Origin: an uncultured virus (IMG/VR IMGVR_UViG_3300031963_000026)
Taxonomy: Duplodnaviria; Heunggongvirae; Uroviricota; Caudoviricetes
IMG/VR virus record: IMGVR_UViG_3300031963_000026
Location: 62,001-126,000 of that record
Direction: 5' to 3' (one strand)
DNA: 64,000 nucleotides
Positions 1-64,000 of this stretch are shown here, piece after piece. The position numbers and the translations under genes were made by a program. The stretch's first letter is position 1, and each line of letters begins with the position of its first letter. A model generated the notes under the pieces. The model did no database searches. It saw only the letters and a list, made by a program, of their open reading frames with translations, and was not told the origin of the DNA.

Positions 1-76
1 TGATATCTCGATACAATTCGTGATCCTTAAACAACCTAATGTGTAAGTCTGAAAAATGTACTAACTTCTTAATCAT
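1..76 (-). CDS. SbcD/Mre11-like (T4 gp47-like) nuclease, N-terminal fragment; runs off the window edge
   Basis: Manual translation from ATG at 76 gives MIKKLVHFSDLHIRLFKDHELYRDI, with the metallophosphoesterase motif I (SDLH). Not in the ORF track. Confidence 0.65.
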   Translation of the reverse strand, partial: MIKKLVHFSDLHIRLFKDHELYRDI

Positions 77-278
77 CCCCTAAAATTTTGAAATCCTCAT
101 TCATAAAACCGCAACCATCACATACATAAGTCGGAAACGGAACTAATGTGTCTTCTGAAGACCCTGTTAATAATTTACTAACCTTTTTAATAAGAGTAAC
201 TTCTCTGAATATTACTCCTCCACAACTCTCACACTTAACCGTGGGTTGGTCTTTTAACGAAATTTTTACATCACTCAT
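69..278 (-). CDS. Small zinc-ribbon protein
   Basis: CESCG ... CDGCG cysteine pairs; overlaps both neighbouring genes by 8 nt. Confidence 0.7.
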   Translation of the reverse strand: MSDVKISLKDQPTVKCESCGGVIFREVTLIKKVSKLLTGSSEDTLVPFPTYVCDGCGFMNEDFKILGDD

Positions 279-1137
279 GACTTGAATATTTTTCTTTAAT
301 CATATTAACAAAATTGGATAAAATCAATGAACTCTCCATCATTTCATCACCATAACGGTCTTTCAATACTTTAATACTTGAATAAAGTTCGTTAAGATTA
401 ATCTCACTTAATTTTTTAACCTGTGATTCAACTTTTTTACGATATGTTTCATAATACCATAAATCAAACGCCTCAAGTCGGAAAGTATTCAATAGTTCAG
501 ACAATTCTAAAATATCCCAACCATTATTAACACAATGAACTACCTCAATTTCAGAATCAGCGGCATTAAAAATTTGAAGACCATTTTCCATAGGACAAAA
601 ATTGTTTGTCATATAGAACGCAATCTTTTGATAATTCTTATGAAGTTTGGGATCATTGTTAATTACATAGACAAGATACCCATCTCTAGTATAACTATTA
701 AAATGATTATTAGTATCTCTAGATGCCGTACACCACTTGGTGGATGCTCCATATTTCAAGGACGCTTCATACGTTAATGGACGACACATAAAAATAGTAT
801 CTTCATTTTTAAGAATTTTAACCTTGTTCTCAATGTTTTTTTGGAAGTCAGCGTCTTCTTTTTTAGTTACCGCATTTCGGATTACTTCATTAATATATTC
901 AAAATCTTTATAATCAGAATGATAAATGTCTTTATTATCAATGTATGCAATAAATTCGTGAAACTTTGTAACGGTACCCATAATATTTTTAGGTGAAATA
1001 TTTGGATGGTTGGTTTTCATTTGACACATATATTCCAAATATTTCTGCGTCTTGGACATATCGTGATTAACGAACGATTCAAAGGTAGAACTTCTAATTA
1101 CAGGATATTTCTCCCTAATTGTTTCAATTTTTGACAT
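271..1137 (-). CDS. Hypothetical phage protein
   Basis: 288-aa ORF in the operon; contains LTYEASLKYGASTKWCTAS, a motif I recall from uncharacterised large-phage proteins. Confidence 0.6.
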   Translation of the reverse strand: MSKIETIREKYPVIRSSTFESFVNHDMSKTQKYLEYMCQMKTNHPNISPKNIMGTVTKFHEFIAYIDNKDIYHSDYKDFEYINEVIRNAVTKKEDADFQKNIENKVKILKNEDTIFMCRPLTYEASLKYGASTKWCTASRDTNNHFNSYTRDGYLVYVINNDPKLHKNYQKIAFYMTNNFCPMENGLQIFNAADSEIEVVHCVNNGWDILELSELLNTFRLEAFDLWYYETYRKKVESQVKKLSEINLNELYSSIKVLKDRYGDEMMESSLILSNFVNMIKEKYSSHE

Positions 1138-1165
1138 AATTTTATTTTTTTATTGTTTTTTCAAA

Positions 1166-1852
1166 TCATATATAGATAACATCAACTAACTCATTTATGT
1201 TCAAACCATAGAACTTGAAGTTATCAACCTCGTGTTGGTATGTCTTATGAAAATGACCATAAACCCATTTAATTTGTTTTTCACCCTTGAACTTGTCATA
1301 GACCTTGGTAATCATTTGTCGGTCCAACTGAAGATCCGAGTATAAATTACTATCATTCATCGCATAATGATGAACCAGACTATCAAATCCAAATGGTGGT
1401 GTGGTTATCGGTGCTGTATGGGTAACAATCACATCAACATCCAACCCATCAAACCTAACAGGATCAATAAATGGAACCCCTTCGTTATCCCAATAACTGT
1501 ACCCCAACGTACGATGCTTACGATCAATACTAATCGCACCACCAATAAATAAATGAACCAAACCATCTATCGTTAAGACATCAAAATCTTTAACAAAAAC
1601 GATGTTTGAATATTTTGGTGGATTGTCCCACACATTAGGATTATCGTGATTACCACGAATAATGTATAGGGTATTATCATTCACAACCAATCGTTCATTT
1701 ACTCGGTCAAGTAATTCTGATTGTTTATTTATCATACCTATTCCAAAATCACCAACTTGGACAATACTAAAATTATCCAAGCGGTCACTTGCTTTAACAA
1801 CCACGTTTAGGTCACCGTGAATGTCTCCCAAATATGCTATTTTGTTTCCCAT
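1166..1852 (-). CDS. Calcineurin-like metallophosphoesterase
   Basis: GDIHG, GDFG, RGNHD, VTH and GHFH motifs. Confidence 0.9.
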   Translation of the reverse strand: MGNKIAYLGDIHGDLNVVVKASDRLDNFSIVQVGDFGIGMINKQSELLDRVNERLVVNDNTLYIIRGNHDNPNVWDNPPKYSNIVFVKDFDVLTIDGLVHLFIGGAISIDRKHRTLGYSYWDNEGVPFIDPVRFDGLDVDVIVTHTAPITTPPFGFDSLVHHYAMNDSNLYSDLQLDRQMITKVYDKFKGEKQIKWVYGHFHKTYQHEVDNFKFYGLNINELVDVIYI

Positions 1853-1857
1853 AACAA

Positions 1858-1889
1858 CAAAGGTAATAAGAAAAAATTAAACCATCAAA
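1858..1889 (-). promoter_or_regulatory. Bacteroidota-type housekeeping promoter (-33 TTTG / -7 TAnnTTTG)
   Basis: Minus strand reads TTTG-N20-TACCTTTG-ttgtt-ATG(1852). Confidence 0.75.
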
Positions 1890-2649
1890 CTTTTTCCAAC
1901 ATAATTTTTACCTCAGCCATTAAGTCCTTGGTTTCAATTACCTTATAATCATCAATCGCTTCGTTAATCCAAACCAAATAACACTTACCAATCTTAATGT
2001 TGGTATTCTTCTCAATCAAATGTTTATACAAATTCAACTGAAGAGAATAAGTATTCAATTCACACTCTTCCAAATGAGAGATGGGGTCTTTCATCTTGTT
2101 ACCATAGTTATTACCAGTCTTAATCTCCTTATTGGTCTTGTAATCCCAAATCTGATATTCACCGGCTTTCTTGTTGTAAAACAATGCGTCAATCTGACCA
2201 GCAATACCATATTCCATATCACCAACAACCAATTCCATTTTAACCGGAATTAAGTTAGCCTTGGCCTGATGATAAAACTTTTCAACCATTTTAACACACT
2301 TATCAAACGGTTCTCTAATCGGATCCAAACCAAATCGTTTAACCACAGGAACCGGATCATAAGGAAAGATCTTGTTGTTCCATAAGTTTTCAGCATACAA
2401 ATGGACAGCACTTCCTTTTACCGTAGAGAAGTCACGTTTGTAATCCCAATCCGAGATAACATCCTCAACCTTCAACCCCCTCTTACTAGCATAACTCTCA
2501 GCCATACCTTGGGTATCAAACTTATCCTTAAACTTACCAATGAAGGTTGTTACGGATGTTAGTTTTTTACCGTCACAATAATACTCGTGTGGTTCATCGT
2601 AATACGTGATACCATTGAACTTAGATAGTTCCAAAAAAATATTTTCCAT
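1885..2649 (-). CDS. PD-(D/E)XK exonuclease (RecB/Cas4-like fold)
   Basis: SVTT, GSAVH, GQIDALF, WDYKT and YSLQLNLY motifs; no four-cysteine Fe-S pattern. Confidence 0.8.
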   Translation of the reverse strand: MENIFLELSKFNGITYYDEPHEYYCDGKKLTSVTTFIGKFKDKFDTQGMAESYASKRGLKVEDVISDWDYKRDFSTVKGSAVHLYAENLWNNKIFPYDPVPVVKRFGLDPIREPFDKCVKMVEKFYHQAKANLIPVKMELVVGDMEYGIAGQIDALFYNKKAGEYQIWDYKTNKEIKTGNNYGNKMKDPISHLEECELNTYSLQLNLYKHLIEKNTNIKIGKCYLVWINEAIDDYKVIETKDLMAEVKIMLEKV

Positions 2650-2651
2650 AT

Positions 2652-3551
2652 TTACTTAATTTCATAATAATACTCATCAATCTTACCCTGAAGTTCGGCG
2701 ATGTCCTTATCATCGGGTAATCTCAATATTTCAATACGACCGAATAACCTACCGCCATTCAATTCGTGATACAAAGATAATGCATTTTTCCAAGCATCGC
2801 CATCCAATGCAATAATTATTTTTCCTTTTGCATCATTATATAACTTATCCATCAGTTTTTGAGATAAATGTTTTCCCAACATAACCACAGGATTATCCAA
2901 GAACAACGCATCAAATACACCCTCAACCAAAAAGATATCCTTATTCCAATCAACTCTACTCTCGTTGAAAATAATCTCGTCTTTCGGATAATCAGGATTT
3001 CTGTATTTACTCTTTGAGTGTTTGTTCCACGATCTTGCAATATAATAATTCAACTGACCTTCTTGGTCATACGAAGGAATAATAATACGACCCATAAAAT
3101 CACCCTTATCACAAAATCCAATGTCGTATTTTTCAATCATCTCATCGGTAATGAAACGACTTTTCAAATAATTCATCGCTTCTTTATAAACCGGATATCT
3201 CGGATTTGAATCCTTAAACTTCGTATAACTTGGTGGTAATTTAATCTTCGGAACTTTCGGTCTATCAGGTTTCACCTCTTCGGGTGCCAAAATAGAATAA
3301 GTCCTCTTTTGTTTCTTCGTTCCCCAAGTATCAAATAATTTACCCAATGGTCCGTGAGTTCCATTATCATCCGAACAACTCCAACACTTATAAACGTGTC
3401 GGAAATAATTAACCTCAAAATTCCCTTTATTCCTACCCTCATCACACGCGGGGCAGTTAAACGAGATCTGTCCTTTACTCTCGTAATGAGCACGATACTT
3501 ACCAAGTACCTCTTCCAATAACTCAACTAACAACTCTGACTCGTCATTCAT
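2652..3551 (-). CDS. DNA primase (Zn finger + TOPRIM)
   Basis: CPAC...CWSC, YLKSR, RIIIP, LVEGVFDAL and ALDGDA motifs. Confidence 0.9.
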   Translation of the reverse strand: MNDESELLVELLEEVLGKYRAHYESKGQISFNCPACDEGRNKGNFEVNYFRHVYKCWSCSDDNGTHGPLGKLFDTWGTKKQKRTYSILAPEEVKPDRPKVPKIKLPPSYTKFKDSNPRYPVYKEAMNYLKSRFITDEMIEKYDIGFCDKGDFMGRIIIPSYDQEGQLNYYIARSWNKHSKSKYRNPDYPKDEIIFNESRVDWNKDIFLVEGVFDALFLDNPVVMLGKHLSQKLMDKLYNDAKGKIIIALDGDAWKNALSLYHELNGGRLFGRIEILRLPDDKDIAELQGKIDEYYYEIK

Positions 3552-3556
3552 ACGAG

Positions 3557-3588
3557 CAAAGATAATTCACTTTTTTGACTTTACCAAA
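3557..3588 (-). promoter_or_regulatory. Bacteroidota-type housekeeping promoter
   Basis: Minus strand reads TTTG-N20-TATCTTTG-ctcgt-ATG(3551). Confidence 0.75.
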
Positions 3589-3655
3589 TTTTTTATGAAT
3601 TTTGTTATTTTGTGTGGTATATAACAAAGATAGAGTAGTGGAATTATCACCCACA

Positions 3656-4258
3656 TTACGACCAAATACCCTCCTGTTTCATATAACCCAAAACACAACA
3701 ATAAGCATCACTCATATCATAAACTTCCTTTTTCAAAGTATTGTTTTTGGTGTATTGCCAAGTTATCTGAGGTTCTCTTTTTGCCACCAATTCCCAAATG
3801 ATATGTTTCTTATCAATATCTTTTGGAAGACCACCGAATAAAACAAATTTCTTCTTATCATTTTCTTTAACTAATTCGGGAAACGCACATTTTCTTGAGT
3901 TGTAGGTTGTTATATAGTCGGGAACCAACCCAAGAGTATCATAAATTAGTTTCGTAATAAATGAATTAAACCTCAATAAAGTTCCAACAGTGTAGATGTT
4001 ATTACTATTCAACAAAGGTTCTTCAATTATAACTTTAGTAATACCCAAATCTTTATAATCATTTAACTTAGTTTGAAAGGTCTCCGCCTTATCCAAAAGT
4101 TCGTGAATTTTATTTTCTCTTTTTACTTTTGTTTTCGGTGAAACATGTGTCAATTCTAATAACTCGCTCGTTTTAATATCAAAAAGTGCCCACCCAATTG
4201 TGCTAGTAGAAATATCCAAACCAAGAACTTTTGGTGAATTCTTTAAATCTTTTCCCAT
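3656..4258 (-). CDS. RuvC-like Holliday junction resolvase
   Basis: VLGLDISTSTIGWA, VIIEEP and DMSDAY acidic motifs. Confidence 0.8.
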   Translation of the reverse strand: MGKDLKNSPKVLGLDISTSTIGWALFDIKTSELLELTHVSPKTKVKRENKIHELLDKAETFQTKLNDYKDLGITKVIIEEPLLNSNNIYTVGTLLRFNSFITKLIYDTLGLVPDYITTYNSRKCAFPELVKENDKKKFVLFGGLPKDIDKKHIIWELVAKREPQITWQYTKNNTLKKEVYDMSDAYCCVLGYMKQEGIWS

Positions 4259-4294
4259 AAAATAGTTTTATAACTTAAAAATGTTAAATTTTCA

Positions 4295-6433
4295 TTAAAA
4301 ATCAAGCTTAATTACAAATTGTTGTAATCCTGTTCTTTTTGTTGGTGATTGTAGCTTAGATATTAACATTAAATCTTTGTTAGAATCATACAATCCGATC
4401 TCGGTGACATAAGGTGTGTATGTCGTATTCCAAGTTGGATTAGAACTCTTTTGGAATTGTTCTTGTGTTAAATTAACCTCATACTTCATTTCATATATTG
4501 TTGCGGCAATATCGGTTTTAATTGTACCGTAGAAGAAAATCTCATCACCAAATTGAATACCTTGCTGTGTTGGTGATGGGTTTGTCATATAATCCGACAA
4601 ATAATATGATGGTGCATTATTATATGATGTTTCATCAATAACAAACGTTGTTCCTGTAATACCCGCAGGTGTTAAATAAATACCATTCTTTGTAATTCCC
4701 GAAGTAACGTCTATATATCTCCAATTTGTCGGTGTTGGTAACGCACCATTTGATGTCTTTTGGACCAACAGATACATTTGATTAGCATTAAACCCTGAAC
4801 AAGATGATGTTGGGCTTCCATTCATAAATGGGAACTCATTACCAAATCTTACAGATACGTTAGCAACATCGTTCTCGGGATCACCACTGACTTTGGAATA
4901 GATATTACAATGTAATGAATTGGTAAAAGTTCCACCCGTAGAGTTAAATCTATACGTCACATACATCGTATCGGAACTTGATGTTAAAACACCCGTAGAA
5001 CCTTGTCCTCCACCCGCACAAACGTTAGGAACTATTCTTGATACTTTGGGTACCGGTAGTGTCCAAGACCTGTTAGAAGCATAAGACATCGCAGCAATAA
5101 TCTCTTGATCATCAAATACAACCATCTTATGATCGGGAAATACCTTACCAACACGATTAGGAATACCATTACTATTTGGTTTATTATCCCACAAATCGTA
5201 ATATCTAATACCGGGATTATTCATGTCGGTATTTTTAATAGATGTTAAATATTTTACCTCGGCAAGATTAGCTGATGTAAAACCTGTAGGATCAATATAG
5301 AAAGTTTGACCGATCGTTCCACCACTATTTTTATGCCACATCAACCAAGGAATTTCAACACTAAAGTTTCTTGCTAACCCTGTTGGATCTGCATCAACAT
5401 CATAAGGTTCTGTTGCAAACTTCTCACCATAAAAATTATCAATAGATTGATTAGTATAATGAACAATAGCGATTGCTCTTTGCATTTCGGGATCAACATT
5501 AATTTTTTCCGAGAATGAATTATAGTATGATGTTCCAGTATTGACTGTTTGTCCCGATGATGATTGATATCCTAAATATTCTTTTGTTCCTAAATAACCA
5601 ACAGTTCCATAATTCTCATAACTATTATTAAAACCATTGATATATCCTGCAAAATTCTCACTCCAAACTATAGACATATTCCAAACCTTTGGATAATCCT
5701 GAGAAATATCACAAGGTGTTTCAAAATTAATAGCGTCCGTACTCCAATAATATGATGGTGTTTCTGAATCGTAGAACGGTGTAAAAGTAGATGGGTAATT
5801 TATCATTCTACTTGATGAGCAAGTGAATGCTGTATAATTTGGTAATGTTCTATCTACCACAACGTTTCCTGTACTCGCACTTTGAACACGATAAACAAAC
5901 ATGGGTGATCTTCCTGTAATTGTTCCACAACCCGAATTGTTGGTGAATAAGAATAAGAATGTTCCCGCAGAAATCGTACTTGTTGTTCCACAACCATCAC
6001 TAACACCACGTAATGTTGTTCCACCACTTAATGTTGATGCGCGATATTGTGAATTAATCGTATATGAACTTGTTGTAAAAGCACTTGATCCACTGAAAAA
6101 CCCTAATGGTTCTGCAGTATTAAAAACTTGTGTTGATTGTGAAGCGTTAAACGGTATTCCATATGTCAATCCACTACTTCCCGCCAAATAGAAAGGATAT
6201 TTAACATAGTTTTTTGTGCTTTGAGGCGATCCTGTATTATTTTGGTCATTAAAGTTTGGTTGTAATACGTTACCATTCTTTTGGTTAAACCCTGTGGCAC
6301 AACCATAACACACTTCGGAATCTCCGACTTGAAAATAACTAATGTTAAAATTACCTTGTGATAATTTATTTCTACCAGCATCCGTTAAGATACTCGTAAT
6401 TAAAGCTGAAGTTGATTTTATTATATACGACAT
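4295..6433 (-). CDS. Baseplate / tail-fibre attachment structural protein
   Basis: N-terminal LTDAGRNKL...YFQVGDSE and C-terminal YVTEIGLYD...ISKL, typical of baseplate and tail-collar fibre proteins; S/T/G-rich. Confidence 0.6.
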   Translation of the reverse strand: MSYIIKSTSALITSILTDAGRNKLSQGNFNISYFQVGDSEVCYGCATGFNQKNGNVLQPNFNDQNNTGSPQSTKNYVKYPFYLAGSSGLTYGIPFNASQSTQVFNTAEPLGFFSGSSAFTTSSYTINSQYRASTLSGGTTLRGVSDGCGTTSTISAGTFLFLFTNNSGCGTITGRSPMFVYRVQSASTGNVVVDRTLPNYTAFTCSSSRMINYPSTFTPFYDSETPSYYWSTDAINFETPCDISQDYPKVWNMSIVWSENFAGYINGFNNSYENYGTVGYLGTKEYLGYQSSSGQTVNTGTSYYNSFSEKINVDPEMQRAIAIVHYTNQSIDNFYGEKFATEPYDVDADPTGLARNFSVEIPWLMWHKNSGGTIGQTFYIDPTGFTSANLAEVKYLTSIKNTDMNNPGIRYYDLWDNKPNSNGIPNRVGKVFPDHKMVVFDDQEIIAAMSYASNRSWTLPVPKVSRIVPNVCAGGGQGSTGVLTSSSDTMYVTYRFNSTGGTFTNSLHCNIYSKVSGDPENDVANVSVRFGNEFPFMNGSPTSSCSGFNANQMYLLVQKTSNGALPTPTNWRYIDVTSGITKNGIYLTPAGITGTTFVIDETSYNNAPSYYLSDYMTNPSPTQQGIQFGDEIFFYGTIKTDIAATIYEMKYEVNLTQEQFQKSSNPTWNTTYTPYVTEIGLYDSNKDLMLISKLQSPTKRTGLQQFVIKLDF

Positions 6434-6451
6434 ATCTATAATTATTATGAA

Positions 6452-8716
6452 TTAGTAATTTGAAATTTGAGCACCGAATGGATTAGAAATTGCAATACCC
6501 ATTCCAATTACTTTACAATCTATTATTCTTCTTTGAGTAAATCTTACATCCACATTTACATTAACATTTATGTTATTCCTACAAGTTGTAGAAATATAAC
6601 CATCTCTTGTTATTGTTGCGTTATAGTTAGCATTATATTCAATAGTAACAACATCGTCCTTTTGAATATTAAATGAGGATCTTATATATGTTAAATCACC
6701 CTTAAATTCTCTATTCGTTAAATTACAATAAGAAGGCATCGGGAAATTAGTTGTAGGATCTGTAGTAATTGTTTGTGCAACACCATTTACCTTAACCACC
6801 GGAGTTACATTAAATGTATAAGCAAATCCTGTTTGAACGTTTTGATATGTGAATGATTTTTGAATAGTCAAACCAACCGGTATTGTCGCACCTACAGGAA
6901 TCTGATCGGTACCTAAAATGGTATATTTACGATACCCACTACCTTGTTGAACAAAAGAATTACCAGGTCCAATTGGTGGGAAATTATTTTGTTGTGAATC
7001 CAACCTTGCCGTTAATTCATAGGTCGTTAATGGCTGACTACCAACAACCGCAGTTGTACTAACAACATTGTTATCATCATCCTTCAATCTAACTTGATAG
7101 GTACCATTTGAAAGCCCTGAGAAATACGGTGATGCTTGATAAGTTAAACCACCATTTACTGAATATAAATAAGGTTGTGTTCCACCATTTCCAATCACCA
7201 AGATTGCACCATAATGTGTTGATGGTGTAGCATAACAAGTGTCATCGGTAATATTCACACTAACCGTTGGTGTTGATGCCGTACATGTTCCCGTAACAAC
7301 AACAGCAGTACTGAAAACAGGATAACCACCAACAATCCAACCACTTGTTGGAACGATAGAGGTTGATGTTGAATATATTTGTGTCGATAAATATGTGTTT
7401 TGAACCAAATCCCATCTAGTACCTGACCATCTAATATTCCACGTTCCTCCACCTGTAGACGCACTCCACGATTGTCTTCCATTTACGAAATAAGTAGAGT
7501 TAAACGTCACAGCCGAAGTAATAGCATCACTTTGTAATGTTAAACAAATGGTCGGTACCACTGCAGGTGTTGTGCTAGGTGTAATTGTTGGGGTAGGCGT
7601 AACTGTTGGTGTTGGTGTTAAACTAATGATCGTACAAGTTGTTACCGCAGTATAATCACCATAATAATCTACCGTAGTCGCAACATAATCACCCGGTAAC
7701 AATCCAACTCTATACGTTCCCGTACCACCATCGGACCAAGTTGTGGTATATGGTGCCGTTCCACCATAAATGGTTAAAGTAATTGTTCCATCGGGTGTTG
7801 TTGATGACGATGCACTAGTACCCGAACAAGATACCGTTAAATCCACAACATTATTAACCTTACAATCTGATATGATTGAAGGTCTTAATGGTCTTGTACC
7901 CGTAGCACTTAACGTATTAGTTGTTGATGGTGTGTTAGACGGTGTTGTATTAGGTCTTCTCGTATTAGAAGGGGTAATACTCGGTGTTGGTGTCATAGTC
8001 GGTGACGTTGTTGGTGTTGGTGTTGGTGTAGGACAAGCAATTGCGGTTACCTCACCACCACCATTATAACAAGATTGACAATTAGAATATAATCCCGATA
8101 AATAACCTTGTATTGTTCCAATAGTTCCCGAAGGATAATATTGATAACAAGAACCCGAATACCTATAAACGGGTGTTGGGTATTCTGAAAGATCCAAAAC
8201 TTTAACATTAAATGTTTTTACATCGGACGCATTACAACAATTTACAAAAGTAGTTGCTGTATAAACAACCGTTTGTGATGCAGCATACTCATTACACGCA
8301 ACACAACTATTAAATGATGTATAACTTAAAGTATCATTTGCCGAAGTATTTGTTGAAATACTATTAGCCGAGTAACATAGATTATCATCACCCGTTCCAT
8401 TAAAGAACGCAACAACACCTGTCGGAAATGTTGAAGATTCAATGAACCCTTCTCTAATTGCTGTTCCGTTACACTGAACAAACTTAACTCTAACTCTTCC
8501 CGATGAGTTACAATCCGTACAATTATTAAAATATGGTGTAGAAGGAAAAAATAATTGTGGTTGAGTGTTAGTAACATCCCAAGAACCACCATCCGTCCAA
8601 CAACCAGTTCCAAGTCTTATAACCTGACCGGGAACAAACACTTGGTCATTAACCACCGCATACAGTTGGGCTGAGGGGTTACTACAAAAATTAAATAATC
8701 TATTTCTAAATGCCAT
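6452..8716 (-). CDS. Adhesin-like virion fibre protein (Cys-rich modules, PT linkers, SprB-type repeats)
   Basis: Repeated [YF]xxCxxC modules, PTPTPT tracts, GGTAPYTTTWSDG...GLLPGDY and GGTQPYLYSVNGG...FSGLSNGTYQV repeats. Confidence 0.65.
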   Translation of the reverse strand: MAFRNRLFNFCSNPSAQLYAVVNDQVFVPGQVIRLGTGCWTDGGSWDVTNTQPQLFFPSTPYFNNCTDCNSSGRVRVKFVQCNGTAIREGFIESSTFPTGVVAFFNGTGDDNLCYSANSISTNTSANDTLSYTSFNSCVACNEYAASQTVVYTATTFVNCCNASDVKTFNVKVLDLSEYPTPVYRYSGSCYQYYPSGTIGTIQGYLSGLYSNCQSCYNGGGEVTAIACPTPTPTPTTSPTMTPTPSITPSNTRRPNTTPSNTPSTTNTLSATGTRPLRPSIISDCKVNNVVDLTVSCSGTSASSSTTPDGTITLTIYGGTAPYTTTWSDGGTGTYRVGLLPGDYVATTVDYYGDYTAVTTCTIISLTPTPTVTPTPTITPSTTPAVVPTICLTLQSDAITSAVTFNSTYFVNGRQSWSASTGGGTWNIRWSGTRWDLVQNTYLSTQIYSTSTSIVPTSGWIVGGYPVFSTAVVVTGTCTASTPTVSVNITDDTCYATPSTHYGAILVIGNGGTQPYLYSVNGGLTYQASPYFSGLSNGTYQVRLKDDDNNVVSTTAVVGSQPLTTYELTARLDSQQNNFPPIGPGNSFVQQGSGYRKYTILGTDQIPVGATIPVGLTIQKSFTYQNVQTGFAYTFNVTPVVKVNGVAQTITTDPTTNFPMPSYCNLTNREFKGDLTYIRSSFNIQKDDVVTIEYNANYNATITRDGYISTTCRNNINVNVNVDVRFTQRRIIDCKVIGMGIAISNPFGAQISNY

Positions 8717-8747
8717 ACTAATAAATAATCATTAAGTCGTTTTTTTT

Positions 8748-9791
8748 TTATGGACATGAAGGATCTCCACAACCACCACCAATAAGAGTTATTGTCTCAC
8801 CACCAATGTCAATAGCCTGATTTGCGGAAGTTAAAGTGTCATCAAATTGGTAACATTCCGGACCTAATACTGTAATTTGAATAACATCACCATTATTATA
8901 TGATGATAGATCTTGATTATAAATTAATCTAGTTTCTGCAGGATTGTTACATTGTTTCACAATTCTTGGTTGATATGGTGTTGATGCTGTAAACCAAATA
9001 TTAGTCGTTCCGGGATATGTGGTGTTGTAAGGATATTCAATCGACGTTCCTTGATCCAATTGATAATAATCATTCTTATTTGTAGATATACTATTACCCG
9101 TCCAAACCCATTCATTACTGTTTGAGGTAACACCACTCGCAGTTATACCATACAATGAAATTAAAGTTCCGCCATAATTCTTTAATTGATGTATGTGAAC
9201 ACCCGAACCCGTTTCAACATCATATTGTTCATTAGGCGAATAAATAGTTCTGATTTTAAATTCATTTGCCTCAACTGCAGTGATTATTAATTTATTTTGT
9301 GCTGGAGGACCTTGATTTTGAGTATCATATAAATTATCAGTTCTAACATTTTCTCCTTGAACTAAATAAAGATTTGAAAATGAAGCATTGATTATTGATC
9401 CATTATAAAATTGACCCTCACCTATTTCATTAGAATCAAACTTCAGAATATTAATCTGTTGTGTTGGATTAGTAGGTGATGGTGTCATTGTATTTGTTGG
9501 TGTCATTGTATTTGTTGGTGTATTCGTAGGTGTTTGAGATGGTGAAGCGGTGATTGACGCTGTTGGTGTTTGAGATGGTGGAATTTCATTTTGTATTCCA
9601 ACACTCCCAAGAGAATCCACTATTTTAACACCAAGCAATGATAATGTATCATATGGTGCGGGAACATTTATTGTAAAATTATTAGTGGTCGTTGATGTTG
9701 AATAATAAACAAACGACCCGTAAGCATCTCCTACGTAAATGTCAATCGGTGGAACCGCTGTTATTGAAGTAACTGATATTGTTGTTGCCAT
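8748..9791 (-). CDS. PT-linker structural/fibre protein
   Basis: TPTNTPTNTMTPTNTMTPS tract and a Cys-containing C-terminal module; lies in the fibre cluster. Confidence 0.55.
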   Translation of the reverse strand: MATTISVTSITAVPPIDIYVGDAYGSFVYYSTSTTTNNFTINVPAPYDTLSLLGVKIVDSLGSVGIQNEIPPSQTPTASITASPSQTPTNTPTNTMTPTNTMTPSPTNPTQQINILKFDSNEIGEGQFYNGSIINASFSNLYLVQGENVRTDNLYDTQNQGPPAQNKLIITAVEANEFKIRTIYSPNEQYDVETGSGVHIHQLKNYGGTLISLYGITASGVTSNSNEWVWTGNSISTNKNDYYQLDQGTSIEYPYNTTYPGTTNIWFTASTPYQPRIVKQCNNPAETRLIYNQDLSSYNNGDVIQITVLGPECYQFDDTLTSANQAIDIGGETITLIGGGCGDPSCP

Positions 9792-9798
9792 ATTTTTT

Positions 9799-12700
9799 TT
9801 ATGTTACAGTATAAGTAAAGAATTGTTGAGTGGGTGATGTAATTATTTTAGTTCCTGAAATAGTCGCACATTGACCACTCCAACTAACAAACGTATTATT
9901 ATTACTAGGTACACCCGCACCAGTTGTGAAATATGCTGCTAAGATGTTTGAACTAACCGTTAGAGTTTGAGAACATCCTCCCGGTAAATTAGGTACCGAC
10001 AATACTGTACCCGAATATGTCAATTGAAGTGTTATGGTATCGCCGTTTTGGAATGTGAAGGGTAAAAATCCTCCCGCACTAACAGATGTTGGTGCCAAGT
10101 TTGAAAGTCTCCAACCTGAACCACTCAGATAATTACCGGTACTAGCTCTTCTAACTTGATTAAATATTGTTGATCCACTATCTGTACAGGTACCTCCTGA
10201 TGGATTCACACCTGAAGCTGTCGCCAAGGTTCTTGTTGTCGCCGTAACCAAACTTCCGTTCTTAATAATATTCGCCGTAACCTGCCATGGTTGTGTTGTC
10301 ATACCTGAGAAGAAACCTGTTTGAGTGTTAAAACTCATACCCCACTGATCGTTAAATGATCCATTCCAAGTTGCTCCCGTAGGTACGTTAGTTAAACCAC
10401 TCAATACTGCAGTTCCCGAATACACTACCGTAATCGCACTTCCCGGATATGTCGTACCTGTAATATCAACGGAGTATGCTGTTGCCGCTGACGATACAAA
10501 TATCGGTGTTCTACTCCAAACAAATGATGTAATCGCACTAAATGTATTCGCCGAACTTGGTCTTGTAATAGTTACCGGTGTTACGGATGTTTGAGCATTA
10601 GTAATATTATCTCTAACAACAATTCCATATGTACTACTTGATAAACCCGAGAATAATGTGCTAGACGAGAATGTAACACCACTATTGATTGAGTATATAT
10701 AGTTAGAACCCGTCGCACCTGATCCTGTAACATTAATAATTCCGAAGAACCTATTCGCAGTTATTGCACTATTTGTATAACTTTCACAAGTATCATTTGA
10801 TGATGCCAAACTTAAAATACCGATTGCCGGTAAAGTAGGTGTTGGTGTTTGTGTTGGTGTTGCAGTATTTGTCGGTGTTACCGTTGGTGTAGGAGTAGGT
10901 GTTGATGGTGTTAAACAATCAACACAAGATGAGAATGACGCAATAGCACCTCCATAAACAACATTTGATGAGTTGTCAGTATAATCTGTTAAAGTAACAC
11001 AAGTAGATATACCATCAATATAAGCACTAAAAATACTACCTCTTGTAATTGTCGTACCCGTTATAGAAATATTTTCAGAAACAATGTATTCATCACCCGT
11101 CGAACAATCAGTAAGAACTTTATTTCCACCGGGACAAATAAATGGTGAATTTACAATTTCATATATTGAAGTACCACTTGAAGAAACCGATCTTGTTGGA
11201 ATAGGTGTATTTGTTGGTGTTTGTGTTGGTGTAGGACTCGGACTTGTTCTTGTTACAGATATTGTAAATGTAACCGCAGCGGGTGAAGTCGTAGAAGGTG
11301 TTGGTGTAAATGTTGGTGTCGTAGTAGGTGTCGCTGTTGGTGTTGCAGTATTCGTCGTCGTTATTGACGGAGTTGGTGTTGTAGTTGGAGTTGGTGTCGG
11401 TGTTTTGGTTGGTGTTGGAGTTGGACAACTACTAACATCAAAAACACTATCACATATGTCGGGACAATCTGTCGAACATGGTTGCTTACCACTTAAAATA
11501 CAAGAACCACCTAAAGATGTTGATAAACACCATTTATTACCATCATAAAACACTGTAGCGGCAGATATTGTCCCACCACTATAAATATTTTTACCATTGT
11601 AATATGTTATGCTTTTTGTATAATTCCCACTATACGCCGATAATGACGGAAATGAAGTATTGAAACAAAAATTATCATCGGTACAACCTGTAACAACTGG
11701 TGGTAAATTCGCAAAAAGCGGAATGTTTGGTAATCCATAATTAAAATTAACACCACCACCCGTACTAGCATTAAAATTAGAAATAGTTACTGCCGATAAT
11801 CGGTCATTAGGATTATCAATATAATATAACTCAGTGGTACCTCTATTTGTGAAATATATTTTTTCATCAACCGCTAAGTGTAAAGTACCTAAACTATTAC
11901 CACCCGTTTGAACAAATGTTGCATAATTTGTTGATGCAGTAACGGTTGTCGCACTTACAGGTGGTGTTGTATTAAGATTAAATTGTAGTATCTTCCCACC
12001 CGCAGACGTTTGAAATTCGGAAACATATAAATAATTACCATCGGGTGAGAATTCACATCCTAAAACATCACCAACATCAAAAACCTCGGGATTAGCACCA
12101 TTGATATCATATATCGTATAACCCGTATTTCCCAATAAAACTTTTTCATTAGTTAAAGCACCGGTTGATCTATCAAAATCAAAAATACTTACAGCAGGTC
12201 TGTAAGCCGTGTATGATGGTACCGCCAAAGAATCACCAAGAACCATCGCAACTTTACTATAATCGGGTGATGGTTTTATTTGACCATAATTATTATACCC
12301 CTGTAAAACTTGAGCGGTGGTTGAGGTATATGGTGTTCCCGAAATACCTATATTATTAATTAGAAATGAATGTATTTGATTTCTACCCCAATTAGGTGTT
12401 ATTACCCATAGATCTTGACCATTTTGATGTAAGGCAGTTGTTAATACCTCAGCATAACCATATCCGTTATTAGAACCTAACGGATAATTAGCTTCACCCC
12501 CCGTTGTTGATCTATTACCTAATTCAACATTTGTATTTATAACTTGGAAAAATGGTGATGTTCCACCAGTATATTTGAGTGTATTATACGTTAATGCTTG
12601 ACTTGAGTTACCATAACCATTTTCAGTGAACGCCGCACCCACACCAACTGTTAGAACATAATACGTATCCGAACTATATGGTGATTGTAAAATAGTTGCC

Positions 12701-12963
12701 GATTGCATCGAAAAAGCACTTCCCGATAAACCTGTTGCAATGTCCGTTCCTCCCGATGTTTTGATTGTAACACCATCAGAAACAAGTAATAATTTACCAT
12801 TATCGTCAGAAAAACTGGTCCCACTCTCACCATTAGTTGCAAAAAAATCAATGGAACTTGTTACAATTTCGGGTGACCCACCACTAAATGTAATCCATAT
12901 ATTATTACCAGTCGTTTCGTGTGACGCAATCCAGTTCCAACCTTGTTTTGTATTTAATGCCAT
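9799..12963 (-). CDS. Putative receptor-binding protein: beta-propeller + Cys module + PT linkers + SprB-like repeat
   Basis: N-terminal ~420 aa (SFSDDNGKLLLVSDG, QSATIL, GQIKPSPD, CEFSPDGNYLYVS, YGLPNI) resembles the propeller of Bacteroidota T9SS cargo proteins; long PT tracts follow. Confidence 0.65.
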   Translation of the reverse strand: MALNTKQGWNWIASHETTGNNIWITFSGGSPEIVTSSIDFFATNGESGTSFSDDNGKLLLVSDGVTIKTSGGTDIATGLSGSAFSMQSATILQSPYSSDTYYVLTVGVGAAFTENGYGNSSQALTYNTLKYTGGTSPFFQVINTNVELGNRSTTGGEANYPLGSNNGYGYAEVLTTALHQNGQDLWVITPNWGRNQIHSFLINNIGISGTPYTSTTAQVLQGYNNYGQIKPSPDYSKVAMVLGDSLAVPSYTAYRPAVSIFDFDRSTGALTNEKVLLGNTGYTIYDINGANPEVFDVGDVLGCEFSPDGNYLYVSEFQTSAGGKILQFNLNTTPPVSATTVTASTNYATFVQTGGNSLGTLHLAVDEKIYFTNRGTTELYYIDNPNDRLSAVTISNFNASTGGGVNFNYGLPNIPLFANLPPVVTGCTDDNFCFNTSFPSLSAYSGNYTKSITYYNGKNIYSGGTISAATVFYDGNKWCLSTSLGGSCILSGKQPCSTDCPDICDSVFDVSSCPTPTPTKTPTPTPTTTPTPSITTTNTATPTATPTTTPTFTPTPSTTSPAAVTFTISVTRTSPSPTPTQTPTNTPIPTRSVSSSGTSIYEIVNSPFICPGGNKVLTDCSTGDEYIVSENISITGTTITRGSIFSAYIDGISTCVTLTDYTDNSSNVVYGGAIASFSSCVDCLTPSTPTPTPTVTPTNTATPTQTPTPTLPAIGILSLASSNDTCESYTNSAITANRFFGIINVTGSGATGSNYIYSINSGVTFSSSTLFSGLSSSTYGIVVRDNITNAQTSVTPVTITRPSSANTFSAITSFVWSRTPIFVSSAATAYSVDITGTTYPGSAITVVYSGTAVLSGLTNVPTGATWNGSFNDQWGMSFNTQTGFFSGMTTQPWQVTANIIKNGSLVTATTRTLATASGVNPSGGTCTDSGSTIFNQVRRASTGNYLSGSGWRLSNLAPTSVSAGGFLPFTFQNGDTITLQLTYSGTVLSVPNLPGGCSQTLTVSSNILAAYFTTGAGVPSNNNTFVSWSGQCATISGTKIITSPTQQFFTYTVT

Positions 12964-12964
12964 G

Positions 12965-15106
12965 TTATGTTAAACAATTTATATCGAAATCAATTATTAA
13001 ATTGATAACTAAATCTTTATTAAAATAAGTATCAACACCCGAAGAACTTGTAACAACTATTTGTCCTGTATTTTGATCAACATTAACCGAAGCAATATCA
13101 GGAAAACCATCTAACAGATTTGAAACAGTATCATACCATAGAGTATCCGAAGGAACTTGTGAAAGTGTATATCCCGTATAAAACGTAGAACTTGATGATG
13201 TTGTACCTGCACTTATTTCCGCAGTAAATACCGATGAATTAAATACACAATAAGTATTTCCCGATGTTAAAGCACTATACGCTTCATACACCATACTTAA
13301 CATATCTCTTTTTTGTCCAACCTGTACTATCATGTCGGAATCACACACACTATATGTTTGGAATGACGCTCTTAAAACACTACAAGAAACATCAGTAGAT
13401 CTTGTTAAGGTACATCCATTAGAACCCGAAACTGTTAAGGTGTATGTCCCTGCAGTTAATCCTGTGGCAACTAATCCACCCGTAGTTGTTCCCGAAACAT
13501 TTGATGACCATGTATATGTAAATGGTGGTAACCCTTGCGTAATTAACGCAGTAACCGTTCCACCACTTCCGGTGTCACCACAAGTTTGAGAATATAATGT
13601 AAAATTCAATCCCGAATCACTACCAATTGTAAATCCCGATGAAATAGTACAACCTGTACTATCAGTAACAGAAATAGTATAATTACCCGACACTAAATTA
13701 CTAAAGGTTGTTGATGATAATGAGGTTCCCAATAAACTTTGTCCGTTACTTAAAACATAATTAAATGGTGCCAAACCTCCCGATGTTTTTTCAACATAAA
13801 CTTGTCCAACACCACTATTACACGTATCACCCGTTGCACTAACATTTATACCGAATGAAACATTATTACTAATTGTTGTTGTTCCCGTATAACCACAAGA
13901 ACTATTATCGTTAAAAATTATTGTATATGTTCCCGATGTTAAATCTTCAAAAGTATATTGTGTGGAATTAGTAACTTGTGATAAAATAGTGATCCCACTT
14001 AATTTTAATGTATATGTGTAAGCAGGACTTCCTCCATCCACACTAACCTTTATTGACCCATCACTAGCACCACAGTTAGAGTTAGTTGGAACAATACTTA
14101 CAGAACTAATTGACCCAGGTGAAACCAATGTGGTTGATAATGTGGCAACACATAATCCCGCATCTGTGATATTAACACTAAAGGTTCCGGGACTCAAAGC
14201 CGAAAATGATAAACTTGTCGCAGTAGTGGATGATATTGTTCCATTACTAGCCGAAAATTGATATGGTGCAGATCCTCCCGATATTGTCAATGTTGCCTGA
14301 CCATTAGATTGTAAGCAAGTTGGTTGGATTATTGAACTAAACACACCACCAACAACACTTACGGTTCCTACGGTAGCGTCCTGTGTTAATGAACACCCAC
14401 TACCATCCGTAACGGTTACAGAATAAGTTCCCGCTGATAATCCTGTTCTTGTGGATCCCGTAGATCCATTATCTTCCCAAAGATAAGTGAAGGGTTCCGT
14501 ACCTGTCTCACCAGTTATAGAAATCGTTCCTGTTGATGTAATACATTGAGAACTATCCGTTATTACAAATCCGTAAGAAATACTCGGACTATCTTCTATG
14601 ATACACGTTTCTGTGGTTGCAGTACAACCCGCACTCCAACCCGACACATAATAAATCCCTGTCCCTAAATTAGTAAATGTGTATGTTGAATTATCCGTTG
14701 TTTTGGAATCAAAAACCGCACTCCCTTTATATAAAACAAAATCAACATCCGAGATATTTGTTGTTGCTGTAACCGTTAATATACCATTCGCTTCACCACA
14801 TGTAGAAGCACTAACCGTACTAAACGATAAACAAAGTCCCGAAGATATATTAACATTAATATCTAAGAATTGATTTGTGGGACTTTGAGCATCCGTGGCT
14901 CTAACATAATATGTTCCTGCCGATAAACCCGTTCTTAATGAAGAATTTAACGGTGAAAATGGAACGGTATATTGACTATCGTAATACCAATTAAACGTAA
15001 ATGGTGGAACCCCCGAACCGGGAACCACATTTATTTTTGCCGCACCGAAATTAGTATTACTACAATCACCCGTTACGCTTAAATAATAATTAAAATTTGC
15101 ACTCAT
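12965..15106 (-). CDS. SprB-repeat-containing virion protein
   Basis: About seven tandem Ig-like repeats of the form C..xxG.I.V...GG.xPY.Y.W...GLSAGTYSVTVTD..GC. Confidence 0.8.
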   Translation of the reverse strand: MSANFNYYLSVTGDCSNTNFGAAKINVVPGSGVPPFTFNWYYDSQYTVPFSPLNSSLRTGLSAGTYYVRATDAQSPTNQFLDINVNISSGLCLSFSTVSASTCGEANGILTVTATTNISDVDFVLYKGSAVFDSKTTDNSTYTFTNLGTGIYYVSGWSAGCTATTETCIIEDSPSISYGFVITDSSQCITSTGTISITGETGTEPFTYLWEDNGSTGSTRTGLSAGTYSVTVTDGSGCSLTQDATVGTVSVVGGVFSSIIQPTCLQSNGQATLTISGGSAPYQFSASNGTISSTTATSLSFSALSPGTFSVNITDAGLCVATLSTTLVSPGSISSVSIVPTNSNCGASDGSIKVSVDGGSPAYTYTLKLSGITILSQVTNSTQYTFEDLTSGTYTIIFNDNSSCGYTGTTTISNNVSFGINVSATGDTCNSGVGQVYVEKTSGGLAPFNYVLSNGQSLLGTSLSSTTFSNLVSGNYTISVTDSTGCTISSGFTIGSDSGLNFTLYSQTCGDTGSGGTVTALITQGLPPFTYTWSSNVSGTTTGGLVATGLTAGTYTLTVSGSNGCTLTRSTDVSCSVLRASFQTYSVCDSDMIVQVGQKRDMLSMVYEAYSALTSGNTYCVFNSSVFTAEISAGTTSSSSTFYTGYTLSQVPSDTLWYDTVSNLLDGFPDIASVNVDQNTGQIVVTSSSGVDTYFNKDLVINLIIDFDINCLT

Positions 15107-18045
15107 TAGTTACAGAAAATACTGAAGTCAATACCAACATTAACTTTTAAGTTTATGGTTTCATCTTCACATGTTAATCTCCTAATTGTTAGAGTTGTAC
15201 CTTCAGTAGAGAAAGTATAATAATAACCATCATCAATTAAAGTATTAAGAGTGTTTGTTAGTGCATTTTTCCAATCTGTGTTAGTTGGAGCATCACTTAT
15301 ACCCGTTGTTGTATAAAATTTATCATTAGCAATTGTTGTTCCATTTTCTTGGATATTAACATACCAACCAACAGAAACCGTTGTTGTAATACAATCTGTT
15401 AAAGTTTTACCCAATGTTGCAACATAATTGTTTAATGTTTCATATAATATCGCCGAAAACGCTTCAGTTGGATATGTGTTACATGTTGATGTCTTAGTAA
15501 TACAATCATACCCAAATAATGTTCCAATCGCACGACATCCCGCTTTAGTTACAGGAACCAATTGACAACCTCTTTGTCTTCTATATACAAACTTTTGTCT
15601 GTGAAAGATTGAGTTTTCAAATTTAGTACCTGTATTCCACAAGGTAGATGCCGGTATAAATTGTTCTACCATTCGTATCCAATAAGAACCAATACCATCA
15701 ACATAATCAGATAAACTTTGATATGTAAAATTATCATTAGATACTCCAACATTTTCAGATTGTAACCAATTCCAAAAAACTTGTGATAATGTAGGATATG
15801 CGTTGGTATTACCCCCCGTGATCCATTGTCTATTTCTAGTATTAATCATGGTACGCCAAAAAGATTGAGCGAACTCAAAAAATGTTTTTGTTTGTGGTTG
15901 TGGATTTACAAAAGTCCAATCCATATTACCCGGTGTCGGATATGGTGAGCTCAATCCCGATGATGGTATAGGATAATTAAACTTGTTTGACATTTTCCAA
16001 ACATCATAAACTATACCCTGTGATGGGTTCATAAATAAATCAACGTTCTTAACATTAATTGCTAATTTATCATTAGATATATTATAATAAGCATTATACC
16101 CACCTTGATCACCAACCCTTAATCCAAGATCATCAACACTCCAACTTTTCCTATTATCAGTTACTTTTCTCAACGTAAAACCTAAATGCATATTAGGGAA
16201 TGTTCTATATTGATTCAAATAATCTTGACCATATGTAAATGGCGATAATGATGTTTGAATGTTAGGGTTTGTCCCACTAAACACCGATAAAGTATTATTA
16301 ACAACTTCAGGACTTCTATGTGATGGTGTAGATTCAAACCACCCACTTCCTTTTTGGAAGAAAAATGTTGATCCCGTAGCATTAAAATATGGATAACCTT
16401 CGTTATCTATCGGATAATCATTCCTACTTTCGGTTGCAAAACTAAGTGATGTTGTAGATGTAAATGCAGAATATGTTGTACCCTTAATTGTATATGTATT
16501 ACCCTCAATAAATTGAGGAAAATCTTGTTCAAAAAATCCTGTTTCAATTTCAGCATATTGTGTGTCAAATTGTGACATATTGATTTTTTGATCCGCCAAG
16601 TAAATATTCTCGTTAAATTCAACTAGAAAATCAGGTGCCCCTACTAACTTCATAATCCCTTCAATAGCCTTTCTTGTTCCTTTTGATTTGAAAAGATATG
16701 CCGCATTTAATATTAAATTCCTGTAGAATTGAAAATTTAATTCGGTTGGTGTTAAGTTTCTACTATACCCACTATATTGTATAGCTCCATTAGTATTAAA
16801 CACACTACTTAGAAAATCAGAACTCGAAATTGGTGAAACATTTATATTATATCCAAGTGTTTGTGCTAAGTTTTTTAATAGTGCGGAAGGTATGTCGTTA
16901 CCTGGATTGTATGAAACGTTATTCATATATGCCAAAGCATCAATGAATTTTTTAACTTCATCAAAACCTCTACCATAAATTTGTAAAACCTTCTCAACTT
17001 TTTGTTCTGAAGTATCAAACTCTTTTAATGATTCGGTAACAAAGAATCTTGAAATCAAATTTGTTTTTTGACTATCAAAACTTTCAGCAATTTCTGATAT
17101 TGCAAGAACATAGTCGTCAAAAACACTAGTTCTAATATCTAAGTTCCACGATCCGTCCAACGGCCAAGTAACATTTTGTCCTTGAACATACAGAACCCCG
17201 TCATCGGATTCTCTCGGAACGTTAAATGTTGCAGTATATGGTGGATTTGATAATCTATTTAACAAGAATCTCTCAACCTCATCAAACGCCTCCGAAAATG
17301 TCATTTCGGTATAATAGGAGCTCAATCTTATTTTCAAAGAATCCGTAGTCGTTGTGCTTGTAAATGCTTGTCCGCTAACGACAATCTGTAAGGTCCCCGC
17401 AGAAATACTTGTAGTAGGAACAATATAGGTTATGGGATATTCATATCCATTAGCATATAATGAATATTTTCTATAATTGTTTGTAAAATCCCTTAAAGGT
17501 GATGTTGGTGTTTCTTTAGCCGCAAGATTGTTTAATGAATTTGTTGTAAAATCAATATCAAAAGGGTTTTTTATAATACTAGCATCAATACTCATTGTCG
17601 TTTCAACGTCCTGAGAATCATACGACATATCAAATGCTGTCGTTCCTGTTGATAAATCATATCTTGTTTGATCAATATCCATAGATGCGGGAAAATAACC
17701 TAAAATCTTAGTTATTGAAACCGCCAACCTTTTAGTTAATGACCCATATATTGTGAAGTTAGTAACCTCGGACAAATCAAAATTTGGATAAACTCTAAAT
17801 TCTTTCGCCAACAACATTCTTGACTCTTCCGTATTTTGAACAGATAAAGTTTCAAGTGATATAGGTTCTGAAAACGTTCCAATATTAAACGTCCTACTAC
17901 TTTTTTGTTTTACCGATGTTGTAAAAGTAAAATTACCCGAAGTTAAACCACCCCCATCTACCAATTGCACACCAACCAGATTATCAAAAGTGTTATCCGC
18001 TCCTGATCCTGTTTGTGGTGGTGTTATTATTTTATTAACTGCCAT
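15106..18045 (-). CDS. Baseplate wedge protein (P2 gpI / T4 gp7-like region)
   Basis: LKNLAQTLG...YLFKSKGTRKAIEGIMKLVG motif; position in the baseplate cluster. Confidence 0.55.
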   Translation of the reverse strand: MAVNKIITPPQTGSGADNTFDNLVGVQLVDGGGLTSGNFTFTTSVKQKSSRTFNIGTFSEPISLETLSVQNTEESRMLLAKEFRVYPNFDLSEVTNFTIYGSLTKRLAVSITKILGYFPASMDIDQTRYDLSTGTTAFDMSYDSQDVETTMSIDASIIKNPFDIDFTTNSLNNLAAKETPTSPLRDFTNNYRKYSLYANGYEYPITYIVPTTSISAGTLQIVVSGQAFTSTTTTDSLKIRLSSYYTEMTFSEAFDEVERFLLNRLSNPPYTATFNVPRESDDGVLYVQGQNVTWPLDGSWNLDIRTSVFDDYVLAISEIAESFDSQKTNLISRFFVTESLKEFDTSEQKVEKVLQIYGRGFDEVKKFIDALAYMNNVSYNPGNDIPSALLKNLAQTLGYNINVSPISSSDFLSSVFNTNGAIQYSGYSRNLTPTELNFQFYRNLILNAAYLFKSKGTRKAIEGIMKLVGAPDFLVEFNENIYLADQKINMSQFDTQYAEIETGFFEQDFPQFIEGNTYTIKGTTYSAFTSTTSLSFATESRNDYPIDNEGYPYFNATGSTFFFQKGSGWFESTPSHRSPEVVNNTLSVFSGTNPNIQTSLSPFTYGQDYLNQYRTFPNMHLGFTLRKVTDNRKSWSVDDLGLRVGDQGGYNAYYNISNDKLAINVKNVDLFMNPSQGIVYDVWKMSNKFNYPIPSSGLSSPYPTPGNMDWTFVNPQPQTKTFFEFAQSFWRTMINTRNRQWITGGNTNAYPTLSQVFWNWLQSENVGVSNDNFTYQSLSDYVDGIGSYWIRMVEQFIPASTLWNTGTKFENSIFHRQKFVYRRQRGCQLVPVTKAGCRAIGTLFGYDCITKTSTCNTYPTEAFSAILYETLNNYVATLGKTLTDCITTTVSVGWYVNIQENGTTIANDKFYTTTGISDAPTNTDWKNALTNTLNTLIDDGYYYTFSTEGTTLTIRRLTCEDETINLKVNVGIDFSIFCN

Positions 18046-18950
18046 TAGGTTGTTATATTACTAAAGTTTTTACTAAAATCTATGTTATTATTTCTATTTT
18101 CACGAACTTCATATAATAAATTATTAAAGTCATCCTTAACCTCATAAAGGTTGTATTGTCTGAAGATATTATCCGATCTATCATAAATCGTGTAAATACC
18201 ATCTTCCAAAGATTTTGTTTGATTACCATAAAGAGCAATCGCCAATGTTTTAATATCGTCTTCAACAATTTCAACGTCTAATGTCACAGGATTGAAAAAT
18301 GTATTTGAAAAGATAATACTTTGACCCGGTTGTCCGATAAATGGAATCGCGTTTGGTTTGTTTGTTGGTTGTGATGATGGTGAAAGTGTGCAAAACATCA
18401 AATTTGTTGCACCATCCACATATCTATATCTTGTTGCTGTGATTGAACTATTTCCAATATTTTGAACGATCGGCTCACAAAAAAAGTTAGAAGTTACTAT
18501 TCTAAAAAAATTAGGAATTTTACTTCCATCATTATTCAAATACTCAACTCTAAACCCAACCAAACCTTGTGATACAAATTTACTTCTATATTGAACAGGA
18601 ACGTTATTAAGGTCAATGATTATCCCCTTTACGTTAGGAAGTGCCGCCAAAACCGAACAATCAGTGATTGATGTTCTAATTTGAGCGGGTCGGATATATA
18701 AAGTATAAATCCCGATTGAATTAAATTGATCTGCCGGTAATCTTAAATTATACAAACCACCTAATATCTCATTACTACTACCCCCAATAGCGCTATTACT
18801 AAAATAAGGTCTTAAGATACTAGCCGCATCTAACTTAGTTATTGTAAAATTATCTGTAGTGTCCCTACTCGGTGTATAATTCATAATAATTTCTACATCC
18901 TCGGGGCTCACATCAGCGGATCTTAAAGTTCCATAAACTCCTGTTGCCAT
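18045..18950 (-). CDS. Hypothetical structural protein
   Basis: 301-aa ORF with TATTTAT upstream, coupled to the next gene. Confidence 0.55.
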   Translation of the reverse strand: MATGVYGTLRSADVSPEDVEIIMNYTPSRDTTDNFTITKLDAASILRPYFSNSAIGGSSNEILGGLYNLRLPADQFNSIGIYTLYIRPAQIRTSITDCSVLAALPNVKGIIIDLNNVPVQYRSKFVSQGLVGFRVEYLNNDGSKIPNFFRIVTSNFFCEPIVQNIGNSSITATRYRYVDGATNLMFCTLSPSSQPTNKPNAIPFIGQPGQSIIFSNTFFNPVTLDVEIVEDDIKTLAIALYGNQTKSLEDGIYTIYDRSDNIFRQYNLYEVKDDFNNLLYEVRENRNNNIDFSKNFSNITT

Positions 18951-18979
18951 TATATTGTTTTTACTATTTTATAAATACA

Positions 18980-20062
18980 TTATTGGTCGGTTTTTACATT
19001 AAAAAAACCATATCCATATTTCTCTAAATCACCAACGTTATCCACCTCGGCAATTCTTAATATTGTTTGGAATGGGCTGGACTTACCCCTATCCACAATT
19101 ATTGAACTACTAACCACGGGTTCCCCCCATGTTTTTAGTAAAAGTTCGTCTTTAACAATAGGTCTTGCTTGTAACCAATCCGATGTTAATCCCGAAGAAA
19201 CCGCAACATAAATTGTCGTACCATCAAGATAATCAATATAATTAGTTCCTTGTATAGTGTATGCTGTATAGCCAGGTGTTATCTCAGTTATTGACCCATA
19301 TTCCGAACCATTCTTAATCACAGGAACATTTTCTAAATAAGGTTGTGGTCCATACAACTTCAAAGAACGTAATTCCGATTTTGAAAAACCCGAAACAACA
19401 TTAGGAATACCATTTGTTAATACCGTAGTTTGTGCCTCAACACTATTTTCAGAATCCCCCGAGAATACAAACGCATAAGATACGGGTGTTGCAGACCAAG
19501 ACCCAACATTAGACGTGAAATAAGCAATACCCGTAGGATCCGGATCATACGCTAACGTATATGGAACTTGGATTTGTTTTTCCACGCTAATACTACCCCA
19601 TTGATTGTTTTGTGTTAATGTGATTGTATAAAACGCAGGTGTTTGTGGATAATCGTGTGATATAGGTTCGGGATAAAATGTAGATATTGTCTGTGAGCTA
19701 CCGTCACCCCAATCAACACTGTATGATGAATTTTCAATAAACGATCTTAATCCCGATTGTGATGTATTGTAAAAGAAATAGGTGTATGGGTTTCCGGTCG
19801 TTGCTGAAAATAAAAAGTTAGTAACCGTATCACGTTGTAATAAGTTACCATCAAAAACCGAATAAAAACCACAATCAACCGCAGTTTGAGTTAATAATAC
19901 AGGAATTGTCATTCCCGTGAATAATGAAGTCCCACTAGTTCCACCCGACATCATCGCAGTTACCGATGAATAATACCCCACACTTGTTCCACTATAATTC
20001 ACGTAATGAACTAATGTATCCAAAACTTGAGGACCAATCTGTATTTTATAATAATTTTCCAT
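18980..20062 (-). CDS. Structural protein with PKD-like domain
   Basis: YSVDWGDGS...ISHDY...YTITLT PKD signature. Confidence 0.6.
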   Translation of the reverse strand: MENYYKIQIGPQVLDTLVHYVNYSGTSVGYYSSVTAMMSGGTSGTSLFTGMTIPVLLTQTAVDCGFYSVFDGNLLQRDTVTNFLFSATTGNPYTYFFYNTSQSGLRSFIENSSYSVDWGDGSSQTISTFYPEPISHDYPQTPAFYTITLTQNNQWGSISVEKQIQVPYTLAYDPDPTGIAYFTSNVGSWSATPVSYAFVFSGDSENSVEAQTTVLTNGIPNVVSGFSKSELRSLKLYGPQPYLENVPVIKNGSEYGSITEITPGYTAYTIQGTNYIDYLDGTTIYVAVSSGLTSDWLQARPIVKDELLLKTWGEPVVSSSIIVDRGKSSPFQTILRIAEVDNVGDLEKYGYGFFNVKTDQ

Positions 20063-20880
20063 TATGGATTAATATATTCATACCATTTTATCGGTGAAGA
20101 ACTACTACCCACCTCATTTTCAACAGGATAACCATACGCCTTATACGTTTGGTCATCATAATTTAATACGTATTTATAATAAAAATAGTTTGTACTATCG
20201 AAATTAAACTTCACAGGTCCCGGAATATTACTCTGTGGTGTATTCATAAACCTAATAAACTGTCCAATATCCGCATTATAAAACTTAGCACTAACATAAA
20301 ACGTATCAACATTTACATATAATCTCTTCTTTAACCAATAAAGGAAAAACCCCTCTTTATCACCAATATAATCTAAAGAAAAATAAGGTTTTCTTATATC
20401 CAATGTTTTTGAATTAAATAATATTGCGGATTGTGTCTCACCTTGTTGTGTTGGTATTATTACAGAAAAATATAATTTTTGATCAGTTGTTGATGGACTA
20501 TCATAAAAATCTAACTTGAAGAAACTTTTATCAAACGCTGGTGAAACATTATAAATGTTATATGCAGTAAAATAAGTTTGATAAGTATTAACCCATAAAT
20601 TAGAATCCGAAGAAGTGGTTGCTGTAACACTTGTTCCTCCACTAAAGAAATTAAATTCATAATCAATACTTGTTGTCCCATTTGGATTTTCACCATGACA
20701 AAAACGATTAACCTCGAAATCATCATCCGATCTTAATAATTGAGATAATACACTATCTTCAAATTCCTGATAAGCCTCATTAATACCATAATAATCAAAA
20801 TCATTAGATATCGGTAATATTATTTCCCTATCAGTAGGAACCACATTTCTATTAAAAGTAAAATTATTCACAATCATCAT
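20062..20880 (-). CDS. Hypothetical structural protein
   Basis: 272-aa ORF coupled to neighbours in the baseplate cluster. Confidence 0.55.
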   Translation of the reverse strand: MMIVNNFTFNRNVVPTDREIILPISNDFDYYGINEAYQEFEDSVLSQLLRSDDDFEVNRFCHGENPNGTTSIDYEFNFFSGGTSVTATTSSDSNLWVNTYQTYFTAYNIYNVSPAFDKSFFKLDFYDSPSTTDQKLYFSVIIPTQQGETQSAILFNSKTLDIRKPYFSLDYIGDKEGFFLYWLKKRLYVNVDTFYVSAKFYNADIGQFIRFMNTPQSNIPGPVKFNFDSTNYFYYKYVLNYDDQTYKAYGYPVENEVGSSSSPIKWYEYINP

Positions 20881-22567
20881 TTAAGGGTTGGGTTATTAGG
20901 TCGGAAACTACCATTTCAAAGTTTCCACCTTCGGGTATTAATCTAAATATTCCTACATTTGTGGGATAATGAGATTGATTTAAGAACGGAAAATCAACAC
21001 CATTATTTTCATTATCTATGAACCCATAATCATATATTTCTCTAAAACTTAAATTACCATTAGTGTTGGAATAATAAGCGTAGTTAGGAACCCCAAAAGT
21101 TCCCGTAGAGTCACTAGATTCAATGTAAGATGATAATTCCCTTATCTTCAATGGTTGATGTACCGAATAATAATAACCACTAGGATTTGTTGTTTGGGTT
21201 GAACTCACATCAAATAAATCAGGATTAAAATTTAATTTGTGAAAATAGTTTGATCTAACTATTTCAACCAATTCGGTGTTATTATATTCACAAATGTCAC
21301 CATGAATTATATCACCTTCAGATAACTCCGATAGATAATAAAAATCATAATTGGTACCACCCGTAGTAACTCTATATGAATTCAATGAAATATCTTCAAC
21401 ATTACTATTGTTGGTATCATCCCACCATCTTGACGTATTACCCGAAAAAATACTGTAACCCCATCCTTTCTTTAATCCAAAATTACCAAATCTTGGTTTA
21501 TTGAACCAACCCATATAACCTTTAAACGTTGTTGATAAGTATAATTCTGTAATCGGTATTTGATGATTATCCACTAGCCCTAAAGTATCAACATCGCTTT
21601 TCGGTGTAACCACATAAGAGTTTGTGAATTGTCGTGTAGATATTCTTCCAACCCCATTTGGTGTTAATGCGGAAAATTCATATTTCTGTTTTTTATTAAA
21701 CGGGTTCTCCTCAAATCCTGCCTTTGTTATTTGCATTTGAGAAGGTGTTTTTAATATTTTGTGTAATCTAATGTAATAATTAGATGTGGAATCTTGTGGG
21801 TTTTCAGAATTTATAACACGTTTGAAAGTTCCTTTAGCACCATTTGAGAATGTAAATCCTGTATAACCAACATCAATAATGTTGAAAACATATTTATCAC
21901 TACCATATTGTTCATTACCCAATAGATCCACTTGAAAAGTGCTAACGTCATCATAAGTAAGAGATAATTTAACCGACTCCCCAACACTTAATCCGTGTGG
22001 CATTGGACAATTAAACGAAATATATTGTAATCCATTGTAAATATTTGTTGTTATTTTGAATGGTAATCCATCCGAAATATTCCAAGTAACCAAGTCATCA
22101 TCACCAAAATAATGTGTTAAATTATAATTAGTTAAAGATGAAAAAACATAGGAAATATAAAAATTCCAATTATATGATGTCGCACTTACCGGTTTATATG
22201 TTACGTGTTGATTGTCTGTATCATATCTTATAACATCAAACTCTGAATGACTAGGATATCCACTCCATTGACCATTCAATAAGGATTGTGTTTGATTAAC
22301 ATAACCCAAACTATCCCTAAACGGGTTATACTTAGCATAACCAACCAAGTTGTTGTCGTATATAAACGAGAACTTATAAGTCGGTCTAAATATTGTGCAA
22401 GTTTGACGTTCATTATTATAAAGTTCTTGTAAATTAACATAAGTATTCCTGTCGGATTCATTAATCTCCCTCTGAGAACTTTCTAAATTTATCGGAACTA
22501 AGATATCTGTCTCGGGTGCCGATGCAAAGTTAGAACTTGGTTGTAATATGGTATAATTATTAATCAT
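20864..22567 (-). CDS. Hypothetical structural protein
   Basis: 567-aa ORF overlapping neighbours; CPMPHGLSVGESVKLS beta-repeat-like motif. Confidence 0.55.
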   Translation of the reverse strand: MINNYTILQPSSNFASAPETDILVPINLESSQREINESDRNTYVNLQELYNNERQTCTIFRPTYKFSFIYDNNLVGYAKYNPFRDSLGYVNQTQSLLNGQWSGYPSHSEFDVIRYDTDNQHVTYKPVSATSYNWNFYISYVFSSLTNYNLTHYFGDDDLVTWNISDGLPFKITTNIYNGLQYISFNCPMPHGLSVGESVKLSLTYDDVSTFQVDLLGNEQYGSDKYVFNIIDVGYTGFTFSNGAKGTFKRVINSENPQDSTSNYYIRLHKILKTPSQMQITKAGFEENPFNKKQKYEFSALTPNGVGRISTRQFTNSYVVTPKSDVDTLGLVDNHQIPITELYLSTTFKGYMGWFNKPRFGNFGLKKGWGYSIFSGNTSRWWDDTNNSNVEDISLNSYRVTTGGTNYDFYYLSELSEGDIIHGDICEYNNTELVEIVRSNYFHKLNFNPDLFDVSSTQTTNPSGYYYSVHQPLKIRELSSYIESSDSTGTFGVPNYAYYSNTNGNLSFREIYDYGFIDNENNGVDFPFLNQSHYPTNVGIFRLIPEGGNFEMVVSDLITQPLNDDCE

Positions 22568-25500
22568 TATCTATTTCACCTGTTACGTATAATGCGAAAA
22601 ATCTATCCAAAGAAGTTTTTCCCTTTTTTAACCCAAAATAAAAATACCAAGGGTTACCCTGAATTATTTTAGAATTATTGGAACCGGGAACAACTCTTGC
22701 GAAGTAATTACCGTTATTATCCTTTTGATAAATATACCCTCTTCTATCTTCATAGTTGTTTGGACTCGGTTGAAAATAAGGTGCGTTCGTTCTATCTAAT
22801 TGTTGGTACTTTTTACTATAAAATGTCGCCGAATCTGTCACCCATGTATTATCTTCACTACCGAAAATAACACCATCCTCTAAATCTAAAGTCCAATAGT
22901 AAAATGGAACCTCTTGTGAGTTAGTCGGTATATAATCGGCGAAGATCTGAGATGGCGTTTGTAATCTAACCAATCTTTTTGGACTTACCAAATCTCTTGT
23001 TTCCGTTTCACTATCATAAAACACGCCAAACACATTAGTATCAACATAAATCGGACTGTCACTCGAATCTTGATAAGCATCAAAATCAAACGGTTTAATA
23101 CCAAACGTGCTATTAGTTTGCAACATTTGAGCATAATCACCATTTACCTTTTCCTGTCGGTTAAAGAACGCTTCAATACTACCGGCACCTAATCCAAACG
23201 CTTTACCAAAGAACGTGCTGTTCATTAATCTTGACGATAAAAACAAAAACAATAAATCATCAATACTTGAGAATGATGTTGTTTGTAACCTATTGGCAAT
23301 ATACCCTTCATATTGTGGTCCCAAATTTATTTGACTACTCCAAGAAAATTTAGGTCCTAAATCCAATATAGTTGTAGGTGACATCAAATTTTTAGTATTA
23401 GAACCTCTATTATAATCCGTCTCCCTACCTATAAATTTATTAGTATTATCATTATAAGGTGATGATCTATAATAGAAAGATCTCTTGGTTGTAGATCCAC
23501 TATATTGGAATATAGTGTCGGTACAATACCTAAAATAAGGATTATTATTACCATCAAAAAATCTGTCGTTCTTGTATGGATACATAAACAATGTTCCATT
23601 TACCCAAGAATTAAAGAAACTATGTGCAAACGCCCCTTGACACGCAGCGTTTGTTATTCTAAACCTACTTAACCATTCGGTTGCCAATTTAATATCATTA
23701 TTTCTACCAAACAATGAAACAATAGGTGCCGTAACCAATCTATAACATCCCTGAGTAACCACCAACTTGTTTCTAACATTCGTATTACACTCACCCGAAG
23801 AAGGAAGTAATGTGAATTCACCATTCACCGATGTTAAACAATCCATAGCAGTCATACCTTCACAAGAATACGCCGCTGTAGTTGCAGTAATGATTTGAAT
23901 ATCATCGGGACTATCATCCTTATCTTCTGTCGGATTATATAAAATTTGATCGGCAGATGATCCCGGATTTGGAACCGCACTTCCATCCTCATTAAAGATT
24001 TGAATAAAGAAGTTTCTGTTTTGCATCAACGCATACCCATTATTACCATAAGTTTCAACATTTGATGATGTAGGTAACCTATCCGTTCTTAAAACTAAAT
24101 AAGATTGTGATGAAACGGTGGTTGTTAGAGTTCCGTATGTCGGTGCCCAATATTGTGCTGTATTATCATAAAATTGATAACCACCACCATCAACATATTC
24201 ATCCTGAATATACCCTCTATAACTATTACCATTATTAACTAATTTGTTTTTCCTAGTATTAGGTGCTGTCAAATAAAAATAAGCCAAGTTATAATTAATT
24301 TCACCCGTTGTTAAGTTTGTATTACTTAAAGAATTATCAATCAAATAACCATTAGTTATCGTATTAATATCCAATGCTGAATAATATTTAAGATTACCCG
24401 TTTGATATGGTATGAACGTTGTCGCCGAAATTGAGAATGAGGGAAAGAATACTCGTTGTCCGTTACTAACCGTACTATTTGTCGTTATTGAATCATGGTT
24501 AGGTAATCTTAATGAAGAACCGGCATTTACCTGTCTGTTTCTAATCGGATGGTTAAGTTTATAATCACCCGTTACAACAACAGTTCCATATGGTTTAGAA
24601 AACATTCTTGATAAATCATAGGACACTTTCATTTTTTGAGAGTTCGGATCAACACCCCTTACCAAAAATAATACTACATAATCTTGGTAATTTTGAATTT
24701 GCATCATAGGATTCAAAATTATAGGATTGTTAGTATCTGAACCCCTAAAAACTTTGGATGAGTTATAAACATACTCCCAAAAGAATCCGTGTCTATTGTT
24801 AATATCGCTAACGTTAAATGACGTATTAAGATTAGGATTATTTAATATATCCGAAATCTTATATCCTTGTATCACTTGGAAATATTCAATGTCAGCGGCA
24901 AATCTCAAATGCCTTGTTTCATCGGTTTGAGTTACCGCATATGTTGTTGTTAATTCGGGCGCAGTGTCCGATGCAGGATTAGCATAACTTATTGTTAATT
25001 GTGTCTTATTAACAGTTCTACCACTCGTACCCGTTTGAGTTGTACCCGTATATGTTACCATAGGATTTGGGTCATTACTTAATGTAGGATCAACGAATGA
25101 TAATATAGTTCCGGGAACATAGTTATCCAACGCGCCAGGATTAACCATAACTGCAATTACATTGTCATAGTGGAATTTACCTGTGTTCGCAGTTAAGTCG
25201 GGTCTAATCGTAACTTTAATTTGATTCAAACCCTTTACACCATCACCAAAATTAAATGCAGCAACATCATTATTAAAAAATTTAGATTTCGTATTAAATA
25301 AATTAATTCTTTCTGCCAATGTTAAATCCCTACTTCTCCAATCATTAATATTTTCCCAACCATCGGGTAATGAAACAGGAACTTTCAAACCAGGTGATAC
25401 CTCTTGGTTACCCGCAATTATGTTTGATACTTTGTTTTTCTGACTATCATCGGCAAGTCCCAAATTATTAACATCGTATATAGAAATGTCTGATAATTGA

Positions 25501-27398
25501 GCAATGTCCGAAACAACATTACCCTCGGTCCAATTAGATGTGCTTGAATCGGAATATTCATCCTGATCGGTTTGACTACAATCGCACGATTCACAATCGG
25601 GATATGATAGGTTGGAAAGTGCTAACCCTTTTGTTAATACATTAATATTTGGACAATCAACTCTATCTAATTTTTTAGTGCTAAATCCTAATTTTTGTAA
25701 AAAACCAATTAATATATTAATAACATTCACAATACCCTTAACAAAGTTACACAACAACCATTGAACAAAATAAAATATAGGAACCAAAATATGTAATGCA
25801 ATAGTTAAAGGAACAATTAATAAACCAAGTATTGTTAAAAAGAAATTTACAATAATAATTTGGAAATTATTATCTCTAAACGCATCGGTCACAGGAAACT
25901 TATTAACCTCACCTTCACACGTCGGATCGGTAACTTGTTTAATACCAATAAATCTTTGTCTGTTTGCACCTTTTCTATAATAATCAATGAATTGAGAAAT
26001 AGTATAAATTTTATTATATTCAAATTTATAAAAAGTGTCCTCACAATTTATAGCAGCATCAACATCATAATAATCATCCCAATCCAAACTAAAAGCATAT
26101 GATTTTTTTACCGCCAAAAACGCAGCAGGATCGTCGGGAACATTATTTTGGTTACTTGTATATTTTGCAGGATCCACACTTGAACTTGTCCAACCATGTT
26201 CTTTAATGTTTGGAACTAAGAAATTTGCTCGTTTAATACCCACTTCAAAACCCCTTGGTTGATCCCAAGATACCTTAAATCTATATTTCGCACTTGTGGG
26301 AATACCAACTGTAGGATCTTTACTTATCACTCTTTCACCAAATTCATTTGTGGTAACATAGTCCATATTCATAGGAATCTCAATTAACCACGTTCCGTTT
26401 TCATCAATAACTTTTCCGTTGTTTTCTAAATTGAATTGTTCTAAAACAGGAAACCCATTCACGTCTAATCCAACAGTTTGACGAATTGATAGTATTTGAC
26501 CCGGACCTACTGTCGCATTACACAACTTACCTAATCTTTTACCCGTTTTACATCCATTACTGTCTCCCGAATTATTTCTTTTACTTCTATTGATAGCATC
26601 CTCATCATTGTTGGAAAAGATTGACCCCATAAAGGTCGCGGTTGGATTTATATTCAACCCAAATTCTTTTCTTAAATCAAAATCTTTTCTTGTAATACTA
26701 ATATTACAAACTTCACTATCACCCCAAAATGGTTCTACTTGAATATTTTTTGCTAATGTAATTATTTGAGGTAATTCCGATAAATTTGTCGAACTCTTAA
26801 ATTTGATACCATCCAATTGTTCGGGCGTTGCTTTTCCTGCTCGGATTAAATCTTGTGGTGATAATGAAAACTCACCAATGTCGGACACATCCATATCCAT
26901 AAACAAAACGTAATCACCAATAGGAACACCAAAAATCATAAAGTCCCCACTCTCGTTTGTCTTTACCACATATTTGTAATAGGTATCATATACTTGAATA
27001 ACCGTTTGATCGGTTAATGCGTCAGTTTCCGATGGAAAAGTTCCGGTCGGTGTGTGACCTTCATACGACTGAATATAAGGTAATAGATTGTATCTATAAC
27101 CATCTTCATTAATATCCGATACTTGAGTATATGGATAAAGAGCGGAAATAACAGGATCTTGAGTATCCGCCTCAGTAATCGGAATAAATACAGATATTCT
27201 AACATTAGGTATCCCTAATCCTCCGTTGGCAATCACCCTACCAACAACAACCCCATAATCAGCACAGGATCTCGTATAATCATTTGCTTGTTGAATTTTC
27301 AAAGAAAGTATCTCCAAAAACTCATAATCCTGTTCTAAATTGATTTTAATATTTTGATCAATTCCTACTTCAGTACGAATCCTATATGTATTTGACAT
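22560..27398 (-). CDS. Large baseplate-associated protein with internal hydrophobic segment
   Basis: 1612 aa; N-terminal carboxypeptidase-regulatory-like beta sandwich (GVVVGRV...GIPNVRISVF...TNESGDFMIFGVPIG); ~60-aa hydrophobic stretch. Confidence 0.55.
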   Translation of the reverse strand: MSNTYRIRTEVGIDQNIKINLEQDYEFLEILSLKIQQANDYTRSCADYGVVVGRVIANGGLGIPNVRISVFIPITEADTQDPVISALYPYTQVSDINEDGYRYNLLPYIQSYEGHTPTGTFPSETDALTDQTVIQVYDTYYKYVVKTNESGDFMIFGVPIGDYVLFMDMDVSDIGEFSLSPQDLIRAGKATPEQLDGIKFKSSTNLSELPQIITLAKNIQVEPFWGDSEVCNISITRKDFDLRKEFGLNINPTATFMGSIFSNNDEDAINRSKRNNSGDSNGCKTGKRLGKLCNATVGPGQILSIRQTVGLDVNGFPVLEQFNLENNGKVIDENGTWLIEIPMNMDYVTTNEFGERVISKDPTVGIPTSAKYRFKVSWDQPRGFEVGIKRANFLVPNIKEHGWTSSSVDPAKYTSNQNNVPDDPAAFLAVKKSYAFSLDWDDYYDVDAAINCEDTFYKFEYNKIYTISQFIDYYRKGANRQRFIGIKQVTDPTCEGEVNKFPVTDAFRDNNFQIIIVNFFLTILGLLIVPLTIALHILVPIFYFVQWLLCNFVKGIVNVINILIGFLQKLGFSTKKLDRVDCPNINVLTKGLALSNLSYPDCESCDCSQTDQDEYSDSSTSNWTEGNVVSDIAQLSDISIYDVNNLGLADDSQKNKVSNIIAGNQEVSPGLKVPVSLPDGWENINDWRSRDLTLAERINLFNTKSKFFNNDVAAFNFGDGVKGLNQIKVTIRPDLTANTGKFHYDNVIAVMVNPGALDNYVPGTILSFVDPTLSNDPNPMVTYTGTTQTGTSGRTVNKTQLTISYANPASDTAPELTTTYAVTQTDETRHLRFAADIEYFQVIQGYKISDILNNPNLNTSFNVSDINNRHGFFWEYVYNSSKVFRGSDTNNPIILNPMMQIQNYQDYVVLFLVRGVDPNSQKMKVSYDLSRMFSKPYGTVVVTGDYKLNHPIRNRQVNAGSSLRLPNHDSITTNSTVSNGQRVFFPSFSISATTFIPYQTGNLKYYSALDINTITNGYLIDNSLSNTNLTTGEINYNLAYFYLTAPNTRKNKLVNNGNSYRGYIQDEYVDGGGYQFYDNTAQYWAPTYGTLTTTVSSQSYLVLRTDRLPTSSNVETYGNNGYALMQNRNFFIQIFNEDGSAVPNPGSSADQILYNPTEDKDDSPDDIQIITATTAAYSCEGMTAMDCLTSVNGEFTLLPSSGECNTNVRNKLVVTQGCYRLVTAPIVSLFGRNNDIKLATEWLSRFRITNAACQGAFAHSFFNSWVNGTLFMYPYKNDRFFDGNNNPYFRYCTDTIFQYSGSTTKRSFYYRSSPYNDNTNKFIGRETDYNRGSNTKNLMSPTTILDLGPKFSWSSQINLGPQYEGYIANRLQTTSFSSIDDLLFLFLSSRLMNSTFFGKAFGLGAGSIEAFFNRQEKVNGDYAQMLQTNSTFGIKPFDFDAYQDSSDSPIYVDTNVFGVFYDSETETRDLVSPKRLVRLQTPSQIFADYIPTNSQEVPFYYWTLDLEDGVIFGSEDNTWVTDSATFYSKKYQQLDRTNAPYFQPSPNNYEDRRGYIYQKDNNGNYFARVVPGSNNSKIIQGNPWYFYFGLKKGKTSLDRFFALYVTGEIDND

Positions 27399-27469
27399 TA
27401 AATCTCTTTTTGAATAAATAGTTTATACACCATTTTCAAAAAATAATTTAATAAATATAAAAGTGTATC

Positions 27470-29308
27470 TTATGAAAAACTTACCTGAGTTAAATTCTTA
27501 ACCCTAACCGTAATGTCTTTATTCGGATATCTAACTTGATAAATTTGTGATGGTGTTGCAAATATTGTTTGATCAACCAATCCAATTTTTTTGGTAGTAT
27601 CATCCTCATACGGTTGTGATGTTTCGGATGAACTGTATTCACCACCAACCTTACCATAGAAACTAATATCCGATACAGAAATAACCCCGTTTTGGGCTTG
27701 GACTAACCTATTAATATCCGAAGCAAACACATTTTGACCTAATTGTCTTGTAAGTGGGTTCATATATGTGGATATTAAATCAATGATAGATGAAACCACA
27801 ACACCTTGGTTTTGTGCCCCATCCAAAACAACTGATAAATCAACCGCTAAATCTAAAACCTCGGCAACATCAATTTGAACATAATCATTCATCATTCTAT
27901 AGTTTGATAGATATGTTGCCAAATTATTTTTCAATGTGTTTGATACTGTTTGCGTTAATTTACCTGTAGTATCATAAGATAATATTTGTATTTTAATTTT
28001 ATTATCTTCTTCAACTATTGCCACTTTTGCCGGTGCACCAAATTTAGATGGCATTTTTCTAATTATTGCTTCATAATCATTAACTGTTACCGCTCTATTT
28101 TGTGCCGCAAAGTTATATGAAACAAAATTTCTAACTTCTTCAATATTTGGTTGGTTAGCACCACCCACCGCAGCGGTAACATTATTAACCCTCAATGAAT
28201 TAACAACACTCGTATTAATATCTTGTGATGGACCAACCACACTAAAATCAATAGTTCCAAGTGTATTAATAGCACTCACACCTATGTTTGATGATAAACC
28301 ACCACCTATTCTATATTGAATAAAAAATGTTGTATTTACCGTCGGTGCATTACCCAACGCCAAAGTATTTTGATAGTTTGATAAATTAATCGGTACCCCC
28401 AATCTTGTAAATTCTCTTAATTGATCTTCTGCAGAATTAGTTCCACCACCAAAAGTTAGTTTGAAATACCCTTCGGGTGTATATTCTGTAATAAATCTAT
28501 TATCCGTTTGAATATATTGCCCAACTTTAACACCGGGATTGTCAGATGTTTTTGTGGGATCCTCAATAAACACTCTATCTTGGATTAACGCATCAACCTC
28601 ATACCATTTTCCCTCTAAAGTTAAAAAGTCTTGATTTGATGGTGTATTAACATAAGATGTACCATCTTTTTGAATGATTGCAGTGACTCCCAAAACATTT
28701 TTCTCGGGAAGAAATACCTCCAAAAATGGTCTAACGTCCGATGTATTAATAACCTTCTTTAATACCTTAGTAATACCATTCACAATTACTTCACGTTTTG
28801 TGATTGTATAGTTAATTAAATTTCCATTAGCATCAAAGTTTGGAATCTTTAATCGGTTTGGATACCCCTCATTATTGAAGGGTGATGAAAAATCACAATC
28901 ATTAACCAATTCAAAAACTTGTCCCGAACCAACCGCCTGTGATCCCGCTCTTAACATACCCAAATATCTAGTGTCTTCCTTATCACCAAACGCAGGAACC
29001 GTAATTGAAAAATCAGCCAAGGCAACAGATGGTCTCTGCCCCGGAATCTTTAAACCATACGTCCTTGCAATATTATATATTGACGTTTTTTGTTGAGCAT
29101 ATTGAAGAACTGTTTCTTGAATACTTCTGTCAATGTGATAATGTAAATTATCCGCAACCGCAGCGTTTAGGTCCAAAAAAACCGAAAATAACGCAGCGTC
29201 ATTAACGTTTTGAATTAATTCGGGGTAATATGTGCTAACATATCCAACCAACTCATCTCTTAACTCTTGAAAGTCGCGAGGAACATATGATATTTTTTTA
29301 TTTGCCAT
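27470..29308 (-). CDS. Baseplate wedge subunit (T4 gp6 / baseplate J-like)
   Basis: RDFQELRDEL, FGGG, YRIGGG, GGANQPNIEEVR and AQNRAVTVNDY motifs. Confidence 0.9.
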   Translation of the reverse strand: MANKKISYVPRDFQELRDELVGYVSTYYPELIQNVNDAALFSVFLDLNAAVADNLHYHIDRSIQETVLQYAQQKTSIYNIARTYGLKIPGQRPSVALADFSITVPAFGDKEDTRYLGMLRAGSQAVGSGQVFELVNDCDFSSPFNNEGYPNRLKIPNFDANGNLINYTITKREVIVNGITKVLKKVINTSDVRPFLEVFLPEKNVLGVTAIIQKDGTSYVNTPSNQDFLTLEGKWYEVDALIQDRVFIEDPTKTSDNPGVKVGQYIQTDNRFITEYTPEGYFKLTFGGGTNSAEDQLREFTRLGVPINLSNYQNTLALGNAPTVNTTFFIQYRIGGGLSSNIGVSAINTLGTIDFSVVGPSQDINTSVVNSLRVNNVTAAVGGANQPNIEEVRNFVSYNFAAQNRAVTVNDYEAIIRKMPSKFGAPAKVAIVEEDNKIKIQILSYDTTGKLTQTVSNTLKNNLATYLSNYRMMNDYVQIDVAEVLDLAVDLSVVLDGAQNQGVVVSSIIDLISTYMNPLTRQLGQNVFASDINRLVQAQNGVISVSDISFYGKVGGEYSSSETSQPYEDDTTKKIGLVDQTIFATPSQIYQVRYPNKDITVRVKNLTQVSFS

Positions 29309-29312
29309 AATA

Positions 29313-29774
29313 TTAAATATTGATAATTACAAAATCACTAGGACTAAACACATCAGATGTAATAGTATAATCTATTCTAACTCTAGCAGTATATTCCGAT
29401 GTTGCTTGATTAGGTATATACAACTCCTGATTAAATGTATTCCCAATATTTGACACCAATAAAGTTTCCTCTTCATCCGATGCCGCAGTTATGGTGATTT
29501 TGTTAATTCTTAAATTCGGTATAAATTGTTCAACAGATTTTCTAATCTCATCTTCAATACTCGCAAATGTTGGACCATCCATAGGTTCAAATATCAACTC
29601 ATATAAACGAGTTCCAAATTCAGGTAAAAAATACCTACTACCCTTACGGGTTAGCAATAAATGAATTAAATCACTTCTAATTTCTTCATTACTAGTATCC
29701 GATAAATCAAGATACTTACCATTAAACGAATCCCTAAAAGGAAAGTTTATACCATATGTTATACCATTTGCCAT
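29313..29774 (-). CDS. Baseplate gp25-like protein (sheath initiator)
   Basis: LLLTRKGSRYFLPEFGTRLYELIFEP motif. Confidence 0.9.
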   Translation of the reverse strand: MANGITYGINFPFRDSFNGKYLDLSDTSNEEIRSDLIHLLLTRKGSRYFLPEFGTRLYELIFEPMDGPTFASIEDEIRKSVEQFIPNLRINKITITAASDEEETLLVSNIGNTFNQELYIPNQATSEYTARVRIDYTITSDVFSPSDFVIINI

Positions 29775-29804
29775 ATTTTATAAATACAACATACTAGAAA
29801 AGTA

Positions 29805-30020
29805 TTATTGACCCATCTCCTTTTTTATTTCTTGGATTTTATCATACGTTGTTGTAACAACTTTTCTTTTGTTTATCATCTCTTGTCTCGTCTCCTCATC
29901 ATAAGGACAATGACGACAACCGGATCCACAACAGGATCCCCGATCCAAATGATACTGTTCAGTGAATACTACTTTTCCACCATCCAGATAATAATGTTTT
30001 CCTTCTATAAATTCCTTCAT
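29805..30020 (-). CDS. Cys-rich small protein (DUF5522-like)
   Basis: VFTEQYHLDRGSCCGSGCRHCPY signature. Confidence 0.75.
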   Translation of the reverse strand: MKEFIEGKHYYLDGGKVVFTEQYHLDRGSCCGSGCRHCPYDEETRQEMINKRKVVTTTYDKIQEIKKEMGQ

Positions 30021-30150
30021 AAATCACACCTCCCAAATAAAACCATTCATGGGTTATACAATTAAAGTTTAGATAAACGGCAACATGCCAGTTATATAAA
30101 TAATACAAAATAAACGGTAAGAGTAAAACTCTAAAAATCGTACCTATCAT
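29959..30150 (-). CDS. Possible small membrane protein
   Basis: Hydrophobic N-terminus; TATTTAT lies 4 nt before the ATG at 30150; overlaps the DUF5522-like gene. Confidence 0.35.
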   Translation of the reverse strand: MIGTIFRVLLLPFILYYLYNWHVAVYLNFNCITHEWFYLGGVIYEGIYRRKTLLSGWWKSSIH

Positions 30151-30169
30151 AAACATAAATATTTTAGAT

Positions 30170-30196
30170 AAAAAAGGGGTGGAATCCCACCCCTTT
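30170..30196 (-). terminator. Rho-independent terminator after the RNR gene
   Basis: Minus strand: AAAGGGGTGG-gatt-CCACCCCTTT followed by a T run. Confidence 0.85.
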
Positions 30197-30214
30197 GTTA
30201 GACAGTTTAATCAT

Positions 30215-32074
30215 TTATTTAATCTCACAAGCACCACCAGCACAAGCTAACTCACCACTCAAATCAGTATTATCTTGGGTTTCAACAACCTTTGATAAAT
30301 CAATAGAGTGAAGTTTTTCAAACATCTCATAATACCTTTCTTCAGTAATATCTTCAAAAGGTGCCTGAATGTAACTGCCCCCATCGTAAGGTAAAACCGA
30401 TAATCCATTATAGAAGTTTCTATTATTCCACATCCATTCACCCGCCAATTCCCATTCATCTTCTTTCAAAGAAATGGTTGCTGATACGTTATGTGAATTA
30501 GAACCTGTTCTGTGACCTGGTTTAATCCATTCTTGTGATACACGTTTTACACGATCCAAGATTTGGAATGGACTTTCAGTTCTCAAAATAGCACCTTCAG
30601 GTGATTTTTGTGGAACGGAAATAACCGCAGTGTCGTGAGGACGGAAATACTCATCTTCCACTAACTCGGGGTGATTCTCTACCAAGTAAGAATAAATTGG
30701 TTCATTCTTACCCACACGAACACGACGAACATAATAATCGTTGTGCCAAGCGTGAATACCCGATGAAGTTCCAAGAGTTAATGATGTAGTTCCCGCAGGT
30801 TTTACTGTTGTAGATCTCGCCGCAGGATTGATACCAATGATTTTCGCAACTCGCTCATTCTCTTCATTAGCCATAGTAGCCGCTTGTGTCATATCATAAC
30901 CTAACACAGTTCCTGATCCAATACCCGTCATTGATACACCGATCAACGCATCTTTTTCAGTTGTTTTCTTCCAAATATCTCGTAGATAGTGAAAATCAGT
31001 ATAACCCGCTTGTAATGTTCCAATGAACGCCGCCGCTTTTACTCGGGTGTTGAAGTCTTCTTGTGATTCAATATCTGATACATTTACCTCACATAAGTTA
31101 CAAAACTGATATGGTCTCAAAGCGATCTCACAACACGGGTTGGTTCCCCAATCTTTATCGTTTGTAAAGTAGATACCGGGTTCTCCCGCACCTGACAACT
31201 CAACTCGTTTCCAAAGTTCCATAAAGAATTCTTTGGTGATTTTGTGACGAAGAAGAACTGCCGAGTTATTTGCTCTACCACGTTGTGGATTGTTTTCCCA
31301 CCAAGAACCTGATTTACAAGCAATCATCTCATCATCATCAGCACTAAACAAGGAAATCAAAGCTGCCCTACGAATCCCACCTGCTAGTACCGCATCCGCA
31401 ATATGACAAACAATATCATGAACCTCAATCGGACTTAATCTATCACCATCTTCTTTTGAATCTAATACCTTTGTGATATTATGAACACAATCTTTTAATG
31501 GTTGGGGACCCGGTGCTTTACCACCCGATGTTACCAATGCAGCACCTTTTGGTCGGATATCTGAAAAATCAAAATCAGGTGTTGATGTGTTTTGACCAAA
31601 ATATGACTTCATCAATACTTTAATCGCATCCGCCCATCCTTCAATACTATCACCAACCAAGTATCTTCTTTTTCTTGTTGCCGATGGTTTTCTAATTTCA
31701 GGTAATTTATCTACGTGATGTTTCTGAACAGAATAACCAACACCTGTACCACCTAACAATAAGAACATACACTCAGCAAAACTATCCAAGTGGTCTATCG
31801 GTAAGTAAGAACAGTTATAAATTCTGTTTGGTGATATTTCAATTGGTCTTCCCCCAAATTGAAGTGATCTCATTGAAGGTAACACTTTTTTGTTGTAAAC
31901 CAACTTATATACTTCTCTAATCTCTGATTCTAAGGATGGATATTTCTTAATGTGCATATCCATATTTCTTGTAACCAGTTCGTCCCATGTTTCTCTTCTA
32001 TTTAACTCGGGAACATATTTGGCGTATTTCATATACACCGTTAAATCTGACAAAATCTTCTGTGAAGCGTCCAT
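30215..32074 (-). CDS. nrdJ: Class II (adenosylcobalamin-dependent) ribonucleotide reductase
   Basis: PSMR, YNCS, GTGVG, TNPCCEI, TTVKPAGTTS and C-terminal CAGGACE; no small subunit adjacent. Confidence 0.9.
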   Translation of the reverse strand: MDASQKILSDLTVYMKYAKYVPELNRRETWDELVTRNMDMHIKKYPSLESEIREVYKLVYNKKVLPSMRSLQFGGRPIEISPNRIYNCSYLPIDHLDSFAECMFLLLGGTGVGYSVQKHHVDKLPEIRKPSATRKRRYLVGDSIEGWADAIKVLMKSYFGQNTSTPDFDFSDIRPKGAALVTSGGKAPGPQPLKDCVHNITKVLDSKEDGDRLSPIEVHDIVCHIADAVLAGGIRRAALISLFSADDDEMIACKSGSWWENNPQRGRANNSAVLLRHKITKEFFMELWKRVELSGAGEPGIYFTNDKDWGTNPCCEIALRPYQFCNLCEVNVSDIESQEDFNTRVKAAAFIGTLQAGYTDFHYLRDIWKKTTEKDALIGVSMTGIGSGTVLGYDMTQAATMANEENERVAKIIGINPAARSTTVKPAGTTSLTLGTSSGIHAWHNDYYVRRVRVGKNEPIYSYLVENHPELVEDEYFRPHDTAVISVPQKSPEGAILRTESPFQILDRVKRVSQEWIKPGHRTGSNSHNVSATISLKEDEWELAGEWMWNNRNFYNGLSVLPYDGGSYIQAPFEDITEERYYEMFEKLHSIDLSKVVETQDNTDLSGELACAGGACEIK

Positions 32075-32085
32075 TTTAATTCTTT

Positions 32086-33480
32086 TTAATTGTTACTATT
32101 TTGTTTATTTCCTTCTCGAGACTTACGTTTTTCCATAAGCTCTTTAATTCGGTCTCTTTGCTTTTCTTCTTTCTTTTCCTCAAAGCCTAGGAACGTAACT
32201 GAACTCTCAGTGTCAATCTCCATCATCTTGTTATTGAATTTACAATTCTCAAACACCACACCATCTTTACCCAATCGCGACTTGGTGATAGCAATGGTTG
32301 CCAAATCCATTTCCTTCTGTTGAAGTGTTTTGGCGATAGAGATAATTACGTGACCAACTTGTGCTTTTTTAATGGATCCACCCATTTGGTCTGTCGTAAC
32401 AACCTCTGATGAAATAGATGATCTATTACCTTGTGTTGCTGTCCAACCTGCGATACTCAATTCGTGACACATTGCTTCAAATCCTCTCATCACTGAACCT
32501 TCACTTTTCCATTCATCACCAAGATTCTTGTCCGGAACCACACAATCGATATAATCTAATAATACGATGTCAATTTTTGTTCCGTCAGCAATTAATTTTC
32601 TAACTTGGTTTTTTATTTGGTTCATTGTCATAGTATCAGATGGTAACTTCATCAAAACCAATTCATTTGGCATCGAGTTTTGAATTTCACGTACCTTATC
32701 TAATACCTCATCCTTTTTTTCAGACAATTCATCAGGACTGATGCCGGTCCATATCGTGAAATGTTTTCTCTGAATAATTTTAGGATTATCTTCAAAGAAG
32801 ATTTGTAGAACATTATATCCGTGAGCAAACGCTGTGTTGGCAATTTTAGTTAAGATTGTACTTTTACCCACACCTGTTGGTGCAAGAATCACTCCAATCT
32901 CACCTTTAGCTAATCCTCCATTTAATAAGTTGTCAATACCAGGTATTCCCATCGGAATAGGATGTCTGAAATCATCATTTAGAACCTCATCTAGGTTACC
33001 AAAGACATCTGACATACCATCCTTTCTCTCACCAACTTGTAACGCCTCACGTACAAGTTCTTCCAACTGATCATAGTTTTCAAACTCACCATTATCAATT
33101 ACCTTTTGAGCCTTGGTCATTACTTTCTGTAATTCTTGTTGCTTACAAAACTTCAAAGCCTTTTCCTGAACAAACTGACTTCCTTCAAATGGACTATTTT
33201 TAACTTGGTTAATAGTATCCATAAGGATCTTTAACATCGTTTCATTCGGAAACTCACTCTTAGTTTGTTGCTCCAAAGTATCAAAAGATGGTGTGCAATC
33301 ATACTTCTTATAATATTCTTTTATAAGTTGTATTAACGTCTTGAAATACTTGTTATCAAAATACGAGGGTTCAATTACGTCTAAAATGCTACGAGCGAAA
33401 TCTTTGTCAACGATAATCTGATTTAATAATTGTAACTGAAAAGTTTGACCTAGATACTCGAAATTTTTTACTTTAGACAT
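32086..33480 (-). CDS. Replicative DNA helicase (DnaB / T4 gp41-like)
   Basis: Walker A APTGVGKS, LLDYID, WTATQGNR and KSRLG motifs. Confidence 0.9.
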   Translation of the reverse strand: MSKVKNFEYLGQTFQLQLLNQIIVDKDFARSILDVIEPSYFDNKYFKTLIQLIKEYYKKYDCTPSFDTLEQQTKSEFPNETMLKILMDTINQVKNSPFEGSQFVQEKALKFCKQQELQKVMTKAQKVIDNGEFENYDQLEELVREALQVGERKDGMSDVFGNLDEVLNDDFRHPIPMGIPGIDNLLNGGLAKGEIGVILAPTGVGKSTILTKIANTAFAHGYNVLQIFFEDNPKIIQRKHFTIWTGISPDELSEKKDEVLDKVREIQNSMPNELVLMKLPSDTMTMNQIKNQVRKLIADGTKIDIVLLDYIDCVVPDKNLGDEWKSEGSVMRGFEAMCHELSIAGWTATQGNRSSISSEVVTTDQMGGSIKKAQVGHVIISIAKTLQQKEMDLATIAITKSRLGKDGVVFENCKFNNKMMEIDTESSVTFLGFEEKKEEKQRDRIKELMEKRKSREGNKQNSNN

Positions 33481-33516
33481 ACGATTTTTTTTTAGCTGTT
33501 TTGATAAATATACAGG

Positions 33517-33969
33517 TTATAGACTAATGTTCAAATATTCTGTTGTTAAATTTTCAGATGAAAAAATGTCAGTTAAGTCTTTTAACACTGCTTTAATTTC
33601 CGGACGTACATCCACAGTATATCTAACCTTGGGTGGATACACTTTGGCATCAAAATTTCTATGACAAATTGTGTGATCGCCCACTTTTACATACATACGG
33701 AACTCCTCAGCACCATCCGTGTAAGATGTATTCATAACATTTGGATCTTCCTCAATAATATGTTTATTATCCAATAGGTAGATTACACTTTTCATCTTCA
33801 AATCATATTGAAGTTTTTCACCTAAACCTTTGAAATAATCATAAAACTCCATCGAATTTTTTGCCTTCGGATTGTAGTTTCTTACATTGAAAAATCGTTG
33901 AACTACGATGTTATCATTCAATGTCATTAGAAATTCCATTTTGGTAATTTCTTGTTCTTTTGTACTCAT
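33517..33969 (-). CDS. Hypothetical protein in the replication module
   Basis: 150-aa ORF overlapping the exonuclease stop codon. Confidence 0.6.
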   Translation of the reverse strand: MSTKEQEITKMEFLMTLNDNIVVQRFFNVRNYNPKAKNSMEFYDYFKGLGEKLQYDLKMKSVIYLLDNKHIIEEDPNVMNTSYTDGAEEFRMYVKVGDHTICHRNFDAKVYPPKVRYTVDVRPEIKAVLKDLTDIFSSENLTTEYLNISL

Positions 33970-34976
33970 TTTGTTTGATTTTTTTTGTGATACATTTTTT
34001 CTTTTCTCGTAAGTTTCATAAAGGGTCTTACGAAATCAACCCACGCCTCGTCCTTTTTGGGTAAGAACTTGAAAAACCCATCTTCCGTCATCATTCGGAT
34101 TAAATTCCTGTAACCCCTATCCTCGGGATCCAAGGATTCTTCGTAATAATCTCGTACTAATTCTTTCGCATCTTCTGTAATTAAAGGGTTTGACAAATCT
34201 ATTATCTGTTCATTGATTTGATAATACTCTTCCCCAAAGATACCTAATTTTGTCTTACCAGTCAAAATATTTTTTAATGTATTGTTATCCTTAAATTCCT
34301 TTAACAATTCCTCACTTTTTTCTAAAATATACTTGACACTAACAATTTCAGTTTGAACTTCAGGGAAGAATTTTACCAACGTTTTTTCACCAAGTCCGTA
34401 AATACCATTGATATTGTCCGACTTGTCTCCCATCAAAATTTTTAGAGTTTTTGTGTTTTCTACAGGAACTTTGATCTCTTGTAAGCTTACCCTATCATTT
34501 TTCACAAAAAATTTTCGGTGTGAAGGATTATAAACCCTTACTTTATCATTAACTAATTGTAAATAATCTTTATCTGCCGAAAATATTGTCTTATCCTCAT
34601 TCTCTGAAATCAAACAATAATACGCAATCAAATCGTCCGATTCATTGTTAGGAACCTCTAACTGACGAACAAAGATCTCCTCCAAATAAGACCTAACTCT
34701 TGTCTTCTGATCATCATATGACTGATACTTTTCATCAGTCATTGTATTACGTCTGTTTTCCTTATACTGTGGATATATTTTCTTACGAGTTGATGAATTA
34801 TTCTCCCCGTCCCAAAACACAATTACTTTGTCGTAATTATTATCCTCCAAAAATTTTCTGATAGTATTCAAAAAGTGAAAAACCCCACCAATGTGCTTAC
34901 CATTATGATAAAATTCTCGAACTCCGTGAAATCCAATCTTGAATAGATTGTTGCCATCAATAAGTAGGGTTTTCAC
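33966..34976 (-). CDS. 5'-3' exonuclease / RNase H (flap endonuclease family)
   Basis: LLIDGNNL, YKENR, ESDDLIA, SADKDYLQL and GDKSDNINGIYGLGEKT motifs; GTG start. Confidence 0.9.
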   Translation of the reverse strand: MKTLLIDGNNLFKIGFHGVREFYHNGKHIGGVFHFLNTIRKFLEDNNYDKVIVFWDGENNSSTRKKIYPQYKENRRNTMTDEKYQSYDDQKTRVRSYLEEIFVRQLEVPNNESDDLIAYYCLISENEDKTIFSADKDYLQLVNDKVRVYNPSHRKFFVKNDRVSLQEIKVPVENTKTLKILMGDKSDNINGIYGLGEKTLVKFFPEVQTEIVSVKYILEKSEELLKEFKDNNTLKNILTGKTKLGIFGEEYYQINEQIIDLSNPLITEDAKELVRDYYEESLDPEDRGYRNLIRMMTEDGFFKFLPKKDEAWVDFVRPFMKLTRKEKMYHKKNQTK

Positions 34977-34983
34977 AATTAAA

Positions 34984-35991
34984 TTAGTTTAAGGATTCTT
35001 TCTCTTCTTTCAAATCAAAGTCACCATCAGATCCGATAACATCTTTCCAATACTCAGCATATTCTTTCTTATACCTTTCAACCGATGCCTTTTCTTCTGT
35101 GCTATCCTTACCCGATAAGAATCCGTGGGGTGTAACAATAATCTTACCATCATCATATCCTAATCCGTTGATGTGGTTCTTCAATACAGAAATCTTACTA
35201 CGAATTGCGAACTTAACCGTTCTTTTGTCTTTGGTCGCTGTGATCTTAGTGGTTCCCGCACCTTTTTGATTACCAAACAAAAATACCAATGATGAATTCA
35301 ACCATACCGCGTTTCCACCTTTAGCCATAATTTTTGGTTGTCCAAAAGGATTATCCGGTAACTCAACCCAAGGTTGGTTAACAATCACCAAAGAGTTTTG
35401 ATAATTTGAATCTGTCTTTCTTGATCCTGAAATTCTTTGGTTAATACCCATACCAATTTTGTCAGATAATACCGAAGCGTTGTGTTGCTTACCACCCTTA
35501 CCATCAAAGGTCATTTTACACGGCACAGAACCCACAGAATCCCACAAGAATAGAAGATCATACTCAATCTCACCTTTCTCTTGTGCGTCCAACATATCGT
35601 TGATATAGTCGGTTATTTGCTCAATATACTCAAAGTTATTATTGAAGATGAAAAATCCATCCCAATCAACCTCACCTGTAGTTTCGTCAATAACCTCTTC
35701 ACATTCAAATCCCATCAAACGAGCGTGTTCAAACGACCACTTTTGTTCGGTGATAATGAATACAGGAAGAATACCCTTTCTCTGAGCATCAACCGCAGTT
35801 TTAACCAACGCTGTTGTTTTACCCGTATCTGAGTGACCCAAAAACATATTAATATGTCCCATCGCAGGACCAGGAACACCAACCGCATCCAAAAAATCAG
35901 GACCCAAGTCAAAATAACTTTGTGGTTTGTACTTCGCTGACGTAGAAAATTTCTCTTTTACTTTTTTGAAATCCGCTTTCTTAATCGCCAT
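34984..35991 (-). CDS. RecA/UvsX-like recombinase
   Basis: GHSDTGKT Walker A, WDSVG, IVNQ, KGGNAV and KNH motifs. Confidence 0.85.
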   Translation of the reverse strand: MAIKKADFKKVKEKFSTSAKYKPQSYFDLGPDFLDAVGVPGPAMGHINMFLGHSDTGKTTALVKTAVDAQRKGILPVFIITEQKWSFEHARLMGFECEEVIDETTGEVDWDGFFIFNNNFEYIEQITDYINDMLDAQEKGEIEYDLLFLWDSVGSVPCKMTFDGKGGKQHNASVLSDKIGMGINQRISGSRKTDSNYQNSLVIVNQPWVELPDNPFGQPKIMAKGGNAVWLNSSLVFLFGNQKGAGTTKITATKDKRTVKFAIRSKISVLKNHINGLGYDDGKIIVTPHGFLSGKDSTEEKASVERYKKEYAEYWKDVIGSDGDFDLKEEKESLN

Positions 35992-36015
35992 TTTTTTCTT
36001 TTTTACTTATTAAAC

Positions 36016-36057
36016 AAAAAGAACTTGGATACCCAATTTATTCAAGTATCCAAGTCC
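36016..36057 (-). terminator. Hairpin/terminator between SSB and recombinase genes
   Basis: ACTTGGATAC (36023-36032) / GTATCCAAGT (36046-36055) inverted repeat, followed by CTTTTT on the minus strand. Confidence 0.7.
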
Positions 36058-36064
36058 CATTAAA

Positions 36065-36904
36065 TTAGAACGGCATATCTCCGCTCGCGTCATCAAATGC
36101 TTGTGGATCTGAATATGATTTACCACCCATAGATGTGGTAGATTCAGTTGAGTCTCCATAAACATACTTACCCAAATCGTTGTCCCAACGTGGGGTTTCG
36201 CCATTGGCAATCGCCTCTAAATATTCCGCTGGTTTTTTGGAATAAACATTAGACCATACCAACTCATCATCCAACCACTCTTTTGCTGTCACAGCATTTT
36301 CGTGTAATGGTGTTGGATCATCATACATAATGGTCTGAACATTCGTATATTCTTTACCATTACCCGTCTTAGCCTTGTTCATTTGGATAATTAAGTCACG
36401 ACCTTTCTCAGCGTCGGTGATATCACCTTTTGCTCTCCAAATAGGAATAATCTTATCCAAGATACCCTCATTCTTAAAGTTGTGTTTGAATCTCCAAAAC
36501 TTAACCCCATCTTCTTCGTGATCACGATCTACAACTTTTACAATGTAAAATTTACGTGAACGATACTGTTTAGCCAATTCCTTGTCAGAATCTTTACCCG
36601 TCGCCATTAATTCTTCGTACAACTCGTTCAACGGGGAACGTTCGTTGTCGTTTTTACCAGGATCAAAAAACTTTTGCCATTTTCCACCAACTTGGATCTC
36701 ATGGAACCATACTTCCTTAAAAGGTGATGAACCATCAGGTGTTGGTAGAATACGGATTCTAGCTTGACCTTCTTTTGATTTTTCAGGAAGAAGACATGTG
36801 AAATACTTCTTCATTCGCTCTTCCTGCGACATCCCAGAACTAGAGGATGTTCCCGTTTGCGTGTTTTTTTCGTATTGTGACAATACTGCGTCTAATGAAC
36901 TCAT
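36065..36904 (-). CDS. Single-stranded DNA-binding protein (T4 gp32-like)
   Basis: IRILP, EVWFH, GVKFWRF and DAEKGRDLII motifs; acidic tail ending DMPF. Confidence 0.8.
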   Translation of the reverse strand: MSSLDAVLSQYEKNTQTGTSSSSGMSQEERMKKYFTCLLPEKSKEGQARIRILPTPDGSSPFKEVWFHEIQVGGKWQKFFDPGKNDNERSPLNELYEELMATGKDSDKELAKQYRSRKFYIVKVVDRDHEEDGVKFWRFKHNFKNEGILDKIIPIWRAKGDITDAEKGRDLIIQMNKAKTGNGKEYTNVQTIMYDDPTPLHENAVTAKEWLDDELVWSNVYSKKPAEYLEAIANGETPRWDNDLGKYVYGDSTESTTSMGGKSYSDPQAFDDASGDMPF

Positions 36905-36963
36905 ATAAAAAAAATTTAGTGTTTACAATTCAATAATAAAACAAAAATGAACATAGTCAAATT

Positions 36964-36986
36964 AAAAAAGGGGTCCGAAGACCCCT
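36964..36986 (-). terminator. Rho-independent terminator with UUCG tetraloop
   Basis: Minus strand: AGGGGTC-TTCG-GACCCCT-TTTTT. Confidence 0.9.
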
Positions 36987-36996
36987 ATATTTTTTT

Positions 36997-37656
36997 TTAA
37001 GGATACTTAAATTGATTTTGTTGTCCGTAATACATGTCATCTGTATATGAATCAAAGGTATCTCTAACTTCAGAATCTGTAAAATCTGAAATCTCATCAG
37101 ATGTTAAAACATATTCTTTACCTGTTTTTTCAAAATCTTCCTCCTTTTCTTGGAAGAAATCGGTAAGTTTTTGGTTGAATGGTCCCGAATCTAAACTTCT
37201 TAACTCTAATTTCTCCTCGGGAGTTCTTGGACGGTATTTTTCTATCTTATTTTCAATTTGATTTAACTTATCCGTTAAGTTACTCATCTCAGAAACTTTT
37301 GTCTGTAAATCTTCTAATTGTTTAAACAAATCTTCAAAATAATCTTTTTGTTTTTTCTCAATAGATTCCTGAGATTTTACTAGGTCCGTAACATCCAATT
37401 CTTCAGTTCCGTCTTTTTCTTCTTTTTTCTCGTCACCAATCTTTTGAACATCTTTATCCACATCAACATCGATCACTTCAGCAGGAGGACCTACTTCACC
37501 ACCAACAGGTGGGGGTGCAATAGAACCTTCGGGTTCTGCAGGTGGTGGAGGTGGAACATCTCCTGGAGGAGGTGGAACCGCCTCTTGTTCCATTATGTAT
37601 TTGTTAATACGATTGTATCTTGACAATTCTTCCAATATTTTTTTCTCTACCGACAT
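36997..37656 (-). CDS. Acidic, Pro-rich coiled-coil protein (possible internal virion/scaffold-like)
   Basis: PPPPGDVPPPPPA tract, coiled coil, ILEE/IMEQ near the N-terminus. Confidence 0.6.
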   Translation of the reverse strand: MSVEKKILEELSRYNRINKYIMEQEAVPPPPGDVPPPPPAEPEGSIAPPPVGGEVGPPAEVIDVDVDKDVQKIGDEKKEEKDGTEELDVTDLVKSQESIEKKQKDYFEDLFKQLEDLQTKVSEMSNLTDKLNQIENKIEKYRPRTPEEKLELRSLDSGPFNQKLTDFFQEKEEDFEKTGKEYVLTSDEISDFTDSEVRDTFDSYTDDMYYGQQNQFKYP

Positions 37657-37660
37657 CTTA

Positions 37661-37885
37661 TTATCCGTTTAATAATTGTTTATAACCTGTTGGTGTTTCG
37701 ACTTGGATTTTTCTAGAAGCGTTCTTCACGTTATCCACTCTTTCAATTAAACCATCTCTCATACTTATTTGATAACAATCACCTGTGTCTAAATCACACA
37801 CCTCAGTATAACCATTATCTAAAGTTTTTTGTGAAATCCTTGTATTCTTACCAAGGTATCTATCTAAATGTTCTTTAATATTCAT
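37661..37885 (-). CDS. Hypothetical small protein
   Basis: 74-aa ORF with TATTTAT upstream (37903-37909). Confidence 0.6.
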   Translation of the reverse strand: MNIKEHLDRYLGKNTRISQKTLDNGYTEVCDLDTGDCYQISMRDGLIERVDNVKNASRKIQVETPTGYKQLLNG

Positions 37886-37928
37886 AATATTATCTTTGTT
37901 TAATAAATATCTAGTTTTTTCGTTAGTT

Positions 37929-40900
37929 TCAAATCTTTATGTTTAATGATGGAACTAATCCTAATTTTTTTGCAAGAACCACCCCTTCATAAATATTTTT
38001 AGCCCAAGAACTATATTGTGTTTCATTACGTGATATGAAACTTAATAGTTGTGATTCTGTTAAATTGTTCGCCCAATATAGTAACCAAACGTCAGTAACT
38101 TGGAATGATATTAAAGCGGAATCAGTTGCTGTCAATCCACTATAATTCAAAACCCCTTTTGATTGGTTCAGAGAAATCCTCTTAGATGGTTTTTCAAAAT
38201 AATTAACCAACATGTTAATATTGTTACTATCAGATGCAAAAGAAACAAAAGGTAAGCTATTACCGTTTGAATTTGTCAAACAGAAGTATTGATTTTTAAA
38301 GTAGGTGGGTATGTTTCCACCGTACTTTTTATCTAAGGTAACTCCCGCAAAATTATAATCATAACCTGTTAATTTTTCAGTATTAGAACTTGACATATAT
38401 AACGTACAAAAAGTTAATAATCTATTAGCCTCATTTGCTGTCGCTTGTGAAATATATCTAGCCGCTTGTTTAAAACTTAACTCACTTATCAATGCATCGG
38501 AAGGTTGATAAGATACATATGACGGATCAAGTTTATTAACACATGATGCGTTAGAACCTAACGTAAATGATGTTTTGTTGGTAACGTTACTTCCAACATT
38601 AGTTATATTAACAGTGGTTGGTGTTTGATTATTTTCATCCTCCCTCTTTTTCTTCAATTTACTTAATAACCCGCTTAAGACCACTTGGTTTAACGATGTA
38701 ATTTGTTTGTCCAATTGTGGCATAGAATAAATAGGTATTCTAACACCTTTAAATTGTGTTGTAAATTGTCCCGGTGCTATTTGGTGTGTTACCGACTGTA
38801 TATGATAAGGACCATTAAACATCGGAACGTTTTTCAAATTAAAATACATCGTTGGTTGTATCATTGAATTACCCAATGATGTTATTTCAACTTCATAAGA
38901 TCTATTTTTGTATAGATTATATAGCGATAAACTCTGTGCAATCCCTCTTTTACCTCCCGCAGCACTTGCCGTATCAGCAATTACTTTATTAGCTTCCGTT
39001 GTTGCAAGAGAATTGGTTTGAGATAGGTTAATGTTATAAAACATACCTTGTGATCTTGTTCCAAAATCCACGTTAAATCCAACAACTTTATTTGAAAGGT
39101 GATAATCATTTTTATTAACCGGTGTTTGAAATAACAAAGCATTCTCGGAAGTTCTTGTAATATCAAAACTATCATTTCCAAATCTATAATCATCAGATCT
39201 TCTCATATCCAAATGTTCTGATACTTTACCACCATATATGCAAACAATTTTTGATCGAGCTTGTCTATAATCGACGTTAAGGTGGGTACCAAATAATGTT
39301 TGTGCCAAATCTTGACTGTTTTCAGGATTTGGTTGTCCGTCAGCATCAATCAATTCTTTACTCCAAAAATTCATGTAAGCCCCCATAGGCATCATCATAA
39401 ACTTATTATCACTCAAAATTTTACTAAAAAAGTCCAACACTCTCATATTAAGAGGATTGTTATTTAATAACGTCTTAAAACTAAAAATGTCAATCAACGC
39501 GGTTCTACCAATATCTCTATTTGCTCTATCCAAAAATACAACATCTTGGAACAGGGTTCTTCCTTTATAGTCGTTACCCGCAATCCACTTATTATCCAAG
39601 GTTTTCATAGTATCCCAAATCTCATATTTTGGTGCGTTACCGTCAATAATACTATTAATTTTTTGTGATGAATTAACCGTAACTATTGGAAGTTGTTTTC
39701 CTAATTGATTAAACAATATCGTAAAAATATTTGTTTGTAACTCCGTTGCAGAATTAACATAATCATCAATTAATGTTGTGAAAATATCTTTTGTCATTAC
39801 ACCATTTGCCAAGTATTTTTGGGTAGCATACACCTTAATTAATGGGGCACAAGTAATAACATTTGCTTCCGTAAATGCAATATTATTATCAACAAAAAAA
39901 TCTGTAATATAAGAACCATCACTAGAATAATAGAACCCATAAGGTACCGTAGTTCCCGATGAATATAAACCCACATATGTCTTTAACGCTTTCCAAGCCA
40001 AAGGATTTGAATTCTCTGACTGTTCCAAAGTTACCGTTCCACTACTTGTGGGTAATGAACCATTAACATACGGACTAAATACAATAGGATCGGTTATCTT
40101 ATTTGTTTGGAATGAGCCATACAATCTTCTATTAAAGTTTGATGGGTTTCCATTTACAAATAACACGTTTTGATCCAAAAATAACCTACAATTATTTGAT
40201 AATTTATCTTGTTGAGCATTTGCAACTTTAGCAATAAACACATCATTAGATATCGCACCGTTAAATCGGTCAATAAACATCATGTCAGTCATTAATGCTT
40301 GAAAATTACCGAAGGTCACATCACTAACATATGGGTTTTGGAAATTACTTTTTGGACGACAAAAATCTAAAAACATTGTTTCAAAATCATCTAACACTTC
40401 CTTAGAGAATGTTGCAAACATCTCATCAATTCTTGTATATTCAAAATCCGTTTCAAAAGAAAACGCATCTTGCTTATTAACATCACTTTTGACTTTCTTG
40501 ATGTATTCATAATAATCGGGTTTTGTAAACGCCGCACTAGAAAAATAACCAAAAGGACCCGAACCCCAAATGAAATTAGTCGTTGCATTATAAATTGACG
40601 GATTATTCTCAACTTGATTGTATTGATTTAAGTTACTATAACTACTTAAATTGTTTTGAGTAAATAAGAAATTAGATACCTCATTAACCGGCGATCCGAA
40701 ACTTGGATATACTAAAATACTTTGTTGGTATTTTCTTGGGAATGAAGTATTATTATTTACGTCAAATGTAATGGCGTATGGTGTATAATTTAAGAATTTA
40801 ACACCACCATCATTGTATGGTTGATTTACATTATTATCAACATTATTTCGTATTTCAAGTTGATTACCACAAGTTGAACCAACATAATCAGAATCTGTAT

Positions 40901-43900
40901 ATCCTGTTAATAAATCAAAACCTGTTGTAAAGTAAGTAAAATCATTTATTAATTTAGGGTAAAATCCAGCAGTAATATTAGTTAATGTAACCGTATCAGT
41001 AATTGAATTTTGTAACGTGATAGTATTATCACTTCTTGAACCATTAACAAATGTTTTCGTATTGTAACTTCTAGTAGTTGATGAAGTTGTTGGATCGTAA
41101 TTTGCCGAATAATCAAAGTTTTTCCAAACACCATCCAAAATATCAACACCTTCATTTACTTGTTTCTTATATCTGTACCAAATTGAACCGTACTTAATAA
41201 TCCAAGAATAAGGTAATGATTGAACCGAACCATATTTATTTAAAACCGAAGCGATATATTCACCATACGTCCCACCACTAACGAATTTTTCTCTCAAAGT
41301 CGCCAAAGGTAATGAATTTAAGAATAAATACGCAGATTGGACATACGGATATGTTTCATTACTTCTTTCACTTTGAACTCCGGATAAAATAGAATTTGTA
41401 AAAAATGGTGTATTCATCATAGATATTACCCTATCACCCCACACACCCTCGGTTGCTAATCTATCGCCCGCCAATTTTGTTGCATATATTTGTAACGGTG
41501 TTAGAATACCGCTACTATCGTATTGAATGGGTTTAAACGCCGTATAATCCAATACAGTAAAGGGTTTTGGCGCGTTTTTAGGATCTGCAGTGGCAAAATT
41601 AGTTATATAATTTATTCTATCATTAAACACTAACGTTTGTGTTGTTTTGTAGAATCTAAGTCCGTCCGTTGCTCCGTTTTGTAACGAATTAGTATTAAAT
41701 GTATCCGAAACAAATGGGTATAAATCCGTAAATCCTTTTCCCGTTTCTACCTTCAATAGATCCGAAACTCTCTTTTTAGATGGCGCACTAATATTTGGTA
41801 AAACTGTTTCAATTAATGTCGTATTTCCCGATAAAACTTGAAATGGTTTGTCCGTTTTTCCAACCAAATATTTATTTGTATAATAACCTCTAATGAATTG
41901 ATTCCACGAAATACCTTTACCTTCATTAGATATGTGTCTCATCAAATCAGTAATATTTCCCGGTTGTATTGAAAAATCTTTCAAGATTTTAATTAGTTCG
42001 GGATTATCATTTGCTAATGCTTTTAATATATTCTCAGTTTCAAAATCAGCAATCGTTTTATAAACCTCCTTCTTATTTGAAACATCCGTATTTAATTTAT
42101 CATAAAATGACGCAGTGAAAACCCTTTCATAAATTTCATAAATAAATGAAACAACCTCTGTTATTGAATAGGTTCTATTTGTTGTTGGGTAATCAAAAGC
42201 GTTTAACGTAACTCTATTTATAGTTTTTTCTTCGTTGGTGGAACTTGTTGGATTTTGTAGAATCTCAAGATCTCTAACCGCCAAACCTTTCATATATTCT
42301 TCAACAAATTCTACTTCAGGCCAAATATCATACCTGTAAGCCTGTGTTTGATTAATCACCGATGGATCACCAGGATATCTTAACTCAAACTTTCCACCAT
42401 CTGTGGTGTTTTGTGTTTCAACAAAATATTGTGGCCAAGGATAAACAGGAATATCACCCGCAGCCGTGGTATCTATATTATTTTTATTCTCGTTGTTCAG
42501 GATTGCCGACTTTCTAATAGGATCAAACCTAACATCCCAAGCCTTAGTATGAACATCATCCAACAATCGTAAGAACGCCTCTAACGATGCGAATAAAACC
42601 GCACATACATTTCTCATTGTTGGTTTAAATCCTAACCCATTGTTACCCTCAATCTTTTTTTGTAATTCAGATGTTAAGGTATCTTCAATTTGTGTTCTTA
42701 CTTTGGTTGCGTTGGTATCTAACTTTTGAATCAAATCAACAAAAGTACCTTCACCTTCAAAATACATTACCTTTTGAGGTAATTTTACAGGACCCGCTTC
42801 CGAATCCGTCGTATTATCGGGTTGGTTATTGACAATACCATTTATCTTTATACTTGTATTAGAAAATTTAAGTTTATTTAATTCAATTCTAAAATTTTCT
42901 GTTTCAGCACTTGTTGGTATTCTTTTTAACCTTTCTTGTAATGTTTTTTGTTCGTCAATCATTCCCAAGTCACGAATAATCGTTCCAACGGTGATATCAT
43001 TATTAAGACCTGTTATTAGTTTTTTTATATTATTAATAGTTGCCGATCCACCACTACCTAACGTTTTGTTTTCAGATAATAATTTATTATATTCCTTTAC
43101 TATTTTATCAAGTATAACCTCAGCATCTTTCATACTTTGTTGAGATTGTCTAACATTCTCTTTATAGAGATAAAACTTTTTACCTGTATTATCATAATAA
43201 AACAATGATGTATCAACATACTTAGATGACCACGAATTGAGATCGGTAGAATAAACAGAATTTTGATAGTTTATTAGATTTTTCTTATAAGAATCAACGT
43301 CAGATAATGAAGAGAAATCTTGTTTCCCAAATGTGGCCAATAAATTTTCTTCAAGTTTTTCTAATTTAATCTGTAATTGATTAAGTGTCATCTCGGGGAA
43401 ATTCTCATCAACCAATCTTTGAGATTTATAATCTTGATAAACTTCTTTTAATTTTTGTAATCCTCTTGACGTTACAACTTGATTGACATCTGTATTAGTA
43501 TTTCCATTAGTGAATAACGCAGCGTTTTGAGCCTGTGTATTAGATGGTGGTGAAATGTTATAAGTTGTATTATACATATGTGGTAATGCAAACAAATATG
43601 CCACCGAAGTTTCGGCTAAAACAGAGTATTTGTAAGCAACAAACTTAAGATTAACAGTATAATCACCCGTGGATCCTTGGAATGACGCTTCAAAATTTTG
43701 TAATATTAATTCATATCTTATAGCTTTACCATAATAACCCTTCATTGTTAAATAAAATGTTGGGTATGGTAAGTTAAAAAATGCAGCATATGGTGAATTA
43801 TCACCTTTTTCAAATAACGCTCTACCCTGCACGTCAATTAACCTAACATTAACTACCGGTGTAAAACTCCTATCATTAGTTACCGTTATACTTTCAATAC

Positions 43901-44318
43901 CTAATAGTTCAGTGTCCTGTATATTACCCGTTGTTTGATACCTTTCAATAGTGTTATTACCTTGTGGGTCTTGGAAAACTCTACCTTTTTGAAAGTTTTG
44001 ATTAATTCCTTGACCTTTCAAACTATTTTTTCCTGTAATCTCATCGGTATATTCGTTACTAAAGTATCCTTTACCACCAGGATTTAAGAAATTAATTTGT
44101 GCGATTTTTACGTTTCGGATAGAATCGTCTAATGTGGAACCTTGAACAAGTTTTGTTCCCGGTATTACACGGGCTTCCAAATTAGCATACATGACAAGTT
44201 CTTCATGATTTACCAATCGTTCATCATAACTATTCCCATTAGTTCCAACCGTTTTATTAGGATCAATAATAACTATGTTGTCGTAGTCAAAATCTACTAG
44301 TATTTTTTTATCTGCCAT
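37929..44318 (-). CDS. Baseplate hub protein (gp27 / late control D-like) with large insertions
   Basis: C-terminal EITSLGNSMIQPTMYF...FNGPYHIQSVTHQIAPGQFTTQFKGVR; follows the LysM-like gene. Confidence 0.65.
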   Translation of the reverse strand: MADKKILVDFDYDNIVIIDPNKTVGTNGNSYDERLVNHEELVMYANLEARVIPGTKLVQGSTLDDSIRNVKIAQINFLNPGGKGYFSNEYTDEITGKNSLKGQGINQNFQKGRVFQDPQGNNTIERYQTTGNIQDTELLGIESITVTNDRSFTPVVNVRLIDVQGRALFEKGDNSPYAAFFNLPYPTFYLTMKGYYGKAIRYELILQNFEASFQGSTGDYTVNLKFVAYKYSVLAETSVAYLFALPHMYNTTYNISPPSNTQAQNAALFTNGNTNTDVNQVVTSRGLQKLKEVYQDYKSQRLVDENFPEMTLNQLQIKLEKLEENLLATFGKQDFSSLSDVDSYKKNLINYQNSVYSTDLNSWSSKYVDTSLFYYDNTGKKFYLYKENVRQSQQSMKDAEVILDKIVKEYNKLLSENKTLGSGGSATINNIKKLITGLNNDITVGTIIRDLGMIDEQKTLQERLKRIPTSAETENFRIELNKLKFSNTSIKINGIVNNQPDNTTDSEAGPVKLPQKVMYFEGEGTFVDLIQKLDTNATKVRTQIEDTLTSELQKKIEGNNGLGFKPTMRNVCAVLFASLEAFLRLLDDVHTKAWDVRFDPIRKSAILNNENKNNIDTTAAGDIPVYPWPQYFVETQNTTDGGKFELRYPGDPSVINQTQAYRYDIWPEVEFVEEYMKGLAVRDLEILQNPTSSTNEEKTINRVTLNAFDYPTTNRTYSITEVVSFIYEIYERVFTASFYDKLNTDVSNKKEVYKTIADFETENILKALANDNPELIKILKDFSIQPGNITDLMRHISNEGKGISWNQFIRGYYTNKYLVGKTDKPFQVLSGNTTLIETVLPNISAPSKKRVSDLLKVETGKGFTDLYPFVSDTFNTNSLQNGATDGLRFYKTTQTLVFNDRINYITNFATADPKNAPKPFTVLDYTAFKPIQYDSSGILTPLQIYATKLAGDRLATEGVWGDRVISMMNTPFFTNSILSGVQSERSNETYPYVQSAYLFLNSLPLATLREKFVSGGTYGEYIASVLNKYGSVQSLPYSWIIKYGSIWYRYKKQVNEGVDILDGVWKNFDYSANYDPTTSSTTRSYNTKTFVNGSRSDNTITLQNSITDTVTLTNITAGFYPKLINDFTYFTTGFDLLTGYTDSDYVGSTCGNQLEIRNNVDNNVNQPYNDGGVKFLNYTPYAITFDVNNNTSFPRKYQQSILVYPSFGSPVNEVSNFLFTQNNLSSYSNLNQYNQVENNPSIYNATTNFIWGSGPFGYFSSAAFTKPDYYEYIKKVKSDVNKQDAFSFETDFEYTRIDEMFATFSKEVLDDFETMFLDFCRPKSNFQNPYVSDVTFGNFQALMTDMMFIDRFNGAISNDVFIAKVANAQQDKLSNNCRLFLDQNVLFVNGNPSNFNRRLYGSFQTNKITDPIVFSPYVNGSLPTSSGTVTLEQSENSNPLAWKALKTYVGLYSSGTTVPYGFYYSSDGSYITDFFVDNNIAFTEANVITCAPLIKVYATQKYLANGVMTKDIFTTLIDDYVNSATELQTNIFTILFNQLGKQLPIVTVNSSQKINSIIDGNAPKYEIWDTMKTLDNKWIAGNDYKGRTLFQDVVFLDRANRDIGRTALIDIFSFKTLLNNNPLNMRVLDFFSKILSDNKFMMMPMGAYMNFWSKELIDADGQPNPENSQDLAQTLFGTHLNVDYRQARSKIVCIYGGKVSEHLDMRRSDDYRFGNDSFDITRTSENALLFQTPVNKNDYHLSNKVVGFNVDFGTRSQGMFYNINLSQTNSLATTEANKVIADTASAAGGKRGIAQSLSLYNLYKNRSYEVEITSLGNSMIQPTMYFNLKNVPMFNGPYHIQSVTHQIAPGQFTTQFKGVRIPIYSMPQLDKQITSLNQVVLSGLLSKLKKKREDENNQTPTTVNITNVGSNVTNKTSFTLGSNASCVNKLDPSYVSYQPSDALISELSFKQAARYISQATANEANRLLTFCTLYMSSSNTEKLTGYDYNFAGVTLDKKYGGNIPTYFKNQYFCLTNSNGNSLPFVSFASDSNNINMLVNYFEKPSKRISLNQSKGVLNYSGLTATDSALISFQVTDVWLLYWANNLTESQLLSFISRNETQYSSWAKNIYEGVVLAKKLGLVPSLNIKI

Positions 44319-44631
44319 AATAGAAGAAGTAATTATTCAATGCCGCGTTATAATCTTGTAGTGTCGCCACCAATGGAAATGGAACGTTTATTGTCGTACC
44401 ATCGGGTATTGACCATTCTAAACCACCAAATTGTGGATTTGCTTGTAATATTAACCAACCAAAAAAAGGTGTGCCATAATATTCCTGTGATATCTTATCC
44501 ATTCTACTTCTTCCTACACGATAAATGTATCTTTGATCCGAGTTTTTAGGTCTCAAAGGAACAAATGGGACAACGGTTTGACCACCATTTACTTCAAAAT
44601 CCACATATCTATTATAATATTGATAACTCAT
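44308..44631 (-). CDS. LysM-like baseplate protein (gp53 / P2 gpX-like)
   Basis: RMDKISQEYYGTPFFGWLILQANP...IPDGTTINVP. Confidence 0.8.
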   Translation of the reverse strand: MSYQYYNRYVDFEVNGGQTVVPFVPLRPKNSDQRYIYRVGRSRMDKISQEYYGTPFFGWLILQANPQFGGLEWSIPDGTTINVPFPLVATLQDYNAALNNYFFYYGR

Positions 44632-47600
44632 AGTTTAAACTTCTTTTTAAGATTGTAAGGATTATCAGTATCGGCATCATTATTAGAATTAAACAATTTA
44701 CTCAATCTTGTTTTATCATCACTACTTGGTGTAAAATCAGTCGTATATGAACAAGTCCTATCAACACCAACGTTTATACCAACAACATTTAGAATGTCTT
44801 TATTAATTGTGTTTTTATTATCATCAACAATACTTAATTCCGTATTATAAGCACTTTCAAAGACCGACTTCACCTTACCAAATTCATCATTTATTATTGT
44901 AAGTGAAATAGGATCTGTGATACCGTTAGTGATTGCACTCATAAAATTAGTATAATCATTAATATAAACACCACTCATTAACATATATTCTAACTTAGAT
45001 TCCGGAGTTGTAAACCCAAATTTAGTAACAGGGAATATTTCAGAGTCAAATTTGAAGCTTTGAGTCACATAAGGTGGGTAATCCCCATCAGTTAAAGTAG
45101 TTATAAATTGATTACAATAGGTTCCTATTGTTGTTAAGTCAGTAGTCATTACCGAAAGAGTTGAACCCGTTATTTTATATAACTTCGGTTCTCCCTTTTC
45201 AATGAAACCATCTCTTTCAGTTAATACATAATTCAATTTATCTATTGTAAATACATAGTCTTGTTCTAACGTATTCAATGATTGAATTGATGTGGTAAGT
45301 TTAGTTAAAAACGTAGGTGCATATCCACTAACATAGTTTATGTAGTTCTGTTTCAAATCTCTAACTACACTATTTTTAACATTTCTGTTTTGTTCTAATG
45401 TGGATATTTGAGATAATGATCCATTATTGATTTTACTTTGTAATTGTGAGAAGAAAGAAACATACCTGGATTGAATATTTACAGGTGATCCAAATAGATT
45501 AACATCTTGTGGTGACGTATATTGATTGAACTTACCTGTGTTATATTTTAGAACATTCGTAACGTTTTGTAATACCCCATAATTATAATTCTTAAGTGTA
45601 TCGTTTAAGAAATTATACACACCATTATAATAATTTTTAGACTGTGTAACAAACCCATCAAACACTTTAGTATATGATATATTACCATAAACCACGGTAG
45701 ATGTTCCCGACGTTGCCGCAGAGGTTGTAGTACTCTTAATTTCACCAATTGTTGCACCACCAAGTGATGTGGAAACCGGAGTTGCTTGTGAAACCGATGT
45801 GGTTGTCTCAGTTTCAGTTAAACCTAATGCACCAATAAATTGTTGATTGAATTGTTCTCTATCTTCCGTTTTTTCAGCTCTTTCATCATACATCTCAGTA
45901 TTTGCATAATAATTAAACGATAATGCGTTTTGTAATTTTTCAATTGGTTCTTTAAGTCCCGAACCACCAATAAAGTTAAAACTTAACGTAACATCACAAA
46001 TCATCGGTTGCATACCAATACCTTCGGGATTCAAATCAAAATTTTCAAATTTGAAACTTAAGTTTGTTGGAATAATTTTAGTATTATAGAAATCACCAAT
46101 TCTTAGCACCAACACAGGTGGGGCACCAAACGCGGTGTTTGTTGCAACATCCGTTACAGGTTTTCCATCCAAACCTATTGTTGGTATCGTATCACCCGGT
46201 CTTACACATTGATTTAAGAATGTCAATCTTGAATTTAATCCTTCAGGTGTCATTGAGTGAAACGTTGGATTAAAATATTTGATCTTGTCTTTGATTGAAT
46301 CAAAAACAACAGGATCAGTACTTTTCAATATATCAAAATAGTTACACTCAGATAATAAAGATCTAACAATTCTCTTACTAACATCATTTTTAATTTTTTG
46401 TTGTATGGTTGTAGTCGTTACAGGTTTTGGTGCTTCCAATGGTAATTGTCCTGTTGTTTGTTCTTGCTTAGGTGGTACCGCACTTATTTGTGGTGGTGGA
46501 GGTGCTTGAGGAATATCACCGGGAACATATTTAATATCCTTAATTGCAACTCTTCTACAAGCAGATGCTTGAACGGAAAATATCTTATTGTATGGTATAT
46601 TTTTAGTATCTAAGTCAGTACAATTATAACCCTGTGATTTAGTCCCTTTATTGAAACTATATAGTGTAGCACTTGATTCTTGCTCACCTCTCGCAGAACC
46701 CGAATCAATTTTCAATCTTCCCGAATCTATGTATGAACCCAAAACATTTTGGAAATAATCTTTAACACTATCAATTCTTCTTTTTGACAAATCAACGTTG
46801 TAACTTATTGTTGCAGGTGCGGACGCAGAACCAATTAAAGTAATTGTTATACTTTTAGCAGTCCCGTCATCCAAAACTTTCTTTATCTCGGGAACCAATT
46901 TATTACCAACAGTTGTGAAGTTATCAATAACAATATCATCAAAGAAATTTTGCATCTCAGTTTGTGTATTATTTCTTGAAGCAACTTCAATGAAGGTTGT
47001 TTCCTTACTTAATAAGAAATTATATTCAACATCATAAGCACTCGTTGTTTGAGTTAATCTCGTATTTGGATCGGGATAATCGTTGTAAAAATAAAAACCT
47101 AAGTTTTTAAACTTATCCCAATTTAATTCAGATGGTTTGGTTTGTTGAGGAATAATTGGTGCCGGTTGTGATTGATTAATCGGTTGTGTAGATTCCTGTG
47201 TTGCAGGATTTTGTGGTGTTGTTGTATTAACAATTGATTGAAAATATACCAAATCCGATGCCGGTATGGTATTATATGTTTGAGCCAATTCATACAAATC
47301 ATATTCTTTACAACCCGCGAAGAAAGAATCAACGATATTATCAGCAGTTTCTCTATCAGTATTCGCCAAAACCTTATTAACAATAAGATTTAATATAGAT
47401 GGGTGATCCACCACAATCTTAAATGATAATTGACCCGATCTTGATGTGTTTTTATAAGTATAAACAGGTTCAGGTCGTCCAATAAATGTATTTTCATTAA
47501 ACGACGGTCTTGAATCCTCACTAAATGTTAAACCATAAGGTGGGAACCACATTATTCTACCCCCATTAGGACCTCTCTCACAAGCAGGAAGGTCCGACAC

Positions 47601-49442
47601 TCTAAAACCTTCTTTATTTGACGTTCTCCAAGCCAAGTTTTCAATACTAAACATGTATTTGGTAACGTTTTTCTCAACTGCAGTTGGATTAACGTTGTTA
47701 CTTGTCGGAACAATATTCAAATTATATGTTGAAGTTATTACAGAATTAACAAATTGATAGATACTACCTTTTTGTTTCTGTAAATTTTCATAATTAATAT
47801 ATGGTTTGTCCTTAGCAAACACCCTACAATATTCTCTACCCGCTTCCGTTCCCGACGCATTAGTGTAAGATATCACCCTAGAACCCTTAGTTAATTCCTT
47901 ATACCCATCACTAAATACTTTAGATACTTGGTCAATTGCGTTACCAACGTGGTTAAGTCTCTTAGCACCATCGGGTTGTGAATCTATTAACCTTTGAGTA
48001 TCATCTAAAATACTACCCGGTCTAAATTCATAATTAGTTGATTTACCCGCATTGAATTTATCACTAATACTATTAAATGTTGGGTTATTTGTGGTATAAT
48101 CACCACCAGGTGCTACATTTTTACCCGCATTTTTACTATATTTCGGTGATACCCATGTGAACCCTCCTTGAATACCCCCCGCATCCTCATAAGATTTACC
48201 CGCAAAACCGTTTTGGATTTGTATATTATTTTCATAATTATTACCCAATACTTCAGGTCCATATACAGGAGCATTAACTTCTCTACCCGTTTCATCTTTT
48301 GGTATAGCACCCGGAGGTGATGTTAAAGATCCCGGATCTTGATCCTTTGAACCAACATAAAAGTTTCCTTTAGTTAAGTTTGATAAATTAAACGAAAATA
48401 TACCACCTACGGCATCATCACTAAACGCGGGTCTAAACTTGTTTTGTTCAATGTTAGATTGTAGTTGGAATTTTTGACCCGATCCTGTATTTTTTAAGAA
48501 TAAATCCGACGGTGTTCTACCTCTTGACCCTCTCGTTCCAAACGCCCCCGCAACCGCAGCACCAACAACCGTTTGTTGTGTTCTACCAAGGTTGTTCTGT
48601 GTCATATCCTCATCAAAATAATCACCCGGTATCGGTGATACAGGATAGTAAGTTCCTGCAATTCTGTTAAGAATATCCGCCATTTTACCAATAGCGTTTG
48701 ACGGAACAGTAATTGTCCAATCTTTTGATACTATAGGTCTTTTACCCGCCAAAACTTGAGCCACCTCAAATGGATCTCTAAGTGACTCTAAGAATGTAAG
48801 TCTTCCGATTGTTTCGGTTCTAACATTTTGATCAACCCTCGCCTTTAAATTAGCCTTTAACGCAACCCCAATATCAAACCTTCTTGGTTCAGAATCCAAA
48901 GATAATGTACCATCCGACCCTTGTGGATTACTTGAAAGTAAAACCGCATATGGTGAATATAATGAGGGTCTAAAACTAGGTGGACCCCAATACGGTGCCA
49001 AAACACCTTTAGACCTTTGTATTAAACCAATATTATACGGATTTTGAAAACCTCCGGGAGGTCCGTATTGGTTGATAATTGACGATGCTTTTTGATAGGA
49101 TATACTATAATTCTCAATAGCATCGATATATGGGGGAAATGGTCCATATTCCCCCTTATTAGGTCCCGAACTTACAACATTATTATAATTTATAGTTTTA
49201 TTAAAACCACCATTAGGACCAAATTCATTAATCTTATATAAATTATCAGAAAAAGGACTGTTATCTATTAAAACATCAGGAGAATCAATTACACTATAAT
49301 CCTGTAATTCGGTTGGGTATGTAACCGCACCACTTGGTGGTGTATATACGCCTGGTTTTCTGTAAGGTTTAAGATTCCTTACAATTAAACTTTTTCTAAT
49401 GATCTCGGTTGCATTAAACGATAACGGACTAGTTCCCATCAA
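44628..49442 (-). CDS. Tail tube initiator-like protein with inserted OmpA-like domain
   Basis: FIGRPEPVYTYKNTSRSGQLSF and PPVLVLRIGDF...PMICDVTLSF flank an OmpA_C-like segment. Confidence 0.6.
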   Translation of the reverse strand: MMGTSPLSFNATEIIRKSLIVRNLKPYRKPGVYTPPSGAVTYPTELQDYSVIDSPDVLIDNSPFSDNLYKINEFGPNGGFNKTINYNNVVSSGPNKGEYGPFPPYIDAIENYSISYQKASSIINQYGPPGGFQNPYNIGLIQRSKGVLAPYWGPPSFRPSLYSPYAVLLSSNPQGSDGTLSLDSEPRRFDIGVALKANLKARVDQNVRTETIGRLTFLESLRDPFEVAQVLAGKRPIVSKDWTITVPSNAIGKMADILNRIAGTYYPVSPIPGDYFDEDMTQNNLGRTQQTVVGAAVAGAFGTRGSRGRTPSDLFLKNTGSGQKFQLQSNIEQNKFRPAFSDDAVGGIFSFNLSNLTKGNFYVGSKDQDPGSLTSPPGAIPKDETGREVNAPVYGPEVLGNNYENNIQIQNGFAGKSYEDAGGIQGGFTWVSPKYSKNAGKNVAPGGDYTTNNPTFNSISDKFNAGKSTNYEFRPGSILDDTQRLIDSQPDGAKRLNHVGNAIDQVSKVFSDGYKELTKGSRVISYTNASGTEAGREYCRVFAKDKPYINYENLQKQKGSIYQFVNSVITSTYNLNIVPTSNNVNPTAVEKNVTKYMFSIENLAWRTSNKEGFRVSDLPACERGPNGGRIMWFPPYGLTFSEDSRPSFNENTFIGRPEPVYTYKNTSRSGQLSFKIVVDHPSILNLIVNKVLANTDRETADNIVDSFFAGCKEYDLYELAQTYNTIPASDLVYFQSIVNTTTPQNPATQESTQPINQSQPAPIIPQQTKPSELNWDKFKNLGFYFYNDYPDPNTRLTQTTSAYDVEYNFLLSKETTFIEVASRNNTQTEMQNFFDDIVIDNFTTVGNKLVPEIKKVLDDGTAKSITITLIGSASAPATISYNVDLSKRRIDSVKDYFQNVLGSYIDSGRLKIDSGSARGEQESSATLYSFNKGTKSQGYNCTDLDTKNIPYNKIFSVQASACRRVAIKDIKYVPGDIPQAPPPPQISAVPPKQEQTTGQLPLEAPKPVTTTTIQQKIKNDVSKRIVRSLLSECNYFDILKSTDPVVFDSIKDKIKYFNPTFHSMTPEGLNSRLTFLNQCVRPGDTIPTIGLDGKPVTDVATNTAFGAPPVLVLRIGDFYNTKIIPTNLSFKFENFDLNPEGIGMQPMICDVTLSFNFIGGSGLKEPIEKLQNALSFNYYANTEMYDERAEKTEDREQFNQQFIGALGLTETETTTSVSQATPVSTSLGGATIGEIKSTTTSAATSGTSTVVYGNISYTKVFDGFVTQSKNYYNGVYNFLNDTLKNYNYGVLQNVTNVLKYNTGKFNQYTSPQDVNLFGSPVNIQSRYVSFFSQLQSKINNGSLSQISTLEQNRNVKNSVVRDLKQNYINYVSGYAPTFLTKLTTSIQSLNTLEQDYVFTIDKLNYVLTERDGFIEKGEPKLYKITGSTLSVMTTDLTTIGTYCNQFITTLTDGDYPPYVTQSFKFDSEIFPVTKFGFTTPESKLEYMLMSGVYINDYTNFMSAITNGITDPISLTIINDEFGKVKSVFESAYNTELSIVDDNKNTINKDILNVVGINVGVDRTCSYTTDFTPSSDDKTRLSKLFNSNNDADTDNPYNLKKKFKL

Positions 49443-49480
49443 TAATTCATTTTAATATAAATAGATTAGTAGCTATTTTT

Positions 49481-51220
49481 TTATTGACCCGGCGCGTTAT
49501 AAACATCAGGTTCTTTTAATACTGCTTTAACTGCGTTTGAAAATTGTAAATTTTTAGCATCTATTTGACCAACAACTCTATTATCTTGCATAATATCCAC
49601 CCTACCCGTTAATTGGACAGTAACGGGATCAACTCTAACAGTTTCCGGTTTCTTAGTTTCTTTAATACCTAATTGTTCTATAAGATCACTAACAATACTT
49701 CCAACCGCAGGAACAACAATATTTTCTTTAGAAATTTGTGTTTGAAATGTGGATGCAAAATCAATTGAGGATATTCTGTCAATACTTTTACTAAAGTTTT
49801 CAGAAAAATCAACAATAAAGTCGTTAAGAGTTGTTCCAAACTTATCGTTAAACCCTTCAAGGTCACCCTTAACTAAATCCTTTATTGCATCAACACCACC
49901 GGTTTCAAATCTATCTACTAATTGTCGTTGATCTCCGGGACGAAATGCCTGTCTAACACCTTCAGAAACAATTCTTTGACCTCCTCTTTGTATTTCAATA
50001 AGATCTTGGAACACTTTACTACTAGCAATCCCCGACACTCCGAAACCAACTTTAATCGCTGTCAAATTATTGTTCATCATTTGTTGTGTTGATAATTGTT
50101 CCGCAGCAAAATCCTCTAAGGTTTTGGCACTTGTTGTTTGTGCTTTTATCTTTTCTAAATCACCTTGTTGTAGTTGTGAAACCAATCTATCTTGACCATC
50201 AACTTTAACCGTAAAACCTCCTTTAATCTTATCAAAATTAGCAACACCCGACAAAAACATTTTTGTTTCTTCGTCAATTCCGGCAACTTTTAATTCTTTT
50301 GATACTTCATTAAGTTGAGCCCTTGCCTTAGCCATTTTAACCATGTTATCATAACTAAGTCCCGTTTCTTCGGAAATTTTCATTAAATCTCGTCTAGCAG
50401 CTGGAGGTATCTCAAATTTACCGGTTTCTTTATTCAAAAAACCCATTCTTTCAACCACACCACCAATAGCTTCTTGTAGTCCTTCAGTGTCTTCTTGTGC
50501 CAAATACATCAACCTAAACGGATCTGCTAAATCACCAACAGCAACCCCTAATCGTTGAAATGTATTTACCGCACTAATAGCACCTTCAGGGTCAAATACT
50601 TTTGACGCAAAATTAAATACGTCGGACATATCAATCTTTAGTAAAGCCGCTTTTGCCGCCATCCTTGCCAAACCATCAACACCCGTTTGAAATCCAAATT
50701 TATTAGCATTTGATAAATTATCACTAACTTGTTGAAATACTTGATTTGTATTTGCTCCGAATTTTCTAGCTTCAGATAATATGGTTAATGTGTTTTCACC
50801 AAAATTATTCATGGATTCACCAAAGTCAGCAAATTTTACAAAACTTTGTGTAATGGATTGAATACCTAAACCGGTTGCTGTCGCTGCCGCTTGGATCTCA
50901 ACCATATTTTTAGCACCAACAACAAAACTATATTCAAGTTCAGAGGCGATATTAGAAATTATGTCAGCCGCTTTTTGTGTTAAATTAGCAACATCGGTAC
51001 CTTGGTCAATAACCAAAGCCAAATCTTTAGATGCGTCGGCAATAGTTTTGGAAACCTCTCTATAAGTTTCCCTATTGGCAGTCATGTTCTTTTGAACGGA
51101 CAGAGATTGCTCATCAAGATTTTCACGAAATTCCTGCAGATTTGCAAAAAATTGTTTGGTAAGAATGTCGGCCAATCCTTGTCCATATTTATTTAAATCG
51201 TCAAAAATATTTTGTGCCAT
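49481..51220 (-). CDS. Tape measure protein (short)
   Basis: Ala/Gln/Leu-rich helical protein directly after the tail chaperone and tube genes. Confidence 0.65.
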   Translation of the reverse strand: MAQNIFDDLNKYGQGLADILTKQFFANLQEFRENLDEQSLSVQKNMTANRETYREVSKTIADASKDLALVIDQGTDVANLTQKAADIISNIASELEYSFVVGAKNMVEIQAAATATGLGIQSITQSFVKFADFGESMNNFGENTLTILSEARKFGANTNQVFQQVSDNLSNANKFGFQTGVDGLARMAAKAALLKIDMSDVFNFASKVFDPEGAISAVNTFQRLGVAVGDLADPFRLMYLAQEDTEGLQEAIGGVVERMGFLNKETGKFEIPPAARRDLMKISEETGLSYDNMVKMAKARAQLNEVSKELKVAGIDEETKMFLSGVANFDKIKGGFTVKVDGQDRLVSQLQQGDLEKIKAQTTSAKTLEDFAAEQLSTQQMMNNNLTAIKVGFGVSGIASSKVFQDLIEIQRGGQRIVSEGVRQAFRPGDQRQLVDRFETGGVDAIKDLVKGDLEGFNDKFGTTLNDFIVDFSENFSKSIDRISSIDFASTFQTQISKENIVVPAVGSIVSDLIEQLGIKETKKPETVRVDPVTVQLTGRVDIMQDNRVVGQIDAKNLQFSNAVKAVLKEPDVYNAPGQ

Positions 51221-51245
51221 AAACTTTATTTACAATAAATATTGA

Positions 51246-51422
51246 TTAGTTAGTTTTGGGTGTTAAATCCGTGACCAACTTGTTCATCAAATATTTCCTA
51301 AAATAAGTGGGCATACGATAAAAATCTCCATAAGAAACATGTAGATGCTTCGCCAAATAATAAAATTCGTCAGATAATACTCTGTTATAATCAGAAGAAA
51401 GGGCGAAAAAACTCTGCCCCAA
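51246..51422 (-). CDS. Tail chaperone C-terminal extension (gpT / T4 gp51-like); not in the ORF track
   Basis: The +1 frame reads ...FFALSSDYNRVLSDEFYYLAKHLHVSYGDFYRMPTYFRKYLMNKLVTDLTPKTN*. No ATG at its 5' end, only a TTG at 51422. Confidence 0.7.
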   Translation of the reverse strand: MGQSFFALSSDYNRVLSDEFYYLAKHLHVSYGDFYRMPTYFRKYLMNKLVTDLTPKTN

Positions 51423-52134
51423 AGGCGATATTCAAATCTACCTTTTTTCCGGATGGGGCGATAACTGTTTTCACAAGATCCAATCTTGGTTCATTTTCAT
51501 TAATGAATTTTTTAATGTATTTAGAATCCATAATAGGCATAGATTCAATAAACTTAATAATATTTTCAGGGCTAGTATCATCATTAATACTAATAATTGA
51601 CTTAGCCAATCTTGTAGTCACCGTAGGTGCTTTACCCACAGGATACATCGCATTCATTCTATCCAACTCTGTCATATCACCCAATGTCAATGGTTTTAAT
51701 TTTACCTTCACTTCACTTCTTGGTAAAGTTGTGGTCCATGTCCCATCCTCATTAGGTAATTGATTTGTTCGTTTAATATTTAACTCATCTAACATCACAT
51801 TACCCTTAAACTCATTACCAGTCTCGGGGTCAATTAATTTGAATGTGTATTCGGGACCAAACGATGTGTTCCTTAAAAAGATAAGAATAGCTTCAATATC
51901 ACCATTTAACAAATCTTCGGGTCTAATTCCCGGTTCATATAATTTTGATCTAATTAGTGTTGTTACTATGGAATCGGAAGGTGCCGACATAATTGTGTTT
52001 TCATCCGAAGCGGTCAAATATCCCACTTTCACAGATTCCTTTTTATTTTTATAAAAAATTCCTCTTGATGGTAAAGGCACCACATCATGTGGTAAATTAA
52101 AATCAATTTGTCCGTATTGTGTTGCGTCTTGCAT
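51391..52134 (-). CDS. Tail assembly chaperone / baseplate hub assembly protein (T4 gp26-like)
   Basis: LPSRGIFY, LTASDE and GDIEAILIFLRNTSFG motifs; C-terminal FFRPFF; lies between tube and tape measure genes. Confidence 0.8.
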   Translation of the reverse strand: MQDATQYGQIDFNLPHDVVPLPSRGIFYKNKKESVKVGYLTASDENTIMSAPSDSIVTTLIRSKLYEPGIRPEDLLNGDIEAILIFLRNTSFGPEYTFKLIDPETGNEFKGNVMLDELNIKRTNQLPNEDGTWTTTLPRSEVKVKLKPLTLGDMTELDRMNAMYPVGKAPTVTTRLAKSIISINDDTSPENIIKFIESMPIMDSKYIKKFINENEPRLDLVKTVIAPSGKKVDLNIAFGAEFFRPFF

Positions 52135-52163
52135 AAAAAAACCGTAGAGTTTGGCTCTACGGT
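52135..52163 (-). terminator. Terminator hairpin after the tail tube gene, abutting the next ATG
   Basis: Minus strand: ACCGTAGAG-ccaaa-CTCTACGGT-TTTTTT-ATG(52134). Confidence 0.75.
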
Positions 52164-52196
52164 TAAATATAGTGTAGTAATATTTTTAGTAAATAA

Positions 52197-52685
52197 TTAA
52201 TATACCAAGATACAACGATCCATACGTAATGAACAAGATAGAGTCGCTAACTTATCATCACTATATGATGCTTGTGACCAAGATACATCAGTCAAGAAAG
52301 TATTTTCAAGTATCCACTTTTCAACAACAACACCCGTTGGATCTAACATCTCTAAGTCAATGTTTTTCTTATAACCCGCAGCATAACCCATACGACCTGT
52401 TACAGATTCAGCGTGCAAACGAACCCACTCCATTAATGCCTGTGTTGCCGATGGCCCAATAGGATCCACAAAATCAACTTTAATCGGGTCCCAATTGAAT
52501 CTACCCGCAACGAATGTACTTGTATTTAAGAACGGTATTTCTGTACTACCTATTTTTATTGCCGGTCTTCCCGAACTCTGAACATACCATTCGTTAATAC
52601 CCAATGAAGAAGGGAATCTTAATATAAATCGGTTATTCCTTTTGGGTTCATAAGGAATAGGCATTTTCATTAACAAATCAGCCAT
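52197..52685 (-). CDS. Tail tube protein (T4 gp19-like)
   Basis: EPKRNNRF, GRFNWDPI and YKKNIDLEMLDPTGVVVEKWIL motifs; downstream of the sheath gene. Confidence 0.9.
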   Translation of the reverse strand: MADLLMKMPIPYEPKRNNRFILRFPSSLGINEWYVQSSGRPAIKIGSTEIPFLNTSTFVAGRFNWDPIKVDFVDPIGPSATQALMEWVRLHAESVTGRMGYAAGYKKNIDLEMLDPTGVVVEKWILENTFLTDVSWSQASYSDDKLATLSCSLRMDRCILVY

Positions 52686-52777
52686 ATCTTTAAATTTTAA
52701 TCTTTTTTAGTTTTATATATAAATACTCGTCAAAAAGTTTTTCTATTTACTTTTTTTTTTGACAAACTATTCTCATA

Positions 52778-53638
52778 TTAATATTTCTTTTTTATACCTC
52801 CGGTCGTTGAATAAGTTGTTAAATCAACTCCTTCGGGTTTATTTTTTTCAAAATGAGTTTTCATTTTTTCAACGTTTCTAATATCATCATCTGAAAATCC
52901 AATCATAGGTATGAACTTATTAGCAATCTTTTCTTTCATGAAAGCTCTTTTATGAATTTTCTTAGCAATTTTTTTAACGTGATCAATAAAATCATTCATA
53001 GCATCAATTTTACCCTCTTCGGGGTTTGAAGCACTTCCCGAACCATAACTAACTGGTGAAAATTGACACATATCTAAATATTCACGAATAATTTCATCAT
53101 CCGACATATCTTCCATATCATCAATAGATCTGTAATTTCTTAGATTTTTAATCAAAAGTTTTTTATTAATACCATTGTGATTTGATACTATCATATTATA
53201 TACCGATTCTTTCAGAGTATCGGGTTTGTGACCTCTAGCCGTTATAATAGCAAACACCGAACCACCATTAATCGCTTCAATAAAATCATCCCAAGCCGGA
53301 CCAGTATCGGCAACCATTGAATCAATCAAAAAATCCTTATCACCTTCAGTTCTAAAGTTTCTAAATGGGTCATCTGCAAATCCTACAATAGTTCTACCTT
53401 TATATTTAAAGGGTTCTTTACCAATCTCTGTTCGGTACTCAGCAAAATCCTCCGTTCCCATAGGTACTTCATCCCCATCCTCATCTTCTAACATGATTTT
53501 GGTCGGCATATAAAGTAAATTATCATCCCAATCAAAAGCATAATACTTCATGTCAGGAGTTCCTTTGTCACCAATCCCCTCGTTAATGTATGAGGGAATT
53601 AGTGATTTTAGGATTCTATTTTTTAATAGATCTTTCAT
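52778..53638 (-). CDS. HAD-superfamily phosphatase-like protein
   Basis: YAFDWDDNL (motif I), IITARG (II), K (III) and GFSDDD (IV). Confidence 0.7.
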   Translation of the reverse strand: MKDLLKNRILKSLIPSYINEGIGDKGTPDMKYYAFDWDDNLLYMPTKIMLEDEDGDEVPMGTEDFAEYRTEIGKEPFKYKGRTIVGFADDPFRNFRTEGDKDFLIDSMVADTGPAWDDFIEAINGGSVFAIITARGHKPDTLKESVYNMIVSNHNGINKKLLIKNLRNYRSIDDMEDMSDDEIIREYLDMCQFSPVSYGSGSASNPEEGKIDAMNDFIDHVKKIAKKIHKRAFMKEKIANKFIPMIGFSDDDIRNVEKMKTHFEKNKPEGVDLTTYSTTGGIKKKY

Positions 53639-53641
53639 TTA

Positions 53642-56600
53642 TTAGATATTTTCAAAAGACGCACCTGTTGGTGTAATTAAGAACTCGATATCAATGAATT
53701 CCAAAGATTTAGTTGGTTTAATATAAACTTTACCCACCAATTGGTTTCTATCCAAATCTTCGGGTGAAGAACTTACCGTAACTCTGAAATCATATAGACC
53801 TCTATCTCTTCTAATTGAATCCAAAATAGGATTAACCGCATCTAAGAAATCTTGTCTAACTTTCTCATCGTTTTGTTCAAACAACAATCTAACCGCAACC
53901 GCTGAAATTAATTTACGAGCTTGTAACAACAATCTTCTAACATTTAATCTGTCAAGTGCTGATTGTGCAACTTGTAGTGTTTTATTACCCCAAATTACAG
54001 TTCCAACATCTGAGAAAGTTGCGATAGGATTAATTCTTCCTTGATACAATGTATCTCTATCTGTTTGAGTTAGTTTTCTTCTTGCTTTTACCGAATTAAC
54101 CAAACCTCTAGTATAACCCGCCGATGCGAACCAAGGGAAAGCTATATTATCGGTAAGTGCTAAGTTTCTACAAACCTCACCTGTTGGTGGAAGATAAATT
54201 TGTGTGTTATTAACAGTATCTCTAACTAAAATCCAAGGATAATAAGTTGATGTATAGTTAGAATCAATACCAGTATCATCCAAAGTATTAACAGCTTCAG
54301 TCGGATCAATGAAATCTTGTGAATCCACCGTTGAAACCAATAGGTCAATATCGGGAGTTGTTGTGATATAGATCGAATCCGCTCTATCTTGCTCAACCAT
54401 CTCAATTGCGTTTTCAACTAAGTTACTGTTATTTACATAATCAATACCCGGAGTTGCGAATACGTTAATATTAGTTGCTTCAGGATTTGCGAATGTTTGA
54501 ATACCAATTAAGTAAGCATAATAGTCAGTTGTTGCATAATCGGTAGTGTTATTACCATATGTATATGGTCTAAACGCACCCCAACCAGTTGCCGATGGAT
54601 ATCTTGTATCACAAGTAGATGAAACACCTTTCTGATATCCTGTACCACCTAAAATAAATTCATCACCATTAGATCTTCTTTCTCTATAAATGTCCCAACC
54701 ATCAAAACCACCTTGAACTAAGAATGTGAATTTACGTGATTGTATTTTATAATATGGATTAGCGGGATCTGTTGGGTCTGTTGTGAAACTTGTTGATCCA
54801 ACTTCAAATGCCGATGTTCCTGAAGATAGGTATGAATTTGCGATAGTTACTACCGTAGCACCACTATCCATGTGGAAACCTTTAGTTTGATAAGTCCAAC
54901 TTGATGCCTCATTACAAATACTTGTTGGGTTTTGTTTTCCTTTATATTGGAACAAATCGGAGTCAATACCCAATTGTGATGAAAATCCTAAGTAAGTAGT
55001 TCTAACTTTATCACCACTTGATGTTGTTGAATTATCTGCCGAACCTGTAGCATTTCCAAATGGTGGGTTGTAAATAACTTCACCAGGGAAATCATACTTA
55101 GTTTTATATACAGGTTGTGGTGGTGTGTTTGATGTTGAAGAATAGGTTCTTTCAATTAAACCTTCAAAACCACAAGGAATGGCATCTACAGGTGCATCAT
55201 AATTAAGCTCCAACATAATAAACTTAGAGTTTAATTGGTATTCACCATCAGAGGTACCAACTTTAACACCAATGTAACTATTTTGACTAGGATCCATTGT
55301 ACAGTTTGTGAATTTCTCCAAAATAACAGGATTTGTGTCCGTATCGTAAAAATCCCTAACAGCAATATCAAAAGTTAAATTATTGAACGACATATTCAAT
55401 ATTGAAACTTTAACTTGTGTATTAGCAGCATTACCATCTGAAATTGTAATTACTTTGAAAAGTTCATACACCTGATTACCTCGAAGTTCTGAAACCACCC
55501 AAGGAGAACTTGGTGTTTGGTAAGGATCTAAGAAATAAGCCATAGTTCCTGTTGTGTTAGCAGCTCTCAACCCCGGTAACTGAATTAAACTTGTGCTTAG
55601 TCCTCTAATGTAACCTTTATTATAACCAAAATTCAACAAGTTAGGATAAATTTCTTCTACGAAAAGAGGAACTACTGTTCTGTCTTTACCAAAATTATCT
55701 TTACCCAATACTTTACTCAAATAGTTAGTTCCTGTTTGTTGCATTGACGCAGTTAGTGTGAATGGTGTGGAATTTGAAGTTGTTAAACCTGAAATTTGGA
55801 ATTCTGTGTATGGATTTTTAGTTACACCGCTATTTACATCTACCAAATTAACATTTGATTGAGCACTTACAACAAAATCGGGTCCCGCAACTCCGGAACC
55901 GTAATTAGAAACACCTCTTGATCTCAATGTTGCAACCACCATATTATTATATGCTGAATATGCAGTACCTGACCAACCAAAAGTTTGTCCCGAAATCGTT
56001 CCCGTGTATGATGTGTAAGATCCAGCACTTAAACCTCCCGACAATGAACTTAAGAAAGTTACAAAAGAACGACCAACATACGCATTGCCCGAACTGATAT
56101 TAAACAATGAATAATACCAAGGATCATTTAAATAAGATGTGTAATCCTGAGATGATGCGTTTGTGTTATAAACACCTAAAACGTTTGTTGAAGCCGTGTA
56201 AGCACCTGATGTATATGTTGTGTTAGTTGCCGATGGTAAACTACCAAAAATATATGATGTTGCACCTGAATTAACTTGAACAACCGCAGCGGTATCATTA
56301 CCAAAAACCGTTAATAATAAATTTTGTAAATCTGTTGTAAATGTTGAAGTACTACCATCTATTTTAGTATATGACGCATTTACGTCTGTATATGCTGACA
56401 ATCCGTTTGTTAAAATATTTACAGTTCCCGTTGAGTTAGCACTAAATGTAACTGTGAATCCAACAGGTGTATTACCTGTAATACCAATTGTTGATGTATT
56501 TGGATTTGCAATCGTTTTGATAGTCCAAGATGGTCCTGCATCATATCCTGATAGACCTAATATTCTTGATACAAATAACTGATTTGATTGTTGTAAATAT

Positions 56601-56848
56601 GATTTTGCAATATATGCCATTTCATATTTAGGAATTTGTGTGTTCACAAATTTTTCTGTTGAAGTTCCACCGAAATATGTTTCATACTCATCAAAACTAG
56701 TGATAAAAATTGGTTCGAAAGCGGGACCTTTTAGTGCCTCACCAACCAAACCCAATGTTGTAACACCAACACTTTGAGCAACAAAACTTAAATCCCTTTC
56801 TGAGGTATAAACCCCAGGTGAAACGAATACCTTATTTGCTGTAGCCAT
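53642..56848 (-). CDS. Tail sheath protein (T4 gp18-like) with insertions
   Basis: SPGVYTSERDLS, YYPW, PWFASAGYTRG, RINPI, WGNKTL, LNVRRLL and PTKSLEFIDIEF motifs. Confidence 0.95.
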   Translation of the reverse strand: MATANKVFVSPGVYTSERDLSFVAQSVGVTTLGLVGEALKGPAFEPIFITSFDEYETYFGGTSTEKFVNTQIPKYEMAYIAKSYLQQSNQLFVSRILGLSGYDAGPSWTIKTIANPNTSTIGITGNTPVGFTVTFSANSTGTVNILTNGLSAYTDVNASYTKIDGSTSTFTTDLQNLLLTVFGNDTAAVVQVNSGATSYIFGSLPSATNTTYTSGAYTASTNVLGVYNTNASSQDYTSYLNDPWYYSLFNISSGNAYVGRSFVTFLSSLSGGLSAGSYTSYTGTISGQTFGWSGTAYSAYNNMVVATLRSRGVSNYGSGVAGPDFVVSAQSNVNLVDVNSGVTKNPYTEFQISGLTTSNSTPFTLTASMQQTGTNYLSKVLGKDNFGKDRTVVPLFVEEIYPNLLNFGYNKGYIRGLSTSLIQLPGLRAANTTGTMAYFLDPYQTPSSPWVVSELRGNQVYELFKVITISDGNAANTQVKVSILNMSFNNLTFDIAVRDFYDTDTNPVILEKFTNCTMDPSQNSYIGVKVGTSDGEYQLNSKFIMLELNYDAPVDAIPCGFEGLIERTYSSTSNTPPQPVYKTKYDFPGEVIYNPPFGNATGSADNSTTSSGDKVRTTYLGFSSQLGIDSDLFQYKGKQNPTSICNEASSWTYQTKGFHMDSGATVVTIANSYLSSGTSAFEVGSTSFTTDPTDPANPYYKIQSRKFTFLVQGGFDGWDIYRERRSNGDEFILGGTGYQKGVSSTCDTRYPSATGWGAFRPYTYGNNTTDYATTDYYAYLIGIQTFANPEATNINVFATPGIDYVNNSNLVENAIEMVEQDRADSIYITTTPDIDLLVSTVDSQDFIDPTEAVNTLDDTGIDSNYTSTYYPWILVRDTVNNTQIYLPPTGEVCRNLALTDNIAFPWFASAGYTRGLVNSVKARRKLTQTDRDTLYQGRINPIATFSDVGTVIWGNKTLQVAQSALDRLNVRRLLLQARKLISAVAVRLLFEQNDEKVRQDFLDAVNPILDSIRRDRGLYDFRVTVSSSPEDLDRNQLVGKVYIKPTKSLEFIDIEFLITPTGASFENI

Positions 56849-56970
56849 TATAATAAAAGTTTTTTAATTTATTTACCATAAATACTTTACTTTTAACCAA
56901 AAACCGAAGATAATATAAAGTTCATTATCTTTATTTCTACTAAAAATATCTTTTTTTGATATTTAACGAT

Positions 56971-57129
56971 ATGGATACCGAGAAAGTCAAAAACGTTAAA
57001 ATAAGTAAGACCTCACATGATTTATTAAAATCATATTGTGACGACCGTGGATTAAAAATTTATAAGTTTTTGGAAAAACTAATTAAAGATAATTGTAAAT
57101 CTAAAAAAGATTTATACGGTGACAATTAA
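56971..57129 (+). CDS. Ribbon-helix-helix DNA-binding protein (52 aa); not in the ORF track
   Basis: MDTEKVKNVKISKTSHDLLKSYCDDRGLKIYKFLEKLIKDNCKSKKDLYGDN: beta strand with alternating pattern, helix, G turn, helix. Confidence 0.7.
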   Translation: MDTEKVKNVKISKTSHDLLKSYCDDRGLKIYKFLEKLIKDNCKSKKDLYGDN

Positions 57130-58160
57130 ACTAATACTGTTTTATAAACAATAAATCCATTTTGACCCGAATCTGTTAACACAACATCGGTTCTTAGAAC
57201 ATCCCCCGAATTTATCTCAAGAATTGGTGTTGTAATGAGAACATTATTAATGTAAGTTGAATACGATGATATATTACTTGAATCATTAACACTCATATTC
57301 ACTTTATATTGTATGGTTCTTGTATCTGAAGTATAAGATGAATTAAAATTAATAGTAGTTTCAAATGTTTCAGGATTATCGGGATATTTTTTTCTTTTTT
57401 GGTTTGGTTTTTTACCATCCAACTCAAACATAGTGAATTGTCTTGAAATTGCCGGTTTTACTTGGAACTCGTTTTCGTCCAAAAGGAACCCTTGTAGTGT
57501 AAAACTGTATTTTTGTAAGTAGAATTTTCTTTTCTCAACATCCATAACCGATTCATCAACAATATCACCCCTTAATATGGGAATATAATGTCCTTTTATT
57601 ACGGTATAAGCTTGTCGAGATGCGAATTTTTCTATAATAACTTTATTGAAAGAATTAACTTCTCTCATTCTGTTACATATAATATAAACGTTATATGTTA
57701 TATCAATCGGAACGGGTTGTGGTATGGAATAAACATCAACACCTTTTCTAGTTCCATCCCATGTTGGAACCGCAACGTATTGATATTGTCTTCTATTAGG
57801 AATATTGAACATTCCACCATATGTTTGTCCAAATTGTACCTCGGGAACTCTAACCACAGTAACAAATGGTAATGAAACGTTTTTATCCAAGTCCTGCGTA
57901 TCCCAAGTTTGTGTAAATTGTGCCCAATTTTGAGTTGTAATAATAAGATCTAAAGTAGGAACAATTTTTCCTTCACTTATAATTTGTAATTCATCCTTAA
58001 CAAAATCCAAAAATCCTCTATCTAAGTCCGCATGAAGTATAGATTTTGGTAAATATGTCCCATCCTCATTGATTTTATCAAGAAGTTCTTGCCTTCTAGC
58101 CGGTCCAAATTTGGGTTCAACTAAAGGTAATGTTGGTATTATTTTCTTAGGTAACGCCAT
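57126..58160 (-). CDS. Tail terminator / sheath stabiliser (T4 gp15-like)
   Basis: LPFVTVVR and PQPVPIDITYNV motifs; position between neck and sheath genes. Confidence 0.6.
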   Translation of the reverse strand: MALPKKIIPTLPLVEPKFGPARRQELLDKINEDGTYLPKSILHADLDRGFLDFVKDELQIISEGKIVPTLDLIITTQNWAQFTQTWDTQDLDKNVSLPFVTVVRVPEVQFGQTYGGMFNIPNRRQYQYVAVPTWDGTRKGVDVYSIPQPVPIDITYNVYIICNRMREVNSFNKVIIEKFASRQAYTVIKGHYIPILRGDIVDESVMDVEKRKFYLQKYSFTLQGFLLDENEFQVKPAISRQFTMFELDGKKPNQKRKKYPDNPETFETTINFNSSYTSDTRTIQYKVNMSVNDSSNISSYSTYINNVLITTPILEINSGDVLRTDVVLTDSGQNGFIVYKTVLV

Positions 58161-58162
58161 TA

Positions 58163-58678
58163 TTATATTCCATTAAATTCATTTCTATTAACAGGTACCG
58201 CCACGAATGTTCTATAAAAAGGTTTATATCCGCCATAAGTATGTTTCAAATCTGAAGTAACACGACCATCATTAGCTACACTATAATACCTTACTTTTGA
58301 TTCCGTTTCATAATATGCAATATAATCACCGTATTCTATATCAATACTTAATTCATCCAATTCTTTTTGATACACCGAAAACGTCATGTTACCTGGTTCC
58401 ATTTGATCTAACTTACTGTTTCCAATAAATTTGTTTTCAGGTGCAACAATCTTAACATACGCTTTGAACTCCACAGGGGGTTGATAGGTAATACCACCTT
58501 CGGGTGCTTCACCATAAACATCGTCTTTTTTGGTTTTACTTTTATCCACTTTATATAAAACCAAAGTAAAGTTCATATCACCTTCCAACCATTCACGACC
58601 CATCTCAATATCTAAGTCGTAGTCTTCAGCTCCAAAAAACTTTCCTAATCTTGTTATCGGTACTTTACGCTCTGCCAT
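58163..58678 (-). CDS. Neck / head-closure protein (gp14-like)
   Basis: DDVYGEA...PVEFKAYV...GDYI motifs; position. Confidence 0.55.
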   Translation of the reverse strand: MAERKVPITRLGKFFGAEDYDLDIEMGREWLEGDMNFTLVLYKVDKSKTKKDDVYGEAPEGGITYQPPVEFKAYVKIVAPENKFIGNSKLDQMEPGNMTFSVYQKELDELSIDIEYGDYIAYYETESKVRYYSVANDGRVTSDLKHTYGGYKPFYRTFVAVPVNRNEFNGI

Positions 58679-58682
58679 ATTG

Positions 58683-58689
58683 ATAAATA
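58683..58689 (-). promoter_or_regulatory. TATTTAT putative late promoter (representative copy)
   Basis: Same strand-oriented heptamer just upstream of many genes. Minus strand: 8721, 18971, 27414, 29780, 30155, 33504, 37903, 49457, 51235, 52719, 56878. Plus strand: 60481, 60824, 61180, 61530, 61880, 62228, 63734. Confidence 0.75.
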
Positions 58690-58720
58690 CTTGATTGTTT
58701 ATTATATTTACCTTTTAAGT

Positions 58721-60475
58721 ATGAATGAAATAAAAATCAATCAACCGCTTGAAATCAGAGCACTTGATGTCCTTGATAGTTATTCAGGGGCAAACAATTA
58801 TATTATTAAATTAAAAATCAAAAAAGATACCAATAAAAAGTTCTATCCAACAAGAAACCAAGCGGAATATATCTTGGCTTATAAAGATTCCGTTCCAAAA
58901 GTTGCAAGAAAATGGGTGGAACTTGATATGTATTTTGCCAATAAATTTGCTGATGAAAAATTATTAACCGAAGTTCCAACCAAAATATGGGTTGAGAAGT
59001 TATTGGTTGAAAAAGATACGTCTTATCACATTTGGGGTAAGTATTTTGAACACGAGGAATTATATGATTTTTGGATTCCTAAATCAGGAATTATTAAAGA
59101 TACTTCTGTTAAGGTTGTTATTGACTATGAAAAGTATTCACATAGACCGCCTCTTTCACACCAAAAAGAAGGTATTGAGAAATTAGTTGGAAATAAAAAA
59201 TACATTCTTGCCGATGATATGGGTTTGGGGAAGACAACACAAACAATTATTGCTGCGTTGGAGACAGGGGTTGAGAAGGTTTTAATTATTAGTCCTGCAT
59301 CATTGAAGATCAACTGGCAACGTGAGATTGAAAATTACACGGATAGATCGGTTGTAATTATTGATGGGAAGAAATGGGAATCCGCCGATTTTGTTATCGT
59401 AAATTATGACATTTTGAAAAACTTTCATGATCCAAAAAATCGGGAAGAAAGTCAAATATTGAATGAAGGATTTGGGTTGGTCATTATTGATGAAGCACAT
59501 TATATTCAAAACACACAAGCACAAAGAACAAAACTTATTAACGATTTTGTTAAAAAAATTGATAGATTATGGTTATTAACCGGAACACCAATGACATCAA
59601 GACCAATAAACTATTATAACTTATTAAGTTTGATTGATTCACCCGTTGCAATGAATTGGATGGCTTATGTTATGAGATATTGTGAAGGTTATCAATTCAA
59701 GGTAGGGAATAGAAAAGTTTGGAATGTTAATGGTGCGTCAAATCTTGAAGAATTAAGAGATAGAACATCTCGTCAAGTATTAAGAAGATTAAAAACCGAC
59801 GTATTGGATCTTCCTGAAAAAATCATCACACCCGTTTATCTTAAATTGAAATCTTATGAATATGAACGATTGATGGGTGAATATTATGATTGGTATGATA
59901 ACTCTAAAGAATCTACCTCATTAACCGTACAATTCACTAAATTAATGAAGGTTAGACAGGTTATATCGGAAGAAAAAGTAAAATCAACAATTGAATTATG
60001 TGAAAACATTATTGAACAAGGAAAGAAAGTAATTGTTTTTACCAATTTTACCAACTCGTTAAACTCTATCTTATCTCACTTCGGAAAAAAAGCGGTTGGT
60101 CTTGATGGTAGTATGCCTCAAGGTATGAGACAAGATAACGTTGATAAATTCCAAAATGATGAAAATATTATGGTGTTTGTTGGGAACATTAAAGCAGCTG
60201 GGGTTGGTATCACATTAACATCTGCGGAAGTTGTTGTTATGAATGACCTGTCATTTGTACCGTCAGATCACTCACAAGCCGAGGATCGTGCTTATCGTTA
60301 TGGTCAAAAAAATAACGTTTTGGTATATTATCCTATTTTTGATAACACGATTGAGGGTATTATTTATAACATTCTACAAAAGAAGAAAAACATCTTTGAA
60401 ACCGTTATGGGGGATAATTTAAGTAAGGGTGATATGGTGGAGGAAATCATGAATATGATTAACACAAAAAGATAA
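58721..60475 (+). CDS. SNF2-family helicase (SMARCAL1/HARP-like)
   Basis: LADDMGLGKT, DEAH, LTGTP, AAGVGITLT and QAEDRAYRYGQ motifs; ATG at 58721 is more likely than the TTG at 58691. Confidence 0.9.
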   Translation: MNEIKINQPLEIRALDVLDSYSGANNYIIKLKIKKDTNKKFYPTRNQAEYILAYKDSVPKVARKWVELDMYFANKFADEKLLTEVPTKIWVEKLLVEKDTSYHIWGKYFEHEELYDFWIPKSGIIKDTSVKVVIDYEKYSHRPPLSHQKEGIEKLVGNKKYILADDMGLGKTTQTIIAALETGVEKVLIISPASLKINWQREIENYTDRSVVIIDGKKWESADFVIVNYDILKNFHDPKNREESQILNEGFGLVIIDEAHYIQNTQAQRTKLINDFVKKIDRLWLLTGTPMTSRPINYYNLLSLIDSPVAMNWMAYVMRYCEGYQFKVGNRKVWNVNGASNLEELRDRTSRQVLRRLKTDVLDLPEKIITPVYLKLKSYEYERLMGEYYDWYDNSKESTSLTVQFTKLMKVRQVISEEKVKSTIELCENIIEQGKKVIVFTNFTNSLNSILSHFGKKAVGLDGSMPQGMRQDNVDKFQNDENIMVFVGNIKAAGVGITLTSAEVVVMNDLSFVPSDHSQAEDRAYRYGQKNNVLVYYPIFDNTIEGIIYNILQKKKNIFETVMGDNLSKGDMVEEIMNMINTKR

Positions 60476-60491
60476 TGATATATTTATCATT

Positions 60492-60815
60492 ATGAAAGTT
60501 AAAGTAACAGAAGATAAGTTATACCCTGTTTTCAAAAAATTTATGGAAACTCAGTTTAAGAATTATGAATGGATCGAAGATAATTATGATGTTGTTTTGT
60601 TTATGAGTCCCGGAGGAGATTCTTATTTGGCGTTGAGTAAAGATAAAACTTTATTAATTTATGCTAAAACCGCAAAAAAAATCCTTAATTACCTTCCTAT
60701 GGAACGATCTATGTTCCTATCACTTATGACTAGATGGGTAGGAGAGACCTTAAATATTAAGGGTATAACCCTCTCGCAGTTTCAACAGTTGGTTTTGATT
60801 AGCCTTAATAGATAA
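60492..60815 (+). CDS. Tandem paralog family, copy 1
   Basis: Conserved start MKVKVTEDKLYPVFKKFMETQFKNYEW; own TATTTAT motif. Confidence 0.85.
   Translation: MKVKVTEDKLYPVFKKFMETQFKNYEWIEDNYDVVLFMSPGGDSYLALSKDKTLLIYAKTAKKILNYLPMERSMFLSLMTRWVGETLNIKGITLSQFQQLVLISLNR
60738..60803. CRISPR. Degenerate repeat + ~30-nt spacer-like segment (unit 1)
   Basis: GTAGGAGAGACCTTAAATATTAAGGGTATAACCCTC (36 nt) then TCGCAGTTTCAACAGTTGGTTTTGATTAGC. No second repeat is recognisable, so the spacer end is set by analogy. Confidence 0.3.
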
Positions 60816-60834
60816 TAATAATATATTTATCATT

Positions 60835-61176
60835 ATGAAAGTTAAAGTAACAGAAGAAAAGTTATATCCATTATTCAAAAAATTCATGGAAACTCAGTTT
60901 AAGAAATATGAATGGAGAAAAGGTAAATTTGATTCCATTTGGTTCATAGACCCTGAAGGATATGGTCACATGGGATTGTTGAAAAATAAAGAGTTATTAA
61001 TCTATCGTGAGATTAAAGATCAAATTCTTCGCTACATTCCTATGGAAAAATCTATGTTACAAACACTTATGAGTAAGTGGGTAGAAGAAACCCTTCAAGT
61101 TGAAGGGTTAACCGTTCCCACTGTACCCCAATTTACAATACCGCGTTTTTATGATGGTGATACCTTTCCATTATAA
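60835..61176 (+). CDS. Tandem paralog family, copy 2
   Basis: Same N-terminus; ends DGDTFPL. Confidence 0.85.
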   Translation: MKVKVTEEKLYPLFKKFMETQFKKYEWRKGKFDSIWFIDPEGYGHMGLLKNKELLIYREIKDQILRYIPMEKSMLQTLMSKWVEETLQVEGLTVPTVPQFTIPRFYDGDTFPL

Positions 61177-61188
61177 GAATATTTATCA
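61081..61188. CRISPR. Repeat-spacer-degenerate repeat (unit 2)
   Basis: GTAGAAGAAACCCTTCAAGTTGAAGGGTTAACCGTT (palindromic core AACCCTTCAA/TTGAAGGGTT), 36 unique nt, then GATGGTGATACCTTTCCATTATAAG... Confidence 0.45.
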
Positions 61189-61190
61189 AT

Positions 61191-61526
61191 ATGAAAGTTA
61201 AAGTAACAGAAGATAAGTTATACCCTGTTTTCAAAAAATTTATGGAAACTCAGTTTAAGAATTATGAATGGAGAAAAGATCGGAATGATGACATTTGGTT
61301 TTCAGATCCTAAAGGGTATGGTCATTTGGGATTGGTACACATTAAGGATTTATTGATCTATCGTGATATTAGAAAAAAAATACTTCGTTATCTTCCTATG
61401 GAACAATCTATGTTAAACTCACTTATGAGTAAGTGGGTAGAAGAGACCCTTCAAGTTAAGGGGTTAGCCCCCACTTTGGCAAGACACGAATCCTATCCAT
61501 TAGTTGATGGATCCTTTCCATTATAA
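61191..61526 (+). CDS. Tandem paralog family, copy 3
   Basis: Same N-terminus; ends VDGSFPL. Confidence 0.85.
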   Translation: MKVKVTEDKLYPVFKKFMETQFKNYEWRKDRNDDIWFSDPKGYGHLGLVHIKDLLIYRDIRKKILRYLPMEQSMLNSLMSKWVEETLQVKGLAPTLARHESYPLVDGSFPL

Positions 61527-61538
61527 GAATATTTATCA
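61437..61538. CRISPR. Repeat-spacer-degenerate repeat (unit 3)
   Basis: 36-nt repeat 61437-61472, 30-nt spacer ACTTTGGCAAGACACGAATCCTATCCATTA, then GTTGATGGATCCTTTCCATTATAAG... Confidence 0.55.
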
Positions 61539-61540
61539 TT

Positions 61541-61849
61541 ATGAAAGTTAAAGTAACAGAAGAAAAGTTATATCCAGTATTCAAAAAATTTATGGAAACT
61601 CAGTTTAAGAATTATGAATGGACAAAAGATGAATATGGGTGTATTGATTTTGTGGATCCTGAAGGATTTGGTCATTTGGAATTGGAAAACAATGAAGATT
61701 TATGGGTTTATGGTGATATTAAAGATCAAATTCTTCGCTACATTCCTATGGAAGAATATATGTTAGAATCACTTATGGGTAGATGGGTTGGAGATACCTT
61801 TCAAATTGAGGGTATAAACACCAGTATAGAATCGTTTCCAAATTTTTAA
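61541..61849 (+). CDS. Tandem paralog family, copy 4
   Basis: Stops at a TAA inside the spacer; the same frame continues IVENAFPL* to 61876. Confidence 0.85.
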   Translation: MKVKVTEEKLYPVFKKFMETQFKNYEWTKDEYGCIDFVDPEGFGHLELENNEDLWVYGDIKDQILRYIPMEEYMLESLMGRWVGDTFQIEGINTSIESFPNF

Positions 61850-61888
61850 ATCGTTGAAAATGCCTTTCCATTGTAAGAATATTTATAT
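61787..61888. CRISPR. Repeat-spacer-degenerate repeat (unit 4), type VI-B-like
   Basis: GTTGGAGATACCTTTCAAATTGAGGGTATAAACACC (36 nt), 30-nt spacer AGTATAGAATCGTTTCCAAATTTTTAAATC, then GTTGAAAATGCCTTTCCATTGTAAG... Confidence 0.65.
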
Positions 61889-61891
61889 GGT

Positions 61892-62182
61892 ATGAAAGTC
61901 AAGGTAACAGAAGAAAAGTTATATCCAGTTTTCAAAAAATTCATGGAAACTCAGTTTAAGAAATATGAATGGAGAAAAGATGAACTTGGGACTATTTGGT
62001 TTATGGATCCTGAAGGATTTGGTGATCTGGAATTGGGAGATAAAAATTTATGGGTTCATCGTGATATTAAAAATAAAATTCTTCGTTATCTTCCTATGGA
62101 AGAATCTATGTTAGACTCGCTTATATCTAGATGGGTTGGAGATACTTTTCAAATTGAGGGTATAAACATCCTCGAGATGTGA
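61892..62182 (+). CDS. Tandem paralog family, copy 5
   Basis: Stops at a TGA inside the spacer; the same frame continues LPW*EEVGDTFPL* to 62224. Confidence 0.85.
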   Translation: MKVKVTEEKLYPVFKKFMETQFKKYEWRKDELGTIWFMDPEGFGDLELGDKNLWVHRDIKNKILRYLPMEESMLDSLISRWVGDTFQIEGINILEM

Positions 62183-62236
62183 TTGCCATGGTAGGAGGAA
62201 GTTGGTGATACCTTTCCATTATAAGAATATTTATAT
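62135..62236. CRISPR. Repeat-spacer-degenerate repeat (unit 5), type VI-B-like
   Basis: GTTGGAGATACTTTTCAAATTGAGGGTATAAACATC (36 nt), 30-nt spacer CTCGAGATGTGATTGCCATGGTAGGAGGAA, then GTTGGTGATACCTTTCCATTATAAG... Confidence 0.65.
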
Positions 62237-62239
62237 GGT

Positions 62240-62914
62240 ATGAAACTACTTGAGAGAAAAATACATTTACTAGAATCTTTATTGGATGGTAAGAATATTT
62301 TTGAAGCCAATTATAAAGCACAAAAATTAGATTATAACTTAAATTCATTATCAGATTTTATCGGTAAAGATACTATGGATGTTCATTATAATGGACATTA
62401 TAAAACTTACCTTAAAAAATTAAATGAACTTCTACCGGATGAAAAAATGATCCCAATAGAAGATTTAATTAAAAAAATATCAAGGTATAACAAGAAAATT
62501 AGGAATAATGCTGGTGGTGTATATAACCACCAACTATTTTGGAAAATGTTATCACCAAACAAAACAAAACCATCTAAAGAACTATTAGAAAAAATTAACA
62601 AAGATTTTGGTTCTTATGATGAGTTCAAACAAAAGTTTGAAAAAGTGGCATTAGACAGGTTTGGTTCAGGATGGGTTTGGTTAATTATGGGTAAAAGTGG
62701 TAGGTTACGTGTCGTATCTACACCCAATCAGGACAACCCCGAGATGAATATTATTAGAAATGGAGGAAAAATTTTATTGGGGCTTGACATTTGGGAACAT
62801 GCGTATTATCTTAGCTACCGAAATGAGAGAGACCGATATATCAAAAACTTTTGGAAAGTGGTAAATTGGGATTTCGTAAGTTCAGAATATCAGAAACTTA
62901 AACCAACTAAATAA
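62240..62914 (+). CDS. sodA: Superoxide dismutase, Mn-type signature, with N-terminal extension
   Basis: HYNGHYKTY, NNAGGVYNHQLFW, FGSGWVWL, TPNQDNP and DIWEHAYY motifs. Confidence 0.9.
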   Translation: MKLLERKIHLLESLLDGKNIFEANYKAQKLDYNLNSLSDFIGKDTMDVHYNGHYKTYLKKLNELLPDEKMIPIEDLIKKISRYNKKIRNNAGGVYNHQLFWKMLSPNKTKPSKELLEKINKDFGSYDEFKQKFEKVALDRFGSGWVWLIMGKSGRLRVVSTPNQDNPEMNIIRNGGKILLGLDIWEHAYYLSYRNERDRYIKNFWKVVNWDFVSSEYQKLKPTK

Positions 62915-63729
62915 TGAAAAACTCATTTGTTCTCAACGAAGAAAAAGTAACAAAATGTTCCTATTCCGAAGTTAGTAAGTACAAAGATTTGTTTAACCGT
63001 AATCCTAAAGTAAAGTGGATTTATCGTGAAGCAATTGACAAAGCACTCGAAGTGGTGTTTAAAGATTTATGGCAAACTCACCCAAAAGGTTCCGAAACTG
63101 TTTCAGGAGTTTTTAATTTAGAAGGACCCGGTAGATCGGTTTTGAATAAGTTAAATACCAATTATAGTGCATTCGCCATATTAGTTAGAGATATCAATAA
63201 GGTATTAAAATCAAGAGGTATCCAACTTTTGAATTTTAATGGAACACAAGACGACCAACTTTTTGAAGCAAGAAAAATGGCTAAGGTGATTGACACATTC
63301 AAAGAACGAATATTCAACACCGAATCATCCACATTTAATAGTATTATGGCAACACTTAATCGCACACATAAATTAGGTGAGAATAGAGAAGATAGTGTTG
63401 TTAATTTTTTGAAAAGGATCTATGGTGACGATAATGTTTCAAAGATTGGTGGGTTAAATAGTTCTGAAGATATGACATCGGGTGTTGATGTTTTAATTAA
63501 AACTGAGGGTAATACTAAAACCGCTCAAGTTAAACCTTTCTACAAAACATTAAATGATGGTGTGACTATTAGGTTCGCAGATACTGGTAACGTTAAAAAA
63601 TACGAGACAGATTACCTGATTTTTGACGGTACTAAAGAAATCTACATTATGAATAACAATCAAACCGTTATTGTTGAAGGTGAATATTCTTTTCCGAGTG
63701 AGTCAGTAATTCATATATTATCAAAGTAA
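62914..63729 (+). CDS. Putative PD-(D/E)XK / restriction-endonuclease-like protein
   Basis: GENRE...GVDVLI...TAQVKP (E...D...QxK) arrangement. Confidence 0.5.
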   Translation: MKNSFVLNEEKVTKCSYSEVSKYKDLFNRNPKVKWIYREAIDKALEVVFKDLWQTHPKGSETVSGVFNLEGPGRSVLNKLNTNYSAFAILVRDINKVLKSRGIQLLNFNGTQDDQLFEARKMAKVIDTFKERIFNTESSTFNSIMATLNRTHKLGENREDSVVNFLKRIYGDDNVSKIGGLNSSEDMTSGVDVLIKTEGNTKTAQVKPFYKTLNDGVTIRFADTGNVKKYETDYLIFDGTKEIYIMNNNQTVIVEGEYSFPSESVIHILSK

Positions 63730-63753
63730 TTGATATTTATATGAAAAAAGACT

Positions 63754-64000
63754 ATGGCAATTATCCCTGAACCAGAAAGAAGTCAATTATACAAAAGAAT
63801 TAAAAATCTTTTAGGTGCCCCAATCCGATCAGTAGAGATTGAGGATGAAATGATGGATTCACTTATGGAATTATCCATTGGTGATTATAGCCAATACGTG
63901 TTAGATTGGTTGATAGAATCTCAATGGACATCTCTTTATGGATTGAATTTAGATGAGAAATCCGTTGCAAACGCACTTGTTAGAAGAACTTTAGATTGGG
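63754..64000 (+). CDS. Neck protein (T4 gp13-like), N-terminal part; runs off the window edge
   Basis: Manual translation MAIIPEPERSQLYKRIKNLLGAPIRSVEIEDEMMDSLMELSI...; the LGAP..xVE motif matches gp13; TATTTAT at 63734-63740. Confidence 0.7.
   Translation, partial: MAIIPEPERSQLYKRIKNLLGAPIRSVEIEDEMMDSLMELSIGDYSQYVLDWLIESQWTSLYGLNLDEKSVANALVRRTLDW

Follow-up and report, generated by a model that had tools for sequence, protein, structure and literature searches.

Five tandem paralogs lie on the + strand of the window (the whole 64,000-nucleotide stretch of uncultured-virus DNA that was analyzed), each consisting of a ~95-aa family gene with a repeat-spacer unit, or cassette, at its 3' end. 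The features are as follows, R1 and R2 being the first and second repeats of each copy:

60492-60815, + strand: paralog 1 (107 aa)
60738-60773: copy 1 R1, degenerate (at most 6 bits with the repeat model), without a clear second repeat
60835-61176, + strand: paralog 2 (113 aa); the ORF runs through R1, the unique segment and R2, with its stop inside the trailer
61081-61116: copy 2 R1, degenerate
61117-61152: copy 2 unique segment, 36 nt
from 61153: copy 2 R2 (truncated) and trailer
61191-61526, + strand: paralog 3 (111 aa); R1, segment and R2 are read in frame
61437-61472: copy 3 R1, degenerate
61473-61502: copy 3 unique segment, 30 nt
from 61503: copy 3 R2 (truncated) and trailer
61541-61849, + strand: paralog 4 (102 aa); stop codon within the unique segment
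61787-61822, - strand (predicted crRNA sense): copy 4 R1, VI-B-like direct repeat; the + strand also encodes VGDTFQIEGINT
61823-61852: copy 4 spacer-like segment, 30 nt, with no relative found elsewhere in the 165.5-kb phage record
61853-61888: copy 4 R2 (first ~17 nt of the repeat) and cassette-specific trailer
61892-62182, + strand: paralog 5 (96 aa); stop codon within the unique segment
62135-62170, - strand: copy 5 R1, VI-B-like (18.2 bits on - versus 13.0 bits on +)
62171-62200: copy 5 spacer-like segment, 30 nt, GC 0.50
62201-62236: copy 5 R2 (truncated) and trailer, immediately preceding the dismutase gene
62240-62914: Fe/Mn superoxide dismutase gene

The architecture proposed in the first-pass annotation, a 36-nt repeat followed by a unique segment (30 nt in copies 3-5, 36 nt in copy 2) and a truncated second repeat, was confirmed for copies 2-5, in which the first 16-17 nt of R2 match R1 and a conserved trailer then follows. 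Copies 4 and 5 had been singled out as the best preserved, and they scored 25.2 and 18.2 bits, respectively, with a model of VI-B repeats, compared with 10 bits or less for copies 1-3. The suggestion that the trailer supplies the promoter motif of the next gene did not hold up, as the trailer is specific to the cassettes (eight occurrences in 129 kb at up to three mismatches, seven of them at cassettes). On the - strand the trailers of copies 2, 3 and 5 carry TATAAT 17 nt upstream of the spacer (TACAAT in copy 4), which we treat only as a lead to a promoter. A scan for sigma-70 consensus promoters performed at chance (11 found versus 12.4 ± 3.5 in shuffles), a terminator scan gave no excess over shuffles, and an Rfam scan of positions 58000-64000 (E up to 10) returned two chance-level matches only and no CRISPR repeat family. 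The neighboring genes are all on the + strand, and this, like the chance-level promoter scans, counts against an antisense RNA.

Type VI-B systems, as characterized in the portions of 10.1101/092577 on which we drew, have a 36-nt direct repeat and ~30-nt spacers, complementary 5'-GUUG and CAAC-3' ends that close a hairpin with a U-rich open loop, and a 66-nt crRNA with the spacer 5' and the repeat 3'. To score the phage repeats we used a covariance model of seven arrays adjoining Cas13b genes, which were found via a Cas13b protein search and not via the phage repeat. The match of copy 4 R1 to this model had E = 0.0027 in 110 kb (4.7e-05 in 1.9 kb), and the only four matches at E < 1 in the 165.5-kb phage record were the R1 elements of copies 4, 5, 8 and 9, all of them antisense to their genes. 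When all 127,928 36-mers from both strands of the window were compared with the Cas13b-adjacent repeats, the two closest were those of copies 4 and 5, each on the - strand, with mean identities of 25.4/36 and 24.3/36 against a background of 9.7 ± 2.2 (z-score ~7). The phage repeat is identical to the seven Cas13b-adjacent repeats at 24-27 of 36 positions, while those repeats share 22-33 among themselves; on the - strand it agrees with them at 15 of 16 invariant columns, its central 16 nt fit their consensus, and UUUG occupies the invariant loop columns, as expected of a U-rich loop. The assignment of the repeat as VI-B-like with a 36+30 geometry, made in the first-pass annotation from a 24/36 match to one Cas13b repeat, is thus supported by both the model match and the identity, as is its orientation: the crRNA sense, as judged from the model matches on the - strand, runs opposite to the genes, which places the intact repeat on the 3' side of the spacer. 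At the level of sequence, then, R1 is a 36-nt VI-B-like repeat whose predicted crRNA sense is antisense to the gene.

The likeness to genuine VI-B arrays extends to the overall layout. Both have a 36-nt repeat, ~30-nt spacers and a period of 66; R1 is 36 nt long, multi-repeat relatives carry perfect 36-nt repeats, and the distal repeat of the phage units is shortened in the same direction as the terminal repeat on the Cas13b side of real arrays. Several features nonetheless counted against a VI-B assignment. The - strand reads GGUG...CAAC instead of GUUG...CAAC at its ends, leaving two of the five terminal-stem pairs non-standard (for the copy 8 repeat type a GGUG/CACC stem of 4 bp, displaced by 3 nt, can form), and the predicted repeat folds are weak (-4.9 kcal/mol for copy 4 and 0 for copy 5). 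The repeats of copies 1-3 are degenerate and do not fit the model, and those of a second subfamily reach only ~15 bits (E ~0.7-0.9). An exact scan of 185,579 species genomes for the repeat core gave no match. Unlike VI-B arrays, moreover, the phage units lie inside ORFs and are translated, Cas13b is neither nearby nor in the phage records searched, and the repeats are distributed over nine separate cassettes with mostly one spacer each. By eye, the phage sequence upstream of R1 bore no likeness to the leader side of eight real arrays.

Type II-C repeats of Bacteroidota have their first ~20 nt in common with the VI-B and phage repeats and are also associated with 30-nt spacers; their 3' half, however, is unlike the phage repeat. 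Arrays next to cas9 had 47-nt repeats and a period of 77 in eight of eight cases (the ninth of nine regions contained no array), as opposed to the phage period of 66, a difference that argues against a II-C assignment but falls short of full exclusion since II-C systems with 36-bp repeats are described in the parts of PMC8092290 consulted. The best bacterial relative of the phage repeat, identical at 28 of 36 positions by eye, was a mini-array in a Flavobacteriales genome bin (L174:3287-3388), made up of two 36-nt repeats with a single 30-nt spacer and located on a putative conjugative or integrative element. With 38.7 bits (E = 1.5e-6) this mini-array also gave the best match to the VI-B model; Cas13b was not found in its genome bin. 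It differs from the phage units in being intergenic, in not being fused to a small gene and in having a closed GGUG/CACC terminal stem.

The unique segments were examined in a set of 12 from the window's subfamily (four from the window, three from cluster 2, one from copy 9 and four from a related contig). They are mutually unrelated, as had been noted for the window (mean pairwise identity 0.257, maximum 0.43), and measure 30 nt in seven cases, 29 nt in two, 31 nt in two and 36 nt in one; spacers of the second subfamily are mostly 30 nt, and long arrays hold 30- or 33-nt spacers only. The variation in GC content seen in the window segments (0.23 to 0.50) was likewise reproduced, and spacers were GC-richer than the phage (0.418 versus 0.328 for the genome, P = 0.0006; 0.449 versus 0.317 in the second subfamily). 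Spacer GC is flat over the codon positions (0.45/0.40/0.43), with a GC3 of 0.43 versus 0.25 for the gene, so that these inserts have not evolved in the manner of phage coding DNA. At one orthologous locus R1 was identical at 36 of 36 positions and the 3' flank at 646 of 662 (97.6%), yet the spacers matched at only 9/29 and 12/27 positions, and in lake-metagenome contigs a repeat end was joined to a repeat start across novel inserts of 27-30 nt. The data thus show the ~30-nt segments to be spacers of foreign-like character, subject to replacement rather than mutation. Foreign matches, which a guide-like role as first proposed would lead one to expect, were not found by BLAST of a phage collection or by exact 30-mer scans: nothing significant emerged from megablast, blastn or tblastn (lowest E 0.5, no match on a spacer), scans of the viral collection with three spacers hit only the phage's own cassettes (for the copy 5 spacer, six of six matches), and none of the 12 spacers matched elsewhere in the 165.5-kb record or at the other loci examined.

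These data bear directly on ordinary divergence of paralogs, whereby a conserved C-terminal motif would be followed by an unconstrained tail and a conserved intergenic region and the likeness to Cas13b repeats would be fortuitous. R1 is indeed coding, its variation among paralogs falls mostly at wobble positions, and some tails have weak motifs in common (e.g., copies 2 and 8). We nevertheless consider this explanation highly improbable given the replacement of spacers between nearly identical flanks, the exact 66-nt period, multi-repeat arrays with perfect repeats, and model matches that occur at cassettes only, with the z-score given above against all 36-mers of the window. Iterons or partition-site repeats and the target of a diversity-generating retroelement were also considered and dropped, as the segments are exchanged in their entirety and the repeats correspond to those of type VI-B.

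A search for the same layout beyond the window revealed four more cassettes elsewhere in the same T4-like phage and, in related phages, a large protein superfamily with a strict 66-nt (22-aa) period and arrays of up to at least 11 repeats. The fixed spacing implied by the first-pass annotation was evident in the homologs: of 148 proteins, 30 showed self-similarity at an offset of 22 residues and one at an offset of 21, while none did so at any other offset from 10 to 40, and there was no gradual divergence of the tails. In the second subfamily, 28 of 39 loci had repeat pairs at a spacing of 63-70 nt. Within multi-repeat arrays the repeats are perfect and the inserts are unrelated; the arrays decay towards the distal end. 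The same 66-nt units thus occur from one to at least 11 times behind related genes in many phages. The family comprises 87 clusters at 50% identity, with 5-14 members in each jumbo phage, and cassette-bearing phage sequence was present in runs from 14 studies, for the most part carrying the labels freshwater, lake-water or fungus metagenome; the runs listed as containing the stretch included no RNA dataset, and two runs with cassettes were labelled RNA-Seq but are probably DNA, and as contigs they carry no strand information. A distant cassette family (L028) has 27 of 36 repeat positions in common with the phage, including a 14-nt core, and its ORF reads the repeat in another frame; hhalign detected no homology between its small protein and the family (probability 0.9%). 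Second repeats were read in other frames in 10 of 65 homologs, which, like the frame change in L028 and the 29- and 31-nt spacers, speaks for conservation of the units as nucleic acid. The viral collection yielded no relative of the distant YVGNTF... group, and Pfam, PHROGs and a protein atlas contained no named family for the paralogs. An AlphaFold2 model of paralog 5 (pLDDT 91.6, pTM 0.82) placed the R1-encoded residues inside the fold; fold searches matched nothing in the PDB (lowest Foldseek E 0.29; highest VIA Z 4.4, which is not meaningful), and in a viral structure library only uncharacterized phage proteins matched (TM 0.7-0.82).

Long arrays proved to be open in the frame of the gene. 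Stops were counted at the DNA level, since a count from the tails of database proteins is biased by the merging of truncated tails in a single cluster. Of 48 in-frame spacers in long arrays, only 2 contained a stop versus 20.8 ± 3.4 expected, and stop-bearing spacers numbered 4 of 56 in the gene frame versus 17 and 29 of 56 in the two remaining frames. One phage has its modules fused in ORFs of up to 725 aa with further domains downstream. Because the long arrays are in frame and nearly stop-free, they are predicted to be translated, sometimes within polyproteins; the ribosome would read through the units, and long arrays are kept open in frame. A purely RNA-level interpretation must therefore account for translation. 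Within the subfamily found in the window, 5 of the 12 spacers are interrupted by a stop in the gene frame, and the other frames contain no more. R1 shows no greater conservation at silent sites (0.74) than the remainder of the gene (0.84-0.93), which was counted, like the depletion of stops in long arrays, among the signs of coding use.

Translation raises the alternative that the cassettes work as proteins: a folded domain of ~83 aa would be followed by one or more units of 12 constant and 10 hypervariable residues, the variable peptides being the product, either as multi-core precursors from which peptides are processed or as a variable-loop display, with the CRISPR likeness confined to how units are generated or coincidental. 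The depletion of in-frame stops, long-array lengths in multiples of 3, the in-frame fusion into polyproteins, the confident fold that includes R1-encoded residues, the number of family members per phage and the 22-aa period across the superfamily all agree with such a function. Multi-core peptide precursors have conserved flanks and hypervariable cores, and the phage family resembles them in its folded or long leader, its repeated constant-plus-variable units and its many paralogous genes. It departs from them, however, in random-like composition, foreign-like GC and the frequent stops and frameshifts of short arrays. The spacer stops in the window's subfamily, 29- and 31-nt spacers, repeats read out of frame, the flat GC over codon positions, and repeats that are identical within an array even at silent sites although the inserts are unrelated also speak against peptides as the selected product. 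No peptide-maturation enzyme family was found among 89 ORFs of at least 120 aa scanned against Pfam, many of them without a family (129 kb, 43-55% of the genome). We regard a function for the translated variable peptides themselves as rather improbable.

Cas genes were absent from the phage records searched, as is the case for viral mini-arrays, which have no associated cas genes on the element. Cas13b was found in none of five and again none of five records, one of which was rated 100% complete by CheckV, and Cas1 in none of five, including a complete 294-kb relative. Within the phylum regarded as the candidate host, Cas13b is also rare, occurring in 2 of 401 sampled genomes and, for one family, in 10 of 170, and both Cas13b results were counted against its involvement. 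II-C Cas9 was present in 49 of 170 genomes of one candidate host family. According to the parts of PMC8092290 consulted, II-C adaptation proteins serve VI-B arrays in trans in Flavobacterium columnare.

The cassettes might accordingly be a sink for, or accidental target of, host spacer integration, in which the 3' end of the gene mimics a repeat and host Cas1-Cas2 inserts spacers and duplicates the 36-nt unit, leaving integration scars that the phage tolerates or decoy sites that divert integration from the host array. Type II-C Cas1-Cas2 acting in trans is a candidate agent, and an RNA product would not be needed. Such a sink fits the turnover and foreign-like composition of the spacers, the phages without Cas1, the frequency of II-C Cas9 among potential hosts, the common start of II-C repeats and the use of II-C adaptation by VI-B arrays, as well as selection that seems to filter only frame and stops (random-like residues; C 3.6%, H 5.2%, W 1.8%). 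Mere damage, however, should lose the repeat, yet among homologs of 35% identity no part of the protein is better conserved; the 12 spacers found no match in the 165.5 kb of phage DNA examined, although such DNA would be the expected main source during infection; and the region upstream of R1 does not, by eye, resemble a leader. We therefore judge a sink or accidental target to be unlikely, if worth weighing.

Repeat mimics carried by viruses provide a precedent. Solitary repeat units and mini-arrays (RNA anti-CRISPRs, Racr) lack cas genes, occur in several copies and are proposed to act via host Cas proteins (PMC10651486), and in that survey, the largest on which we drew, solitary repeat units are reported for all CRISPR types except type VI; ORFs had been masked there, and identity to known repeats had to reach at least 90%. 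The phage units are likewise repeat mimics in several copies on a cas-less virus. They differ from the survey units in being VI-B-like, intragenic, only ~70% identical to known repeats and subject to spacer turnover, and, unlike Racr-type units, they overlap ORFs and are not intergenic directly downstream of a promoter. Among the matches listed by one further literature search none concerned Cas13 mini-arrays in phages, and the intragenic arrangement of VI-B-like repeat-spacer units is not known to have been described before for CRISPR type VI-B.

Taken together, we favor, with some reservation, the interpretation that the cassettes are CRISPR-derived repeat-spacer units of VI-B geometry and sequence, situated in the 3' coding ends of a multi-copy family of small genes in a freshwater T4-like jumbo phage. 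New units would arise by CRISPR-type integration, i.e., duplication of the repeat together with a 30-nt insert, and the integrating agent would likely be host Cas1-Cas2, because the complete 294-kb relative encodes none. The period of 66 fits VI-B; the II-C arrays of the same bacterial family have a period of 77. The units may then engage host type VI-B machinery; that spacer+repeat RNAs made antisense to the genes load host Cas13b, as decoys or as hijacked guides, is a tentative proposal that we hold less probable than its negation. Since the analysis found no spacer target, no host, no RNA evidence and no Cas13b in the phage, the hijack, the decoy and the idea that the paralog itself is the protein partner, all raised in the first-pass annotation, stay at the level of conjecture. 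A bolder version, which we think doubtful, is that these are live CRISPR arrays within phage genes, written by host Cas1-Cas2 and exploited both as antisense RNAs and as variable peptides. During infection, host Cas1-Cas2 would insert 30-nt foreign spacers and duplicate the 36-nt repeat in the ORF; since 36+30 nt equals 22 codons, each unit gained would extend the protein in frame. The antisense spacer+repeat RNAs would reprogram or jam host Cas13b, while new variable peptide units would be supplied on a stable small domain.

For most CRISPR types, repeat mimics and mini-arrays carried by viruses are already known, and here a VI-B-like unit is wired into a large, multi-copy phage gene family. 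If the units act on Cas13b, they would constitute the first natural RNA-level countermeasure against, or hijack of, an RNA-targeting CRISPR system and would provide natural guide scaffolds for Cas13b in which the stems are altered. If host integrases write the units, CRISPR adaptation would be operating on viral coding sequence and, should the live arrays be real, would have been co-opted by a virus to write directly into it. Either way, with arrays translated in frame, a single sequence unexpectedly combines two overlapping kinds of information.

On the + strand, five paralogs (96-113 aa) stand in tandem, bounded on one side by an SNF2 helicase gene and on the other by the gene of an Fe/Mn superoxide dismutase. 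The parts of these cassettes, and the further cassettes of the phage, are as follows.

Cassette features in the phage genome
R1 (first repeat): 36 nt, at the 3' end of copies 2-5
Unique segment: 30 nt (36 nt in copy 2), after R1 in copies 2-5
R2 (second repeat): first 16-17 nt repeat R1, then a conserved trailer; after the unique segment in copies 2-5
Three further cassettes: genome 11.8-12.9 kb, - strand
Ninth cassette: beyond the 129-kb record

The trailer is present behind the final copy in every cluster and missing ahead of the first, and was therefore assigned to the 3' end of the unit. It is specific to the cassettes, where 7 of the 8 matches in 129 kb fall. Identical cassettes were found on seven viral contigs from different samples. 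The paralog domain is confidently predicted to fold (pLDDT 91.6), with the R1-encoded residues as part of the fold; searches of Pfam, PHROGs and a protein atlas, and fold searches of PDB and viral structures, returned no known fold or family. Immediately 3' of the last cassette lies the gene for a full Fe/Mn superoxide dismutase (window 62240-62914; Sod_Fe_N + Sod_Fe_C, E=3e-39); the trailer of that cassette doubles as the sequence upstream of this gene. Pfam and PHROGs assign no family to the 271-aa ORF downstream of it (window 62914-63729), whose sole Pfam match is a weak one to AbiJ N-terminal domain 3 (E=0.036).

The source virus record, of which the window is bases 62001-126000, measures 129,362 bp, is rated 43% complete and is contained whole, at 99.99% identity, in a 165,529-bp record. 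A Pfam scan of 89 ORFs identified T4-like myovirus genes (gp32, gp25, T4 baseplate, sheath, family B polymerase, RNR and sigma factor) and no Cas protein; it also found SprB repeats in one tail protein, which points to a probable Bacteroidota host. Phage GC is 0.33, and the stretch is present in runs of 14 studies, labeled mostly as freshwater, lake-water and fungus metagenomes. Elsewhere in the genome (21.4-23.5 kb), thymidylate synthase is divided between two ORFs (L046:1422-2135 and L046:3006-3515; profile positions 105-265 and 2-108) with an unassigned 237-aa ORF in between, a split that suggests insertion of an intron or homing element. Two genes may serve counter-defence: one for a cyclic-phosphate-processing receiver domain protein (L046:6565-6954; PF20274, E=2e-23), the other for a polyvalent-protein-type ADP-ribosyltransferase (L045:1291-1770; PF18760, E=2e-12). 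A 619-aa ORF (L045:3719-5578; genome 4.1-5.5 kb) contains internal DNA repeats, ~80% identical and spaced ~140 nt apart, and its odd Pfam matches are all sub-threshold.

The unique segments have the behaviour of spacers, being mutually unrelated (mean identity 0.257) and richer in GC than the phage (0.418 vs 0.328, P=0.0006). In a related contig, one orthologous locus has an R1 identical at 36/36 positions and a 3' flank identical at 646/662, with spacers that match at only 9/29 and 12/27 and differ in number. In lake-metagenome contigs, novel 27-30-nt inserts link the end of the repeat (61822) back to its start (61787), and relatives carry 3-5 perfect repeats with spacers of 29-31 nt. The first-pass annotation had proposed, as one of several roles, guides against competing phages or host mRNAs; matching the spacers to the 165.5-kb phage record and, by three exact 30-mer scans, to the viral collection yielded no target.

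A profile search recovered 87 family clusters at 50% identity. The R1-encoded peptide forms the end of 64/65 close homologs, and in 39 of these another in-frame unit follows after exactly 10 residues. Self-similarity over 148 proteins gave an offset of 22 aa in 30, of 21 in one and no other between 10 and 40, so that the fixed spacing of repeat and segment proposed earlier held across the family. Conservation appears to reside in the nucleic acid: the second repeat stands in a different reading frame in 10/65 database homologs, and in a distant cassette family (L028), whose repeat is 27/36 identical to the window's, 14-nt core included, the small ORF reads into the repeat in a different frame. 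A second subfamily shows repeat pairs at 63-70 nt in 28 of the 39 viral loci fetched, with arrays of up to 11 or more repeats that decay distally. Viral contigs L237, L246-L248 and L255-L256 carry a further 36-nt repeat type near family genes, GGTGGAAGAGGT...CACAAC, with 30-nt spacers and up to 7 repeats, closer to the L028 repeat than to the window's. Related jumbo phages have 5-14 family members each; neither Cas13b nor Cas1 is encoded by those searched, one record rated 100% complete included.

Type VI-B repeats are described in the Cas13b preprint as 36 nt with GUUG/CAAC ends, a U-rich loop and 30-nt spacers, the crRNA being 5' spacer + 3' repeat and the array oriented as cas13b (10.1101/092577). 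The repeats compared came from genome searches. Scanning species genomes for periodicity revealed period-66 arrays with GTTG...CAAC repeats sharing the phage core, one adjoining a Cas13b gene (NF038190, E=3e-204). Since the phage core had served as the seed here, Cas13b itself was searched for separately (present in 2/401 Bacteroidota genomes sampled and 10/170 genomes of one family), and seven arrays adjoining the genes found provided a covariance model and an unbiased repeat alignment. In the 165.5-kb record the model gave E<1 only at R1 of copies 4, 5, 8 and 9, always antisense to the respective gene; R1 of copies 4 and 5 scored 25.2 and 18.2 bits on the - strand vs 12-13 bits on the + strand. 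On the - strand, copy 4 R1 is 24-27/36 identical to the seven real repeats (mutually 22-33/36), ranks first in likeness to them among 127,928 window 36-mers and matches 15/16 of their invariant columns. The terminal stem is the part that does not fit, 2/5 of its pairs being broken; folding of the repeat is weak. Second-subfamily repeats reach only about 15 bits with the model, antisense again. Type II-C arrays of the same bacterial family differ (47-nt repeats, period 77), with only the first ~20 nt in common with the phage repeat.

A simple Cas13b function is favoured by how well, and on which strand, the repeat matches, by a geometry exactly that of VI-B, by a terminal-repeat polarity like that of real arrays and by a second VI-B-like mini-array:

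L174:3287-3388, 12.4-kb contig, Flavobacteriales genome bin: mini-array of two 36-nt repeats and one 30-nt spacer, 38.7 bits

With a TraD/VirD4-like gene on one side and a serine recombinase gene on the other, this solitary VI-B-type mini-array probably sits on a mobile element; its genome bin yielded no Cas13b. Against such a function stand the Cas13b-less phages, the rarity of Cas13b in candidate hosts and the failure to find spacer targets, together with the lack of a host repeat match (exact repeat-core scan of 185,579 species genomes) and of evidence for antisense transcription (promoter scan at chance level). We lean slightly towards units that are both CRISPR-derived and renewed by a CRISPR-type integration process. 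One survey, in which ORFs were masked and >=90% identity was required, reports viral solitary repeat units for all CRISPR types but type VI (PMC10651486); our literature search found no Cas13 mini-arrays in phages, although whole papers or supplements could hold cases.

The arrays are translated. In the second subfamily a gene-frame stop occurs in 4/56 spacers vs 17/56 and 29/56 in the other two frames, in 2/48 distinct in-frame spacers (expected 20.8 ± 3.4), and in 0/38 spacers of arrays with at least five, some counted units in L274 lying beyond the first ORF's end; spacers in these long arrays are 30 or 33 nt only. In one phage (G582), domain+unit modules are fused in frame in ORFs of 357-725 aa with more domains downstream. 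Each module there (L275:934-3109, L276, L277) comprises a domain, 2-5 units of 22 aa and an acidic linker, and three consecutive modules are joined to unrelated C-terminal domains. Spacer GC is flat by codon position (0.45/0.40/0.43; gene GC3 0.25) and the encoded amino-acid composition is random-like; to judge by composition, the spacers do not look like evolved coding sequence. Given the few in-frame stops, selection thus seems to keep the frame open and not to shape the peptides. In the window's subfamily the gene frame is stopped in 5/12 spacers, not fewer than in other frames. An open frame would prevent polar effects or the loss of coding sequence further downstream, which may explain why single-spacer cassettes tolerate stops.

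Follow-up and report, generated by a model that had tools for sequence, protein, structure and literature searches.

The window, i.e., the whole 64,000 nt stretch of DNA analysed here, belongs to the genome of a large lake phage and carries five tandem paralogous genes of about 350 bp each (nt 60492–62182) that share a conserved body. Four of the five end in the same way, with a 36 nt repeat followed by an unrelated segment of 30 nt (36 nt in one case) and a truncated second repeat. The features of the region are listed below, repeats and segments without a strand; an asterisk denotes a stop codon.

60492..60815, plus strand: paralogue copy 1 (107 aa), with a repeat-like coding end and without segment, truncated repeat or flank (an 'empty' copy)
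60835..61176, plus strand: paralogue copy 2 (113 aa), translation passing through the segment to FPL*
61081..61116: full 36 nt repeat of copy 2, a diverged form, GTAGAAGAAACCCTTCAAGTTGAAGGGTTAACCGTT
61117..61152: variable segment of copy 2, 36 nt; IMG/VR matches to its core are the phage's own copies only
61153..61177: truncated second repeat of copy 2 plus stop, GATGGTGATACCTTTCCATTATAAG
61191..61526, plus strand: paralogue copy 3 (111 aa), reading through the segment
61437..61472: full 36 nt repeat of copy 3
61473..61502: variable segment of copy 3, 30 nt, in frame and open; no foreign match
61503..61527: truncated second repeat of copy 3
61541..61849, plus strand: paralogue copy 4 (102 aa), terminated by a TAA within its own segment
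61787..61822: full 36 nt repeat of copy 4, GTTGGAGATACCTTTCAAATTGAGGGTATAAACACC; best match in the window to a model of host VI-B repeats
61823..61852: variable segment of copy 4, 30 nt, GC 0.23, with an in-frame TAA
61853..61877: truncated second repeat of copy 4, conserved though untranslated
61892..62182, plus strand: paralogue copy 5 (96 aa), terminated by a TGA within its own segment
62135..62170: full 36 nt repeat of copy 5; host-repeat model scores 13.1 bits on the minus strand and 10.5 bits on the plus strand
62171..62200: variable segment of copy 5, 30 nt, GC 0.50, interrupted in frame by TGA and TAG; no foreign match
62201..62225: truncated second repeat of copy 5, conserved though untranslated; a SOD gene is next

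The core of the small gene spans about 95 aa, and the first repeat forms the final 12 codons of the gene and encodes a conserved 12-residue motif (VGETFQIEGINT); a 30 nt segment is a multiple of three, giving a period of 22 codons. Synonymous sites within the first repeat are no more conserved than those of the gene body, so no constraint beyond coding is visible on that repeat. The copy 3 protein is predicted to form a small alpha/beta domain (pLDDT 86), and structural comparison found no known relative, the scores being at noise level (Foldseek E > 0.3, VIA-align Z ≤ 4.1). The family is in neither Pfam nor PHROG, and a BLAST search of the region and its arrays against 50,697 records of cultured phages returned no match, or noise at E values of 0.3–0.9. 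A permissive Rfam scan of nt 60300–62400 gave two chance matches only, the CRISPR-DR families being absent. Lakes are rich in this family: in each of 18 runs, drawn from 13 or more studies, half or more of the sampled words of the stretch are present. No RNA datasets are listed as containing it, and the contigs compared are from DNA only.

Each of the four segments is followed by a conserved 25 nt flank, GTTGrnGAnnCCTTTCCATTrTAAG, the first 16–23 nt of which repeat sequence lying 66 nt upstream. This distance is the sum of repeat and segment in copies 3–5, as had been described from the sequence and as the coordinates confirm. Translation from each repeat start reproduces exactly the peptides of the preliminary description, i.e., VEETLQVKGLAPTLARHESYPLVDGSFPL* for copy 3, VGDTFQIEGINTSIESFPNF*IVENAFPL* for copy 4 and VGDTFQIEGINILEM*LPW*EEVGDTFPL* for copy 5, and the in-frame stops are, as it stated, confined to the segments, occurring only in those of copies 4 and 5. 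Its observation that the flank remains conserved where it is no longer translated applies to copies 4 and 5 and also, in a second array of three copies (G000 11914–12896), to two of them, one with a stop and one with a 31 nt frameshift. Assembly errors are excluded as the source of the stops because six independent IMG/VR contigs share them, along with all four segments. The same description had remarked that the segments of copies 3, 4 and 5 are open when read at a 2 nt offset, as fragments of foreign mRNA in sense orientation would be. This is uninformative because each of the 36 segments examined, on either strand, can be read without a stop in one or more frames, a result that leaves the sense-mRNA argument equally empty. 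The number of open frames per segment is 2.08 on one strand and 1.92 on the other, showing no asymmetry and indicating neither strand.

The proposal that the segments are free of coding constraint is borne out by the larger collection, in which 23 of 36 distinct segments, from two phage lineages, hold a stop or shift the frame; only 13 are both open and in frame (copy 3 counted as open). All segments are distinct, and their lengths of 29–33 nt (with one of 36 nt) are ruler-like and independent of reading frame. Lineage 1 has three segments of 29 nt, eleven of 30 nt, two of 31 nt and one of 36 nt, and lineage 2 (L123) has five of 29 nt, five of 30 nt, four of 31 nt, three of 32 nt and one of 33 nt, so that 12 of its 18 lengths are not divisible by three. 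Synonymous difference (pS) among 13 array-bearing paralogues is only 0.25 (0.20 between copies 4 and 5), and a neutrally drifting 30-mer would therefore be expected to remain about 75% alike. Pairwise identity of the eight segments of this phage averages 28% (maximum 45%), a departure beyond chance. Segment GC content is 0.426 compared to 0.332 for the genome, a value reached in none of 20,000 resamples; in lineage 2 the corresponding figures are 0.436 and 0.29.

Related phages carry one, two or four spacers per array on the same gene family. In L052, arrays of four and two spacers have near-identical 36 nt repeats, and translation stops in a second repeat while two more perfect repeats and their spacers persist beyond it, which supports the earlier suggestion of a DNA or RNA role behind the conservation of the flank. 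Proteins P0007 and P0018 have two units each, and P0010, P0014 and P0021 read their second repeat in a different frame. At the other extreme, copy 1 and gene 2 of L052 have a lone, diverged repeat-like end. L052 gene 3 and P0018 have a common spacer (encoding QCFHHRKTKT) beside the terminal repeat and different gene-proximal spacers, so turnover in this one array pair is polarised, with only the terminal-proximal spacer in common. Lake metagenome contigs at the copy 4 segment site run from repeat through 27–36 novel letters to repeat, with four different inserts. Six near-identical population contigs show zero spacer turnover at the window's four sites.

The repeat is 36 nt long with partial dyad symmetry and a hairpin fold, and together with a 30 nt segment it has the geometry of type VI-B CRISPR arrays. 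The rules described for that type include a 36 nt repeat, a 30 nt protospacer, GUUG/CAAC ends and a crRNA with the spacer 5′ and the repeat 3′ (10.1101/092577). On the plus strand the phage repeat runs from GTTG to CACC, and on the minus strand from GGTG to CAAC; seven of the eight GUUG/CAAC letters fit and one pair is broken. Host arrays retrieved by searching for a 10-mer taken from the phage repeat have a period of 66, and Cas13b (563–930 bits) and Csx27 adjoin them in all four loci examined. Three near-consensus phage repeats were identical to six host repeats at 22–26 of 36 positions on the minus strand and 18–24 on the plus strand. A covariance model built from the six host repeats, five of which had been obtained with that same 10-mer, has its best match in the window at the copy 4 repeat, on the minus strand, with a modest score (19.8 bits, E 0.05; E 0.03–0.05 when the best match in related loci is included). 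It matches eight of nine full canonical repeats of related loci over their full length (14–19.8 bits) and only part of the ninth; it missed the variant repeat and both of those in L053, and scores in lineage 2 were weak on both strands. The closest host repeats are 61–72% identical, whereas known viral mini-arrays are described as matching the repeats of their hosts exactly (PMC11656645), an observation that speaks against the explanation favoured below. Type II-C was sampled as a possibly nearer repeat class and rejected, being less similar over the whole repeat.

A search for a 20 nt core of the repeat in 185,579 species genomes, a set from which the true host may be absent, gave no matches. 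Cas13b was found in two of 401 sampled Bacteroidota genomes, and Cas9 in 87 of 301 sampled Chitinophagales, type II-C being common in this likely host order. The phage DNA searched for cas genes amounts to 165 kb, or about 43–55% of the genome; no Cas families (Pfam) were found in its 173 ORFs, and no Cas13b in G000, G001 and G774–G777, records that are 30–71% complete.

One spacer could be traced to its source. The sequence L052:988–1017 is identical at 30 of 30 positions to L114:1498–1527, and the identity ends at the spacer borders. The matched positions are in a 189 aa ORF, on its coding strand, next to a head-maturation-protease gene in an unrelated phage (GC 0.43) that has no similarity outside the spacer; it is the only target (n = 1). 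This match and the GC content of the segments support the earlier view that they are acquired foreign DNA. Six spacer cores were scanned in IMG/VR, of which one had a foreign match and the other five gave nothing or the phage's own copies; for the window segments scanned (copies 2, 3 and 5) a foreign source was not found. None of seven segments matches G000 at up to seven mismatches, as self-targeting would require, and none of the 18 lineage 2 segments matched the collected sequences at up to four mismatches. A search of 401 genomes (the Chitinophagales search) for protospacers of the four-spacer array returned noise (best E value 0.003 per genome). L106, the top match as a protospacer holder, was rejected as a lone chance match.

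The segments are probably captured foreign spacers. That they are specifically CRISPR-type spacers on VI-B-class repeats at the ends of small genes, with insertion by a host integrase and use by a host effector as proposed below, is the reading favoured here and a reasonably probable one. Each array-bearing copy of the small gene would end in a 36 nt repeat of the Bacteroidota VI-B class, followed by a spacer of about 30 nt and a truncated repeat. New spacers would enter phage DNA at the gene-proximal repeat through a host Cas1-Cas2 integrase working in trans, much as the II-C Cas1-Cas2 of Flavobacterium columnare is reported to fill a VI-B array in trans (PMC8092290). The phage, in which no cas gene was found over about 55% of the genome, would then depend on a host effector, most likely Cas13b, which the arrays could direct against the transcripts of rival phages or load with harmless guides. 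Changes at the C-terminus of the small protein (extension, stop or frameshift) would be a side effect. The phage appears to bear its own CRISPR memory without cas genes, and may use it against rival phages; that host Cas13b reads the segments as guides is a tentative proposal, its odds somewhat below even. The broadest form of the favoured reading is more doubtful still, namely that a freshwater phage family has a distributed, self-renewing, cas-less CRISPR memory, in which arrays refilled by the host and read by a host RNase cripple the late transcripts of rivals or blind the enzyme. Such a memory would, on the same speculative footing, consist of dozens of arrays of one to four spacers with repeats of the Cas13b class, each joined to a copy of the small gene.

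The first alternative is unlikely. The repeat at the gene end would mimic a Cas13b repeat, so that many transcripts load the host effector with useless guides, in effect an RNA anti-CRISPR, and the spacers and half repeats would then be by-products of a host integrase mistaking the repeat for an array, with no guide function. Much turns on which strand is used. On the plus strand, i.e., in the mRNA, a lone spacer has only half a repeat after it, making a VI-B crRNA impossible under the rules described (10.1101/092577), and this strand also folds better (−7.9 vs −4.9 kcal/mol). The 32 distinct repeats contain 40 G·U-type pairs on the plus strand and five on the minus strand, but host VI-B repeats carry C·A mismatches in their own sense strand, so this count is a weak guide. 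The polarity of the spacers, with new ones at the gene end, fits the plus strand as the leader-to-trailer direction, as in host arrays. A decoy would also gain from the many copies, nine units in this phage and 18 in L123, and extraneous crRNA from a first repeat is reported to deplete real crRNAs and lower Cas13b defence (PMC13187072). Three features argue for the minus strand and against a decoy. The loop on the plus (gene) strand is A-rich (CAAAUU), whereas the poly-U loop described for VI-B repeats (10.1101/092577) is reproduced by the minus strand only, as AAUUUG, which is identical to the loop of two host repeats; the host-repeat model favours the minus strand by about 9 bits; and the sole traced spacer is oriented as required for a minus-strand crRNA to pair with the target mRNA. 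Promoter-like sites (11, compared to 12.4 in shuffled sequence) carry no strand information. The strand evidence conflicts, and guides against rival phages and Cas13b decoys may both be considered candidate roles.

A distinctly improbable reading is that the arrays are translated cassettes of 12 constant and 10 variable residues, reshuffled by homologous recombination between paralogues, the likeness to CRISPR being convergent or incidental and no Cas machinery taking part. The repeat does code for the conserved motif with its 22-codon period, 11 of the 17 lineage 1 segments have a length of exactly 30 nt, a hand count on the alignment puts read-through at about 18 of 28 distinct protein tails, and a half repeat could recombine with the full repeat of another copy to give two-unit arrays. 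Yet most segments hold a stop or break the frame, as do two thirds of the lineage 2 lengths, and the L052 repeats and spacers continue beyond the end of translation. The GC content of the segments is foreign to the genome, one spacer is a perfect copy of another phage's gene, and recombination between paralogues is unable to create new segment sequences.

Very improbable is ordinary divergence of paralogues, in which a disordered C-terminal tail drifts rapidly and the flank is kept because the following gene has its promoter or start region there. The flank does continue into a conserved start region, ATATTTATCATTATG, which is present before copy 1 too, and both of its strands have −10-like hexamers, but the promoter-like sites show no excess over shuffles. 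Segment identity is at a random level while synonymous difference is so low, the beginning of the flank duplicates the sequence 66 nt upstream, and the flank motif TATAAGAATA occurs at six places in 129 kb, five of them within these units; the multi-unit arrays and the foreign match would also be left unexplained. A diversity-generating retroelement, raised in the preliminary description, has, for the sequence available, a negligible chance: a gene 3′ end with conserved sequence after it resembles a variable region and its downstream homing signal, but seven segments have no second copy in G000 at up to seven mismatches that could serve as a template, no reverse-transcriptase family was found in the 173 phage ORFs, and segment differences involve all four bases rather than adenine only. 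Two other candidates were rejected, T4-type promoter-early stem-loop cassettes (here it is paralogues that are flanked, and what varies is a 30 nt insert, not a gene) and integron attC sites (the conserved ends do not fit, and there is no integrase gene nearby).

What is new at this locus is the occurrence of virus-borne mini-CRISPR arrays whose repeat class is unreported on viruses and which are distributed among numerous copies of one small gene. If the memory reading is true, viruses would for the first time be seen to carry a type VI component, and CRISPR adaptation would be writing into phage coding sequence. If host Cas13b uses the arrays, phages would turn an RNA-targeting, dormancy-inducing defence on one another, a host integrase would be able to write into phage DNA, and a protein-coding gene would double as array leader and first repeat. 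The family offers a natural system for studying repeat recognition in trans.

The closest known counterparts are the VI-B arrays of bacteria (Rurimicrobium arvi, and MAGs of Saprospiraceae, Prolixibacteraceae and others). These have the same 36 nt repeat length, spacers of about 30 nt and 66 nt period, the GTTG start, a central hairpin at equal positions and a common 3′ block, GAGGGTATAAACA.C; in both, repeats are intact at one end and decayed at the other, and a spacer is copied from a phage gene. The phage arrays differ in having a repeat only 61–72% identical, with one of the eight terminal GUUG/CAAC letters off, in having neither cas13b nor csx27 beside them or elsewhere in the phage DNA seen, and in having one to four spacers scattered over many small-gene copies. 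Their decayed terminal repeat keeps the 5′ half (gene strand), whereas that of L103, the clearer of two host arrays, keeps the 3′ half. Type II-C arrays share the GTTG repeat end, and on the plus strand the phage repeat matches, in its 5′ half, that of Chitinophagales L130 at 15 of 22 positions, but identity to a 36 nt II-C repeat over its whole length is 19 of 36 (L125), below that to VI-B repeats, and eight of ten sampled II-C arrays have periods of 74–77 nt. The VI-B array of F. columnare is similar in that it lacks cas1 and cas2 and is filled by the integrase of another system with a length ruler (PMC8092290), the difference being that the receiving array would here sit on phage DNA.

For most CRISPR types, mini-arrays carried by viruses and repeat mimics have been described (PMC10651486, PMC11656645). 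Within the accessible text of these sources, type VI arrays were not found on viruses in the survey of PMC10651486, which reported all other CRISPR types, nor on plasmids according to PMC11656645, and a literature search of limited scope found no description of type VI-like arrays on phages. That survey, as described, masked ORFs, so ORF-embedded arrays such as these would have been missed. The Racrs, or solitary repeat units, that it describes are likewise phage mimics of a CRISPR repeat, present in several copies and able to occupy a host effector; they are solitary, intergenic and placed behind a promoter, while the repeats described here lie inside ORFs and have spacers and a partner repeat 66 nt away. 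The cas-less mini-arrays of viruses, found in the archaeal portogloboviruses SPV1 and SPV2 and in many phages (PMC11656645), are alike in having no cas genes, one or a few spacers, a spacer matching another virus and a presumed use of the host effector. As far as that source describes them, their repeats are identical to those of the host and they mostly target related viruses, whereas for this phage the search turned up no host with an identical repeat, and the single target is an unrelated phage. The arrays of this phage family differ further in being fused to coding genes and multiplied along the genome, with nine units in this phage and 18 in the second lineage.

The small genes of this phage are arranged as follows:

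SNF2 helicase gene: one flank of the five-paralogue cluster
Window 60492-62182: five tandem paralogues (copies 1 to 5), period ~350 bp, between the SNF2 helicase and Fe/Mn superoxide dismutase genes
Window 62240-62914: Fe/Mn superoxide dismutase gene (Sod_Fe_N plus Sod_Fe_C, complete), directly after the last unit
G000 11914-12896: three further copies (array 2)
L015-L017, in the part of G001 absent from G000: ninth copy

By alignment and unit table, eight of the nine copies share a common layout, in which a conserved gene body is followed by a 36-nt block (which reads GTTGGAGAnACCTTTCAAATTGAGGGTATAAACACC in the best copies), an unrelated segment and a conserved flank. The segment is 30 nt long, apart from one of 31 and one of 36 nt, and the flank opens with 16–23 nt that repeat the beginning of the 36-nt block; for the flank of the ninth copy this repetition is 23 nt long, with an offset of exactly 66 nt. 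The preliminary description's translations proved exact on re-translation, and the in-frame stops that it placed inside the copy 4 and copy 5 segments were confirmed. Further in-segment stops occur in array-2 copy B and in the ninth copy, while array-2 copy A is frameshifted by its 31-nt segment. The stops are not assembly errors, the alternative raised there, because identical segments, stops included, are found in six independent contigs.

The segments differ wholesale, not by drift. Gene bodies show moderate purifying selection (dN/dS 0.52; pN 0.02–0.09 over the first 24 codons) and a synonymous difference of only 0.25, and the eight segments of this phage have a mean identity of 28%. If the flanks alone evolved in concert, one would expect the 30-nt island to be swept with them. 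Two small-gene copies (window 60492-60815, and L052:1188-1516 in the array DNA of a related phage) have no segment or second repeat, and an ordinary coding C-terminus runs on from a diverged repeat-like stretch; they are candidate 'empty sites', preserving the state of the gene before spacer insertion. The small protein is predicted to be a confidently folded alpha/beta domain, with no function assigned.

The pattern recurs with different tails in metagenomic homologues (protein alignment). Two homologous proteins carry two units, and three others read the second full repeat in a different frame. Longer arrays are present in the related phage:

L052 array, one gene: repeat-29-repeat-30-repeat-29-variant repeat-30-truncated repeat
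L052 array, another gene: repeat-31-repeat-29-truncated repeat

In both, translation ends in the second repeat and the downstream repeats are still perfect. One repeat of the four-spacer array (L052:1083-1118) has its 5′ 20 nt exchanged for the GC-rich ATTGATACCGCCCCCCAGAT; base pairing with the unaltered 3′ arm GGAGGGTATAAACACC is retained, giving a stem like that of the Rurimicrobium-type host repeat. This repeat may be a compensated variant, or exchange with a host array may have left its mark here. A second lineage (L123, i.e., G774:1-14000, and also G775-G777; GC 0.29), with a small protein only ~24% identical, carries a much longer tandem gene-plus-repeat run with 49 matches of the 5′ repeat motif, and all three frames run into stop codons after the L123 truncated repeat. 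The 18 units within these 14 kb have segments of 29 to 33 nt, 12 of which are not multiples of three. Of the 36 distinct segments in the two lineages, 13 (copy 3 included) are open and in frame, and segment GC is 0.43 in both, versus 0.33 and 0.29 for the surrounding DNA. At the position of copy 4, lake metagenome contigs read repeat, 27–36 novel letters, repeat, with four different inserts.

The preliminary description took the segments to be acquired foreign DNA. IMG/VR was scanned with six spacer cores: four matched the phage's own contigs only, one had no match at all, and one, spacer 2 of an L052 array, was identical over all 30 nt to L114:1498-1527, the identity extending no further than the spacer on either side. 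L114, a 4.6-kb contig with a GC of 0.43, comes from an unrelated phage; the spacer matches the coding strand of a 189-aa ORF there, with a head-maturation-protease gene on one side and another late-type gene on the other. In mRNA sense this protospacer is flanked by U at the 5′ side and GGA at the 3′ side, which fits a rule reported for one Cas13b (no C at the 5′ side; NAN or NNA at the 3′ side; 10.1101/092577), as would about one third of random sites, and this is a single protospacer. With most segments unreadable and one spacer traced to a foreign source, the genomes analysed favour foreign-DNA capture over a repeat of purely protein-level nature. Polarity could be followed at a locus marked by a special terminal repeat (…CAAATTGAAATAAGATC). 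L052 gene 3 and the metagenomic homologue P0018 have a common spacer (QCFHHRKTKT) adjoining this repeat, while their gene-proximal spacers differ; three other relatives have single spacers, each different. Such a pattern would be expected from polarised insertion at the gene-proximal repeat, judged from one informative pair of sequences.

The 20-nt repeat core had no matches in 185,579 species genomes. A looser scan for two copies of a repeat 10-mer, 60–70 nt apart, led to genuine Bacteroidota arrays in Rurimicrobium arvi and in Saprospiraceae, Prolixibacteraceae, Prevotellaceae and other MAGs, with 36-nt repeats and a period of 66. Cas13b and Csx27 adjoin the array in all four host loci examined. 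The phage 10-mer was what led to five of the six host repeats; the sixth (G522), which is similar, comes from a Cas13b locus identified without use of the repeat. In register, three near-consensus phage repeats match the six at 22–26 of 36 positions on the strand antisense to the small genes, and at 18–24 of 36 on the gene strand, where only 11–14 of 26 agree outside the search 10-mer; the diverged copy 2 repeat scores lower (16–21 of 36 on either strand). With a covariance model of the six host repeats, the best match in the window (64 kb, both strands) coincided exactly with the copy 4 repeat (19.8 bits; E 0.05, E-values being rough and this one modest). Across related loci, eight of nine full canonical repeats gave full-length matches (14–19.8 bits) and the ninth (L051 1747) a partial one; the L052 variant repeat and both L053 repeats gave none, and the model was weak in the second lineage.

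Whether the antisense or the gene strand gives the functional RNA is close to an even call. The antisense loop, AAUUUG, is identical to that of two host repeats and fits the U-rich loop described for VI-B repeats (10.1101/092577), and the covariance model favours this strand by ~9 bits. Read in antisense, a full repeat would follow every spacer, the order needed for a Cas13b crRNA (5′ spacer, 3′ repeat; 10.1101/092577), and the one traced spacer would pair with its target mRNA, a thin basis at n = 1. The gene strand is certainly transcribed. It folds better (−7.9 vs −4.9 kcal/mol), and has 40 G.U-type pairs in 32 distinct repeats versus five in antisense, a count that is a weak guide, since host repeats themselves have C.A mismatches in sense. 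Five host repeats agree with its last 13 letters (3′ end) at 12 positions, these hosts having been found via that block, and its leader-to-trailer direction is the same as in host arrays, in which the decayed repeats are those distant from cas13b.

The Pfam profile of the phage is that of a T4-like myovirus (gp32, gp25, baseplate, sheath and UvsX-like genes), with a genome GC of 0.33; G000 (129 kb), the IMG/VR record whose bases 62001-126000 form the window, and the near-identical G001 (165 kb) have completeness estimates of 43% and 55%, respectively. The phage also encodes a sigma factor of its own and an SprB-repeat tail protein, the latter presumably indicating a Bacteroidota host. The sequencing runs containing the stretch are labelled lake or freshwater metagenome, and several more are labelled fungus metagenome. 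The sigma-70-type factor, a cREC_REC (cyclic-phosphate processing receiver) protein and an ART-PolyVal ADP-ribosyltransferase-domain protein are encoded at L057:16176-16979 (G000 56176-56979), L056:6565-6954 and L055:1291-1770, respectively. Thymidylate synthase is divided between two ORFs (L056:1422-3515, G000 21422-23515; profile positions 105–265 in one, 2–108 in the other) separated by a 237-aa ORF without a family, which looks like an intron or homing-element insertion. Three giant minus-strand ORFs (2129, 1612 and 1604 aa; window 37929-44318, 22560-27398 and 44628-49442) have no Pfam match, or a faint one to OmpA only. No Cas or reverse-transcriptase family was detected by Pfam, which has no model detecting Cas13b, among 173 phage ORFs from a bit over half of the genome, and a Cas13b model had no match in six phage records.

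We propose that, during infection of a host with an adaptation module, the integrase would take the gene-end repeat for an array repeat and insert ~30-nt pieces of other DNA in the cell, duplicating the repeat. In F. columnare, a type II-C Cas1-Cas2 is described as filling a cas1-less VI-B array in trans (PMC8092290). Surviving phage genomes would carry the new unit, and a host effector, most likely Cas13b, could take up its transcripts. The phage may benefit through the exclusion of rival phages; alternatively or additionally, many repeat-bearing RNAs might dilute the host's own guides, an effect reported for extraneous crRNAs (PMC13187072). The altered C-terminus of the small protein would be a by-product.

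Among known systems, type II-C repeats of Chitinophagales share their 5′ half with the phage gene strand (15 of 22), but whole-length identity is lower (19 of 36) and most II-C periods are 74–77 nt. Cas9 is common in Chitinophagales (87 of 301 sampled genomes), and Cas13b rare (2 of 401 sampled Bacteroidota, one being the starting genome). In the trailer of one host VI-B array (L103:9344-9590), there are units in which another sequence stands in for the repeat's 5′ part and the spacing rises to 85–124 nt, recalling the 'long direct repeat' crRNAs described for Bergeyella zoohelcum (10.1101/092577).
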